Shown here: positions 1-32,000 of the stretch, piece by piece
Numbering within the stretch: the stretch's first letter is position 1
Layout of the letters: each line of letters starts with the position of its first letter
Assembly (NCBI GenBank): GCA_048882505.1
Contig: JBHLRO010000025.1
Location: 1-32,000 of the forward strand
From: Candidatus Thorarchaeota archaeon
GTDB lineage: Archaea; Asgardarchaeota; Heimdallarchaeia; Hodarchaeales; Hodarchaeaceae
Direction of reading: 5' to 3'
Length of the DNA stretch: 32,000 nt
Position numbers and translations under genes: made by a program
Notes under the pieces: model-generated
Database searches by the model: none
What the model was told of the DNA's origin: nothing
The model's input: the letters and a program-made list of their open reading frames with translations, nothing else

Positions 1-8838: not shown

Positions 8839-10746
8839 GTGATAAAAGTGATAAAACAGGCAATATTGGAAATTCCTGGTTTATATCCTGTATACTTCGT
8901 CATAGTCGGACTAGCAATCTTTATCATTGCCTATCTCGTCTATGCTCGGTGGTTTGATTCCAAAGTTATCAAAGCAGACCCAAAGAAGACAACCCCAGCA
9001 AATATGTACATGGATGGCGTGGAGTTCTTTCCCACGGAGAAGTCCGTCCTCTTCGGTTTTCAATTTAAAACCATTGCGGCGACAGGACCGATCATGGGTC
9101 CATTCATTGCCCTCCTCTTTGGATGGCTCCCTGCATTTCTGTGGATTGTACTTGGTAACTTTTTCATCGGGTGGGTTCAGGATTACTCCTCGACTATGCT
9201 TTCAGTTCGGCATGACGGTAAATCCTTTGGCCCCTTGGCCTATGAATTCGTAAGTCCTCGTTCTCGCAACGTTCTGTTGGGTTATATTGTTGTCTACCTC
9301 CTCATCATCCTTGGTATCTTTGCTTACGTTGTTGCGTTGCTCTTCGATCTTTTCATGGCTTCGATTATTCCGACAATAATGGTAGTTGTAGCTGGTGTGG
9401 TAGTTGGCTATCTTCTGTACAAGGTTAAGATGCCAGTGATTCAAGCTACACTTATAGGACTCGGTATAATCGTGATTGGATTCCTTCCTGCGATAATAGA
9501 TCCTGCTTTCTCGTTAACACAATTTACGGGAGGTAATCAAGAAATTATGGATTTAGGCTTCATGACGTTACGTTGGTTTGACGTCCTACTTATCCTGACC
9601 TGCGTGATTGTGTTCTTAGGAGCTGTTCTCCCCATTGGATCCTATTCCCAACCAATTAACTACTTGTCGTTCTATGTTTGCTATTTTGGTCTCATTCTTC
9701 TCTTAGTGGCCTCACTGCTCACACCATTTCTTCAATTTACAGGGACCATTGGTACGGTTGACTATGTAAATCATCCCCTGACGATTCAAGCCCCAGCAAT
9801 TGGAGAATTATTTGCTGTTGATGGAGCCACTGGCGCATTAACGCTCCTTTGGCCTGTCATGTTTGTTGCCATTGCGTGTGGTGCAGTTAGTGGTTGGCAC
9901 AGTTTAGTGGGTTCCAGCGGTACTTCGAGACAGCTAAATCTAGAGACTGATGCACTCCCCGTTGCAGCTGGCAGTATGCTTAGTGAGGGAGTACTTGCTT
10001 TGGTAGCCCTGGCGGCGTTCTCCGTTGTACCAGGAGCAAGGTACGGTCCTCTTGCGGTAGGAACATTTGTCAATGGTGCCACCATGATGACTCATCCAAT
10101 TGTGGGTATGATTGGTCTGAACCAAGCAGTTACGTCAGCTCTACTTGCTGCGCTAGTAATTCTGTTTGCCATTACAATTATGTATGTGGCGCTAAGATTT
10201 TTCCGTCTAGCTCTAGCAGAACTTCTAGAACCTGTTCCAGCCTTAAGTGCGGCAGCGAAGAATGTCTATATTGGTGCCTTTGTAGGGACAGTACTAATGT
10301 TTCTGTTTGCGGAGACAAAAGCATTTGTTTGGATGTGGATTCTCTTCGGAGGAGCCAACCAGCTGATGGCATCTCTGGCTCTAATCCTAGTTACGCTTTG
10401 GTTAGTAAGGGAACGGAAACCCCAATGGTTCGTTTCTGGCATTCCTGCGGTGTTTATGTTCGCAACATGCATTGCTGCGTTACTACTGACCTCCTACAAC
10501 TTCTTGCTTTTCGCTCTGGATCCATCGGGGGCCCTCGCTAGTGGTTTAATTGGAGCTATCGGGACAACCCTCGCGGGCAGAGGGATCCATGATCCATTGT
10601 CAACACCTATGGTTCAGTTAATGAGCGTAGCCTTCCTTGCAATCGCACTGATTCTAGTGATATTAGCTTGTCTGCTCGCATGGGATGCATACAAAGCCTT
10701 TCAGACCGGTAGAGCAGAAGCTCCACCTACGGTAACTCCTGCGTGA
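8839..10746 (+). CDS. cstA: Carbon starvation protein A family transporter (peptide/pyruvate)
   Basis: TTPA...DGVEFFPT..VLFGFQFKTIAATGPIMGP, GWLPAFLWI, IACGAVSGWHSLVGS, EGVLAL, W.LFGGANQLMA; about 16 hydrophobic segments. Confidence 0.93.
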   Translation: MIKVIKQAILEIPGLYPVYFVIVGLAIFIIAYLVYARWFDSKVIKADPKKTTPANMYMDGVEFFPTEKSVLFGFQFKTIAATGPIMGPFIALLFGWLPAFLWIVLGNFFIGWVQDYSSTMLSVRHDGKSFGPLAYEFVSPRSRNVLLGYIVVYLLIILGIFAYVVALLFDLFMASIIPTIMVVVAGVVVGYLLYKVKMPVIQATLIGLGIIVIGFLPAIIDPAFSLTQFTGGNQEIMDLGFMTLRWFDVLLILTCVIVFLGAVLPIGSYSQPINYLSFYVCYFGLILLLVASLLTPFLQFTGTIGTVDYVNHPLTIQAPAIGELFAVDGATGALTLLWPVMFVAIACGAVSGWHSLVGSSGTSRQLNLETDALPVAAGSMLSEGVLALVALAAFSVVPGARYGPLAVGTFVNGATMMTHPIVGMIGLNQAVTSALLAALVILFAITIMYVALRFFRLALAELLEPVPALSAAAKNVYIGAFVGTVLMFLFAETKAFVWMWILFGGANQLMASLALILVTLWLVRERKPQWFVSGIPAVFMFATCIAALLLTSYNFLLFALDPSGALASGLIGAIGTTLAGRGIHDPLSTPMVQLMSVAFLAIALILVILACLLAWDAYKAFQTGRAEAPPTVTPA

Positions 10747-10822
10747 AGTGTCTCGCAAGTTGGTTGAAAATCCTACCTGTAGTCTCAGGCCAAGTTTCCT
10801 TGAGATATCAGGTTTCCTCTCC

Positions 10823-10833
10823 CCCCTTTTTTT
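10823..10833 (+). terminator. Possible archaeal oligo-T terminator after cstA
   Basis: Pyrimidine tract CCCCC-TTTTTTTT about 80 nt after the cstA stop; boundaries approximate. Confidence 0.3.
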
Positions 10834-10969
10834 TACATGCCAGGATTGCATTCTCAACAAAACGCACCTAGAGGAAAAAGTTCCCTAGAATTAATCTAAG
10901 ATTGATGACCACATAGGGTAACAACGGTGTTGTTACTTTATAGATAGTTTCAGCCCTCTATTTAGGATA

Positions 10970-11569
10970 ATGACCTTAATACTAAAGATTTTTAATTCAT
11001 TTTCTCTGAACCGCTCTTTTGTGATTCAATTGAATGACTCTCAAGAAAGCGAAGCGATGGATTATGTACTCAGATTAATGAGTCTATCTGCCCGAACTAG
11101 CCCAAAAACAGCAGGCATTGATGACATTCTACTCAAGATCGTTGTGGGAGAAGAAAAAGGAAAAGTAGTAGAGGAAATGCACAGGCTTGGAAAGGAACGA
11201 GGTATTCCAAATTTCCATCGAGATGCTCGTAGTATTGATAAAAGTCACGGAATGCTCCTTATAGGTATTGAAAGGAATGCTGGTACCATTAGTTTGAACT
11301 GTGGTGCTTGTGGTTTCGATTGTGATGAACTAGATGATATGAAAAAGGAAGGAGCAGATTATTATGGCCCCAATTGCGCTTATAAACTCCTAGATCTGGG
11401 GATCGCTCTTGGATCGGCAGCAAAGACAGCTAGCATCATGAATGCAGATAGTAGGATCATGTATCGTGCAGCTACAGCTGCGATGAGGATTGGGATTTTT
11501 AATGACGTTTCAGTGGCTTTAGCAATCCCAATTTCAGGTACAGGAAAAAATGTCTTTTTTGATCGTTGA
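10970..11569 (+). CDS. DUF2148 / ferredoxin-domain-containing protein (COG4739-like); true start probably a few codons downstream
   Basis: SARTSPK, NCGACGFDC, GPNC...LDLGIALGSA, DSRIMY, terminal KNVFFDR. Confidence 0.85.
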   Translation: MTLILKIFNSFSLNRSFVIQLNDSQESEAMDYVLRLMSLSARTSPKTAGIDDILLKIVVGEEKGKVVEEMHRLGKERGIPNFHRDARSIDKSHGMLLIGIERNAGTISLNCGACGFDCDELDDMKKEGADYYGPNCAYKLLDLGIALGSAAKTASIMNADSRIMYRAATAAMRIGIFNDVSVALAIPISGTGKNVFFDR

Positions 11570-11590
11570 TTATCAGTTGGAGTATTAACT

Positions 11591-11944
11591 TTGGCATTAG
11601 AAAACCTTTCTAGAGTTTCGTTTTCCGATATGGAACGAATCGATTTAAGAATCAGGGTAAAAAGTGGGATTGCCTCCATTTTTGGCAAGATATATTTGCA
11701 TGAGAAATTTGATGTACGCGTTTTTGGTTTCGAGGAAAAAGTCCTTGAAAAGGATCTCGAGTCCTACCTTGAAAAGGTTGGTCGTGAAGCTTCAGAGAAT
11801 GGGATAGATTTCAGATCTTCGGTCACAAAATGGGGATGGCTTTGGACGCTCGAAAAGAAAATGTGGGCAGCAACTTCGGGTGAGGTTCTCTCCCCTCATA
11901 GGTGTCCTGCCTGTGTTCTTATGGAGGGATCCCTTCGTAGTTGA
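11591..11944 (+). CDS. Hypothetical protein, 117 aa
   Basis: TTG start 21 nt after the DUF2148 stop, same strand. Protein-like composition; CPAC near the C-terminus. Confidence 0.5.
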   Translation: MALENLSRVSFSDMERIDLRIRVKSGIASIFGKIYLHEKFDVRVFGFEEKVLEKDLESYLEKVGREASENGIDFRSSVTKWGWLWTLEKKMWAATSGEVLSPHRCPACVLMEGSLRS

Positions 11945-12084
11945 CATCCCAACTATATAATCATAAACCTTTTTGATTTAGATTTATAAATTGGAATTTA
12001 TCCTTTTTAATAAAGCCTTATCACTCAGATGTAACAGGAGTAGCAATAGACATCAAAATTATTTCGGATGGATCTCCTATGAAA

Positions 12085-13083
12085 CTATAGTGTGATTACA
12101 TCCGCAACTTTTCCAACAGCGCTCACCCCAAGAATCTCAGTCTCGAATAGGGGAATTTCCGCTAGAACTAGATTCCCGAGGTTTTTGTTGATATAATTCA
12201 TGTAGGTCTCTTGCTGGTTGTAGGCATTCTTCAAATAATCTGTTGATGTTTCTTTTAAAACAATGTCCTTTGAAATTACCTTATTCACAATGACGCCACC
12301 TACTGGGATATCGAAAGAAGATACCATTCGAATGAATCTTTCTACTACAGCAATTGGCAGTGCTAAGGGAAGAGTTATAAAAAAGAAAGCTGTTTGGTTG
12401 GAATCCTTGAGAAGCATTTTTGCAGCCTCTGTCTTCTGTCTGGTTTTAAGTAGATCTGCCATTAGAGGATCTTTTTCAATTTCCTTCTTTATTCTATCCT
12501 TTCGAAAGCTGAGTTGTAACCGGATAGAAAGGGCCTCCTTTCTGGACTGGATCATCCTCCCAAGCCAGAGATCATAGAGCTTAGACAATCCAATAAGTCG
12601 AATTGCGTTTGCTACAGCAGCGGTATCGAATACCATTACATCAAACTCGTCCTTTCTTTCGATCATCATGTTTGTCATTTGGTCAAATTGAGCGCTTTCT
12701 TCAAAACTGGGATTTGTAGTAGCAATTTCAACAAAAGATTCGGTTTTGACAGGGATATCAGCATATTTTAGGAAAAAATCAATTTTACGCTTTAGCTCTT
12801 TTTTATAATTTTCCACAGTGTCTGTAATATCAATCTCGCATGCCCAAACGTTGTCTAAGCCTTCCAACTTAGCTACTTTTCCCCTTGGAAGGCGTTGATC
12901 AAATAGACTGCTCAATGAGTGAACTGGATTAAGACTGGATAACAGAACGCGTTTTCCCTTTCTAGCGAAGTCCAATGCAATTGCAGCGGCACTGATTGTC
13001 TTACCAACACCTCCTTTTCCCCCTGTGAAAATGTACTTTAAGCTGGGTTTATTTTCTATGAAGGTTCTATAGGTTTGTGACAT
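12085..13083 (-). CDS. ArsA/GET3-family ATPase, degenerate copy (Switch I Asp to Asn)
   Basis: Deviant Walker A GGKGGVGKT. Switch I reads SSLNPVHSL (canonical STDPAHSL; AAT codon at 12928-12930). Switch II reads FDTAAVANAIR (canonical DTAPTGHTLR). Confidence 0.9.
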   Translation of the reverse strand: MSQTYRTFIENKPSLKYIFTGGKGGVGKTISAAAIALDFARKGKRVLLSSLNPVHSLSSLFDQRLPRGKVAKLEGLDNVWACEIDITDTVENYKKELKRKIDFFLKYADIPVKTESFVEIATTNPSFEESAQFDQMTNMMIERKDEFDVMVFDTAAVANAIRLIGLSKLYDLWLGRMIQSRKEALSIRLQLSFRKDRIKKEIEKDPLMADLLKTRQKTEAAKMLLKDSNQTAFFFITLPLALPIAVVERFIRMVSSFDIPVGGVIVNKVISKDIVLKETSTDYLKNAYNQQETYMNYINKNLGNLVLAEIPLFETEILGVSAVGKVADVITL

Positions 13084-13103
13084 TTGACAGATCTCCTAGT
13101 TAA

Positions 13104-14126
13104 TCAATCAGGTCTTTCCCAGAGAAATAGATCCTCTGCGACCTTTGTCAGAAGTTCGATTCCCTTGGGTTCTCGGTCATACATAGGGATTACTGCCAAT
13201 ACCTTGTCACCAAATCGGTCAAATATCGTGTCGAGATGTCTTTGCTGCATCTTTATCTTGTTCTTTAGGAAGTCAGAAAGAGATTCATTTTCTAATAATT
13301 CCGAAGGATATACCTGGTTGACTAATACCCCTGAAATGTTTATTCCAAATTGCTCAAACATATTGATGGCACGTTCTGTATCTAGAATTGCCATCTGCTC
13401 GGGAATTAGTACCATGAAGAAACCAGTACGATCTTCATTCTGTAGCATCGAACTGAAGAAGTTGAGTCTATCCCGAATTTCAATGAGTTCCCCCATGATG
13501 GCATCTTCAGCCAAATCCTGCTTTGTTTTTCTCATAAATTTGGCAGCTACTTCCTCGTATTCCTCTGCCTTCTCTCTCATACCTGTAATCTTTTGAATCC
13601 AGCTGCTTAAAACATCTGCAGTAGATACGAAGCGAACTCCATGTCCAAAGGGAGGCATGTCAAATATGTAGAGTGTATATTTTCCCTCAGACACCAGAGA
13701 AACCATGGCATCATAAGTAGCCGATTCGTGCATCGCAGGTTCGGCTTTTGCGCTCTCTATGTAATCCTCTATCTCCTCGGGGATCTCTTCGAGCTTGTAT
13801 AAGTTAAAGATTTGTTGCCTCACGCTTTGTACATAATTCTCAATCTCCCTATCAGCATCGATTTCAGTCACAAAGAGGTTCTCTGCGAGTTTGACCTCAC
13901 CTTTTCCGAATACATCCTTCTCGAACACATCACTTAATGAGGCCTGAGGGTCTGTTGAGAAAACAAGAGTTTTTATTATTTTCTCTTTAGAGAAGTGAAT
14001 GGAGGTGGCTGCACTGAGAGTGGTTTTCCCTAATCCTCCCTTTCCTGCAAATATAAGGGTTTGAATATCTTTTTTTTGGTCAAAAAATTCCGTATAGGTC
14101 GAGTATGTATCCTTCACAATTTTCAC
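13104..14126 (-). CDS. ArsA/GET3-family ATPase, catalytically intact-looking copy
   Basis: AGKGGLGKTT, STDPQASLSD, EIDA, FDMPPFGHGVRF, VNQV. The protein contains no Cys. Confidence 0.92.
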   Translation of the reverse strand: MKIVKDTYSTYTEFFDQKKDIQTLIFAGKGGLGKTTLSAATSIHFSKEKIIKTLVFSTDPQASLSDVFEKDVFGKGEVKLAENLFVTEIDADREIENYVQSVRQQIFNLYKLEEIPEEIEDYIESAKAEPAMHESATYDAMVSLVSEGKYTLYIFDMPPFGHGVRFVSTADVLSSWIQKITGMREKAEEYEEVAAKFMRKTKQDLAEDAIMGELIEIRDRLNFFSSMLQNEDRTGFFMVLIPEQMAILDTERAINMFEQFGINISGVLVNQVYPSELLENESLSDFLKNKIKMQQRHLDTIFDRFGDKVLAVIPMYDREPKGIELLTKVAEDLFLWERPD

Positions 14127-14167
14127 CTTTACCTAAGAATATACGTGATGACGTCAAATGGTGAACT

Positions 14168-14476
14168 CTAGTAGAGAGCGTCAGTGAGATCCCTTTCTTT
14201 AAGCATCCTCCTTTTCCAAGTCTTGATCTGGGGCACAACGTAGGGCAAGATACGCAGTGAATAATATGGGGGCAAGATTGGGATACCCATAAGGTCACCA
14301 AGGGTGATCAGCATAAACATGTGTTCAAAGTACATCCTACTCTTTAGAGCCTGCCTGGACATTCCATGCATCGCTGCTCCGTAGATAAGACGTTTAATAG
14401 AAGCTCTTAGCCCCTTAGCCTCACTCTCATTATCAGATTCATCATTATCGGACCTATTTTCTTCAATTCCAGACAT
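14168..14476 (-). CDS. Small protein of the family found with cstA and ArsA-type ATPases (resembles 'cory-CC-star' proteins but lacks the terminal CC)
   Basis: HMFMLITLGDLMGIPILPPYYSLRILPY...WKRRMLKER resembles the remembered DLFMLLVFSEALGIPNP.SYYTLELLP...WHRRMGMER. First gene of the ArsA operon. Confidence 0.7.
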   Translation of the reverse strand: MSGIEENRSDNDESDNESEAKGLRASIKRLIYGAAMHGMSRQALKSRMYFEHMFMLITLGDLMGIPILPPYYSLRILPYVVPQIKTWKRRMLKERDLTDALY

Positions 14477-14724
14477 CTTATTACCCCATCAAAATTGGTT
14501 GGATATCTCTCATTATATTTAAATTTGGTTAAACAAGGAACATAAGCGTTGAAAAGTACAAAGAAATGTTAAATTTTTTGATTAATATTAAATGCTGATA
14601 GCTTTTCTTTCAATGAATGTGAATATATTGATTGTGAAGAATCCTTTTCAACGGAAATACGAGAAATAGATTGACCTCAGATAGTGTGATTTGCCTGAGC
14701 GTATAAGAGTCAATTATTAATATT

Positions 14725-15849
14725 CTAATTATCGTTTTTAACAACCTGTCCCAATACCTCGCTTAATCTTACCACATTCTCGACTCTTGCGGCATGACCC
14801 ATTAGTCCAATCCGCCAAATTTTTCCCGCAAGGGGACCCAATCCTCCTCCAATCTCTATCTTTTGATTAAACCGAAGATAATTACGGGTCTCAACATCAT
14901 GAATGTTTTTTGGAATTTTTACCGCGTTCAGCATGGGTAGACGGTTTGGCTTTTCTACTAGAAATTCAAGGTTCAATTCCTCAAACCTTCTCACCAATTC
15001 GTTGTGAGCATCGAGGTGCCTCTTGAATACATTTTCAATGCCTTCATTGAATATGAGCTGTAAAGCTCTGTAAAATGCATAAAGCATATTCGATGGGGCC
15101 GTGTGATGATACACTCGCTTCTTCTCTCCGCTCCAATATTGGCTTATTAAATTTACATCAAAATAAAAGTTTGGGACTCTTTCTTTCCTATTAAGAACGG
15201 CAGAAACCGCTCTTTCGGAAAAAGATATTGGTGCTAATCCAGGTGGACATGAGAGGCATTTTTGAGAGCCACTGTACACTGCATCCAACCCCCATTTGTC
15301 CACATTAACCTCCATACCGCCTAAACTTGTAACACAATCGACTAAGAACAGGGAATCTGTTTCGTTAACGGCTTTTGCTAAACCTTCGATCGGATTTTTG
15401 ACCCCGGTGGATGTTTCTCCGTGAACAGCGGCAATTATTTTGTAATCTCGATTCGAAAGCTCTTCTATTACTGTTTCTTCCAGAATTGGGGTTCCCCATT
15501 CAAATTCTAGGTAATTCACATTTGCTCTGAGTCTTGATGCTACTTCAATCATTCGCTTTCCAAAAATACCGTTTGCCAAAATCAGTACCGAATCTTTTGG
15601 TTCAATCAAATTAACAAAACAAGTCTCCATTCCAGAAGAGCCTGTACCTGACACAGGAAATGTCACAGTATTGCGTGTCATGAACAATTTCCTTAGGAGG
15701 ATTTGAATTTCATCCATTATTTCAATAAAGTAAGGATCTAGGTATCCTAGGGTTTTACAAGTCATAGCGCGGTATATTTCAGGTGGAACATGCGAAGGGC
15801 CCGGTCCCATTAATAATATGTCTTCTATTCCGTCTAAAAGATCTTTCAC
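14725..15849 (-). CDS. Alanine-glyoxylate/serine-pyruvate aminotransferase (class V PLP)
   Basis: LLMGPGPS, SGTGSSGME, VHGETSTGV, LVDCVTSLGG, SGSQK (PLP Lys), YHHTAP, WRIGLMG. Confidence 0.93.
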   Translation of the reverse strand: MKDLLDGIEDILLMGPGPSHVPPEIYRAMTCKTLGYLDPYFIEIMDEIQILLRKLFMTRNTVTFPVSGTGSSGMETCFVNLIEPKDSVLILANGIFGKRMIEVASRLRANVNYLEFEWGTPILEETVIEELSNRDYKIIAAVHGETSTGVKNPIEGLAKAVNETDSLFLVDCVTSLGGMEVNVDKWGLDAVYSGSQKCLSCPPGLAPISFSERAVSAVLNRKERVPNFYFDVNLISQYWSGEKKRVYHHTAPSNMLYAFYRALQLIFNEGIENVFKRHLDAHNELVRRFEELNLEFLVEKPNRLPMLNAVKIPKNIHDVETRNYLRFNQKIEIGGGLGPLAGKIWRIGLMGHAARVENVVRLSEVLGQVVKNDN

Positions 15850-16064
15850 ATCTATCCAACTCCAATATTGTGATCCTTAAGTGGAAGTTTCTATTTGTTG
15901 ATTCTCGTACACCTAATTCAGATTGCATATATTCTGACAAGAGTGCATGTTCGGTTCAAATGGGTTAAGACTTTTTTCAAAACTCAAATGTATCAAAGGA
16001 CGATTCCTGAAGGTGGACAAAAGTTTTCAATCTTCAAACCCATAATATTAGTCGGGGTTTTAAA

Positions 16065-16853
16065 ATGGATTTAGAACTCACTGGAAAAGTAGCTTTAGTC
16101 GCTGCATCTTCTAAAGGACTAGGACGAGCTGTGGCCCTGGGACTTGCAGCAGAAGGAGCAGACCTAATAATTTGCGCAAGAAATGAGGACATATTAAACC
16201 AAGTCGCCTCTGAAATTAAAGAACTGGGCCGTCAGGTTCTTGTCGTCCCAACAGATCTTACTGAGTACGCTCAAGTGAAACAACTTGTGGAAAAAGCTCT
16301 TGACCGGTTTGGTAGGATTGATATCCTCATAACCAACTGTGGTGGACCTCCATCGGGCACATTTCTGGATTTTGATGTTGAAGACTGGCAGAATGCTATA
16401 AATCTTAGCTTAATGAGCACGATCTTTCTCTGTAGGGAAATTATTCCTATTATGATTAAACAACAGGCAGGATGTATAGTTATGAATACCTCAGTTACAG
16501 TAAAACAACCAAATACGAACTTAATTCTATCGAATGTTCCTAGAGCGGGGGTAACGGCTCTAGCCAAGACCCTCAGTAATGAATTTGGAAAGGATAATAT
16601 TCGTGTAAACGTTGTATGCCCTGGATATACTCGAACTGAGAGGATTTTAAGTCTCGCAGAAGCGCTATCCAAGAACCGTGGGGTTCCTACTGACGATATT
16701 CTCAAGGAATGGGAACAACGGAACGCTCTAAAGCGTATCGCTGAACCGGAAGAATACGCTAACGTGGTCGTCTTTCTCGCTTCTAAAAGGGCCAGTCATC
16801 TGACTGGGGTTACTCTCCAAATTGACGGAGGCCTTGTTCAAGGATTGCTTTGA
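16065..16853 (+). CDS. SDR oxidoreductase, atypical BKR-like subgroup
   Basis: AASSKGLG, NCGGPPSG, VNVVCPG. The catalytic YxxxK is replaced by SNVPR, as in this subfamily. Confidence 0.9.
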   Translation: MDLELTGKVALVAASSKGLGRAVALGLAAEGADLIICARNEDILNQVASEIKELGRQVLVVPTDLTEYAQVKQLVEKALDRFGRIDILITNCGGPPSGTFLDFDVEDWQNAINLSLMSTIFLCREIIPIMIKQQAGCIVMNTSVTVKQPNTNLILSNVPRAGVTALAKTLSNEFGKDNIRVNVVCPGYTRTERILSLAEALSKNRGVPTDDILKEWEQRNALKRIAEPEEYANVVVFLASKRASHLTGVTLQIDGGLVQGLL

Positions 16854-17089
16854 GCCCAGAGGAATGTAAAATCATCCGGAGACAATGCATCCGATATAAT
16901 CCGTTCTCCAACATCAGTTATATTAATCCACTTATCCAACTCATTTAGGTCTATCTTGTAAACCTAGTTTACATTTGATTTCTTGCTGATAACCAGAAGA
17001 AATTAACCAGAATGGGCTATATCAAGCAAGATAAGATCAGAAGTTTCAAGAATTCTTTTTGGCTCATCTAGGTTCACAGACAACATCAT
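16838..17089 (-). pseudogene. Probable pseudogene remnant resembling an S9 peptidase/TolB-like beta-propeller N-terminus
   Basis: One frame reads MMLSVNLDEPKRILETSDLILLDIAHSG*FLLVISKKSNVN*VYKIDLNELDKWINITDVGERIISDALSPDDFTFLWAQSNP*. Internal TAA at 17005-17003 and TAG at 16966-16964. Confidence 0.4.
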
Positions 17090-17336
17090 CCCTTAATCAA
17101 TGAGGTGCTAGAATGAGAATTCTTACGTTTTATGTCTCTCCATTTTAAATTGGGCCAATGAAATCCATTATTATTAATTTCCTCTACCAAAAGGAACCCA
17201 AACCGTGACACGAAATCCGCTTAAAGGGCGTTAAAATGTATCTTCATTAAGTAAAGCACCTCAAACTTTAAAAATTAAAGTTATGGCGCTTAACCGTACA
17301 CAATCAGTAAATTCTTTTCTAAAGGTTGGTTGTTTA

Positions 17337-18530
17337 ATGGTTAGCTTTTCTCTTTCCGAGGAACATAAATTATTGCAAGAAAGTGTGAAAGATTTCGTGG
17401 AACGTGAGGTCGTTCCAAAGGTATCCGACTACGATAAACAACAAAAATCGTTATACCCAGAAATCCTCCCCAAAATGGGAGAGCTCGGTCTATTGGGAAT
17501 CTGTATCCCAGAAGCATATGGAGGAGCAGGAATGGATTATTTAGCCCTTGCCTTGGCCTGTGAAGAGCTGGAACGGGTCGATACAGCTTTACGAGTCGTA
17601 ATGTCTGTTCATGTGGCGTTAAACAGCTGTACGCTATACCAATGGGGTACTGAGGACCAAAAGAAAAAATATTTGGTTCCGCAGGCCCAAGGTAAGAAAT
17701 ACGGGATTTATGGCCTTACTGAATCATGTTGTGGATCAGATCCAGCATCCATGCAAACTCATGCTGTAAAGGAAGGAGACGGATATGTTCTTAACGGATC
17801 TAAGAGCTGGATTTCATTGGTAGACGTCGCTGACAACTTCCTGATATTTGCACGTATGGGTCAAGAAAAAGGACACAAAGCCATTGCTGCCTTCATCGTA
17901 GAAAGAGATTTCGGTGGAGTAGAAACGAGAAGTTTTAAGGATAAACTGGGCATACGAACTGGTGACACCGGGGAAATTTTCCTCCAAGATGTCCCCGTCC
18001 CAGCTGAAAATCTCCTTGGTGAGGAGAGTGAAGGTTTTAAGATCGCAATGACCGCTCTGGATAATGGGCGTTTCACTGTGGCTGCAGGTGCCTGTGGAAC
18101 AATCCGTGCCTGCTTAGAGGCCTCCACAGCTTATTGTCACGAACGAAAAGCATTCGGTCAAGAGATAGGTAGGTTCCAATTGATTCAGGAACACATCGCT
18201 GAGATGCAAGCTGGATACGATCAATCTCAACTTTTGGTGTATAAGGCTGCTTGGTTAAAGAATCAAGGAATTCGTAATACTCGTGAAACTGCGATGGCAA
18301 AGTGGCAGGCTACCAACTATGCGTGTGACGCGGCTGACCGTGCGATACAGATCCATGGGGCAAATGGTTATTCAAGTGACTTTTCTGTCGGGCGTTATTG
18401 GCGGAACGCGAGAGCAAATACCATCTTAGAAGGAACCAACGAAGTGCAGAAGTTGATCCAGGGATCTTACGTACTTGGCTATCGTAGAAAGGCCAAATTA
18501 CGTCACGAAATGCCTGCATACCAACCATAA
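17337..18530 (+). CDS. Acyl-CoA dehydrogenase, glutaryl-CoA dehydrogenase (non-decarboxylating)-like (track start 17283)
   Basis: GELGLLG.CIPE.YGG, GLTE..GSD, LNGSKSWIS, KLG, R.AFG..I..FQ, IHGANGY, ILEGTNE (catalytic Glu). The ALRV motif is shared with non-decarboxylating glutaryl-CoA dehydrogenase. Confidence 0.88.
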   Translation: MVSFSLSEEHKLLQESVKDFVEREVVPKVSDYDKQQKSLYPEILPKMGELGLLGICIPEAYGGAGMDYLALALACEELERVDTALRVVMSVHVALNSCTLYQWGTEDQKKKYLVPQAQGKKYGIYGLTESCCGSDPASMQTHAVKEGDGYVLNGSKSWISLVDVADNFLIFARMGQEKGHKAIAAFIVERDFGGVETRSFKDKLGIRTGDTGEIFLQDVPVPAENLLGEESEGFKIAMTALDNGRFTVAAGACGTIRACLEASTAYCHERKAFGQEIGRFQLIQEHIAEMQAGYDQSQLLVYKAAWLKNQGIRNTRETAMAKWQATNYACDAADRAIQIHGANGYSSDFSVGRYWRNARANTILEGTNEVQKLIQGSYVLGYRRKAKLRHEMPAYQP

Positions 18531-18645
18531 AACGACAGAGGTCTATTTTTCGTCCTCTTAGTCTTTTTCTGAAATTTGATTTTTTCTTAAATAGCAGTGG
18601 TATTCTTATGTACTATCATAATATTTTGCTCCATTGTGGTGAGAC

Positions 18646-19605
18646 ATGGCCGAAAGCTCATTGGAGTGGGTATTTCCAGTAATTGCTACCGTGATATGGC
18701 TTCTATTCTTTGGAAGCGTGGTTGAACAATATCTTCGAAAGCGAAAAACCCATCAGCTTGTCTGGGGGATCGCTCTATTGATGGTGGTCGTGGTAATGGG
18801 AGCAGAGGCCTTGAGCTATTTTCTAGGCGAATGGAATCCATGGCTTTATCGAATCTATTATGTTCTAGCAGCTTTTCAGGTAACTATCCTAGGTACTGGA
18901 GTTATCTACTTATTACGCAGTAGAGAATTAATTAATGAGCAGAACACCTTCGGAGGACTTCTCATATTCGGAGGGATCTGGCTAGTATTCGGGATCCCGT
19001 TCACCTTCTTTGTCTCCCCCGTTTTCTTTGTTATAATTCTATTAGCTTTTCTATATATAGGATTGGCTTTGATCTCTTTCTTCACGGAATGGAATACCAG
19101 TGGAACCCAGTTTGCGCATCTCTTCGCGTTGACTAATGTAGTTGTTTTCGGTGTTATGATGGTGAGCGCTTGGAGTTCACCCGTGGACGTGGAAATCCTG
19201 AAATCCCTACTCGGACATCAAATAGGGGGAGCTGGTTGGGAAGAATCAACTATTGTTCGGAGTTTTTCTCCCCTTCTAACAGTACCCGGAGCCTTTGCAC
19301 TTATAGGAGGAGCCCTCTTTTCATATTTTAAGTTGCAACGTTATCTTAAATACAAAACAGGCCATTATAATCCCAAAACTGGAGTTTTCAACCTTTTCTT
19401 GGCGGGCGGATCGCTACTACTAGCAACAAGCGGGGTGTTATTACGATTTGGACTTGCAGGCACGCTACTGCTATATACTGTAAACACCCTAGCAGTAATC
19501 CTGATGTATTTTGGATTTCTTGAGTCAGATAGCATCTCTATGCACAAATTGATAGAGGTGTTAACGTTCCAGTGGCTCCGTAGTTCCGAAACTCAGATTT
19601 CCTGA
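18646..19605 (+). CDS. Uncharacterised polytopic membrane protein (about 8-9 TM)
   Basis: Repeated hydrophobic segments; HQLVWGIAL, W..WLYRIYY, LGTGVIYLL, RSFSPLL. No soluble output domain. Confidence 0.8.
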   Translation: MAESSLEWVFPVIATVIWLLFFGSVVEQYLRKRKTHQLVWGIALLMVVVVMGAEALSYFLGEWNPWLYRIYYVLAAFQVTILGTGVIYLLRSRELINEQNTFGGLLIFGGIWLVFGIPFTFFVSPVFFVIILLAFLYIGLALISFFTEWNTSGTQFAHLFALTNVVVFGVMMVSAWSSPVDVEILKSLLGHQIGGAGWEESTIVRSFSPLLTVPGAFALIGGALFSYFKLQRYLKYKTGHYNPKTGVFNLFLAGGSLLLATSGVLLRFGLAGTLLLYTVNTLAVILMYFGFLESDSISMHKLIEVLTFQWLRSSETQIS

Positions 19606-19630
19606 TTGATTTAAAGAAAAGGAAAAGGGA

Positions 19631-20851
19631 TTACGCTGCGTTCAGGGCTTGGTCAAGGTCTGAAATGAGATCATCCACATTCTCAATACCGACGGATAAC
19701 CGAATAAGGCCATCTGTGATTCCAGCTCTTTCTCTTTGAGTTCGTGGAACCATAGAATGGGTCATTGTGGCTGGATGCTCCACCAAAGTTTCAACCCCTC
19801 CTAATGAAACTGCAAGAGAACAGACACGTAAAGATTCTACAACAGTTCGACCTTTTACGATCCCGCCTTTGACTTCAAATGAAAGCATCCCCCCATAGCC
19901 TCCAACCATCTGTTGAGTTGCCAGTTCGTAGTCTGGATGGGATCTTAACCCAGGATAGAAAACCCGGGCAATCTTTGGGTGGTGTTCCAGGAATTGGGCA
20001 ATTCTCATTGCGTTTTCATTATGGCGCCTGATGCGAACCTCTAATGTCTTGATGCCACGGATTAATAAAAACGCGTCAAACGGAGACAAATTTCCTCCGA
20101 GCAGTTTCAATGAATGATAACACCTCTCGAAAAGGGATTTTGAATTAACCGAAATTGTCCCTGCCAGAATATCCGCATGTCCACCTAGATATTTGGTGGC
20201 CGAATGGACCACAATGTCCATTCCCAATTTAATCGGCTGCTGATTAACTGGTGAGGCAAAAGTGCTATCTACTACTGAGATAGAACCTGTATCCCTTGCG
20301 ATGCGAGCTACCTGTTCAAGATTGGTAAGTTTCATAGTTGGGTTCGCCGGGGTTTCTGCATAAATGACTCTCGTATTCTCCTGAATGGCATCTTTGTATT
20401 CTTTGGTATCTCTACCCTGAATGAATGTTGTTTCAAAACCCATTCGTTTCCCTATGGTAGTAAGAAATTCGTGAGTTCCTCCATAGAGCGAATAGGGGAC
20501 GATAATATGATCACCAGCTTCAAGTAGCGAAACAAAGACAGTTGAGATCGCGGCCATACCTGAGGATGTGATCAACGTTCCATAAGCATATTCCAGGGAA
20601 TTCATGATTCGGGCTGCGATATCAGTTGTCGGATTTCCCCAGCGAGAATAAAACCAGCCTGATCCATCATAGATGCGTTCTCGTGAAAGGTGTGCTCCAT
20701 GGTCAACGGAATCCAAGAGAAAAGTTGATGAAGCAATAATTGGGGGTGTGACCGAGTTGATTGGGCCTCTGATAGGGTAACGTTTGACAACGGTTGTCCC
20801 CAAACCTTCATTAGACCTATCGTTTGTACTTGAACTATCTTTCATCACCAA
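19631..20851 (-). CDS. Cys/Met-metabolism PLP enzyme (methionine gamma-lyase/cystathionine gamma-synthase family)
   Basis: YSRWGNPT, SSGMAAI, LYGGT, ETPANP, VDSTFASP, HSATKYLGGHAD (PLP Lys), AVSLGGVETL, RLSVGIE. Confidence 0.93.
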   Translation of the reverse strand: MVMKDSSSTNDRSNEGLGTTVVKRYPIRGPINSVTPPIIASSTFLLDSVDHGAHLSRERIYDGSGWFYSRWGNPTTDIAARIMNSLEYAYGTLITSSGMAAISTVFVSLLEAGDHIIVPYSLYGGTHEFLTTIGKRMGFETTFIQGRDTKEYKDAIQENTRVIYAETPANPTMKLTNLEQVARIARDTGSISVVDSTFASPVNQQPIKLGMDIVVHSATKYLGGHADILAGTISVNSKSLFERCYHSLKLLGGNLSPFDAFLLIRGIKTLEVRIRRHNENAMRIAQFLEHHPKIARVFYPGLRSHPDYELATQQMVGGYGGMLSFEVKGGIVKGRTVVESLRVCSLAVSLGGVETLVEHPATMTHSMVPRTQRERAGITDGLIRLSVGIENVDDLISDLDQALNAA

Positions 20852-21119
20852 AACCTCACGTGATTGATTCTTAGAACTGATTCAAGATTGAATCGTTTCG
20901 AACCAAATAAAGGAGTCAATTTTCTTACACACCTTGTAAAGGCCCTTCCTCTGGCCAAAAATACTTTGTTAAATCCTAAACCGAATCTTTCCACCTCATT
21001 CTCCCTGAGCTTCAAAAAGATTGTGAGAGCTGCGCGTGTCTGCAGTTTGTGGTAAAAGCCCTCTAATTATGAAAATTCTCTTTGATAAACGAACATTCAC
21101 GAGGCATTAGTTTGCCAGG

Positions 21120-22343
21120 TTACATTCGTAATCCGCCGTCTACTTGAACAACTGATCCAGTCATATAATCTGAGTCTGAGGATGCAAGGAAAACTGCAAT
21201 TTTGGCGACATCATTTGGATATCCAATGCGCATTTGGGGAATCTGAGCGATTGTTTGTTCTTTGTAAACGCTGGGAGTGTTCGCTGTCATGGTTGTTTCA
21301 ATATAGCCCGGCATAATGCAGTTAACATTAACTTTATAACGGGCTAACTCTCGTGCCGCCGTTTTTGATAGAGCAATAATGCCCCATTTAGATGCTGCAT
21401 ACGCAGCCTGTCCGACATTTCCGTATTTAGCGGCGGTGGATGTGAAATTGATAATTTTTCCTCCAAGCGGCCTTTTTGCCATGAAATGAGGTGAGATTGC
21501 TCGGATACAATTGAAAGTGCCCTTTAGATTTATGTCCACAACTGTATTCCACAATTCGTCGGTCATTTTACTGATCAAGGCACTTCGACTGATGCCCGCA
21601 TTATTTACAAGGATATCTATCTGGTTGAAAGTTTCCAAAGCTATCTTGATCAGTCGGGCAACGCTATCCACATCGGATACATCACATTGAACCGGAAGGC
21701 CTTGAGAGCTTAGGTTTTGAATCTCTTCGACCAGGGAATCAAGATCAGACTTAGTTCGTGCAGCGCAAACAACTTTCGCTCCCTCCCGCGCATATTCTAA
21801 TGCAATTTCGCGGCCTATTCCTTTTCCTGCACCAGTGATAATCGCAATTTTGCCATCTAACCGCTGACGCGATTTTACTGAATCCTCATCTTTTTTTTTC
21901 TCTTTTTCTTCCGCTGCAGTTAGTATAATATCGCCACGTAACAGCTTGTAGACTACACGATCGCCTTCGATGACTTCCGCTTCAACTTTCACCTTCTCTC
22001 CAATCTTGAGATTTTCAGAGTTAGAAGCTCCACTCCATGTCACTAGCCTACCCCCTTCTTTTAGTTTAACCACGACGTTCGTATAAGGTGCAAAGCGTTC
22101 AAATCCAGCAGGTGGGACATATACCTCCGAAAAACTCAAAATTTCACCTTCTCCCGACAACTCGATATGTTCCATGAATTCGTTGGTTAGACATTTTGCT
22201 GTACAGTAAGCTCTTGGGGGGTAATAGAGAGTTCCACACTTTTTACACTTGGTTCCTTCCAGCACATTTTGCCGTAACTTACTGATGAATCTATCGCCAA
22301 TCTTTGACTGAGAAACATAGTCACGATATCCAAAGGACTTCAT
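21120..22343 (-). CDS. Fusion: DUF35 Zn-ribbon/OB-fold (thiolase partner) plus FabG-like SDR
   Basis: aa 1-135: CKKC...YYPPRAYCTAKC and OB strands. Charged linker AEEKEKKKDED. aa 161-407: TGAGKGIG, NNAG, GQAAYAASK, VDGG. Confidence 0.9.
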   Translation of the reverse strand: MKSFGYRDYVSQSKIGDRFISKLRQNVLEGTKCKKCGTLYYPPRAYCTAKCLTNEFMEHIELSGEGEILSFSEVYVPPAGFERFAPYTNVVVKLKEGGRLVTWSGASNSENLKIGEKVKVEAEVIEGDRVVYKLLRGDIILTAAEEKEKKKDEDSVKSRQRLDGKIAIITGAGKGIGREIALEYAREGAKVVCAARTKSDLDSLVEEIQNLSSQGLPVQCDVSDVDSVARLIKIALETFNQIDILVNNAGISRSALISKMTDELWNTVVDINLKGTFNCIRAISPHFMAKRPLGGKIINFTSTAAKYGNVGQAAYAASKWGIIALSKTAARELARYKVNVNCIMPGYIETTMTANTPSVYKEQTIAQIPQMRIGYPNDVAKIAVFLASSDSDYMTGSVVQVDGGLRM

Positions 22344-22352
22344 GTCTCATCA

Positions 22353-23504
22353 TCACCGGGAGAAGACGTGAACAACACAGTATTGGCCATGCCCACCAAC
22401 ATTATGTGTTAGGCCGATCTCAGCCCCATCAACTTGGCTTTTTCCGGCCTCACCTCGTAATTGTTTAACCACACCCACCACTTGGGATGCACCTGTTGCG
22501 CCTACAGGATGGCCTTTGGCCTTTAAGCCTCCGTCGACATTTATTGGGATTTTACCCCCGATATAAGTTTCTCCTTCTTCGATGAATCTTCCACCTTCTC
22601 CTCTTTCTGTAAATCCGAGATCCTCATACGCCATAATTTCAGCTATAGTAAAGCAGTCGTGGACGGCTGCAACATCAATTTTTTTAGGCTCCATCTTGGA
22701 TTGGAGATATGCCTGCCGGGACGCTTCCACCGCACTACTTAAATTGCTTAATTCGGGGCGAGTAAGCAAACTAAAAGGAGCAGTGGCTGCTCCAAGTCCT
22801 TCGATCCAGACAGGCGTATCAGAGAGATGTTTTGCTTTCTCTTCATTGACAACTACCAATGCAGCAGCCCCGTCAGCATTGGCGCAACAGTCAAACAGAC
22901 GCAGGGGCGATGCAATCATTCGAGATTCCAGCGCCTTTTCAATAGTAATTTCCTTCTGGAACATCGCCATCTTATTCATAGCTCCATAGTGGTGATTTTT
23001 TACCGCGACAGCCGCCATCTGTTCTGAAGTAGTACCGAATTTAGACATGTGTGCATTTGCGTACATGGCGTAATAGTTGGCAAAAGTAGTACCAAAAGGA
23101 GCCTCCCACTGAACATCACCAGTTCTTCCCATTATTTTAAGAATCTCTGAAGTGGGATTTTCCAGCATTTTCTGAACACCTAGAACCAAAACGATGTCAT
23201 GCATGTTTGCTTTGATGAGAGCATATGCAGACCTTAATGCTGCAGCAGAGCTGCTACAAGCGGCTTCCGTGAGCCATACAGGCTGGGGATTTAATCCTAA
23301 ATACTCAGTAATGGGTCCTGCGATACTTCTTTGGGTCATGTAGACCGGACTTGCTCCTATGATGGTTGCGTCAATGTCTTTTTGCGTAATATTTGCATCC
23401 AAAAGGGCTTCAGCAAAAGGTTCGAAAGCCAACTCTTGAACTGAAACATCATCACGTCGGCCAAACCGACTATTTCCAATTCCAATTATTCCAACTTTGG
23501 TCAA
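22353..23504 (-). CDS. Archaeal-type thiolase (acetyl-CoA C-acyltransferase)
   Basis: EAACSSS (catalytic Cys), DGAAA, VHDCFTIAE, GGLKAKGHPVGATG, HNVGG. Stop is 9 nt from the DUF35 gene. Confidence 0.93.
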   Translation of the reverse strand: MTKVGIIGIGNSRFGRRDDVSVQELAFEPFAEALLDANITQKDIDATIIGASPVYMTQRSIAGPITEYLGLNPQPVWLTEAACSSSAAALRSAYALIKANMHDIVLVLGVQKMLENPTSEILKIMGRTGDVQWEAPFGTTFANYYAMYANAHMSKFGTTSEQMAAVAVKNHHYGAMNKMAMFQKEITIEKALESRMIASPLRLFDCCANADGAAALVVVNEEKAKHLSDTPVWIEGLGAATAPFSLLTRPELSNLSSAVEASRQAYLQSKMEPKKIDVAAVHDCFTIAEIMAYEDLGFTERGEGGRFIEEGETYIGGKIPINVDGGLKAKGHPVGATGASQVVGVVKQLRGEAGKSQVDGAEIGLTHNVGGHGQYCVVHVFSR

Positions 23505-23533
23505 TGATTTAGGCTCCAGAAATGTTTAGATTG

Positions 23534-24580
23534 TCATTTTTGGCATAGCACAATTGTTCGAACTCCTTCACCTCTTCTCATGACATCAAACGCTTCATTG
23601 ATTTCCGAAAGAGGGTACTTTCCAGTAACAAGTGGTTTAACCACAATTCTTTTATTTTGAACCAATTTAATAATGCGAGGATAGTCAACCGTGCGACATC
23701 CCAATGATCCCATGATTTCCATTTCACGAAACATGACTCTTCCTATATCAAAGCCATCCCATCTTTTATGTGAATACCCTACTGCAACCAATCGTCCTCC
23801 AGTCCTTAAGCTGTTGAAGGCCTGTTTCATGGTCACAGGGTTGCCAATGCACTCAAAAGCAACATCTGCACCTCCACCAGTAATCTTGCGAATTGCTCCA
23901 ACGATTGCACGGTCATCCAGATCGGCCGCTGATAAAATCTCAACTGCCCCAAGTTGTTTTGCGATTTCCAGTTTTTTTGGAATGATGTCCACTGCAATTG
24001 CCAATCCGCCAGCCACCTTAATGTTTTGAACCGTGTTTAGGCCTATTCCCCCACATCCGATGACAACAGCCCAGTCTCCTGGGCGGATCTGTCCACGATT
24101 CTTTACCGCATGATATGGAGTGGAAACAGCATCTGATATGATGCAACCCTCTTCTAATGGGATTTCGCCAGGTAAGGCGAAAATATCTTTGGCTGGGACC
24201 ATAATCTTTTCAGCAAATCCCCCATCCACATTGGAACCAAAAAACGTTTGATTCGTACAAATGTTCTCACGACCAGTCCTACAGTAAAAGCAATTCCCAC
24301 ACGAAATAACCGCAGGAACAAGCACGTGATCTCCTTGTTTAAAAGCGGTGACATCTTCGCTAGTTTCACGAACAATTCCTGACATTTCATGTCCCAAAAC
24401 CAACGGAGGGGATTTACCTGTCGGAACGCCATGATCTAGAAATCCAATATCAGTGTGACAAACCCCACAAGCCGTTATGTCAATGATTGCTTTTCCTGAA
24501 GAGTCACCGAGGTCCGGCGATGGATAGCTTCCATTCAATTTCAAAGGAGCCTTTACCTGTTCAAATATAGCTGCACGCAT
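23534..24580 (-). CDS. had: Zn-dependent dehydrogenase, 6-hydroxycyclohex-1-ene-1-carbonyl-CoA dehydrogenase-like (track start 24601)
   Basis: MDR motifs CGVCHTD, LGHE, CGNCFYC...C, GCGGIG. The GVPTGKSPPLVLGHE, PAVISCG and GSLGC...YP segments match remembered Had/BamQ-type sequences. Confidence 0.72.
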   Translation of the reverse strand: MRAAIFEQVKAPLKLNGSYPSPDLGDSSGKAIIDITACGVCHTDIGFLDHGVPTGKSPPLVLGHEMSGIVRETSEDVTAFKQGDHVLVPAVISCGNCFYCRTGRENICTNQTFFGSNVDGGFAEKIMVPAKDIFALPGEIPLEEGCIISDAVSTPYHAVKNRGQIRPGDWAVVIGCGGIGLNTVQNIKVAGGLAIAVDIIPKKLEIAKQLGAVEILSAADLDDRAIVGAIRKITGGGADVAFECIGNPVTMKQAFNSLRTGGRLVAVGYSHKRWDGFDIGRVMFREMEIMGSLGCRTVDYPRIIKLVQNKRIVVKPLVTGKYPLSEINEAFDVMRRGEGVRTIVLCQK

Positions 24581-24702
24581 CGGAACCACTTGTTGAAACA
24601 AGAAAATCCTGCTGATTTTTAATTGTTCCTGCTAATCTGGTTACATAATAAGTACAGGATTTTACTGAGATGGTTTACTCCCGTTTACTCTTCATGCGGC
24701 GT

Positions 24703-25374
24703 TTAGAGAAAGACCCCAATTTCGGATAACGATTTTTTCTCTATATTTGGAACCATCGCATCTTCATGGGGATATCCTACTGGCATAAGGACATATGGTT
24801 TTTCATTGGGAGGTCGATTGAGCAGTGTTTTTAGAACTTTTATGGGTGCCGGAGTATGAGTGACCGTGACCAGGCCTACATTATGGATCGCCATAATAAG
24901 CATCCCTATAGCAATTCCGACGCTTTCCTTGACATAGTAATGCGGGAGTTTTTGCATATTTTCACCAAATGCATAATCTTGGCGAAAAACTACTATTAGG
25001 TAAGGAGCCTCTGTTAAATAAGGTTTTTCCCAATTAGTGGCTAGAGGGGCTAGGGCTTCTCGTTGTGCATCCGAAATACGGGACTCGTAGAATTCCTTTT
25101 CTACTGCTTCTACCGCTACTCGAATTCGGGATTTTATTGAAAGATCGTTAACTACGACGAAGGTCCATGGCTGTTTATTGGCCCCCGAGGGAGCAGTACC
25201 CGCGGTCTTGACAATAGTTTCGATTATTTTTCGGGGTACTGGCTTGGTTGAAAATTTCCTAACAGTTCTCCGCGTTCGAGCCCATTCGTAGAATTCTGTG
25301 GAGCGAAAATCCATTTCATCGGAAGAATAAGTTTTGGGTCTGTATGGGACGAATTCTTTGCTCATTGTAACCAA
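24703..25374 (-). CDS. Iodotyrosine deiodinase-like flavoprotein (nitroreductase superfamily)
   Basis: RRTVRKF, TAPSGANKQPW, lid E-K-E-F-Y (Glu/Tyr pair), NWEKPYL (Lys), ESVGIA, THTP, RP.NE....PVGYP. Confidence 0.85.
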   Translation of the reverse strand: MVTMSKEFVPYRPKTYSSDEMDFRSTEFYEWARTRRTVRKFSTKPVPRKIIETIVKTAGTAPSGANKQPWTFVVVNDLSIKSRIRVAVEAVEKEFYESRISDAQREALAPLATNWEKPYLTEAPYLIVVFRQDYAFGENMQKLPHYYVKESVGIAIGMLIMAIHNVGLVTVTHTPAPIKVLKTLLNRPPNEKPYVLMPVGYPHEDAMVPNIEKKSLSEIGVFL

Positions 25375-25600
25375 CTACTTCGTGGTGCCCTTTGGCCAAG
25401 AAAATGGTTTTTGGACACCGCTGATAATACCGATAGTACACACAACTGATAATATCTTTATAATCCTTGAGATGCTCGCAGCAATGAAATAAACTTTTTA
25501 GATCAATGGAATACACGTATACGGGACCTTATCATTCATTAATTTCCAAAGCACATTTCAATTAACATTAAATATTACTACCTCAAAATGGCAATTACAT

Positions 25601-26332
25601 ATGTTGTTGGACACGCTGAGCTTCAGAATCGTAAAAGGGGTCGTTTGGACCAAATTTGATGAAGAAATGGGCCCTGTTCCTGTGGCCTGGGTACCTGATA
25701 CCCTTTCTGAAGAAATTTTGTTTAGCGTCTCTCTCCGTGGAATGTCTGTCTTCTCAAGTCGTCCTTCCAACATATCGTATGCAAAAATGATTGCTACACT
25801 TCCTTTTCCAGAATATGAGTTCTTTTCTATCTCTACAGTCCTTTATGAAGTCTCAGAGTCTCTCAGGGGCGGATTTGATATAAATCTGGTGACGGTTTTA
25901 ATCCCCCAACTGATAGTGGAAAATGCATGGCTGGATATACGTCAAATTCAAGGGATTTTTAGGAAGTATTTTGCTCCCTGGGATGGCAGACCAGTTAACG
26001 ATAAAGAAAAAATCATCACAGGGGTTGCTTTGGCCATTGATGACATTTTGTGTCGTAAATTCGAGATGATCGAAGAGGGAGAAAAGGTTAGAGATCAGCT
26101 AAACAATTATCTTGAGTCCTACCTTGTAACCTCCCGTGAAGAAAACGATCAACAGCTTATCAAGACACGAGTAAAAACATTGATTCAATCGTTGGACCGA
26201 GTACTAATAGCGGGGGATCATGAACGAATTCAAGAGGCCCTAGACCAACTGAACTATATCTTGAATGAGGGATTTGAGGATGAACTAATCATTGCTTACC
26301 AGGGTGCCTTTAGCCACTTTTTACAAATATAA
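25601..26332 (+). CDS. uDENN/longin-like domain protein with helical C-terminus (Asgard type)
   Basis: First strand VVWTKFDEEMGP (FD..xGP motif), LPFPE, LRGG followed by a hydrophobic strand, then a predicted helical region. Confidence 0.65.
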   Translation: MLLDTLSFRIVKGVVWTKFDEEMGPVPVAWVPDTLSEEILFSVSLRGMSVFSSRPSNISYAKMIATLPFPEYEFFSISTVLYEVSESLRGGFDINLVTVLIPQLIVENAWLDIRQIQGIFRKYFAPWDGRPVNDKEKIITGVALAIDDILCRKFEMIEEGEKVRDQLNNYLESYLVTSREENDQQLIKTRVKTLIQSLDRVLIAGDHERIQEALDQLNYILNEGFEDELIIAYQGAFSHFLQI

Positions 26333-26366
26333 ACCACGAATTAGGTTTCGTCAATCCAATCCATGA

Positions 26367-27137
26367 TTAACGATTCTGCCAAACTGGAGATCTTTTTTCA
26401 ACAAAGGCCTGTAACCCCTCATTAGCATCCTTGGTTTCCATTAGCTCATGCAGGTATAAGTGTTCGATCCGACTCAGAATGTGCATGAATTCAACATGAG
26501 TTCCTATTTGGAGCGCTTTCTTCGCATATCGTAAAACGACCGCACTTAAGGACCTAAATCTCTGTAAATAGTTTTCAAAATCCTGATCGAAGGTGGTAGA
26601 GGGAAATACGTGATTTATCAATCCATATTTTAGCGCTTCTTGCGCATTCATTGATTCACCATGCATCACAAGTTCGTAGGCCATTTTCAGTGGTACCAGG
26701 TGCGGTAATAGAACCGTTGCCAGTGGGGGAAAGACACCCACTTTGATTTCTGGCTGTCCGAACTTGGCATTTTCAGAAGCAATCACAAAATCACAAAATA
26801 AGGCAACCTCACACCCCCCTCCCAGAGCTGCCCCCTTAACACTAGCTATCGTGGGACAGGGCAAAGAATAAAATTGTCTGAAGATTTTGTGGAATTCTTC
26901 GAGCATGGTCTTGGCTGTATCTCCCATATGCTCTCCTACATCTACTCCTGCGGAGAATGTCCGCCCTGTGTGTCCAACGACCAGGGCCTTCAACGAATTG
27001 TCCTTGGAAAATTCCTCAATCGCCCGATTGATCTCAACCATCATCGCAATGTTAAGAATGTTAAGTTTTCCACTGTTTAATATGATTTTGCCAACGTTAT
27101 CATTTTTAATTACCTGAATCTGTTCGTAGTTCATCAC
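26367..27137 (-). CDS. dch: Cyclohexa-1,5-dienecarbonyl-CoA hydratase-like enoyl-CoA hydratase
   Basis: LNILNIAMM, FSAGVDVGEH, EFHKIFR, ALGGGCE, FGQPEIKVGVFPP, IEHLYLHELMETKDANEGL..F.EKR.P.W match remembered Dch/BamR sequences. SD GAAGGTGA upstream. Confidence 0.8.
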   Translation of the reverse strand: MMNYEQIQVIKNDNVGKIILNSGKLNILNIAMMVEINRAIEEFSKDNSLKALVVGHTGRTFSAGVDVGEHMGDTAKTMLEEFHKIFRQFYSLPCPTIASVKGAALGGGCEVALFCDFVIASENAKFGQPEIKVGVFPPLATVLLPHLVPLKMAYELVMHGESMNAQEALKYGLINHVFPSTTFDQDFENYLQRFRSLSAVVLRYAKKALQIGTHVEFMHILSRIEHLYLHELMETKDANEGLQAFVEKRSPVWQNR

Positions 27138-27493
27138 TTTTTCACCTTCGACTTATTCCAAATACGGGATCACCTCGATAAGTATGGTTTTAATAATTGC
27201 AGTAGAAGAGCCAAATTTGGAAGCTATGCCCATAAGCTAAAAAAGGAGCTTAGATCCCGATATTCTTCGAACGTAATCTGAAGTTGAACTTTTGATTCAT
27301 TTTTTCCCTTAAGGGCTTCTTTTTTCGCAGATACTATCTCGAATAGTTAAAATGCCTACTTTATATAGATTTAAACCTCCCCTTCTTGTTTACTTGAAGT
27401 ACGATTGAACCAATTCTGAAAAAAATTAAAATTACCTATTAAGAGGAAAAATAGATTGTGATTTGGCCGCTGGGAGATTATATATGCCCTTAT

Positions 27494-28708
27494 TTATTCA
27501 ATCAAAGGAAAATGGCACGCTACCCAATGATTTGAACGCTGCTCTATGAGTTCTGGTTCATTTTCAATGCATTTTGAAGGATCCACGATAGGACAACGAG
27601 GATGGAATCTGCAACCTGACGGAGGATTAATTGCATCTGGTACCTCCCCATGCGGCAAATCATATTTCTTTTCTCCAGGAATAGGTGTCGGAACTGCATC
27701 TATTAGGGCTCTCGTATACGGGTGGAGCGGATTTCTGAATATGGCCTCGACCTCTCCCATTTCAACGAGTTTTCCAACATACATTACCCCTATTCGGTCA
27801 CCAAAATGCCTTGCTGTGGCCAGATCATGGGTTATAAAGAGAATTGAAAGATTATGTGCTAATTGGAGTGATTTCAATGAGTCTAGAATACCTGCGCGTA
27901 AACTGACATCCAACATACTTGTAGGTTCATCAGCGATTATTAGCTCTGGATTCAATATTAATGCTCTCGCTATGGAGGCTCGCTGCAGTTCACCGCCGCT
28001 AACTTCATGGGGAAATTTCGTATAATATTGTTGGGAAGGAGTTAAACCGATTTCTTCAAACACCTCCAGGATGCCTGAATCAGCAATTTTTCTTCTACGA
28101 AACCAAGAATGATAGAAGTAGCTTCCCAAGGCGACAGTGAAAAGGGACACTCCAAAAAGAGCACTAAGGGTAACTATTGTCGAATCCTGAATAAAAAACA
28201 CAAGCGTGAGAGCCAAAAGTGAAATTATACTACTTAAAATAAGAAAAAACTCCGAGTATACGGAGTTACGATATCTCTTTCTGACCTCGGTGTCCGTAAT
28301 CCTATTGTGAATTAATAAGGGATGAAGAACTGCATCCCCCAAACGCATACGTGGATTTAATGAGGAAAAAGGATTTTGAAAGACGACTTGAGATTTTATA
28401 TTTCCTTTACGGGGTATTAACTCATTGTGTGTAATTTCATTGTTCTTCCACTTGAATTTTCCTGTTGTGGGAGTCTCTAAACCAACCAATATATTAGCAG
28501 TAGTCGTCTTTCCACATCCAGACTCACCAACCAAGCAGAAAATCTCTCCTTTATTGATTGAAAACGTGATATCATCAACAGCTTTCACATATGTCTCTTG
28601 TCGAGTGAACAGTCTATCTAGAGTTCCATGCTCAACTGGAAAGTATTTTCTAAGGTTAGTTACTTCTATTAAAGTCTCCTTTTCTTTCTTATCAATAAGA
28701 CCTGACAT
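27494..28708 (-). CDS. oppF: Oligopeptide ABC transporter ATPase (OppF/DppF) with inserted two-TM hairpin (track start 28750)
   Basis: GESGCGKTT, VFQNP, SGGELQR, IIADEPTSMLD, ITHDL, HPYT, C-terminal GCRFHPRCP...C...P...ACH. Hydrophobic insert at about 28085-28285. Confidence 0.92.
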   Translation of the reverse strand: MSGLIDKKEKETLIEVTNLRKYFPVEHGTLDRLFTRQETYVKAVDDITFSINKGEIFCLVGESGCGKTTTANILVGLETPTTGKFKWKNNEITHNELIPRKGNIKSQVVFQNPFSSLNPRMRLGDAVLHPLLIHNRITDTEVRKRYRNSVYSEFFLILSSIISLLALTLVFFIQDSTIVTLSALFGVSLFTVALGSYFYHSWFRRRKIADSGILEVFEEIGLTPSQQYYTKFPHEVSGGELQRASIARALILNPELIIADEPTSMLDVSLRAGILDSLKSLQLAHNLSILFITHDLATARHFGDRIGVMYVGKLVEMGEVEAIFRNPLHPYTRALIDAVPTPIPGEKKYDLPHGEVPDAINPPSGCRFHPRCPIVDPSKCIENEPELIEQRSNHWVACHFPLIE

Positions 28709-28721
28709 TGTCACTCCCTCA

Positions 28722-29720
28722 CTATCTAAAATGGGATTCATAGGATTCATGAAACATCAGACATTTGGCAATATGTTGACTCTTTGACCCTATCATTATT
28801 AGCTCTGGGCTTTCTTTTCTGCAGACATCTTTTACAAAAGTGCACCGATCGGCAAAGGAACATCCTTTCGGGGGATTTCTTAGATCGGGAGGATGCCCGG
28901 GAATAAAACTAAGCTGCTTCTTTTCTTTCTCTTTGACATTGGGAATCGCCTTGATCAAGGCCTGTGTGTAAGGATGAGCTGGGCTTTCAAAGATAGTAAA
29001 GGTATCGCCTACCTCAACTATTTGACCGGCATACATTATGGCAACTCGATTTGTGATTTCCGCTACTACCCCCAAATCATGTGTAATGTAAATAACTGTC
29101 AATTTGTACTCTCTAATGATATCTTTTAGTAGCTGAAGGAGTCTTGCCTGAACCAAAACATCAAGTGCTGTGGTAGGTTCATCAGCAATAATCATTTTTG
29201 GATTCAAAATCAAGGTTAACGCTATTACAATTCGTTGTTGCATTCCGCCCGAAAATTGAAAGGGATTGTCTTTCAAGCGTGTGGGAGGGATTTCCAAACG
29301 GTGTAACAAAGATTTCACTTCTTCCCATTTTTCCTCAGTCCACAGCTCGTGTACTTTCAGAGTATCGATAAAATGATCTGAAACCTTCTGAAGAGGATTC
29401 AGGGCATTCTGAGAAGCCTGAAACACCATAGATATATCAGAACCACGAAGTTTTTCCATTTCCTCCTCGGATAGCTGTACCAGATCTTTCTTATTATATA
29501 GAATTCTCCCTGAACGAATAACCCCGCCCTGAAGTAGGCCAAGGATTGAATAGCCCAGTGTGCTTTTTCCACATCCAGATTCTCCCACCAGGCCTAAAAC
29601 TTCTCCTTTGTCAATGGTGAGAGAGACATTATCTACCGCTCTCACATTTCCGTCAAGTGTGGGATATTCAACGACCAGGTTCTGGATTTCCAATAACGGA
29701 GGTTTATCGCTATTTCGCAT
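28722..29720 (-). CDS. oppD: Oligopeptide ABC transporter ATPase (OppD/DppD) (track start 29768)
   Basis: GESGCGKST, VFQASQNALNP, FSGGMQQR, IIADEPTTALD, ITHDL, GCSFADRC. Confidence 0.93.
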   Translation of the reverse strand: MRNSDKPPLLEIQNLVVEYPTLDGNVRAVDNVSLTIDKGEVLGLVGESGCGKSTLGYSILGLLQGGVIRSGRILYNKKDLVQLSEEEMEKLRGSDISMVFQASQNALNPLQKVSDHFIDTLKVHELWTEEKWEEVKSLLHRLEIPPTRLKDNPFQFSGGMQQRIVIALTLILNPKMIIADEPTTALDVLVQARLLQLLKDIIREYKLTVIYITHDLGVVAEITNRVAIMYAGQIVEVGDTFTIFESPAHPYTQALIKAIPNVKEKEKKQLSFIPGHPPDLRNPPKGCSFADRCTFVKDVCRKESPELIMIGSKSQHIAKCLMFHESYESHFR

Positions 29721-30660
29721 TATTTCGTCTACTGATGAGGGGATTGAACTTATCATTGAGTGCATCACCTATAAGTGAAAAAGCAAAGGAGAGAACAAAT
29801 ATCATTAGCCCAGGGAAGAAAATCAGCCAAGGATAGGTGCGAACCCTTGAAAGAGATCTGTTTTCATATACATCATAACCCCAATCAGCTGTTGGAGGTT
29901 GTATACCGAGTCCTAGGAATGCTAAACCAGCATTTGTAAGAATTGCATCAGTCATATTGAAGGGAATGATCGCAATGGTAGAGGCCAAAATATTGGGAGT
30001 GATATATCTCAGCAAAATGGTTAACCTACCTGCTCCCATAGTTTTCGCAGCGTCAACGTAACCTTCTTTTTTTATTTGTAAAACTTGAGCCCGAACCACC
30101 CGAAAATACGTCGGAATGTAAACGACCGCAGTTGCAAAAGATACAGCGGCAACTGTTTTTAAGATACCGAAAGCAGCAAGGTAAATAGCGAAAACTATGG
30201 CAAATAATAAGGAAGGAAAAGAATAGATCGCATCTGCTATTAGAGTCAGTAGACGGTCCATTTTTCCCCCAAAGTATCCCGAAAGGACACCCAAAGGTAT
30301 CCCAAATATATATGCCAGAATAGTTCCTGAAAACGCCATTAATAACGCTATTCTGGCCCCGTATATTACCCGTGCGAGTACATCGTAACCCAAGAGATTA
30401 GTTCCAAAAGGATGTTCTAAAGAAGGGGGGGCAAAACGTAAACTTGGAAACCGTTCATCGTAGGAATAAGGGGAAATGACATCTGCAAATAAGGCCATAA
30501 CCAAAATCATAACAAAGAGAAATATCCCCAAAGTTAACGTTTTATTATATTTTATAGATCTAATAAGGCCGATAAACGAGGATTTAACCGATAGACCTTG
30601 TTTTTTCGGTGTTAAAGGGGGAGTGACCAATTTTGTTTCACCAAAAAGATTTTCGATCAA
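29710..30660 (-). CDS. oppC: Oligopeptide ABC transporter permease (OppC/DppC)
   Basis: APPSLEHPFGTNLLG.D, IYGAR, EAA loop EGYVDAAKTMGA, LAFLGLG, PGL, GDAL. TTG start overlaps the oppB TGA. Confidence 0.93.
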   Translation of the reverse strand: MIENLFGETKLVTPPLTPKKQGLSVKSSFIGLIRSIKYNKTLTLGIFLFVMILVMALFADVISPYSYDERFPSLRFAPPSLEHPFGTNLLGYDVLARVIYGARIALLMAFSGTILAYIFGIPLGVLSGYFGGKMDRLLTLIADAIYSFPSLLFAIVFAIYLAAFGILKTVAAVSFATAVVYIPTYFRVVRAQVLQIKKEGYVDAAKTMGAGRLTILLRYITPNILASTIAIIPFNMTDAILTNAGLAFLGLGIQPPTADWGYDVYENRSLSRVRTYPWLIFFPGLMIFVLSFAFSLIGDALNDKFNPLISRRNNAK

Positions 30661-31886
30661 TATGTTATTCTTGGATCAACTAGTGCATAGTAAATATCAC
30701 TAATCAAGCTTAACAGACTTACAATAAGAACTGTGACAATTACTACGCCTTGGACTGCAGGATAGTCCTTTTCTGCAATTGCAAGAAACAAATATCTTCC
30801 TAAACCAGGTATATTGAACGTTGTTTCTGTTAGAATTGCACCAGCTAGCAATAGAGCAAACTGAAGACTTATCAATCCGATCGTAGGTACCACCGCGTTT
30901 TTCAAAGTGTATCGATATATAACAGTTTTTTCGGGGATTCCACGTGATCGTGCGAAGTGAACGTAATCTTGCTCTAATTGAAAAATCATGTTTGTTCGAA
31001 CTTGTCGTGCGATTACTGCAGCAATCAGCATTCCTAAAGCTAGACCAGGTAGAATCAGGTGAATGATTATATCATAGGTTAAATCGGGGCGCCCACTTAA
31101 TATGGTATCAATTATCCAAATATTTGTATAATGAGTGAATTCCCCGGTTGCTCCAGCGCTTATCGGGGATAGTGCGGGGAGAGGAAAAATCATAAACGAA
31201 ATTATACCGATAACTATCACAAAAAATGAGACTCCAAATAGTTTGTTGGGTTGAACGGAAATACCAGCAATCTTGGTTGTATCTCTCTTGTTAATAATCC
31301 TTAGAAAAACACCGACTAATAAACTGAAGACTCCCATTATTATGATTATTATAGCTATAGGGCGTAAAAGCGGACCTAGAAAGCCAGATCTTGAAAACAT
31401 CATTTGAAGTAAAATTCCTACCAGGAATATAGGGATCGAATAATCACCTATTGTGTACAAGCGAATAGAGTGGTCCTCTGCTTTGTCTCTTTTAGCACCA
31501 GAAACACCACCTAATATAATCCCTAATGGCACACCTATCAAAGTTCCGAAAGTTCCCAACGTCAAAGTGAGGCCAAATGCCTGTTGAATTTCCGCGGTTA
31601 CCAAACCATTTGTTCTGAAAGACGTTCCAAAATCAAATGTTACGGCACGAACCAAGAATTCAAAATACTGTTCATGTAGCGGTTTATTCAGCCCAAATCT
31701 CTCCGAAATAAGTTCTACTTGATCGGGTGTCAGTTTCGGATTCAAAACAAGAGCAGGATTTGCCCCAGGTAGTACACGTAACAAGAAGAAGACGATGGAT
31801 ATTAATAGCCAAATCATAGGAATAAGAAGCACTATCCTTGTAAAAATAAAGGAACGTAATGAGCCCAATTTTATCAGAATCTCCAA
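30657..31886 (-). CDS. oppB: Oligopeptide ABC transporter permease (OppB/DppB) with extra TM hairpin
   Basis: LPG.PA, FGLNKPLHEQY, DFGTS, HLILP, QDYVHFARSRG, HxLKNA-like TLKNA, ETTFNIPGLG, DYP.VQG, DPRI. Confidence 0.93.
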   Translation of the reverse strand: MEILIKLGSLRSFIFTRIVLLIPMIWLLISIVFFLLRVLPGANPALVLNPKLTPDQVELISERFGLNKPLHEQYFEFLVRAVTFDFGTSFRTNGLVTAEIQQAFGLTLTLGTFGTLIGVPLGIILGGVSGAKRDKAEDHSIRLYTIGDYSIPIFLVGILLQMMFSRSGFLGPLLRPIAIIIIIMGVFSLLVGVFLRIINKRDTTKIAGISVQPNKLFGVSFFVIVIGIISFMIFPLPALSPISAGATGEFTHYTNIWIIDTILSGRPDLTYDIIIHLILPGLALGMLIAAVIARQVRTNMIFQLEQDYVHFARSRGIPEKTVIYRYTLKNAVVPTIGLISLQFALLLAGAILTETTFNIPGLGRYLFLAIAEKDYPAVQGVVIVTVLIVSLLSLISDIYYALVDPRITY

Positions 31887-32000
31887 TTTGTCGTGATTAA
31901 CCCAATGAAATTCGGTTGGAACGTGTTGGATGAAAGAAACTTTTGCTGATTAGCAAACTGATCATCTTAAAAATACATATTAGGGAACCCCGTCATCAGT

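Follow-up and report, generated by a model that had tools for sequence, protein, structure and literature searches.

The seven genes between positions 7597 and 14476 of the window, the whole 32,000-nt stretch of Candidatus Thorarchaeota DNA analysed here, in all likelihood work as one functional module with the permease CstA (probability roughly 95%). The locus represents an archaeal version, with rearranged gene order, of a widespread system that has already been predicted but is unexplained. Its genes form two convergent units, cstY-cstA-DUF2148-CPxC gene and cstX-arsA1-arsA2:

7597-8304, forward strand: cstY-like gene, 235 aa, one N-terminal transmembrane helix and a cytoplasmic alpha/beta domain, CCDC47 fold
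8839-10746, forward strand: cstA, CstA-family permease, 635 aa, multipass (Pfam PF02554, E 5e-96)
10970-11569, forward strand: DUF2148 gene, ferredoxin-domain family (Pfam PF09918, E 3.9e-29), occasional module accessory
11591-11944, forward strand: CPxC gene, 117-aa soluble protein with a conserved C-terminal CPxC, Asgard-specific accessory
12085-13083, reverse strand: arsA2, Get3/ArsA-fold ATPase, degenerate subunit (Pfam ArsA_ATPase, E 2.4e-55)
13104-14126, reverse strand: arsA1, Get3/ArsA-fold ATPase, putatively the catalytically competent subunit (Pfam ArsA_ATPase, E 8e-69)
14168-14476, reverse strand: cstX, 102 aa, DUF7990 (PF25952), predicted helical hairpin, probable adaptor of the ATPase pair

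A sequence-only reading of this DNA had described cstA on the forward strand facing a reverse-strand operon of a 102-aa gene and two ArsA-family ATPase genes, with gaps of 41 and 20 nt within the operon; the ORF positions and both gaps were confirmed. Its four-gene description named the right genes but was incomplete, overlooking cstY, DUF2148 and the CPxC gene. The latter two, both on the forward strand, separate cstA from the ATPase operon, so that these are not direct neighbours. The sister genome has the same convergent layout.

Linkage of cstA, cstX and the ATPase genes

We surveyed 80 CstX-encoding loci from other genomes, drawn from many bacterial and archaeal phyla, and scored cstA within the fetched flank. 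It was present in 73/80, lying directly upstream on the same strand in 65 loci and convergent in 6. Both ATPases passed the filter in 62 of the 65 loci with room on the contig, the remaining three having split or overlapping ATPase hits, and cstX stood directly 5′ of the ATPase gene(s) in every locus looked at. Three full-flank loci had no adjacent cstA, and their genomes encode CstA elsewhere. The CstY family was found in 36/80 loci, in both bacteria and archaea, mostly adjoining cstA. Moreover, among 400 genomes of the window's phylum, CstX occurred in 20 and CstA in 16, and every CstA genome (16/16) has CstX. The linkage of cstA with CstX loci is far beyond chance, and in bacteria and archaea alike the module genes are inherited together. 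A survey of this kind had been suggested by the sequence-only reading, and it strongly supports both the co-occurrence of cstA, cstX and the ATPases and the idea that the linked module is under selection despite the opposite strands.

The permease at 8839-10746 is the only CstA found in its genome. Hydropathy gives it many hydrophobic segments, and it is 78% identical to the CstA of the sister genome and ~42% identical to CstAs that neighbour CstX/ArsA pairs at other Asgard loci. Against the E. coli-type CstA equivalog it scores 125 bits, where the cut-off is 1188.

Castillo and Saier (2010; Int J Microbiol 2010:187373, PMC2963123) described neighbourhoods of cstA, a small protein gene and arsA, which the first reading had mentioned for other prokaryotes. 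Their account of the clusters, based on gene order in 26 SEED operons and reporting no experiment, sets out cstA-cstX-arsA homologue(-cstY) operons and proposes CstX as a linker coupling CstA transport to ATP hydrolysis. Both the association of cstA with the ATPase and the idea that the ATPase energises CstA through CstX were published then and are not new. As described there, the operons resemble the present locus in their CstA permease, a CstX of ~90 aa, single-domain ArsA homologues of ~330 aa (often an adjacent pair 25-31% identical), an archaeal single-pass CstY of ~210 aa and the lack of ars genes. The present locus differs in its two convergent units, a rearrangement common only to the sister genome among the Asgard loci compared; in its single CstX, where 58/80 surveyed loci have two paralogues; and in its additional DUF2148 and CPxC genes, which the paper's cluster text does not mention. 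No further CstX copy was found within the window.

Two non-equivalent ATPases

ArsA1 and ArsA2 are 28% identical, and both pass the TIGR00345 cut-off of 135 bits (220 and 200 bits, respectively). Their nearest solved structures are archaeal Get3 (3ug6 and 3zq6, E 8e-57 and 3e-54 for ArsA1), and sequence comparison ranks archaeal Get3 (196 bits) above ArsA (84 bits). Orthologues of ArsA1 carry the switch I Asp in 64/68 cases and the switch II Gly-His in 66/68. In the 67 orthologues of ArsA2 the catalytic Asp of switch I is replaced by Asn throughout, and the switch II Gly-His has become Ala (67) and Asn (65); the P-loop of ArsA2 is intact. By these residue patterns, the nucleotide site is canonical in ArsA1 and degenerate, in a conserved way, in ArsA2; the two should therefore form an obligate heterodimer in which only one site hydrolyses ATP.

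The pair is not the housekeeping Get3, because the genome keeps a separate Get3/ArsA homologue with CxxC on another contig (C18). Whereas Get3/TRC40 is a symmetric homodimer, ArsA1 and ArsA2 presumably form a heterodimer in which one site is degenerate; the pair lacks the CxxC zinc motif, and instead of serving many clients it is tied to a single transporter and a single small protein. Mycobacterium tuberculosis BagAB (Rv3679/Rv3680) likewise consists of two adjacent single-domain Get3/ArsA-fold ATPase genes, and NCBIfam detects the similarity, but the scores lie far under the cut-offs (60.5 and 38.3 bits versus 400 for BagA, 32 and 21.4 versus 521 for BagB).

It is extremely improbable that the ATPases are a split ArsA driving arsenite efflux via an ArsB or Acr3 encoded elsewhere, with cstA a chance neighbour. 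Pfam and NCBIfam do put both in the ArsA/Get3 superfamily, and ArsB-like and Acr3/SBF-like genes exist in the genome (contig C3). However, the scores with the ArsA equivalog TIGR04291 are 90 and 84.5 bits, where 650 is required, and with no cysteine in ArsA1 and one in ArsA2, metalloid-binding cysteines cannot exist. As the first reading had stated, arsB, acr3, arsC, arsD and arsR are absent among the window ORFs of at least 90 aa scanned. Moreover, the linkage of the ATPases to cstA and cstX is kept in dozens of phyla and is phyletically complete within the window's phylum; the neighbourhood survey refutes the arsenic pump as a reading of the pair. The ArsAB pump is alike in its Get3/ArsA-fold ATPase, two non-equivalent nucleotide sites and carrier-type permease, but ArsA is one fused two-domain protein where the present locus has two separate genes, and here the partner is CstA instead of ArsB/Acr3, with CstX and CstY as additional subunits.

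A conserved small protein and its predicted contact with the ATPases

CstX has 3614 homologues, all carrying the label PF25952. Identity ranges from 55 to 86% among the 120 best hits listed, which represent bacteria and archaea, and 32 positions are invariant across 30 sequences. The NCBIfam family cory-CC-star matches it weakly (E 4.7e-8). Near its C-terminal half lies a moderately hydrophobic segment whose KD19 maximum, 1.41, is under the usual transmembrane threshold. This part is nearly invariant between bacteria and archaea and holds a conserved Asp and several Pro. CstX is a very conserved predicted helical hairpin rather than a classical membrane helix.

The sequence-only reading had cast the small protein as a coupler and had proposed complex modelling. 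A prediction with ArsA1, ArsA2, two ATP and CstX scored 0.56, the best of three controls reaching 0.01; this is classed as weak support, and no interface is reported. The pass mark is reached by 58/80 solved complexes and 2/110 mismatched pairs, but only 7 of those 80 solved complexes pass at a score of 0.60 or below, together with both mismatched pairs. Between runs, the predicted contacts agree by at least 73%, with a partner pLDDT of at least 55. A natural in-frame CstX::ArsA1 fusion also exists (locus order cstA-cstX′-fusion-arsA2), its clean case being a single metagenomic contig, and in the single-ATPase actinobacterial form the CC-star small gene overlaps the start of the ATPase gene. 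Taken together, these data lend modest support to the ATPase contact within the coupler idea, and the complex model weakly suggests that CstX may bind the ATPase dimer.

Possible ATP-coupled transport or assembly of CstA

CstY has one hydrophobic segment (residues 9-37) followed by a basic stretch. Its AF2 model (pLDDT 81, pTM 0.79) has CCDC47 chains 7tm3_4, 9i78_4 and 6w6l_7 as top Foldseek PDB matches (E 1e-8). VIA-align gave Z 17.8 to 7tm3_4 (rmsd 2.6, 213 aligned), the runner-up being mycobacterial TtfA (6t84, Z 9.9), and in the Atlas the model reaches TM 0.78 to a PF07946 cluster. Pfam CCDC47 did not match the CstY sequence. The model shares an N-out, single-pass, cytoplasmic alpha/beta architecture with CCDC47, a PAT complex subunit of the ER multipass translocon, and with TtfA. 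CCDC47 is a biogenesis factor working beside multipass membrane proteins; TtfA, whose PDB entry is titled trehalose monomycolate transport factor, works with the transporter MmpL3. CstY differs from both in its low identity (9-14%), its lack of the C-terminal coiled coil and its encoding in a transporter/ATPase module of bacteria and archaea; no Asterix partner was identified.

The first reading had offered an ATP-driven importer and an insertion or regulatory chaperone as alternatives. We tentatively favour ATP-coupled drive or gating of CstA transport, at slightly short of even odds. CstX and the membrane-anchored CstY would hold the ATPase dimer at the cytoplasmic face of CstA. As ArsA and Get3 do, the dimer may cycle between closed and open states with ATP binding and hydrolysis, a movement that would power or gate the uptake of substrate (in characterised relatives, pyruvate or peptides). 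By analogy, ArsA makes the carrier ArsB an ATP-driven pump, and ArsAB would serve as the model for an ATPase turning a carrier into a pump; that ArsA energises ArsB is established, as summarised in PMC2963123. In E. coli, CstA-YbdD and BtsT-YjiX similarly pair a permease gene with an adjoining small partner genetically needed for uptake, and pyruvate uptake by CstA requires YbdD (PMC5847655). The structural match of CstY to TtfA adds another precedent. That partner is non-homologous: YbdD matches PF04328, which CstX and its paralogues do not, and hhalign gives CstX and a YbdD-type partner a probability of 0.09%. In E. coli K-12, the annotation of the 4.5-kb cstA-ybdD region shows no ArsA-type ATPase gene. 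Presumably neither E. coli CstA nor BtsT has such a gene alongside, and BtsT has been reported as a proton symporter; therefore the CstA fold needs no ATPase. We found no experimental test of the module in the literature searched.

The Get3-nearer ATPase sequences and the CCDC47-fold CstY are just as compatible with a chaperone role. In that case the accessory genes would build the CstA complex rather than run it, the Get3-like heterodimer capturing the CstX hairpin or CstA segments for membrane delivery and CstY acting as an intramembrane or juxtamembrane chaperone. We regard such a dedicated biogenesis machine as unlikely, though a serious contender. Archaeal Get3 homologues, the nearest solved relatives of both ATPases, have been reported to bind tail-anchored proteins (PMC6593721), and monotopic hairpin proteins are GET clients in the account given in PMC9123286; the moderately hydrophobic segment of CstX and the CstY match to CCDC47 of multipass translocons are in keeping with this. 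The weak predicted contact and the fusion suit a client as well as an adaptor. However, a covalent fusion of client to targeting factor is hard to square with membrane release, and a mere anchor would conserve hydrophobicity only, whereas this part of CstX is below the transmembrane threshold and near-invariant with its Asp and Pro. Moreover, a canonical Get3 with CxxC is encoded elsewhere in the genome, and CstY (235 aa versus 290-371 residues in the targets) lacks the ribosome-contacting coiled coil of CCDC47.

Cysteine-motif proteins beside cstA

Set against ATP-coupled transport is a role other than nutrient uptake, for example a redox- or metal-linked process in which the SIMIBI-class ATPases would deliver a cofactor or metal or act as a sensor, the cysteine-motif partners would be central and the CstA substrate would be thiophilic or otherwise unrecognised. 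Delivery of metals or clusters is the job of many SIMIBI NTPases, and proteins with cysteine motifs are found repeatedly next to CstA-family genes: in actinobacteria, the CC-star relatives of CstX end in Cys-Cys, the unrelated DUF466 partners of E. coli and Campylobacter end in Cys-Cys or Cys-Sec, and the window holds the CPxC and DUF2148 proteins. We consider this role improbable. CstX and ArsA1 contain no cysteine and ArsA2 only one, and characterised CstA-family proteins bring in pyruvate or peptides (PMC5847655). Furthermore, DUF2148 occurs in only 7/80 CstX loci, four of them in Chloroflexota, and the CPxC protein is confined to Asgard loci; therefore these cysteine proteins are accessories and not core components. 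In several Asgard loci the second ATPase gene is followed, after 0.2-1.8 kb, by a DUF2148 gene. The CPxC protein matches no Pfam or NCBIfam family. An iterated HMM search gathered 17 ORFs, some being the same locus fetched twice, all in Asgard-type module loci; where position was looked at (Thor/Asgard loci) the gene stands directly 3′ of the second ATPase, and the family shares a conserved LEK..G.CPxC motif.

Gene content of the window and its published counterpart

The cstA region of the window is a rearranged Asgard member of a gene module that has been known from comparative genomics since 2010. The genes concerned are as follows.

Genes of the cstA region (coordinates in the window, strand, product)
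7597-8304, + strand: cstY-like gene, 235-aa single-pass membrane protein, upstream of cstA
8839-10746, + strand: cstA (PF02554, Pfam CstA, E 5e-96)
10970-11569, + strand: DUF2148 protein (E 4e-29), between cstA and the ATPase genes
11591-11944, + strand: 117-aa protein with a CPxC motif, between cstA and the ATPase genes
12085-13083, - strand: arsA2, ArsA_ATPase family, 332 aa (ORF listing and family scan)
13104-14126, - strand: arsA1, ArsA_ATPase family, 340 aa (ORF listing and family scan)
14168-14476, - strand: cstX, 102-aa ORF, DUF7990 protein
14725-15849, - strand: class V aminotransferase, adjoining cstX

ORF listing and family scans reproduced the coordinates of the sequence-only reading, including the gaps of 41 and 20 nt within the cstX-arsA1-arsA2 operon. 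Its statement that ars genes are absent from the window also held, as family scans found no arsenic-resistance family among the window's larger ORFs. It had named cstA, the small protein and the two ATPases correctly and had missed the two + strand genes that separate cstA from the ATPases as well as the 235-aa gene upstream. CstA, CstX, CstY, ArsA1 and ArsA2 together amount to 1,644 residues. The remaining genes of the window were assigned by family scans to acyl-CoA metabolism and an oligopeptide ABC transporter. Judged by named homologues in the database, relatives are to be sought among Hodarchaeota or Heimdallarchaeota.

The paper of Castillo and Saier 2010 (PMC2963123) reports 26 SEED operons in which cstA is accompanied by a CstX of ~90 aa and by single-domain ArsA homologues of ~330 aa, sometimes as adjacent pairs 25-31% identical. 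It further describes a CstY of ~210 aa, single-pass, in five archaea, states that no accompanying ars genes were found and proposes that CstA is energised by the ATPase, CstX being the linker. Thermococcus kodakarensis is listed there with CstX paralogues and CstY. Each of these features has its counterpart in the window: a PF02554 permease, a 102-aa DUF7990 protein and a pair of ArsA homologues (340 and 332 aa, 28% identical) with no ars families around them. Moreover, the 235-aa protein resembles CstY in length, topology and position beside cstA, and its family fits the published CstY. In the literature searched, this gene-context prediction is the sole account of the role of CstA-linked ATPases, and no follow-up work on the module, experimental or otherwise, was found.

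Linkage and distribution of the module

At a threshold of E 0.001, a search with CstX gave 3614 homologues. The best 120 listed are 55-86% identical to it and all carry the precomputed label PF25952 (DUF7990); DUF7990 clusters are also where the Atlas places the window's CstX (0.97). CstX was found in just 20/400 genomes of the window's phylum, and at genus level its distribution is patchy, with 2 of the 22 genomes searched containing it (the window's own and one of 21 others). CstA is borne by 16 of the same 400 genomes, all among the 20 with CstX, and the window's cstA is the sole one of its own genome. In flanks of up to 20 kb fetched around the phylum hits, the genes usually run on a single strand from cstA through one or two divergent small paralogues and the conserved CstX to ATPase 1 and ATPase 2, often with DUF2148 located 0.2-1.8 kb beyond the second ATPase. 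The convergent layout of the window recurs exactly in a sister genome (locus L038).

The gene-neighbourhood survey for co-occurrence, named beforehand as a check on the linkage of cstA, the small protein and the two ATPases, was run across the phylum and across a collection of species-representative genomes. The latter gave at least 590 matches, of which the best 80 CstX loci were surveyed; these span Asgard archaea, Bathyarchaeia, Chloroflexota, Desulfobacterota, Betaproteobacteria, Acidobacteriota, Bacillota, Nitrospirota, Methylomirabilota and others. Within the fetched flank, cstA is present at 73/80 loci; it lies directly upstream on the same strand at 65 and is convergent at 6 (one Heimdallarchaeote and five Bathyarchaeia). 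Both ATPases pass the filter at 62 of the 65 loci with room for them, the remaining three being split or overlapping hits, and CstX adjoins the ATPases at essentially all loci. At three full-flank loci without an adjacent cstA, CstA is encoded elsewhere in each genome. The survey establishes the linkage, and the cstA-cstX-ATPase module is real. Chance adjacency of cstA and the ATPases is rejected by this conservation and is given next to no probability.

CstA-family proteins are widespread nutrient-scavenging carriers. In many bacterial and archaeal phyla, a large clade of these carriers is linked to Get3/ArsA-fold ATPases. The present copy is of modest value, being another Asgard instance with a rearranged layout; it is the module in general that is of interest.

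The ATPase pair

ArsA1 and ArsA2 both belong to the TRC40/GET3/ArsA subfamily, passing the TIGR00345 cut-off of 135 bits with 220 and 200 bits respectively, and the closest solved relatives of both are the archaeal Get3 entries 3ug6 and 3zq6. The ArsA equivalog TIGR04291 was not reached (90 and 84.5 bits against 650). Whereas ArsA is a fused two-domain protein with a metalloid-binding cysteine triad, here there are two separate single-domain genes, ArsA1 has no cysteine, ArsA2 has one and neither contains CxxC. Moreover, ArsA has an ArsB/Acr3 operon partner, whereas ArsB-like and Acr3-like genes of this genome are found only on another contig (C3). With such equivalog scores, no metalloid cysteines and no ars genes among the window's larger ORFs, an arsenic pump is practically excluded. 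Membership of BagAB was likewise ruled out by scores far below the cut-offs, at 60.5 and 38.3 bits against 400 for BagA (NF053622) and 32 and 21.4 bits against 521 for BagB (NF053621).

Get3/TRC40 is a symmetric homodimer whose subunits both have the catalytic Asp of switch I, and it carries a CxxC zinc motif; in these respects the pair differs from it. Among 68 ArsA1 orthologues the switch I Asp is kept in 64 and the switch II Gly-His in 66. By contrast with Get3, all 67 ArsA2 orthologues have Asn in switch I, with Ala (67) and Asn (65) replacing the switch II Gly-His and the P-loop intact. Changing the corresponding Asp of yeast Get3 to Asn prevents hydrolysis and leaves ATP binding in place. 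Given this effect and the Asn of ArsA2, the motifs indicate that the pair should be an obligate heterodimer with one hydrolytic and one degenerate site. The actinobacterial form of the module has one ATPase, with canonical switch I and II; Corynebacterium relatives are among the carriers of a one-ATPase module.

The genome encodes a third ArsA/Get3 homologue on a further contig (G000:C18:39336-40247, locus L001), which gives the best Pfam match of the three (E 2e-82). Since it has canonical switch motifs and CxxC, it is probably the housekeeping archaeal Get3.

CstX and its contact with the ATPases

A core of ~70 residues in CstX is nearly invariant from bacteria to archaea. Across 30 sequences, 32 positions are invariant, among them Gly-Asp, Pro-Pro-Tyr-Tyr and the basic run Trp-Lys-Arg-Arg. 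The hydrophobicity maximum of 1.41 (Kyte-Doolittle, 19-residue window) is below the usual membrane-helix level, and CstX modelled alone gives a low-confidence helical hairpin (pLDDT 61.8). Solved structures yielded no match to CstA or to the CstX profile.

CstX is homologous to the NCBIfam family cory-CC-star (NF041419) despite a score of 32.9 bits against a cut-off of 80, and it ends in Leu-Tyr, not Cys-Cys. In Actinomycetota, bona fide CC-star genes are flanked by cstA and one ArsA-like ATPase gene at 11/11 loci (L158-L168), overlapping the ATPase start wherever both ORFs were detected. Haloferax volcanii, used as a control, gave hits to CstA and to the CC-star family and is a candidate carrier. 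A comparable microprotein, YbdD, is one on which a CstA transporter can depend (PMC5847655). PF04328 (DUF466) had no match in CstX or nine CstX paralogues, whereas E. coli YbdD matched at 1.6e-30, and hhalign gave a probability of 0.09%. Homology of CstX to YbdD and YjiX, the DUF466 partners of E. coli CstA and BtsT, is ruled out on these grounds; the two kinds of partner appear analogous and not detectably homologous in sequence.

For the complex of ArsA1, ArsA2 and two ATP with CstX as partner, prediction gave a score of 0.56, against 0.01 for the best of three controls. Contacts agreed between runs by at least 73% and the partner pLDDT was at least 55; the output contained no interface. The pass mark was reached by 58/80 solved complexes and 2/110 mismatched pairs; passes at 0.60 or below comprised only 7 of the 80 solved complexes but both mismatches, and the verdict is one of weak support. 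A search for longer relatives of CstX found an in-frame CstX::ArsA1 fusion of 414 aa (P0139), on a contig with the order cstA, CstX paralogue, fusion, ArsA2; no fusion of CstX to CstA was found in this limited search. Taken together, the weak complex prediction, the fusion and the invariant adjacency make a moderate case for CstX as an ATPase partner.

CstY and the other accessory genes

The single membrane helix of CstY is N-terminal and precedes basic residues, which should place the domain of the protein in the cytoplasm. Its AF2 model (pLDDT 81, pTM 0.79) resembles CCDC47 as seen in ER multipass translocons (Foldseek E 1e-8, TMq 0.70), aligning to CCDC47 in 7tm3_4 over 213 residues with a VIA-align Z of 17.8 and an rmsd of 2.6, and resembles a PF07946 cluster of the Atlas (TM 0.78). 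TtfA, a protein linked to MmpL3, follows as the next solved match (Z 9.9; PDB title, mycobacterial trehalose monomycolate transport factor). CstY is thus predicted to share the cytosolic-domain fold and N-terminal single pass of CCDC47 (PF07946). However, a Pfam scan of its sequence at a threshold of E 0.01 gave no match, to CCDC47 or any other family, and it lacks the C-terminal ribosome-binding coiled coil of CCDC47, ending after one C-terminal helix. An iterated HMM places the CstY family at 36/80 CstX loci, in both domains of life and usually directly beside cstA. No mention of prokaryotic CCDC47 homologues was found in the literature searched.

Because the ATPases, being closest to Get3, and CstY, with its CCDC47 fold, resemble membrane-protein biogenesis factors, a dedicated role of both in assembly of the transporter is a serious rival to ATP-coupled uptake. 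We nevertheless consider it rather unlikely: the hydrophobic part of CstX is near-invariant, unlike that of a mere membrane-anchored client, a covalent CstX-ATPase fusion exists and the genome has a separate housekeeping Get3. If the accessory proteins do build the transporter, they would form a dedicated Get3/CCDC47-type biogenesis unit in bacteria and archaea, which would bear on the origin of the eukaryotic GET and PAT factors.

The family of the 117-aa protein shares a conserved CPxC motif at the C terminus and is confined to the Asgard-type loci of the module; its members are placed after the second ATPase in those Thorarchaeial and other Asgard loci whose order was examined. DUF2148 recurs in the Asgard and Chloroflexota versions (7/80 loci). 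A redox- or metal-linked function of the module is quite improbable in our estimation.

A possible mode of action

The co-inherited set comprises a permease, a scaffold-like protein anchored in the membrane, a hairpin microprotein and a single-site, presumably heterodimeric ATPase. We hypothesise that the cytoplasmic ATPase dimer would be held on CstA via CstX and CstY, and that its ATP-dependent closing and opening may drive or gate uptake, for which ArsA-ArsB offers a precedent. We put the probability of such ATP-coupled transport or gating by the ATPase pair at roughly 45%, a reading weakened by the E. coli CstA systems, which have no adjacent ArsA-type ATPase gene. Were it correct, this would be a second Get3-fold ATPase running a carrier, after ArsAB, and the need of CstA for small partner proteins would be explained.

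The interpretation given by the sequence-only reading is partly supported. The linkage on which it had built stood up, and its ATP-driven importer and its chaperone are both candidate mechanisms. It had also cast the small protein as coupler; here contact with the ATPase is weakly supported by the prediction at 0.56 and the P0139 fusion.

More broadly, it is conceivable, if doubtful, that the CstA module is a machine in which a carrier-fold permease is run by a single-site Get3-fold heterodimer via a DUF7990 hairpin adaptor and a CCDC47-fold anchor, and would thus represent a new class of transporters coupled to ATP, distinct from the ABC and P/F/V types, or else that CCDC47, and perhaps a Get3 partner logic, came to serve eukaryotic membrane-protein biogenesis from this prokaryotic setting.

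Further observations on the loci

A second CstX::ArsA1 fusion lies on a bacterial contig (L171:4039-6266), with a DUF772 transposase directly upstream, a truncated CstX and no cstA nearby. An insertion element seems to have disrupted this copy of the module, which as such is uninformative for the CstX-ATPase contact.

LETM1_RBD clusters appeared in the Atlas feature search for CstX at 0.82, below the 0.9 level, and a 63-aa bacterial Atlas cluster carries LETM1_RBD on 62% of its members and DUF7990 on 31%. With hmmscan at E up to 10, PF07766 (LETM1_RBD) had no match in 31 CstX members. A distant link of CstX to LETM1-type proteins is a possible lead.

Thorarchaeial loci carry an extra, well-conserved CstX, 52-65% identical to that of the window, on the opposite strand just past DUF2148 (L061:15300-15572, - strand). 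Matching ORFs are present in L046, L047, L049, L050, L055 and L071, and the L055 contig holds from the module only the pair of extra CstX and DUF2148. Sequence reading also revealed that Thorarchaeial loci have a 312-aa ORF inserted between the genes for the CPxC protein and DUF2148; its N terminus contains a glycine-rich motif resembling those that bind dinucleotides. In Chloroflexota a membrane protein of ~215-228 aa, apparently with several passes, lies between the second ATPase and DUF2148 (L066:4236-4880, L082:12292-12939, L105:4495-5181 and L120:12336-13022).

The class V aminotransferase adjoins cstX in both the window and the sister genome, and homologues flank the module in Bathyarchaeia (L068, L083 and L127). 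Its best NCBIfam matches, all below cut-off, are of the aspartate-glyoxylate and aminoethylphosphonate-pyruvate transaminase types. This gene may point to pyruvate, alanine or glyoxylate as the substrate, or to a common origin of the cluster.

Lastly, two features were noted on reading the nucleotide sequence of the window. A candidate archaeal TATA box, the stretch TTTAAATATAA, is located at 14513-14523, ~47 nt 5′ of the start codon of cstX. Possible terminators are the T runs present on each strand of the 140-nt spacer (11945-12084) that separates the convergent CPxC and arsA2 genes.

What the first reader, a model, noticed from the sequence alone, without database searches (positions are those of the whole stretch)
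17337..27137. Dispersed anaerobic benzoyl-CoA lower pathway in a probable Asgard archaeon
Seen within 10 kb: dch-like, had-like, thiolase, DUF35-SDR and glutaryl-CoA dehydrogenase-like genes; had, thiolase and DUF35-SDR are tightly spaced (29 and 9 nt). Established: the route is benzoyl-CoA reductase, Dch, Had, Oah, then beta-oxidation of 3-hydroxypimeloyl-CoA to glutaryl-CoA; aromatic degradation potential has been proposed for some Asgard lineages. Not seen: benzoyl-CoA reductase and the ring-opening hydrolase Oah. Inference: this organism degrades aromatic rings anaerobically, with an archaeal thiolase/DUF35 module replacing the bacterial beta-oxidation genes.
Basis: partly seen in the sequence, partly recalled or inferred. 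Interest (0 to 1): 0.7.

Follow-up and report, generated by a model that had tools for sequence, protein, structure and literature searches.

The report
Benzoyl-CoA ring-degradation genes in Hodarchaeales
This Asgard (Hodarchaeales) archaeon carries the genes that break down the ring of benzoate-like compounds without oxygen; the genes are real and conserved across its genus, but similar predictions already exist for other Asgard groups and no activity has been tested.

Summary
In detail: all the listed genes and the 29-nt and 9-nt gaps are present.

The main interpretation holds.
- **Oah:** a real ring-opening hydrolase (570 bits, cutoff 464) lies on contig C4.
- **Reductase:** the window's own contig ends, 8 kb past the window, inside a Bcr/Mbd-type bcrC–bcrB operon. 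The same-genus genome G016 continues it with the rest of bcrB and two ATPase genes.

In other Hodarchaeota MAGs, orthologues of the window's genes form one block: dch–had-like–thiolase–DUF35-SDR–(ACAD)–oah–thiolase. Across 22 genus genomes, Dch-like, Had-like and Oah co-occur, and 15 carry a class I reductase: 13 Bzd-type (over cutoff) and 2 Bcr-type (this genome and G016).

- The SDR/thiolase/DUF35 module is not an archaeal replacement. The same trio sits beside Oah in Deltaproteobacteria, Firmicutes and Thermoplasmata; only the DUF35–SDR fusion is specific to Hodarchaeales.
- The "Had" is a distinct subfamily (223 bits, cutoff 339).
- The "glutaryl-CoA dehydrogenase" label is unproven.

Asgard benzoyl-CoA pathways were already predicted in 2021, so this is a new member of a known kind. 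The earlier scan notes on this genome's other pieces agree.

The parts
26367..27137 (-). [quoted passage not shown]
   Evidence: The best NCBIfam model is TIGR03189 at 186 bits, below the 292.5 cutoff. All five Oah-linked crotonases scored for calibration also stay below it, at 157-180 bits. It belongs to a 99%-supported clade of 46 Oah-linked crotonases and groups with the Hodarchaeota orthologues (99) on a longer branch. It is 55-61% identical to the genus orthologues, which lie next to hadL.
23534..24601 (-). HadL: zinc-dependent MDR dehydrogenase, candidate 6-hydroxycyclohex-1-ene-1-carbonyl-CoA dehydrogenase of a non-canonical subfamily (the likely start is the ATG at 24580)
   Evidence: TIGR03201 is the top model at 223 bits, below the 338.65 cutoff. 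Canonical Oah-adjacent Had proteins score 433-485 and other HadL members 266-273. The zinc motifs are present, as is the segment DAVxTPYxAV shared with solved Had 7QUY. The HadL clade is supported at 95. The gene lies next to dch/thiolase/oah in Hodarchaeota, directly next to BcrCBAD in G026 and G030, and inside Oah-Dch-Bcr clusters of Bacteroidota and Ignavibacteria, with an Oah-Dch-HadL locus in Gemmatimonadota.
22353..23504 (-). Archaeal/SCP-x-type thiolase, candidate 3-oxopimelyl-CoA thiolase
   Evidence: NCBIfam PRK06064 scores 490 bits, above its 420 cutoff. The gene starts 29 nt after hadL. It is 80-87% identical to the Hodarchaeales orthologues and 50-68% to the thiolases beside Oah in Thermoplasmata, Deltaproteobacteria and Firmicutes.
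21120..22343 (-). DUF35 (zinc ribbon + OB fold) fused to an SDR, candidate 3-hydroxypimelyl-CoA dehydrogenase tethered to the thiolase
   Evidence: Pfam finds zf-ChsH2, OB_ChsH2_C and adh_short in one ORF. It starts 9 nt after the thiolase. The two parts are fused in all Hodarchaeales loci of this genus that I looked at, are separate adjacent genes in G022, and are separate genes flanking the thiolase in 20 other Oah loci.
17283..18530 (+). Acyl-CoA dehydrogenase of the cluster; substrate not settled (glutaryl-CoA or a short-chain or alicyclic acyl-CoA)
   Evidence: All three ACAD domains are present. The best NCBIfam model is Acd at 356 bits, below its 470 cutoff. In the PDB the order is 4L1F (Bcd-type) 313, 5OL2 287, 3MPI (non-decarboxylating glutaryl-CoA dehydrogenase) 282. 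The 75% identical orthologue lies between DUF35-SDR and oah in L038 and L042.
24703..25374 (-). Iodotyrosine-deiodinase-type flavoprotein between dchL and hadL (context only; not part of the cluster in other lineages)
   Evidence: It scores 234 bits to PDB 5KO7 and 187-196 to mammalian IYD. It is conserved at this place in G016 and absent from the Oah loci of other lineages.

Best explanation
The window holds most of the Hodarchaeales version of the anaerobic benzoyl-CoA degradation pathway. In this species the pathway is split over three contigs; in relatives it is one cluster.

Proposed route:
1. An ATP-dependent class I reductase of the Bcr/Mbd type (bcrC and the start of bcrB at the end of this contig) reduces benzoyl-CoA, or a substituted benzoyl-CoA, to the cyclic dienoyl-CoA.
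2. DchL hydrates it.
3. HadL, a zinc- and probably NAD-dependent dehydrogenase of a subfamily distinct from canonical Had, oxidises the 6-hydroxy product.
4. Oah (on contig C4) opens the ring to 3-hydroxypimelyl-CoA.
5. The SDR half of the DUF35-SDR fusion oxidises that to 3-oxopimelyl-CoA.
6. The neighbouring thiolase, docked through the DUF35 half, cleaves it to glutaryl-CoA and acetyl-CoA.
7. The ACAD, a second thiolase (C4) and a 3-hydroxybutyryl-CoA dehydrogenase (C41) finish the oxidation.

Shown here: the gene identities, the synteny, the co-occurrence and the family placements. Inferred: every substrate, the direction of flux, the complex between the thiolase and DUF35-SDR, and the presence of the missing reductase subunits in this genome.
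For: (1) Oah scores above the equivalog cutoff at C4:15288-16367 (570 bits against 464), followed by a thiolase.
(2) In Hodarchaeota loci L036, L038 and L042, orthologues of the window's genes (55-82% identical) form the block dchL-hadL-thiolase-DUF35SDR-(ACAD)-oah-thiolase2. Hbd and an acyl-CoA ligase follow in L036 and L042, and these map to C41 here.
(3) Contig C25 ends with GNAT, a BcrC-like gene (TIGR02263 246 bits; PDB MbdN 238 bits against 114 for the dehydratase beta subunit) and 143 residues of BcrB. G016 has the same MTase-GNAT-BcrC context (84-91% identical). Its BcrB is 98% identical over those 143 residues and scores 312 bits on TIGR02260 against 167 for the dehydratase model. Two distinct ATPase genes follow.
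(4) Across 22 genomes of the genus, Oah is found in 15, HadL in 16, DchL in 16 and a class I reductase in 15 (13 with BzdO over cutoff, 2 Bcr-type). Thirteen genomes hold both a reductase and Oah, and four hold none of the five genes.
(5) DchL lies in a 99%-supported clade of Oah-linked crotonases. HadL carries the zinc-ADH motifs and a Had-like active-site segment, and it lies on the Had side of a split (85) that excludes the 41 nearest generic MDR representatives sampled.
(6) The SDR-thiolase-DUF35 trio lies beside Oah in 23 of 80 Oah loci from three unrelated lineages.
(7) In Geobacter metallireducens a thiolase and SDR pair, an AOR and 4Fe-4S pair and a GNAT are induced on benzoate (PMC1924859), which parallels the accessory genes here.
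Against: No enzyme of this lineage has been assayed, and no RNA data were available.

In this assembly the reductase is incomplete: most of BcrB and all of BcrA and BcrD are missing and are inferred from G016.

All Bcr-type subunits, DchL, HadL and the ACAD score below the NCBIfam equivalog cutoffs.

The specific sister relation of HadL to canonical Had is weak (37). Against solved structures, HadL is as close to a Bacillus alcohol dehydrogenase (176 bits) as to Had (173 bits).

No canonical benzoate-CoA ligase is present (best 221 bits against 375).

The ACAD is closest to butyryl-CoA dehydrogenases.

I could not place experimentally characterised Dch and Had proteins (Thauera, Geobacter, Syntrophus, Ferroglobus) in the trees. 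The reference clades are defined by position next to Oah, which is partly circular.
Confidence: 0.75

Rival explanations
1. The same enzymes serve alicyclic rather than aromatic substrates, or run in reverse. One version is oxidation of cyclohexane- or cyclohexene-carboxylate entering at the dienoyl-CoA level through an ACAD. The other is a Syntrophus-like reductive route from crotonyl-CoA and acetyl-CoA to cyclohexane carboxylate as an electron sink in a fermenting, syntrophic archaeon.
For: An ACAD is part of the cluster, and it gives moderate matches to the cyclohexanecarboxyl-CoA and cyclohexene-carbonyl-CoA dehydrogenase models (249 and 229 bits). No canonical benzoate-CoA ligase is present. 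The window is embedded in peptide and amino-acid metabolism genes: an Opp/Dpp transporter, a Met-gamma-lyase-like enzyme and an AOR. From my own knowledge, the pathway is reversible in Syntrophus aciditrophicus.
Against: A class I reductase accompanies the lower pathway in 13 of the 15 genus genomes that have Oah, often on the same contig. That is hard to explain if aromatic rings were never involved. The ACAD matches those two alicyclic models less well than it matches Acd (356 bits) or AcrC (339 bits).
Confidence: 0.1
2. The window's genes are a general beta-oxidation or reverse beta-oxidation set (crotonase, MDR reductase, thiolase, DUF35, ketoacyl reductase, ACAD) for fatty acids or amino-acid-derived acyl-CoAs. 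This would be the ACP-independent archaeal fatty-acid module that I recall from the literature, and their link to ring cleavage would be incidental.
For: Every gene belongs to a broad family, and none reaches a pathway-specific cutoff. In this genome they are not adjacent to Oah. The solved structures closest to DchL are generic crotonases, and one of HadL's two best solved matches is an ordinary alcohol dehydrogenase.
Against: Orthologues are fused into one co-directional block with Oah in relatives. They co-occur with Oah and with benzoyl-CoA reductases across the genus. Homologues sit beside Oah in many unrelated bacteria. DchL is only about 31% identical to the genome's other crotonases and separates from them at 99% support. 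HadL keeps the zinc ligands of an alcohol-type dehydrogenase; from my own knowledge, MDR enoyl reductases lack them.
Confidence: 0.08
3. The contig is a misbinned bacterial fragment, so nothing follows for Asgard archaea.
For: The genome is a MAG of 83 contigs with an estimated 3.7% contamination. Oah and Bcr genes have close bacterial relatives at 65-74% for Oah.
Against: The nearest relatives of every cluster gene are in Hodarchaeota/Heimdallarchaeota MAGs from several studies, including the closed chromosome CP070695, which is G009 of the same genus. G016 reproduces both window-contig regions at 88-98% identity.
Confidence: 0.02

Closest known systems
Benzoyl-CoA pathway of Thauera aromatica and Azoarcus (BcrCBAD or BzdNOPQ, Dch, Had, Oah), and the predicted Asgard version in Hermodarchaeota (Zhang et al. 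2021, PMC8163825)
   Same: The logic and the enzyme families are the same: an ATP-dependent class I reductase of the HgdAB/activase superfamily, a crotonase-type hydratase, a zinc MDR dehydrogenase and a crotonase-type ring hydrolase, followed by beta-oxidation. Oah is a full member by the curated cutoff. The C-then-B gene order is the one I recall for Thauera.
   Different: The dehydrogenase belongs to a separate subfamily (HadL). The Bcr subunits are distant, at 246 and 312 bits against cutoffs of 421 and 487. The genes are split over three contigs in this species. The lineage is Hodarchaeales, for which I found no published description of the pathway.
3-Methylbenzoyl-CoA reductase MbdONQP of Azoarcus sp. 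CIB (PDB 9G87)
   Same: It is the best solved match of the BcrC-like subunit (238 bits, full length). Both are Bcr-type rather than Bzd-type.
   Different: MbdN was the only Bcr-type hit returned from the PDB copy, so the match does not show a preference for methylated substrates.
Archaeal thiolase/HMG-CoA synthase/DUF35 complex (PDB 6ESQ) and the BbsAB benzoylsuccinyl-CoA thiolase
   Same: A DUF35 zinc-ribbon and OB-fold protein is paired with an SCP-x/archaeal-type thiolase. The fusion of DUF35 to the enzyme of the neighbouring reaction suggests the same scaffolding and channelling idea.
   Different: The partner here is an SDR dehydrogenase rather than HMG-CoA synthase. The proposed direction is degradative. 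The complex was not tested here.
Obligate-anaerobe benzoate clusters (Desulfobacterales, Peptococcaceae; benzoate-induced genes of Geobacter metallireducens, PMC1924859)
   Same: SDR, thiolase and DUF35 lie beside oah/bamA. A thiolase and SDR pair, an AOR and 4Fe-4S pair and a GNAT are among the benzoate-induced genes in Geobacter.
   Different: From my own knowledge, many of those bacteria use the tungsten class II reductase BamB-I. The AOR here is not a BamB orthologue (375 bits to Pyrococcus AOR against 273 to BamB).

Membership tests
Oah/BamA (TIGR03200) | Whole-protein score above the curated equivalog cutoff of 464.45 bits | tested here: met
   570 bits at C4:15288-16367. This is outside the window but in the same genome.
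Dch (TIGR03189) | Score above the curated cutoff of 292.5 bits | tested here: not met
   The window scores 186 bits. The cutoff is uninformative here, because all five Oah-linked crotonases scored from bacteria, Thermoplasmata and Hodarchaeota stay at 157-180 bits.
Dch (functional group defined by linkage to Oah) | Membership in the clade of crotonases encoded beside oah, had or bcr | tested here: met
   The clade of 46 sequences has 99% SH-aLRT support and is separate from the four own-genome paralogues. No characterised member could be included.
Had (TIGR03201) | Score above the curated cutoff of 338.65 bits | tested here: not met
   The window scores 223 bits, other HadL members 266-273, and canonical Oah-adjacent Had proteins 433-485.
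Had (TIGR03201) | Zinc-ADH catalytic and structural zinc ligands and a Had-like active-site segment | tested here: met
   The motifs CGVCHTD, GHE and C-x2-C-x2-C-x7-C are present. The segment DAVSTPYHAV matches DAVTTPYQAV in 7QUY, where Bacillus ADH has CAGVTTYKAL.
Had (TIGR03201) | Specific phylogenetic relation to canonical Had | tested here: inconclusive
   HadL and Had fall on the same side of a split (85) that excludes 41 generic MDR representatives, but the HadL plus Had node has only 37% support. FastTree gave 86.
Class I benzoyl-CoA reductase, Bcr type (TIGR02259-02263) | Four subunits: two HgdAB-like core subunits and two different ATPase subunits in one operon | tested here: inconclusive
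   This genome has BcrC and 143 residues of BcrB, and then the contig ends. G016 has all four subunits in the same context. The scores are below the equivalog cutoffs but clearly above those of the dehydratase models.
Class II benzoyl-CoA reductase (BamB) | An AOR-family subunit orthologous to BamB | tested here: not met
   The AOR at C25:34804-36723 scores 375 bits to Pyrococcus AOR and 273 to BamB 4Z3W.
Glutaryl-CoA dehydrogenase (Acd, NF045552) | Score above the cutoff of 470 bits, or clear preference over other ACADs | tested here: not met
   356 bits. In the PDB the order is Bcd-type 313 and 287, then glutaryl-CoA dehydrogenase 3MPI at 282.
Thiolase with DUF35 partner | An SCP-x/archaeal-type thiolase adjacent to a zinc-ribbon plus OB-fold DUF35 protein | tested here: met
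   PRK06064 scores 490 bits against a cutoff of 420. zf-ChsH2 and OB_ChsH2_C are both over their Pfam cutoffs, and the gap between the genes is 9 nt. Physical binding was not tested.

The most novel reading that the evidence does not exclude
In the sublineage formed by this genome and G016, the Bzd-type reductase of the genus was replaced in place, behind the same GNAT gene, by a Bcr/Mbd-type reductase. Several other changes go with the swap: the Dch is unusually diverged (55-61% identical where its neighbours are about 80%), the CCG-domain iron-sulfur oxidoreductase that sits upstream of dch in the Bzd-type genomes examined is lost, and an iodotyrosine-deiodinase-type dehalogenase lies next to had. 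Together these would mark a shift of substrate range towards substituted (methylated or halogenated) benzoates. That would be a natural example of a module swap re-targeting an aromatic pathway in the archaeal order proposed to be closest to eukaryotes.
Probability: 0.2. Interest if true: 0.6.

Novelty: new member of a known kind. Interest (0 to 1): 0.45.

Why it matters
Hodarchaeales have been proposed as the archaeal order closest to eukaryotes (Eme et al. 2023, as cited in PMC13053709), and their physiology is known from only two slow-growing peptide-using isolates (PMC13053709; bioRxiv 10.1101/2025.02.26.640444, which does not mention aromatics).

A complete benzoyl-CoA pathway that is conserved across a genus would add a concrete, testable substrate class (benzoate and its relatives) for enrichment, stable-isotope probing and ecological interpretation of these archaea in sediments.

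For the aromatic-degradation field, three points follow:
- The widely used Dch and Had HMM cutoffs miss the enzymes of many strict anaerobes.
- There is a Bcr-linked Had-like subfamily shared by Asgard archaea, Bacteroidota and Ignavibacteria.
- The SDR-thiolase-DUF35 trio looks like the usual partner of Oah for the step from 3-hydroxypimelyl-CoA to glutaryl-CoA.

Tried and rejected
- **AOR plus 4Fe-4S protein as a BamBC-type class II reductase:** rejected, because the AOR is closer to generic AORs.
- **HgdAB-like genes on C9 and C4 as the benzoyl-CoA reductase:** rejected, because their best models are the 2-hydroxyisocaproyl-CoA dehydratase subunits.
- **"The genus has the lower pathway without a reductase":** I held this view, where BcrC was found in only 1 of 21 relatives. 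I dropped it when G011's divergent pair proved to be BzdN and BzdO above cutoff, and BzdO was found in 13 of 21 genomes.
- **The TIGR03189 cutoff as a test of Dch identity:** uninformative.
- **Foreign replacement of the window's Dch:** rejected, because it still groups with the genus orthologues.
- **Canonical benzoate-CoA ligase:** none over cutoff.
- **Glutaconyl-CoA decarboxylase:** the genome has one carboxyltransferase, at C21:25435-26871. I did not resolve it further.
- **Expression:** no RNA holder is listed for this DNA, and I laid no reads.
- **Not run:** a predicted complex of the thiolase with DUF35-SDR (it would mostly pass by likeness to solved thiolase/DUF35 structures); structure prediction of HadL (any MDR fold would match); an AU test of the HadL plus Had clade.
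- **Not possible:** I could not put named, characterised Dch and Had sequences from Thauera, Geobacter, Syntrophus or Ferroglobus into the trees, because no tool returned them by name.

Full report
**1. The observation**

- an acyl-CoA dehydrogenase (17283-18530, +);
- a fusion of DUF35 (zinc ribbon plus OB fold) to an SDR (21120-22343, -);
- an archaeal/SCP-x-type thiolase (22353-23504, -; PRK06064 490 bits, over its cutoff);
- a zinc MDR dehydrogenase (23534-24601, -);
- a crotonase (26367-27137, -).

The gaps of 29 and 9 nt are exact. The best specific NCBIfam models are indeed Had (223 bits), Dch (186 bits) and the Desulfococcus-type glutaryl-CoA dehydrogenase (356 bits), but all three fall below their curated cutoffs.

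**2. The two missing steps exist**

A search of the whole genome finds a real Oah at C4:15288-16367 (570 bits, cutoff 464), directly followed by a second thiolase. In this genome the window's crotonase and MDR gene are by far the best Dch-like and Had-like genes (186 against 80 bits, and 223 against 97 bits).

Eight kilobases beyond the window, the same contig ends with a GNAT gene, a BcrC-like gene and a truncated BcrB-like ORF. The BcrC-like protein scores 246 bits on TIGR02263. Its best solved relative is the 3-methylbenzoyl-CoA reductase subunit MbdN (238 bits), against 114 for the 2-hydroxyacyl-CoA dehydratase beta subunit.

The same-genus genome G016 carries the same methyltransferase-GNAT-BcrC context at 84-91% identity. 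Its operon continues with a BcrB and two different ATPase subunits. That BcrB is 98% identical to the window contig's 143-residue fragment, and it scores 312 bits on TIGR02260 against 167 for the dehydratase model. From my own knowledge, two different ATPase genes in a four-gene operon mark a class I aryl-CoA reductase; dehydratases have a single activator gene.

The remainder of the operon is nowhere else in this assembly. For this genome it is therefore inferred.

**3. Synteny in relatives**

The nearest Oah relatives (76-80% identical) are in Hodarchaeota and Heimdallarchaeota MAGs. This supports the Asgard assignment.

In L036 (Ca. Hodarchaeum mangrovi), L038 and L042, orthologues of the window's genes lie in one block: dchL (55%), hadL (80%), thiolase (80%), DUF35-SDR (70%), the ACAD (75%, present in L038 and L042), then oah and thiolase2.
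- AOR and a 4Fe-4S protein lie upstream in L036 and L042. These are 68% and 48% identical to the pair at C25:34270-36723.
- A 3-hydroxybutyryl-CoA dehydrogenase and an acyl-CoA ligase lie downstream in L036 and L042. These map to contig C41 here.

So the pathway really is dispersed in this species. G016 shares the window's layout at 88% DNA identity. The genes are nonetheless parts of one conserved cluster.

**4. Distribution in the genus**

Across the 22 genomes of the genus, counting this one:

| Gene | Genomes with it |
|---|---|
| Oah | 15 |
| HadL | 16 |
| DchL | 16 |
| BzdO (over cutoff) | 13 |
| BcrC-like | 2 (this genome and G016) |

At first the reductase seemed rare, since BcrC-like was found in only one other genome. 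However, G011 carries the same GNAT (54% identical) followed by BzdN (489 bits, cutoff 454), BzdO (696 bits, cutoff 449) and two ATPases. This operon lies about 10 kb from its dch-hadL-thiolase-DUF35SDR block.

BzdO is over its cutoff in 13 of the 21 other genus genomes, and in neither of the two that carry the Bcr type. Fifteen of the 22 genomes therefore carry a class I reductase. Thirteen carry both a reductase and Oah, and four carry none of the five genes (source). The genomes are related and incomplete, so these are counts, not statistics.

**5. What the Dch-like and Had-like genes are**

*Dch.* The TIGR03189 cutoff cannot decide the question. All five Oah-linked crotonases I scored stay at 157-180 bits (Peptococcaceae, Desulfarculaceae, Thermoplasmatales, Ignavibacteriales, Hodarchaeum), which is no better than the window's 186. 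In an IQ-TREE analysis, 46 Oah-linked crotonases form one clade (99), apart from this genome's other crotonases. The window's copy groups with the Hodarchaeota orthologues (99) on a longer branch.

*Had.* Canonical Oah-adjacent Had proteins pass the TIGR03201 cutoff (433 and 485 bits). The window's protein and its relatives score 223-273 bits, so they form a distinct subfamily, which I call HadL.
- HadL keeps the zinc-ADH ligands and shares an active-site segment with solved Had.
- HadL is widespread in Asgard MAGs (70-94% identical) and in diverse bacteria (55-59%).
- It lies directly beside BcrCBAD in two genomes of another heimdallarchaeial family (G026, G030). It also lies within Oah-Dch-BcrCB clusters of Bacteroidota and Ignavibacteria, and in an Oah-Dch-HadL locus of Gemmatimonadota.
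- In trees, the HadL clade has 95% support and canonical Had 98%. All 41 sampled generic MDR representatives fall on the other side of a split (85), but a specific HadL plus Had pairing is weak (37 in IQ-TREE, 86 in FastTree).

**6. The thiolase module**

That is not right. An SDR, a homologous thiolase (50-68% identical) and a DUF35 protein lie beside Oah as three separate genes in nine Thermoplasmata-type loci and eleven bacterial loci (Desulfobacterales and other Deltaproteobacteria, Peptococcaceae, Desulfovirgula, Desulfocucumis). In G022, of the same order, they are three separate genes next to BcrCBAD.

Only the fusion of DUF35 to the SDR is particular to this Hodarchaeales genus.

From its position, the most economical role for the module is the conversion of Oah's product: the SDR takes 3-hydroxypimelyl-CoA to 3-oxopimelyl-CoA, and the thiolase cleaves that to glutaryl-CoA and acetyl-CoA. 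DUF35 would hold the two enzymes together, as it does in the solved thiolase/HMG-CoA synthase/DUF35 complex. This is inference.

**7. The ACAD, the ligase and other open points**

The ACAD belongs to the cluster, but it is as close to Bcd-type butyryl-CoA dehydrogenases (313 and 287 bits) as to the non-decarboxylating glutaryl-CoA dehydrogenase 3MPI (282 bits). No canonical benzoate-CoA ligase is present. The ligase linked to the cluster is generic. No RNA data were listed.

**8. What is known**

Zhang et al. (2021, PMC8163825) predicted Bcr, Dch, Had and Oah in Hermodarchaeota, and noted bcr genes in three Heimdallarchaeota and three Lokiarchaeota genomes. I found no paper that links Hodarchaeales to this pathway. 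The preprint on the first Hodarchaeales isolates mentions neither aromatics nor benzoate.

**9. Verdict**

This is a real and conserved, but unassayed, benzoyl-CoA pathway in a genus of Hodarchaeales. It is a new member of a known kind, with three variant features: the HadL subfamily, the DUF35-SDR fusion, and the exchange of Bzd-type for Bcr-type reductase behind the same GNAT gene.

Noticed in passing
window 24703-25374 (-): The 'nitroreductase' between dchL and hadL is an iodotyrosine-deiodinase-type flavoprotein: 234 bits to bacterial IYD 5KO7 and 187-196 to mammalian IYD. It is conserved at this place in G016 and absent from the cluster in other lineages. It could point to dehalogenation of halogenated aromatics or halotyrosine.
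   Followed up: partly
G000:C25:34270-36723 (beyond the window, same contig); L036:1340-3733; L042:189-2259; L124:7784-10148: A tungsten-type aldehyde:ferredoxin oxidoreductase with a small 4Fe-4S protein travels with the cluster in several Hodarchaeales. It is adjacent in L036 and L042, inside the Bcr cluster in G022, and within about 12 kb in G009 and G011. It is not a BamB orthologue. It might oxidise aromatic aldehydes and supply reduced ferredoxin to the reductase.
   Followed up: partly
L036:3730-5277; L042:2256-3854; L138:10900-12441; L139:10654-12189; L140:10927-12462; L141:8629-10167: A CCG-domain iron-sulfur oxidoreductase of about 511 residues (TfrB/GlpC/HdrD-like) lies upstream of dchL on the opposite strand in all six other genus loci where I could see that side (directly upstream in five; one intervening ORF in L141). 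It has no orthologue in the window's genome (best 29% identity). It may be an electron-transfer partner lost together with the reductase swap.
   Followed up: partly
G000:C4:6078-8190 (L023:1040-3794) and G016:C114 (L137:1-2220): About 7 kb upstream of oah lie a single HgdB/HadB-like core subunit, one activase and a PaaY-like gamma-carbonic-anhydrase-fold protein, with no second core subunit. The arrangement is conserved in G016. It is an unusual minimal radical-enzyme unit of unknown substrate.
   Followed up: no
G000:C9:71880-75911 (L032:5881-9912): Two tandem SDRs are followed by a HadC/HadB-like 2-hydroxyacyl-CoA dehydratase pair. This is probably amino-acid fermentation rather than a benzoyl-CoA reductase.
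   Followed up: partly
L125:2065-10628 and L126:2930-11550 (G030, G026; another heimdallarchaeial family): A compact cluster reads HadL-BcrCBAD-(MenB/BadI/Oah-like crotonase of 325 residues, equidistant from the three models)-CoA transferase-SDR. No Oah above E 1e-60 was found in these genomes. It may be a different ring-opening variant.
   Followed up: partly
L043-L050, L052, L081 (Thermoplasmata-type Oah loci): A 390-residue MDR protein sits next to Dch and Oah. It matched no NCBIfam model at E 1e-40 and forms its own long branch. It may be a third Had-like type.
   Followed up: partly
window 27494-31886 (-) and C25:32183-33838: A complete Opp/Dpp-type peptide ABC transporter (two ATPases, two permeases, and a family-5 binding protein just past the window) separates dchL from the AOR. 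This fits a peptide-using lifestyle.
   Followed up: no
window 12085-14126 (-): Two tandem ArsA/Get3-type ATPase genes of 332 and 340 residues.
   Followed up: no
G000:C41:7696-8595 (L122): A TIGR00297 (DUF92) membrane protein sits between the cluster-linked acyl-CoA ligase and hbd. This gene is not seen between them in L036 or L042.
   Followed up: no

Follow-up and report, generated by a model that had tools for sequence, protein, structure and literature searches.

An Asgard archaeon joins a DUF35 adaptor and a dehydrogenase in one protein that probably hard-wires two steps on the ring-opened product of oxygen-free benzoate breakdown

The stretch of DNA analyzed here (32,000 nucleotides, hereafter the window) carries a thiolase gene followed by a single open reading frame (ORF) in which an Asgard archaeon joins a DUF35 adaptor and a dehydrogenase in one protein. 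These genes, the parts of the fusion and the neighbors that provide pathway context are as follows.

22353..23504 (-), SCP2/archaeal-type 3-ketoacyl-CoA thiolase (KT), 383 aa, TTG start
22344..22352 (-), spacer of 9 nt from the thiolase stop codon to the start of the fusion ORF
21120-22343 (-), DUF35::SDR fusion ORF, 407 aa, ATG start
21933..22343 (-), DUF35 domain, residues 1-137 of the fusion ORF: N-terminal arm, Cys4 zinc ribbon and OB fold
21861..21932 (-), charged disordered linker, residues 138-161, carrying an in-frame A9 run
21120..21860 (-), FabG-like classical SDR domain, residues 162-407 plus stop (Pfam adh_short, adh_short_C2)
23534..24601 (-), Zn-dependent MDR dehydrogenase, Had-like, 29 nt upstream of the thiolase; pathway context
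26367..27137 (-), crotonase-type enoyl-CoA hydratase (ECH), Dch-like; pathway context
17283..18530 (+), acyl-CoA dehydrogenase (ACAD), candidate oxidizer of the glutaryl-CoA product; pathway context

The spacer is so short that cotranscription of thiolase and fusion ORF is suggested. ORF calls and Pfam matches confirm the layout given in the earlier note, in which a thiolase is followed 9 nt later by one ORF with a zinc-ribbon/OB part, a charged linker and a complete FabG-like SDR. The N-terminal part matches zf-ChsH2 (PF12172; residues 22-51, 38.5 bits against a gathering cutoff of 23.2) and OB_ChsH2_C (PF01796; residues 61-121, 53.1 bits against 27.1), and residues 165-405 match adh_short and adh_short_C2 at approximately 210 bits, above the Pfam gathering cutoffs. 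All four zinc-ribbon cysteines are present; C33, C36, and C47 are invariant, while C51 is found in 58 of the 64 homologs and replaced by Asp in the other 6. The AlphaFold2 (AF2) model of the fusion protein shows two folded domains, with DUF35 folded over residues 13-137, and a linker whose pLDDT stays below 50. Among PDB structures, the DUF35 part is closest to 6esq_E (E value 4e-16), the DUF35 subunit of a thiolase/HMG-CoA synthase complex.

Across the same 64 sequences, the SDR cofactor motif TGxGxGIG (T170 to G177) and the catalytic tetrad N272/S302/Y315/K319 are invariant. The basic AARTK motif (residues 194-198) had been taken in the earlier note as a hint of NADP(H), and the family-wide conservation of this type of signature is consistent with that suggestion: K174 occurs in 58 of 64 homologs (with R in 5 more), and R196 and T197 in 63 of 64 each. 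The SDR passes the subfamily model NF009466 (228 bits, cutoff 222) and falls below the NCBIfam equivalog cutoffs for FabG (TIGR01830, 266 bits against 297.75; NF004198, 276 against 296), so that a FabG label is not warranted, although its best single-domain PDB match is the FabG structure 4nbu; BbsD (7pcs) matches too. Sequence identity of the homologs to the reference is 63% in the DUF35 part and 76% in the SDR, compared with 24% in the linker.

The A9 run, read as T9 on the plus strand (21891-21899), is in frame within this linker, where it encodes the lysines of EKEKKKDED. Such a homopolymer is a typical site of indel errors, and would fit a reading in which the fusion is an assembly or frameshift artefact, or a neutral, accidental merger of two independent domains with no functional tethering. 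Against this, the fused frame is kept in 64 full-length homologs (52 to 89% identity) from many independent assemblies, and the closest relative, at 89% identity, has an identical, uninterrupted frame. In 15 genomes the match runs unbroken, and free of internal stops, from residue 1 to 407 (2 to 407 in one). Within the reach of sequence comparison, these homologs and genomes exclude a frameshift artefact, including a frameshift at the A9 run separating the domains, which the earlier note had named as the result that would overturn its proposal. Two proteins (P0073 and P0074) that looked like stand-alone SDRs, and hence like split genes, carry the DUF35 domain in frame; both domains lie in one stop-to-stop frame, which indicates mis-called starts. 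The disordered linker is about 20 residues long (pLDDT below 50 over residues 138-158), and the linker window, defined as reference residues 135-162 and thus including roughly 4 residues from the final OB strand, measures 23 to 28 residues in all 64 homologs. Constrained length with drifting sequence, together with conservation of the DUF35 zinc ligands and of the predicted interface residues, further argues against an accidental merger. We regard that reading as largely refuted, with a negligible chance of being correct.

The fusion is carried by about 65 database clusters, again at 52 to 89% identity. The search for this architecture proposed in the earlier note recovered one conserved fused family: in a DUF35-seeded search, which relies on shared words, all 50 matches among proteins of 223-713 aa belong to it. 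Outside the family, an exhaustive representative search yielded no DUF35::SDR fusion among ten multidomain SDR matches, which carry an N-terminal tandem SDR, a biotin/lipoyl domain, an acyltransferase or no extra domain. We found no paper describing a DUF35::SDR fusion in the literature on DUF35 and Asgard archaea.

The thiolase adjoins the fusion in every relative examined. It matches Pfam Thiolase_N and Thiolase_C_1 and NCBIfam NF004720 (489 bits, cutoff 420), and Cys83, His282-Asp-Cys284-Phe, and Gly-His332-Pro are invariant in 50 homologs. The equivalog for the acetoacetyl-CoA thiolase of the mevalonate pathway is missed (NF053570, 382.6 bits against 600), and the best PDB matches are 7yvy, 6esq_A (246 bits), and BbsB (7pxp_C). 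The best solved relatives of the DUF35 part and of the thiolase (6esq_E and 6esq_A) are thus subunits of one complex. Modeling of the DUF35 part with the neighboring thiolase, suggested in the earlier note, predicts docking with an ipSAE of 0.89 against 0.00 for the best control. Of 80 solved complexes, 58 reached this mark, as did 2 of 110 mismatched pairs; the score may simply echo similar DUF35-thiolase complexes that have already been solved. Partner pLDDT is at least 88, runs agree in at least 99% of contacts, and the predicted DUF35 interface comprises residues 1-13, 42, 69-91, and 98-103. From homology and this model we infer physical binding between DUF35 and thiolase. The view that DUF35 tethers the SDR to the thiolase, already put forward in the earlier note, thereby gains support from structural homology and modeling, as well as by analogy with a thiolase, DUF35 protein and SDR in Sulfolobus.

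DUF35 proteins are known scaffolds that couple a thiolase with the next enzyme. To our knowledge, the evidence for an SDR as a partner in DUF35 complexes comes from one recent Sulfolobus preprint, and a natural, conserved DUF35::SDR fusion lends that partnership independent "Rosetta-stone" support. In Sulfolobus acidocaldarius, binding of the KT/DUF35 pair (Saci_1121/1120) to the SDR Saci_1104 was shown biochemically, and the complex includes this ketoacyl-CoA reductase and the MaoC dehydratase Saci_1085 (bioRxiv 10.1101/2024.07.05.601840). Comparing the Saci proteins by description rather than by sequence, we find that both systems have an SCP2-type thiolase with a downstream DUF35 and a FabG-like SDR of the NADPH type, which binds this core in Sulfolobus and is predicted to be tethered to it here; both fit the idea of a complex that couples the thiolase step with a ketoacyl/hydroxyacyl redox step. 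The Sulfolobus parts are separate polypeptides in an anabolic context (MaoC dehydratase, MDR enoyl reductase), whereas here DUF35 and SDR form one chain in an apparently Oah-dependent, catabolic context, with MaoC unlinked and an MDR closer in appearance to Zn-ADH/Had than to an enoyl reductase.

The best solved relative of both parts, the thiolase/HMG-CoA synthase/DUF35 complex of Methanothermococcus thermolithotrophicus (6ESQ, 6ET9), likewise uses a DUF35 scaffold that lets the thiolase product be used at once, but its partner is an unfused HMG-CoA synthase in place of a fused SDR. A parallel in architecture comes from steroid side-chain degradation, with ChsH1-ChsH2(DUF35)-Ltp2 and Shy-Sal (PDB 6OK1; PMC11321319). 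These share the catabolic context; DUF35 is naturally fused to the enzyme acting one step earlier, and it is the DUF35 domain that docks onto a thiolase-fold partner. However, they fuse a MaoC hydratase N-terminal to DUF35, where our protein has an SDR at the C-terminal side, and their partner is a thiolase-like aldolase without thiolase chemistry, while Cys83, Cys284, and His332 are kept here. In anaerobic toluene degradation, BbsCD and the benzoylsuccinyl-CoA thiolase BbsAB, of which BbsA is a DUF35 protein (7PXP, 7PCS), also place an SDR step before a DUF35-dependent SCP2-type thiolase, but as separate polypeptides acting on another substrate. BbsB, BbsA, and BbsD are all among the PDB matches. 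We know of no report of BbsCD being tethered to BbsAB. The fusion is a further variant of the known DUF35-scaffolded thiolase complexes, and would represent a simpler, two-polypeptide system for studying channeling, with a built-in tether that could be lengthened or shortened.

Its distribution follows that of Oah/BamA. Among 400 Asgard genomes, 15 contain both the fusion and Oah, 1 contains Oah only (a genome that is 70% complete), none contains the fusion only, and 384 contain neither. The fusion occurs in 13 of 21 species of one genus plus one genome of a different family (G397), and in none of approximately 378 others; source names (Thor-, Odin-, Loki-, Hermod-, Heimdall-) had hinted at an Asgard-wide spread, which this genome sample speaks against. 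The genome under study encodes a bona fide Oah (570 bits, cutoff 464), and in relatives Oah is linked to the pair, as expected for the lower pathway of anaerobic benzoyl-CoA degradation. In five genomes (G057, G058, G061, G064, and G072), the distance from the fusion to the downstream Oah is 83 nt to 1.4 kb. In G057, the two share an operon that runs Dch-like hydratase, Had-like dehydrogenase, KT, DUF35::SDR, Oah, and FadA-type thiolase, next to which lie a CoA ligase and a separate 3HCDH of the classical type; in the four others Oah is about 1.4 kb downstream. In G397 and in a Kariarchaeaceae locus (L008), the KT/fusion pair does not adjoin Oah, which counts against a role in the C7 step that follows Oah.

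Beyond the Asgard archaea, Thermoplasmata and Desulfobacterota repeatedly carry an unfused operon of the order Oah-SDR-KT-DUF35, with the same three families, the link to Oah and the same proposed step, but as separate genes with the SDR upstream of the thiolase. Among 251 Thermoplasmata genomes, all eight with Oah also carry the orthologous thiolase, within 2.3 kb of Oah in four. One such operon (G449) comprises Oah, an amidohydrolase, SDR, KT, and unfused DUF35. Oah lies within 8 kb in 17 of 80 named loci that carry related thiolases, and 13 of these 17 show the full SDR-KT-DUF35 arrangement, many of the 13 being in Desulfobacterota. The trio thus goes together with bamA in numerous uncultured anaerobes, among bacteria and archaea alike. 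The fused SDR and the unfused Thermoplasmata SDRs share only 36 to 45% identity, and are comparable as a family, not as established orthologs. We found no paper combining bamA, DUF35, and benzoyl-CoA.

The neighboring genes provide pathway context. The best NCBIfam match of the MDR is TIGR03201 dearomat_had (223 bits, below the cutoff of 338); in the PDB it scores 173 bits with Had (7quy) and 176 bits with an ordinary ADH (1rjw), and it has the Zn ligands of both the catalytic and the structural site, along with an NAD-type "AVDI" motif. The hydratase is closest to TIGR03189 dienoyl_CoA_hyt (186 bits, below 292), and the ACAD to NF045552, glutaryl-CoA dehydrogenase Acd (356 bits, below 470). 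Synteny of MDR, KT, and fusion is kept in five loci (L005, L006, L009, L014, and L015); the Dch-like hydratase lies directly upstream of the MDR in L005, L014, and L015, a gene for a 219-aa metallo-beta-lactamase-fold protein separates the two in L006, and L014 has a homologous ACAD between the fusion and Oah. A search for class I benzoyl-CoA reductase returned weak matches only (BcrC-like, 246 bits against 421; BcrA-like, 136 against 578). As the Dch-like, Had-like, BcrC-like, and BcrA-like proteins all stay below their cutoffs, the steps leading up to the Oah substrate are uncertain. A role in mevalonate synthesis was rejected: the best HMG-CoA synthase candidate (C1:313565-314545) lies unlinked on another contig, and PF08540, a model that also fails on several archaeal control genomes, has no match in this genome. 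Two other KT/DUF35 pairs are present in the genome.

Taken together, we propose, with a probability of roughly 60%, that thiolase and fusion form a hard-wired two-enzyme complex acting just after Oah/BamA, in the lower pathway of anaerobic benzoyl-CoA (or alicyclic acid) degradation, which would convert 3-hydroxypimelyl-CoA to glutaryl-CoA and acetyl-CoA. The DUF35 domain would dock on the neighboring thiolase as free DUF35 does in known complexes, and the length-conserved, sequence-variable tether would keep the NADP(H)-type SDR beside it. The SDR would oxidize 3-hydroxypimelyl-CoA to 3-oxopimelyl-CoA, and this unstable, thermodynamically awkward 3-oxoacyl-CoA would pass directly between the two active sites to be cleaved by the thiolase, such that exergonic thiolysis pulls the unfavorable oxidation. 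We infer the substrate, cofactor, direction, and channeling of the pair from sequence and model. The same conversion had been favored in the earlier note, and the co-occurrence of the fusion in 15 of the 16 Oah genomes, the shared operons, and the unfused Oah-SDR-KT-DUF35 operons now lend it support. We accordingly put forward the thiolase as a proposed 3-oxopimelyl-CoA thiolase and docking partner of DUF35, and the SDR domain as a putative NADP(H)-linked 3-hydroxypimelyl-CoA dehydrogenase/3-oxoacyl-CoA reductase. Catabolic dehydrogenases do not usually carry an NADP(H)-type motif, which counts against oxidation of the C7 substrate, and the EC entry for 3-hydroxypimeloyl-CoA dehydrogenase (EC 1.1.1.259) names NAD+.

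Each Oah cluster contains two thiolases and two 3-hydroxyacyl-CoA dehydrogenases, so operon position is the single criterion that separates assignment to the C7 step from assignment to the C4 step. The same complex might serve the last (C4) round, or general short-chain beta-oxidation, converting 3-hydroxybutyryl-CoA via acetoacetyl-CoA to two acetyl-CoA, while the FadA-type thiolase found directly after Oah in the own genome, G057, and G058 would handle 3-oxopimelyl-CoA. The closest solved thiolases are acetoacetyl-CoA thiolases, and an ECH-SDR-KT-DUF35 module in a Thermoplasmata locus (L017), whose ECH is 46% identical to the Dch-like hydratase of the window, fits the route from crotonyl-CoA to acetyl-CoA. 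In addition, Oah did not turn up in 12 of the 20 Thermoplasmata genomes that carry the orthologous thiolase, some of which may be incomplete. However, the G057 and G449 clusters already hold a classical NAD-type 3HCDH or a FadB-like fusion together with a FadA-type thiolase, the separate FadB/FadA pair of G449 being available for the C4 round, and in the recurrent unfused operons the SDR is the sole hydroxyacyl-CoA dehydrogenase cotranscribed with Oah. Stereochemistry also speaks against the C4 round, since crotonase yields the (S)-alcohol while FabG-like SDRs usually act on the (R)-alcohol. We consider a C4 role unlikely, yet worth keeping in view.

The NADP(H)-type motif kept across the family would also suit an anabolic complex that couples condensation with reduction independently of ACP, in the manner of the Sulfolobus "archaeal fatty acid synthase." Here the thiolase would condense acetyl-CoA with an acyl-CoA, and the NADPH-dependent reductase on its tether would pull the reaction toward fatty acids or polyhydroxyalkanoate. 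In S. acidocaldarius, the SDR bound by KT/DUF35 is NADPH-specific, and condensation is strongly favored once the complex forms; moreover, an MDR gene lies directly upstream here, and the Sulfolobus enoyl-CoA reductase is an MDR. Initially favored, this reading was demoted once Oah and the phyletic pattern were found, since a housekeeping role in lipid synthesis would not predict a fusion confined to Oah genomes among the 400 Asgard genomes. The adjacent MDR, with full Zn-ADH ligands and NAD-type motif, is closest to Had, and the surroundings form a catabolic set (ACAD, ETF, CCG Fe-S oxidoreductase, and CoA ligase). The two MaoC genes lie on other contigs, and a search of the genome (94.6% complete) for a class III PHA synthase, as for PHB synthesis, gave no hit. 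A biosynthetic role of this kind thus appears highly improbable. Slightly less improbable, though still doubtful, is that the reductase drives condensation at the C7 step itself, from glutaryl-CoA and acetyl-CoA via 3-oxopimelyl-CoA to 3-hydroxypimelyl-CoA, from which Oah, Had, and Dch would build the six-membered ring. Syntrophus aciditrophicus forms such rings as an electron sink, reversibly. If this holds, a ring-building run would yield cyclohexane carboxylate or benzoate as an electron sink, DUF35 would do the job it has in both characterized complexes, pulling an uphill Claisen condensation, and close archaeal relatives of eukaryotes would perform a ring-forming fermentation.

Under the preferred reading, in which the pair degrades 3-hydroxypimelyl-CoA, the link to Oah/BamA provides concrete candidates for 3-hydroxypimelyl-CoA dehydrogenase and 3-oxopimelyl-CoA thiolase at a poorly defined stage of the pathway. 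No family of 3-hydroxypimeloyl-CoA dehydrogenases is defined by sequence, and GapMind, a curated pathway resource, gives the enzyme as unknown (PMC9007349); bacterial candidates for the same step are AabC/AabD of Aromatoleum (PMC9795900) and Gmet_2057-2059 of Geobacter (PMC1924859), the latter trio having no adjoining DUF35 gene. The fusion also bears on annotation, as public records call the fused proteins "FabG" or "glucose 1-dehydrogenase," and some entries are truncated by a mis-called start.

The thiolase and the DUF35::SDR fusion follow one another on the minus strand:

22353-23504, minus strand: thiolase (KT), 383 aa, TTG start, Pfam Thiolase_C_1 and Thiolase_N
21120-22343, minus strand: DUF35::SDR fusion ORF, 407 aa, nine nucleotides after the thiolase
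Fusion residues 22-51 and 61-121: DUF35 module, zf-ChsH2 and OB_ChsH2_C, respectively, both above Pfam cut-offs
Fusion residues 165-405: SDR, classical and complete (Pfam)

ORF calls and Pfam thus agree with the architecture read in the earlier note, a thiolase followed 9 nt later by a single ORF with a Zn-ribbon/OB domain, a charged linker, and a complete SDR. The thiolase is of the SCP2/archaeal type (NCBIfam NF004720, 489 bits against a cut-off of 420), and its Cys83, His-Asp-Cys284-Phe, and Gly-His332-Pro are unchanged throughout an alignment of 50 homologues. A charged stretch separates the DUF35 module from the SDR and contains, in frame, an A9 run (T9 on the plus strand, 21891-21899). 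The AlphaFold2 model of the fusion, built with 64 homologues, displays two folded domains, and residues 138-158 (pLDDT < 50) are predicted to be a flexible tether.

A search of 5.8 billion proteins recovered approximately 65 clusters in which one chain carries all four Pfam domains, at 52-89% identity. This is the architecture search that had been proposed, and no DUF35 and SDR fusions were found outside this one family: in an exhaustive representative search, ten multi-domain SDRs had other N-terminal domains or none, without DUF35, and a DUF35-seeded search among proteins of 223-713 aa returned nothing beyond the DUF35::SDR family. Across 64 full-length members, the DUF35 zinc ligands C33, C36, and C47 are unchanged and C51 is present in 58; the SDR likewise keeps its glycine motif and its N272/S302/Y315/K319 tetrad in every member. 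The linker holds its length (a window of 23-28 residues), yet it is just 24% identical to the reference, compared with 63% for DUF35 and 76% for the SDR; a conserved length with a drifting sequence looks like a selected tether, unlike an assembly error. The concern that a frameshift at the A9 run had joined two separate genes is likewise allayed as far as sequence comparison reaches, as the fusion frame is kept in all 64 homologues. A stand-alone SDR version beside the thiolase was considered and ruled out, since in both database entries of this appearance the DUF35 part lies in the same stop-to-stop frame and the starts are mis-called. In public MAG records, the called starts at loci L010:5142-6362 and L011:1568-2800 lie within the linker, so the annotated proteins are SDRs of 264 and 255 aa, in a stop-to-stop frame that spans a complete fusion. 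The public family names “FabG” and “glucose 1-dehydrogenase” are misleading for these proteins.

Source names of the fusion clusters in the protein search include Heimdall-, Hod-, Kari-, Thor-, Loki-, Odin-, and Hermodarchaeota. Among 400 species genomes of the window's phylum, the fusion is present in 13 of the 21 species of the window's own genus and in one genome of another family (G397), and it was found in none of the remaining approximately 378, a range narrower than the source names imply. Source names are unreliable as a guide to the distribution of the fusion. Genome G067 of the own genus is CP070695.1, named Heimdallarchaeota archaeon, and its coordinates agree with those of locus L005. 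We also observe one genus of the genome collection carrying source names from five different Asgard “phyla,” and the same conserved synteny (73-74% identity) labelled Thor-, Prometh-, and Heimdallarchaeota.

Among solved structures, the DUF35 part is closest to chain E of 6ESQ/6ET9 (E 4e-16), the DUF35 component of a complex of thiolase and HMG-CoA synthase from Methanothermococcus; the thiolase of that complex is among the best PDB matches of the neighbouring thiolase. The complex of the thiolase with fusion residues 1-140 was modelled with one alignment per chain, in three runs and with three controls. As the earlier note had anticipated, the DUF35 part is predicted to dock: all three runs reached an ipSAE of 0.89, and the best control had 0.00. 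Several DUF35-thiolase complexes are already solved, however, so that the result shows likeness and may reflect structures memorised by the predictor. Partner pLDDT is at least 88 and contacts agree by at least 99% between runs; of 80 solved complexes, 58 attain this mark, as do 2 of 110 mismatched pairs. The model supports DUF35-thiolase binding without demonstrating it. Residues 1-13, which make up the N-terminal arm, form the predicted interface together with OB strands 69-91 and 98-103, and 9 of the 18 invariant DUF35 positions belong to it. In one possible stoichiometry, two thiolase dimers would be bridged by four fusion chains that an SDR tetramer keeps together.

The nearest functional precedent of the fusion is a KT/DUF35/SDR complex of Sulfolobus. 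In S. acidocaldarius, Saci_1121/1120, a thiolase/DUF35 pair, assembles into a stable complex with a MaoC dehydratase and with Saci_1104, a FabG-like, NADPH- and (R)-specific ketoacyl-CoA reductase, and complex formation makes condensation 60-fold more efficient (bioRxiv 10.1101/2024.07.05.601840). In that preprint, we found no DUF35::SDR fusion mentioned. An anabolic role after this precedent was our first hypothesis, as the Sulfolobus pair binds an NADPH-specific SDR and an SDR can thus be a DUF35 partner. The gene context, consisting of a Had-like MDR, a Dch-like crotonase, a glutaryl-CoA-dehydrogenase-like ACAD, and Oah, speaks against it, and we now rank it lower. The Zn-dependent MDR gene lies 29 nt upstream of the thiolase, has the solved Had (7QUY) among its best PDB matches, and encodes an NAD-type motif along with a complete set of catalytic and structural zinc ligands. 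The best NCBIfam matches of the crotonase and the ACAD are Dch and non-decarboxylating glutaryl-CoA dehydrogenase, respectively, both below cut-off. Two ORFs of this acyl-CoA neighbourhood, at 18646-19605 (+, 319 aa) and 25601-26332 (+, 243 aa), have no Pfam or NCBIfam match. Oah/BamA itself is encoded on contig C4 of the same genome, and at 570 bits against a cut-off of 464 it is bona fide. This is the decisive result on context and, at the level of sequence, points away from anabolism and toward a benzoyl-CoA-type role. The order at G000:C4:15288-17606 (L013:7277-9606) is Oah/BamA, a FadA-type thiolase, and an AlkZ-like gene; since Oah and a FadA-type thiolase adjoin the fusion downstream in relatives, the cluster is split in the own genome between C25, the contig of the window, and C4.

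In the 400-genome sample, Oah scores above cut-off in 16 genomes, namely, all 15 fusion-positive genomes and G065, which is 70% complete, and the other 384 have neither gene. We give these as counts, not as a probability, because related genomes are not independent. G397 carries both genes, on different contigs, and as a member of another family represents a second, separate lineage. In G057, 83 nt separate the fusion from Oah downstream of it; this distance is approximately 1.4 kb in G058, G061, G064, and G072 and approximately 7 kb at locus L007. The G057 operon comprises Dch-like, Had-like, thiolase, DUF35::SDR, Oah (562 bits), and FadA-type thiolase genes, alongside a classical 3HCDH and an AMP-forming CoA ligase. 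The flanks of loci L005, L006, L007, and L015 share a conserved 510-aa CCG-domain Fe-S oxidoreductase, an ACAD, EtfB, and a ferredoxin-domain EtfA, a set that resembles the electron-transfer set of syntrophic beta-oxidisers.

Unfused relatives display the same association. Thermoplasmata encode thiolase orthologues at 64-70% identity, and of 251 genomes sampled, 20 contain the thiolase and 8 contain Oah; all eight Oah-bearing genomes have the thiolase, in four of them 0.5-2.3 kb from Oah. The operon of G449, one of these Thermoplasmata, encodes Oah, an amidohydrolase, a FabG-like SDR, thiolase, and DUF35, adjoined by a divergent Had-like/Dch-like pair, with a separate FadB-like fusion and FadA-like thiolase. 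The amidohydrolase between Oah and the SDR is an Amidohydro_2 gene (L019:10253-11086), to which the textbook pathway assigns no role. A scan of named species genomes yielded 80 loci with related thiolases (45-68% identity), 74 of which have DUF35 directly after the thiolase. Oah lies within 8 kb in 17 loci, from Thermoplasmata, Desulfobacterales, and other Desulfobacterota. An SDR is directly upstream of the thiolase in 14 of these 17, with the full SDR-thiolase-DUF35 order in 13; of the 63 loci without Oah, 16 have an SDR upstream. The Asgard protein thus appears to represent, in fused form, a three-gene unit that is widespread and accompanies Oah. Separate thiolase, DUF35, and SDR genes occur in that order at L043:1341-3862 and L048:8001-10566 (Thermodesulfobacteriota and delta-proteobacterial MAGs; gaps of approximately 130 and 260 nt), an arrangement from which the fusion could plausibly have arisen. 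Identity between the fused SDR and the Thermoplasmata SDRs is just 36-45%, similar to that with bacterial FabG, so that SDR orthology is not established.

Oah yields 3-hydroxypimelyl-CoA, which in the textbook pathway is next oxidized to 3-oxopimelyl-CoA and thiolyzed to glutaryl-CoA and acetyl-CoA. In recurrent operons, the SDR is the sole hydroxyacyl-CoA dehydrogenase co-transcribed with Oah, and a classical 3HCDH/FadA set, separate from the Oah-SDR-thiolase unit, is available for the later C4 round; we infer from this that the SDR-thiolase pair serves the C7 step. A lysine in TGAGKGIG and an Arg-Thr after strand beta-2 are the classical NADP(H) signature of SDRs. The DUF35::SDR family carries it, with K174 in 58 of 64 members (Arg in a further 5) and R196 and T197 in 63 members each, which bears out the hint taken earlier from the AARTK motif and predicts the cofactor. 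Oxidation of 3-hydroxyacyl-CoA with NADP+ is thermodynamically unfavourable. If the 3-oxo product were handed directly to the thiolase, exergonic thiolysis would pull this oxidation, which offers a reason for tethering. The reverse direction, with NADPH reduction pulling the Claisen condensation, would be favoured just as much by this architecture. Independent lines of comparative evidence support the earlier interpretation of a dehydrogenase tethered through DUF35 to its thiolase.

By analogy, the fusion would work like known DUF35-scaffolded thiolase complexes, with no new principle. In architecture, ChsH2/Shy of steroid degradation comes nearest: its DUF35 domain is joined to the MaoC hydratase of the preceding step and is the part that docks onto a thiolase-fold aldolase (PMC11321319); here, the fused enzyme is an SDR. 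In pathway logic, the nearest precedent is anaerobic toluene degradation, where BbsCD (SDR) is followed by BbsAB (DUF35-dependent thiolase), and all three Bbs families are among the PDB matches of the SDR, DUF35, and thiolase parts. In a curated pathway resource, 3-hydroxypimeloyl-CoA dehydrogenase is entered as unknown (PMC9007349), and AabC and AabD are genetic candidates for the C7 step in Aromatoleum (PMC9795900). Geobacter has a benzoate-induced ECH/thiolase/SDR trio (PMC1924859), which no DUF35 gene adjoins. For some Asgard archaea, a benzoyl-CoA pathway has been predicted in which the C7 step has generic “Hadh/Fad” assignments (PMC8163825), and among the papers searched we found none joining bamA, DUF35, and benzoyl-CoA.

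The upper pathway to Oah in the own genome is uncertain. A BcrC-like gene on the window's contig (L012:8093-9769; G000:C25:40093-41769), past the window, reaches 246 bits against a cut-off of 421, and its BcrC score beats its HadC and double-cubane reductase matches. A BcrB-like gene begins at the end of this contig, and BcrA-like ATPases are represented by weak matches only, at C1:146344-146940 and C4:6246-6686. Finally, the genome encodes two further thiolase/DUF35 pairs, at L002:4966-6512 (contig C1) and L001:3958-5896 (contig C5), neither of which adjoins the HMG-CoA synthase candidate at C1:313565-314545 (571-aa open frame). The partner in the C1 pair, P0269, has 117 aa and a CxxC...CxxC ribbon without a Pfam match, and that in the C5 pair has 222 aa, with an N-terminal extension of approximately 70 residues.

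Follow-up and report, generated by a model that had tools for sequence, protein, structure and literature searches.

An IYD-type flavoprotein, probably a free-standing halotyrosine dehalogenase, and its lineage-specific position beside a Had-like operon in a Heimdallarchaeota genome

Introduction

The stretch of DNA considered here (the window; 32,000 nucleotides from the beginning of contig JBHLRO010000025.1, assembly GCA_048882505.1, referred to below as contig C25) belongs to a 4.3-Mb Heimdallarchaeota genome that is 94.5% complete, and it carries a gene for an iodotyrosine deiodinase (IYD) homologue directly upstream of a gene resembling had and close to a gene resembling dch. The question raised by such a locus is whether the neighbourhood marks a shared pathway, as was proposed in a sequence-only reading of the window, in which halotyrosine from scavenged peptides would be dehalogenated and then passed on to ring reduction, or whether the IYD gene has come to stand there without any metabolic connection. 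Archaeal IYD homologues are already on record (PMC8668982, PMC11126969), and no paper mentioning IYD in Asgard archaea was found in a literature search.

Identity and active site of the flavoprotein

The minus-strand reading frame 24703-25374 is open and counts 223 amino acids from the TTG at 25374; translation probably begins at the ATG at 25365, which would give a protein of 220 residues with the N-terminus MSKEF, since this is also the start of the identical database protein (P0002) and of every close relative. The residue numbers used below follow the 223-residue numbering. The product matches the Pfam Nitroreductase family PF00881 with 85.7 bits, and in a sequence search of solved structures the six best matches were all IYDs, including those of Haliscomenobacter hydrossis (HhIYD, 5KO7; E 1.5e-68, gapless over 214 residues), mouse and human (E about 1e-56) and Thermotoga neapolitana (TnIYD; E 6e-31), so that the gene call of the sequence-only reading holds on all three grounds of open frame, family profile and solved relatives. 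The nearest named relative (90% identity) is encoded by a Candidatus Heimdallarchaeota MAG, the sister of the window genome (locus L038).

The AlphaFold2 model, built on 60 homologues (pLDDT 93.4, pTM 0.89), has together with the PF00881 match the FMN-binding fold of nitroreductases, and its top 24 PDB matches were all IYDs, with TM up to 0.96; on HhIYD with bound I-Tyr (5KO8) it superposes with TM 0.96 and rmsd 0.9 A. No NCBIfam equivalog profile exceeded its cut-off for this protein, and the identities BluB, FbiB and NfsB were rejected by scores far under the cut-offs (BluB 66 against 150 bits).

In the characterised enzymes the lid Glu and Lys are universally conserved and the Tyr highly conserved, this triad binds the halotyrosine zwitterion, a Thr is placed near the flavin N5, and the backbone amide of an Ala contacts the substrate phenolate (PMC8668982). 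The corresponding positions were mapped from the gapless 5KO7 alignment, in which residue n of the window protein is HhIYD chain position n-1, and onto the human enzyme as n+65, an offset derived in the present analysis. Thus E92, Y96 and K117 are equivalent to E91, Y95 and K116 of HhIYD and to human E157, Y161 and K182, with the Glu-x3-Tyr pair followed by the Lys 21 residues on; T174, within the THTP motif (residues 172-175), corresponds to T173 of HhIYD and to human T239; and A65, within PSGAN, is the phenolate-binding Ala of the mesophile IYDs. All five residues are invariant in the 263 distinct IYD homologues over which conservation was counted, and the lid triad and the THTP Thr that had been noticed from the letters alone are borne out by the alignment to HhIYD. 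The human pocket residues D172, T178 and Y212 fall on positions 107, 113 and 147 (equivalences via PMC8668982 and the derived offset), where T113 and Y147 are kept and the D172 equivalent is A107.

HhIYD (5KO7, 5KO8, 5KRD) is the closest of the known systems, with about 50% identity, a length of about 220 residues, a soluble form without membrane anchor, an E1 lid and E2 extension, and the triad, THTP Thr, phenolate Ala and RRTVR FMN motif in common. The window enzyme differs from it by its archaeal (Heimdallarchaeota) host, by being known from sequence and model, and by Q for W103, V for E90, A for D106 and V for the Phe after THTP. The mammalian IYDs (human 4TTC, mouse 3GFD) share 45-47% identity over the catalytic domain and agree in active-site residues and fold (TM 0.95); unlike them, the window protein has neither the N-terminal membrane anchor nor the thyroid iodide-salvage context, and their pocket Asp is replaced by Ala. 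TnIYD (6PZ0, 6Q1L) and the thermophile-type archaeal homologues, such as that of P. furiosus, are prokaryotic enzymes with the same triad, and TnIYD shows prokaryotic IYDs to be strict halotyrosine dehalogenases (PMC8668982). TnIYD is of a minimal type that lacks both the N-terminal extension and E2 and whose E1 is shorter by one residue, whereas the window IYD is of the full mesophile type, with both the N-terminal extension and the E2 segment, and has only 34% identity to TnIYD (TM 0.76).

Sequence, key residues and modelled fold together give good support to the assignment of the gene to the IYD-type halotyrosine dehalogenases, and the product is probably a genuine and active member of this known subgroup.

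Table 1. Features of the window at and around the IYD gene (positions of the window; a dot in the strand column marks a region between divergent genes)
Feature	Positions	Strand	Remarks
IYD-subgroup flavoprotein gene	24703..25365	-	Likely ATG at 25365, 220 aa
Had-like Zn-dependent dehydrogenase	23534..24580	-	TIGR03201 223 bits, cut-off 338.65
Dch-like crotonase	26367..27137	-	TIGR03189 186 bits (cut-off 292.5), the top score of the genome
Longin/NPR2/folliculin-like Asgard protein, 243 aa	25601..26332	+	Divergent from IYD
E1 lid segment, residues 88-121	25012..25113	-	E92, Y96, K117; lineage-specific V91, Q104, A107, T121
Codon of T174 (THTP)	24853..24855	-	From the 5KO7 alignment; Thr near flavin N5
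Spacer from IYD stop to Had-like start, 122 nt	24581..24702	-	93% identical in the sister
AATTAAAAAT box	24615..24624	-	-44..-35 relative to the Had-like start codon; candidate TATA element of archaeal type for the Had-like operon
Divergent intergenic region, 235 nt	25366..25600	.	Presumed IYD promoter

Genes around the IYD gene

Read along the minus strand, the order of genes in the window is Dch-like, a convergent, oppositely oriented 243-residue gene, IYD, Had-like, thiolase and DUF35-SDR. The neighbours had been named had and dch outright, and this naming stands in so far as both are the best candidates in the genome, the next matches reaching only 97 bits for TIGR03201 and 80 bits for TIGR03189; both score below the curated cut-offs, and neither is a certified equivalog. 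The Had-like gene, which is by far the top match in the genome and whose orthologues in relatives are clustered with Oah, is therefore the best Had candidate, and it probably works like Had, with family membership unproven. The location of IYD between the two genes was likewise described correctly, with the qualification that the plus-strand gene at 25601-26332 separates IYD from the Dch-like gene.

In two relatives of the same genus (L202 = G181:C171; L205 = G115:C52) the genes form one cluster in the order Dch-like, Had-like, thiolase, DUF35-SDR, ACAD, Oah and thiolase. In the window genome the cluster is fragmented, with Oah (570 bits, cut-off 464) and one adjoining thiolase on contig C4 (C4:15276-17605), and a BcrC-like gene scoring 246 bits against a cut-off of 421 lies at C25:40093-41319, 13 kb from IYD. 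Opp genes adjoin the Dch-like gene, and a CstA gene is also nearby. Given the Oah-containing clusters of the relatives and the Oah and BcrC-like genes of the genome itself, a benzoyl-CoA-type lower pathway is a reasonable reading of the neighbours of IYD. Benzoyl-CoA lower-pathway clusters have been predicted in Asgard archaea earlier, for example in Hermodarchaeota (PMC8163825). The window flanks resemble such clusters in holding the best Dch and Had candidates of the genome, with orthologues clustered with Oah in relatives, and differ from them in that IYD occurs in none of the clusters examined in other genomes and the window cluster is fragmented.

Further along contig C25, an aldehyde:ferredoxin oxidoreductase gene and an Eco57I/MmeI-type DNA methylase gene (G000:C25:34804-39034; L200 2804-7034) are flanked by the genes for the Opp binding protein and the BcrC-like protein, and a BcrB-like gene is cut by the end of the contig. 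The Dch-like protein has 55-61% identity to its same-genus orthologues, while the Had-like, thiolase and DUF35-SDR proteins have 68-87%; the Dch-like gene may have evolved faster since its separation from the Had-like operon.

The 243-residue protein had no match in Pfam, and its structural neighbours in the Atlas were Arf/Ras-linked Asgard proteins, folliculin, C9orf72 and NPR2, with TM 0.5-0.6. It looks like an Asgard gene of eukaryote-signature type dropped into a metabolic cluster, and longin-type regulators have no bearing on aromatic metabolism. Elsewhere this gene adjoins IYD only in the sister genome.

Linkage and distribution of IYD among genomes

Flanks of up to 10 kb on either side of IYD were compared for 10 further Asgard genomes and for 80 genome-collection and 80 metagenome loci. 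The proteins P0005-P0010, which at 66-75% identity are the closest outgroup IYDs, were looked for in the species genomes of the order and class and were not found there. Had-like, Dch-like or thiolase neighbours were present at none of the 10 other Asgard loci and at one of the 160 further loci, namely that of the sister; among about 170 IYD loci, L038 alone has a Had-like, thiolase, DUF35-SDR or 243-residue gene nearby, and no conserved linkage of IYD with Had or Dch was found. The adjacency at L038 is one shared event with the window and gives no independent support. In all ten other Asgard genomes that hold both IYD and a Had-like gene the two are unlinked, being on different contigs in nine (G062, G115, G133, G136, G202, G211, G015, G145 and G178) and 209 kb apart in the one-contig genome G206. 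The adjacency had been read as the sign of a pathway, to be given up, among other grounds, if it proved peculiar to this one genome with the genes under separate regulation; its restriction to the window genome and the 90%-identical sister comes close to that, and the expectation of IYD-had/dch linkage in other genomes was not borne out.

The distributions of the two genes tell the same, since IYD shows no consistent co-occurrence with the pathway genes and is uncorrelated with the Had-like gene across the phylum. IYD was found in 11 of the 201 sampled Asgard genomes, and within the class in 22 of 83 genomes from only two families (f1, 12/21; f3, 9/12). Families without IYD (0/65) hold the Had-like gene in 28 of 65 genomes (f13, 14/40; f16, 10/19; f22, 4/6), with an orthologue identity of 72-75% in f13, about 50% in f16 and 36-37% in f22, and three genomes (G054, G172 and G205) have IYD without a Had-like gene. 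The neighbours of IYD in other Asgard genomes are mutually unrelated (endonuclease V, CbiM, radical SAM, UbiE methyltransferase, WD40, CCG/Fe-S, MtmB and LRR), and across the approximately 170 loci there was no universal neighbour, only lineage-specific synteny within Bacteroidota families.

Two other pairings were observed in the same loci. In many Bacteroidota loci, mostly of Saprospiraceae and Cytophagales, IYD is preceded on its own strand by a short-chain dehydrogenase gene whose end lies 30-100 nt away (L051, L079, L092, L093, L100, L112, L113, L117, L156 and L194), a recurrent pairing that differs from the proposed one with Had. On two Hodarchaeota-type contigs an MtmB-like gene of the monomethylamine methyltransferase family follows IYD on the same strand (L121 10704-12089, 59 nt downstream of IYD; L044 8303-9688).

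Origin of the adjacency

In nine of ten relatives, whose Had-like orthologues have 72-82% identity, the Dch-like gene stands directly upstream of the Had-like gene with a spacer of 40-82 nt, and it follows that IYD and the longin-like gene are the inserted part. By parsimony the simplest history would be a single lineage-specific insertion of about 1.8 kb, comprising the 243-residue gene and IYD, that split the Dch-like/Had-like pair. The sister contig ends inside the longin-like gene, before the position of the Dch-like gene, and a Dch-like gene was not found in the sister genome.

In a quick maximum-likelihood tree the window IYD nests in a clade of same-genus IYDs with 98% support, the GC content is unremarkable (0.39-0.44), and no long flanking repeats or tRNA genes were found. 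Horizontal transfer or a mobile element was rejected on these grounds, and the placement of IYD looks like an internal rearrangement and not a transfer.

Spacers and candidate regulatory elements

The Had-like start is most likely the ATG at 24580, which yields the 122-nt spacer and confirms the co-orientation and distance given in the sequence-only reading. No T-run terminator was found in this spacer directly after the IYD stop, and read-through co-transcription of the two genes is possible. The spacer also contains the AATTAAAAAT box, and the same or a near-identical box stands 34 nt from the Had-like ATG in the window genome and in L038, L203, L204 and L206, in the last three of which it sits between the Dch-like and Had-like genes. 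Its distance to the Had-like start is thus constant across same-genus genomes with or without IYD upstream, for which reason the Had-like gene has probably kept its own promoter; the box agrees with an archaeal TATA element followed by a short leader and is a candidate for that of the Had-like/thiolase/DUF35-SDR operon.

On the other side of IYD, the divergent region contains two 15-nt direct repeats (25415-25429 and 25440-25454), 25 nt apart and 50-90 nt upstream of the IYD start, that read TATTATCAG..GTGT on the minus strand and are identical in the sister genome; they may be a regulator binding site. Intergenic DNA of the window and the sister shows 92-93% identity, as does the coding DNA, and this comparison is uninformative for promoter elements.

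Lid changes, branch length and selection

The window IYD and its sister copy share several changes in or near the lid. The Trp found in 255 of the 263 homologues, and also in mammals, is replaced by Gln (W104Q), which occurs in only eight of them, namely the window gene, the sister copy and P0005-P0010; E91V replaces a Glu kept in 249/263 (V in 7/263), and F180V a Phe kept in 258/263 (V in 2/263). The change D107A, at the position of the pocket-lining human D172, is not rare, Ala being present in 52/263. The proteins with Gln for the lid Trp (P0002 and P0004-P0010) form a subclade, while the Trp is otherwise conserved from mammals to bacteria.

In the quick maximum-likelihood tree the window and sister IYDs are set on a long stem branch of 0.55 changes per site, and they have only 57-61% identity to other same-genus IYDs, compared with about 80% for the Had-like protein. 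Between the window and sister species, for which dS is about 0.45, the dN/dS of IYD is 0.095, within the range of the neighbouring genes (0.03-0.11), so that the variant enzyme is being maintained; a decaying gene was ruled out on this value.

The lid-site changes could mean an altered substrate range, with a small chance, and as the zwitterion triad has been preserved, an aromatic amino acid is still to be expected as the substrate. On these grounds it may be supposed that the subclade of the window, the sister and P0005-P0010 uses a different substituted aromatic amino acid from that of the classical IYDs, such as another halogenated, or a nitro- or hydroxy-substituted, one. The rarity of Q104, V91 and V180, the additional substitutions in the lid and after THTP in the four closest members of the subclade, and the long stem branch followed by a low dN/dS all speak for such a change, as does A107 in place of the Asp, the more so as an aromatic residue at the equivalent site of TnIYD changes ligand selectivity (PMC8668982). 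It is nevertheless held to be unlikely, though with some small chance: no change has touched the triad, the N5 Thr, the phenolate Ala, T113 or Y147, A107 is also carried by the 52/263 ordinary homologues, the model superposes on the closed-lid enzyme as closely as stated above, and a role of the lid Trp was not found documented in the literature covered.

Function of the enzyme and alternative explanations

The reading that is considered probable is that of a soluble, FMN-dependent and free-standing halotyrosine dehalogenase, whose adjacency to the Had-like gene is a lineage-specific rearrangement and reflects no shared pathway. The enzyme would most likely release halide from 3-iodo-, 3-bromo- or 3-chloro-L-tyrosine and leave L-tyrosine. 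If it works like the solved IYDs, E92, Y96 and K117 would clamp the amino-acid zwitterion of the substrate while the lid closes over the flavin, and T174 would then favour one-electron flavin chemistry. All IYDs tested, including the enzyme of a bacterial thermophile, are strict for halotyrosines (PMC8668982, PMC11126969), and TnIYD acts on 2-iodophenol with less than 0.01% of its efficiency on iodotyrosine (PMC8668982); from this specificity it follows that the product is expected to be tyrosine. In Asgard archaea IYD behaves as a single gene that stands alone without fixed partners, and which in the window lineage would have been brought by one rearrangement to the head of the Had-like/thiolase/DUF35-SDR string, with the Had-like operon most likely still firing from its own conserved promoter box. 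A plausible role would be the salvage or detoxification of halogenated tyrosine from detrital marine protein.

The pathway proposed at the outset would make IYD a recruited first gene of the Had-like operon that feeds peptide-derived halotyrosine into Dch/Had/Oah dearomatisation. Its attraction lies in the co-oriented position of IYD 122 nt upstream of the Had-like gene with no obvious terminator, in neighbours that are probably benzoyl-CoA lower-pathway genes, in the Oah over its curated cut-off and the BcrC-like gene of the genome, in the relatives' clusters (L202, L205) that hold the Dch-like gene together with Oah and thiolase genes, in the Opp and CstA genes nearby, and in the persistence of the arrangement in a sister species at the dS given above. 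This persistence, however, is that of a single evolutionary event, unlinked in ten other genomes, and an adjacency that arose from one lineage-specific rearrangement is no mark of a shared pathway; the insertion that produced it brought in an unrelated longin-like gene and cut the Dch-like gene off from the Had-like gene, which retains its own promoter-like box, and the distributions of IYD and the Had-like gene across the phylum are uncorrelated. Opp does not adjoin the Dch-like/Had-like pair in relatives. Many steps lie between tyrosine and benzoyl-CoA, and the known anaerobic route from the one to the other requires 4-hydroxybenzoyl-CoA reductase. For the alpha subunit of this enzyme (TIGR03194) no match at E <= 0.001 was found in the 94.5%-complete MAG, absence from a MAG being no proof, and the known route was thus not recovered in the genome. 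The recruitment of IYD to such a pathway is therefore judged improbable, and of the earlier interpretation the IYD-type identity of the enzyme stands, while the route of peptide uptake, dehalogenation and dearomatisation, assembled from adjacencies that are not conserved (the one of IYD a one-off, that of Opp unconserved in relatives), is not supported.

A more radical doubt concerns the activity itself: the protein might be no dehalogenase in vivo, being instead a generic nitroreductase or flavin reductase, with IYD-like residues that have some other part in binding amino acids. IYDs without lid closure do carry out hydride-type nitroreduction (PMC8668982), and neither a halotyrosine source nor a physiological reductant is known for prokaryotes. 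Such an explanation is nonetheless very improbable, given that every assayed homologue bearing the triad dehalogenates halotyrosines (PMC8668982, PMC11126969), that the diagnostic residues are all invariant and that the gene is under purifying selection.

Implications

In a bolder extension of both the lid changes and the gene order, the remodelled enzyme (Trp to Gln, Glu to Val, Asp to Ala and Phe to Val) would have been moved to the head of a ring-degradation operon, and there it would make halogenated aromatic amino acids, or products of their breakdown, ready for anaerobic ring reduction. The chance of this is regarded as slim; if it were true, the lid-remodelled operon IYD would supply a first physiological function for an IYD of prokaryotes. 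Had an operon partner been conserved, it would have offered a direct handle on the role of IYD in prokaryotes; this locus gives none because the adjacency is a one-off rearrangement.

For the favoured reading of a free-standing enzyme, the comparison shows IYD to be patchy in Asgard archaea, restricted to two families and always without fixed neighbours, and the relatives show how the genes of the benzoyl-CoA lower-pathway cluster were ancestrally arranged in the genus. A small subclade with a Trp-to-Gln change in the lid exists, with possibly altered specificity. On the basis of sequence and model, a predicted halotyrosine dehalogenase of the IYD subgroup is now documented in Heimdallarchaeota.
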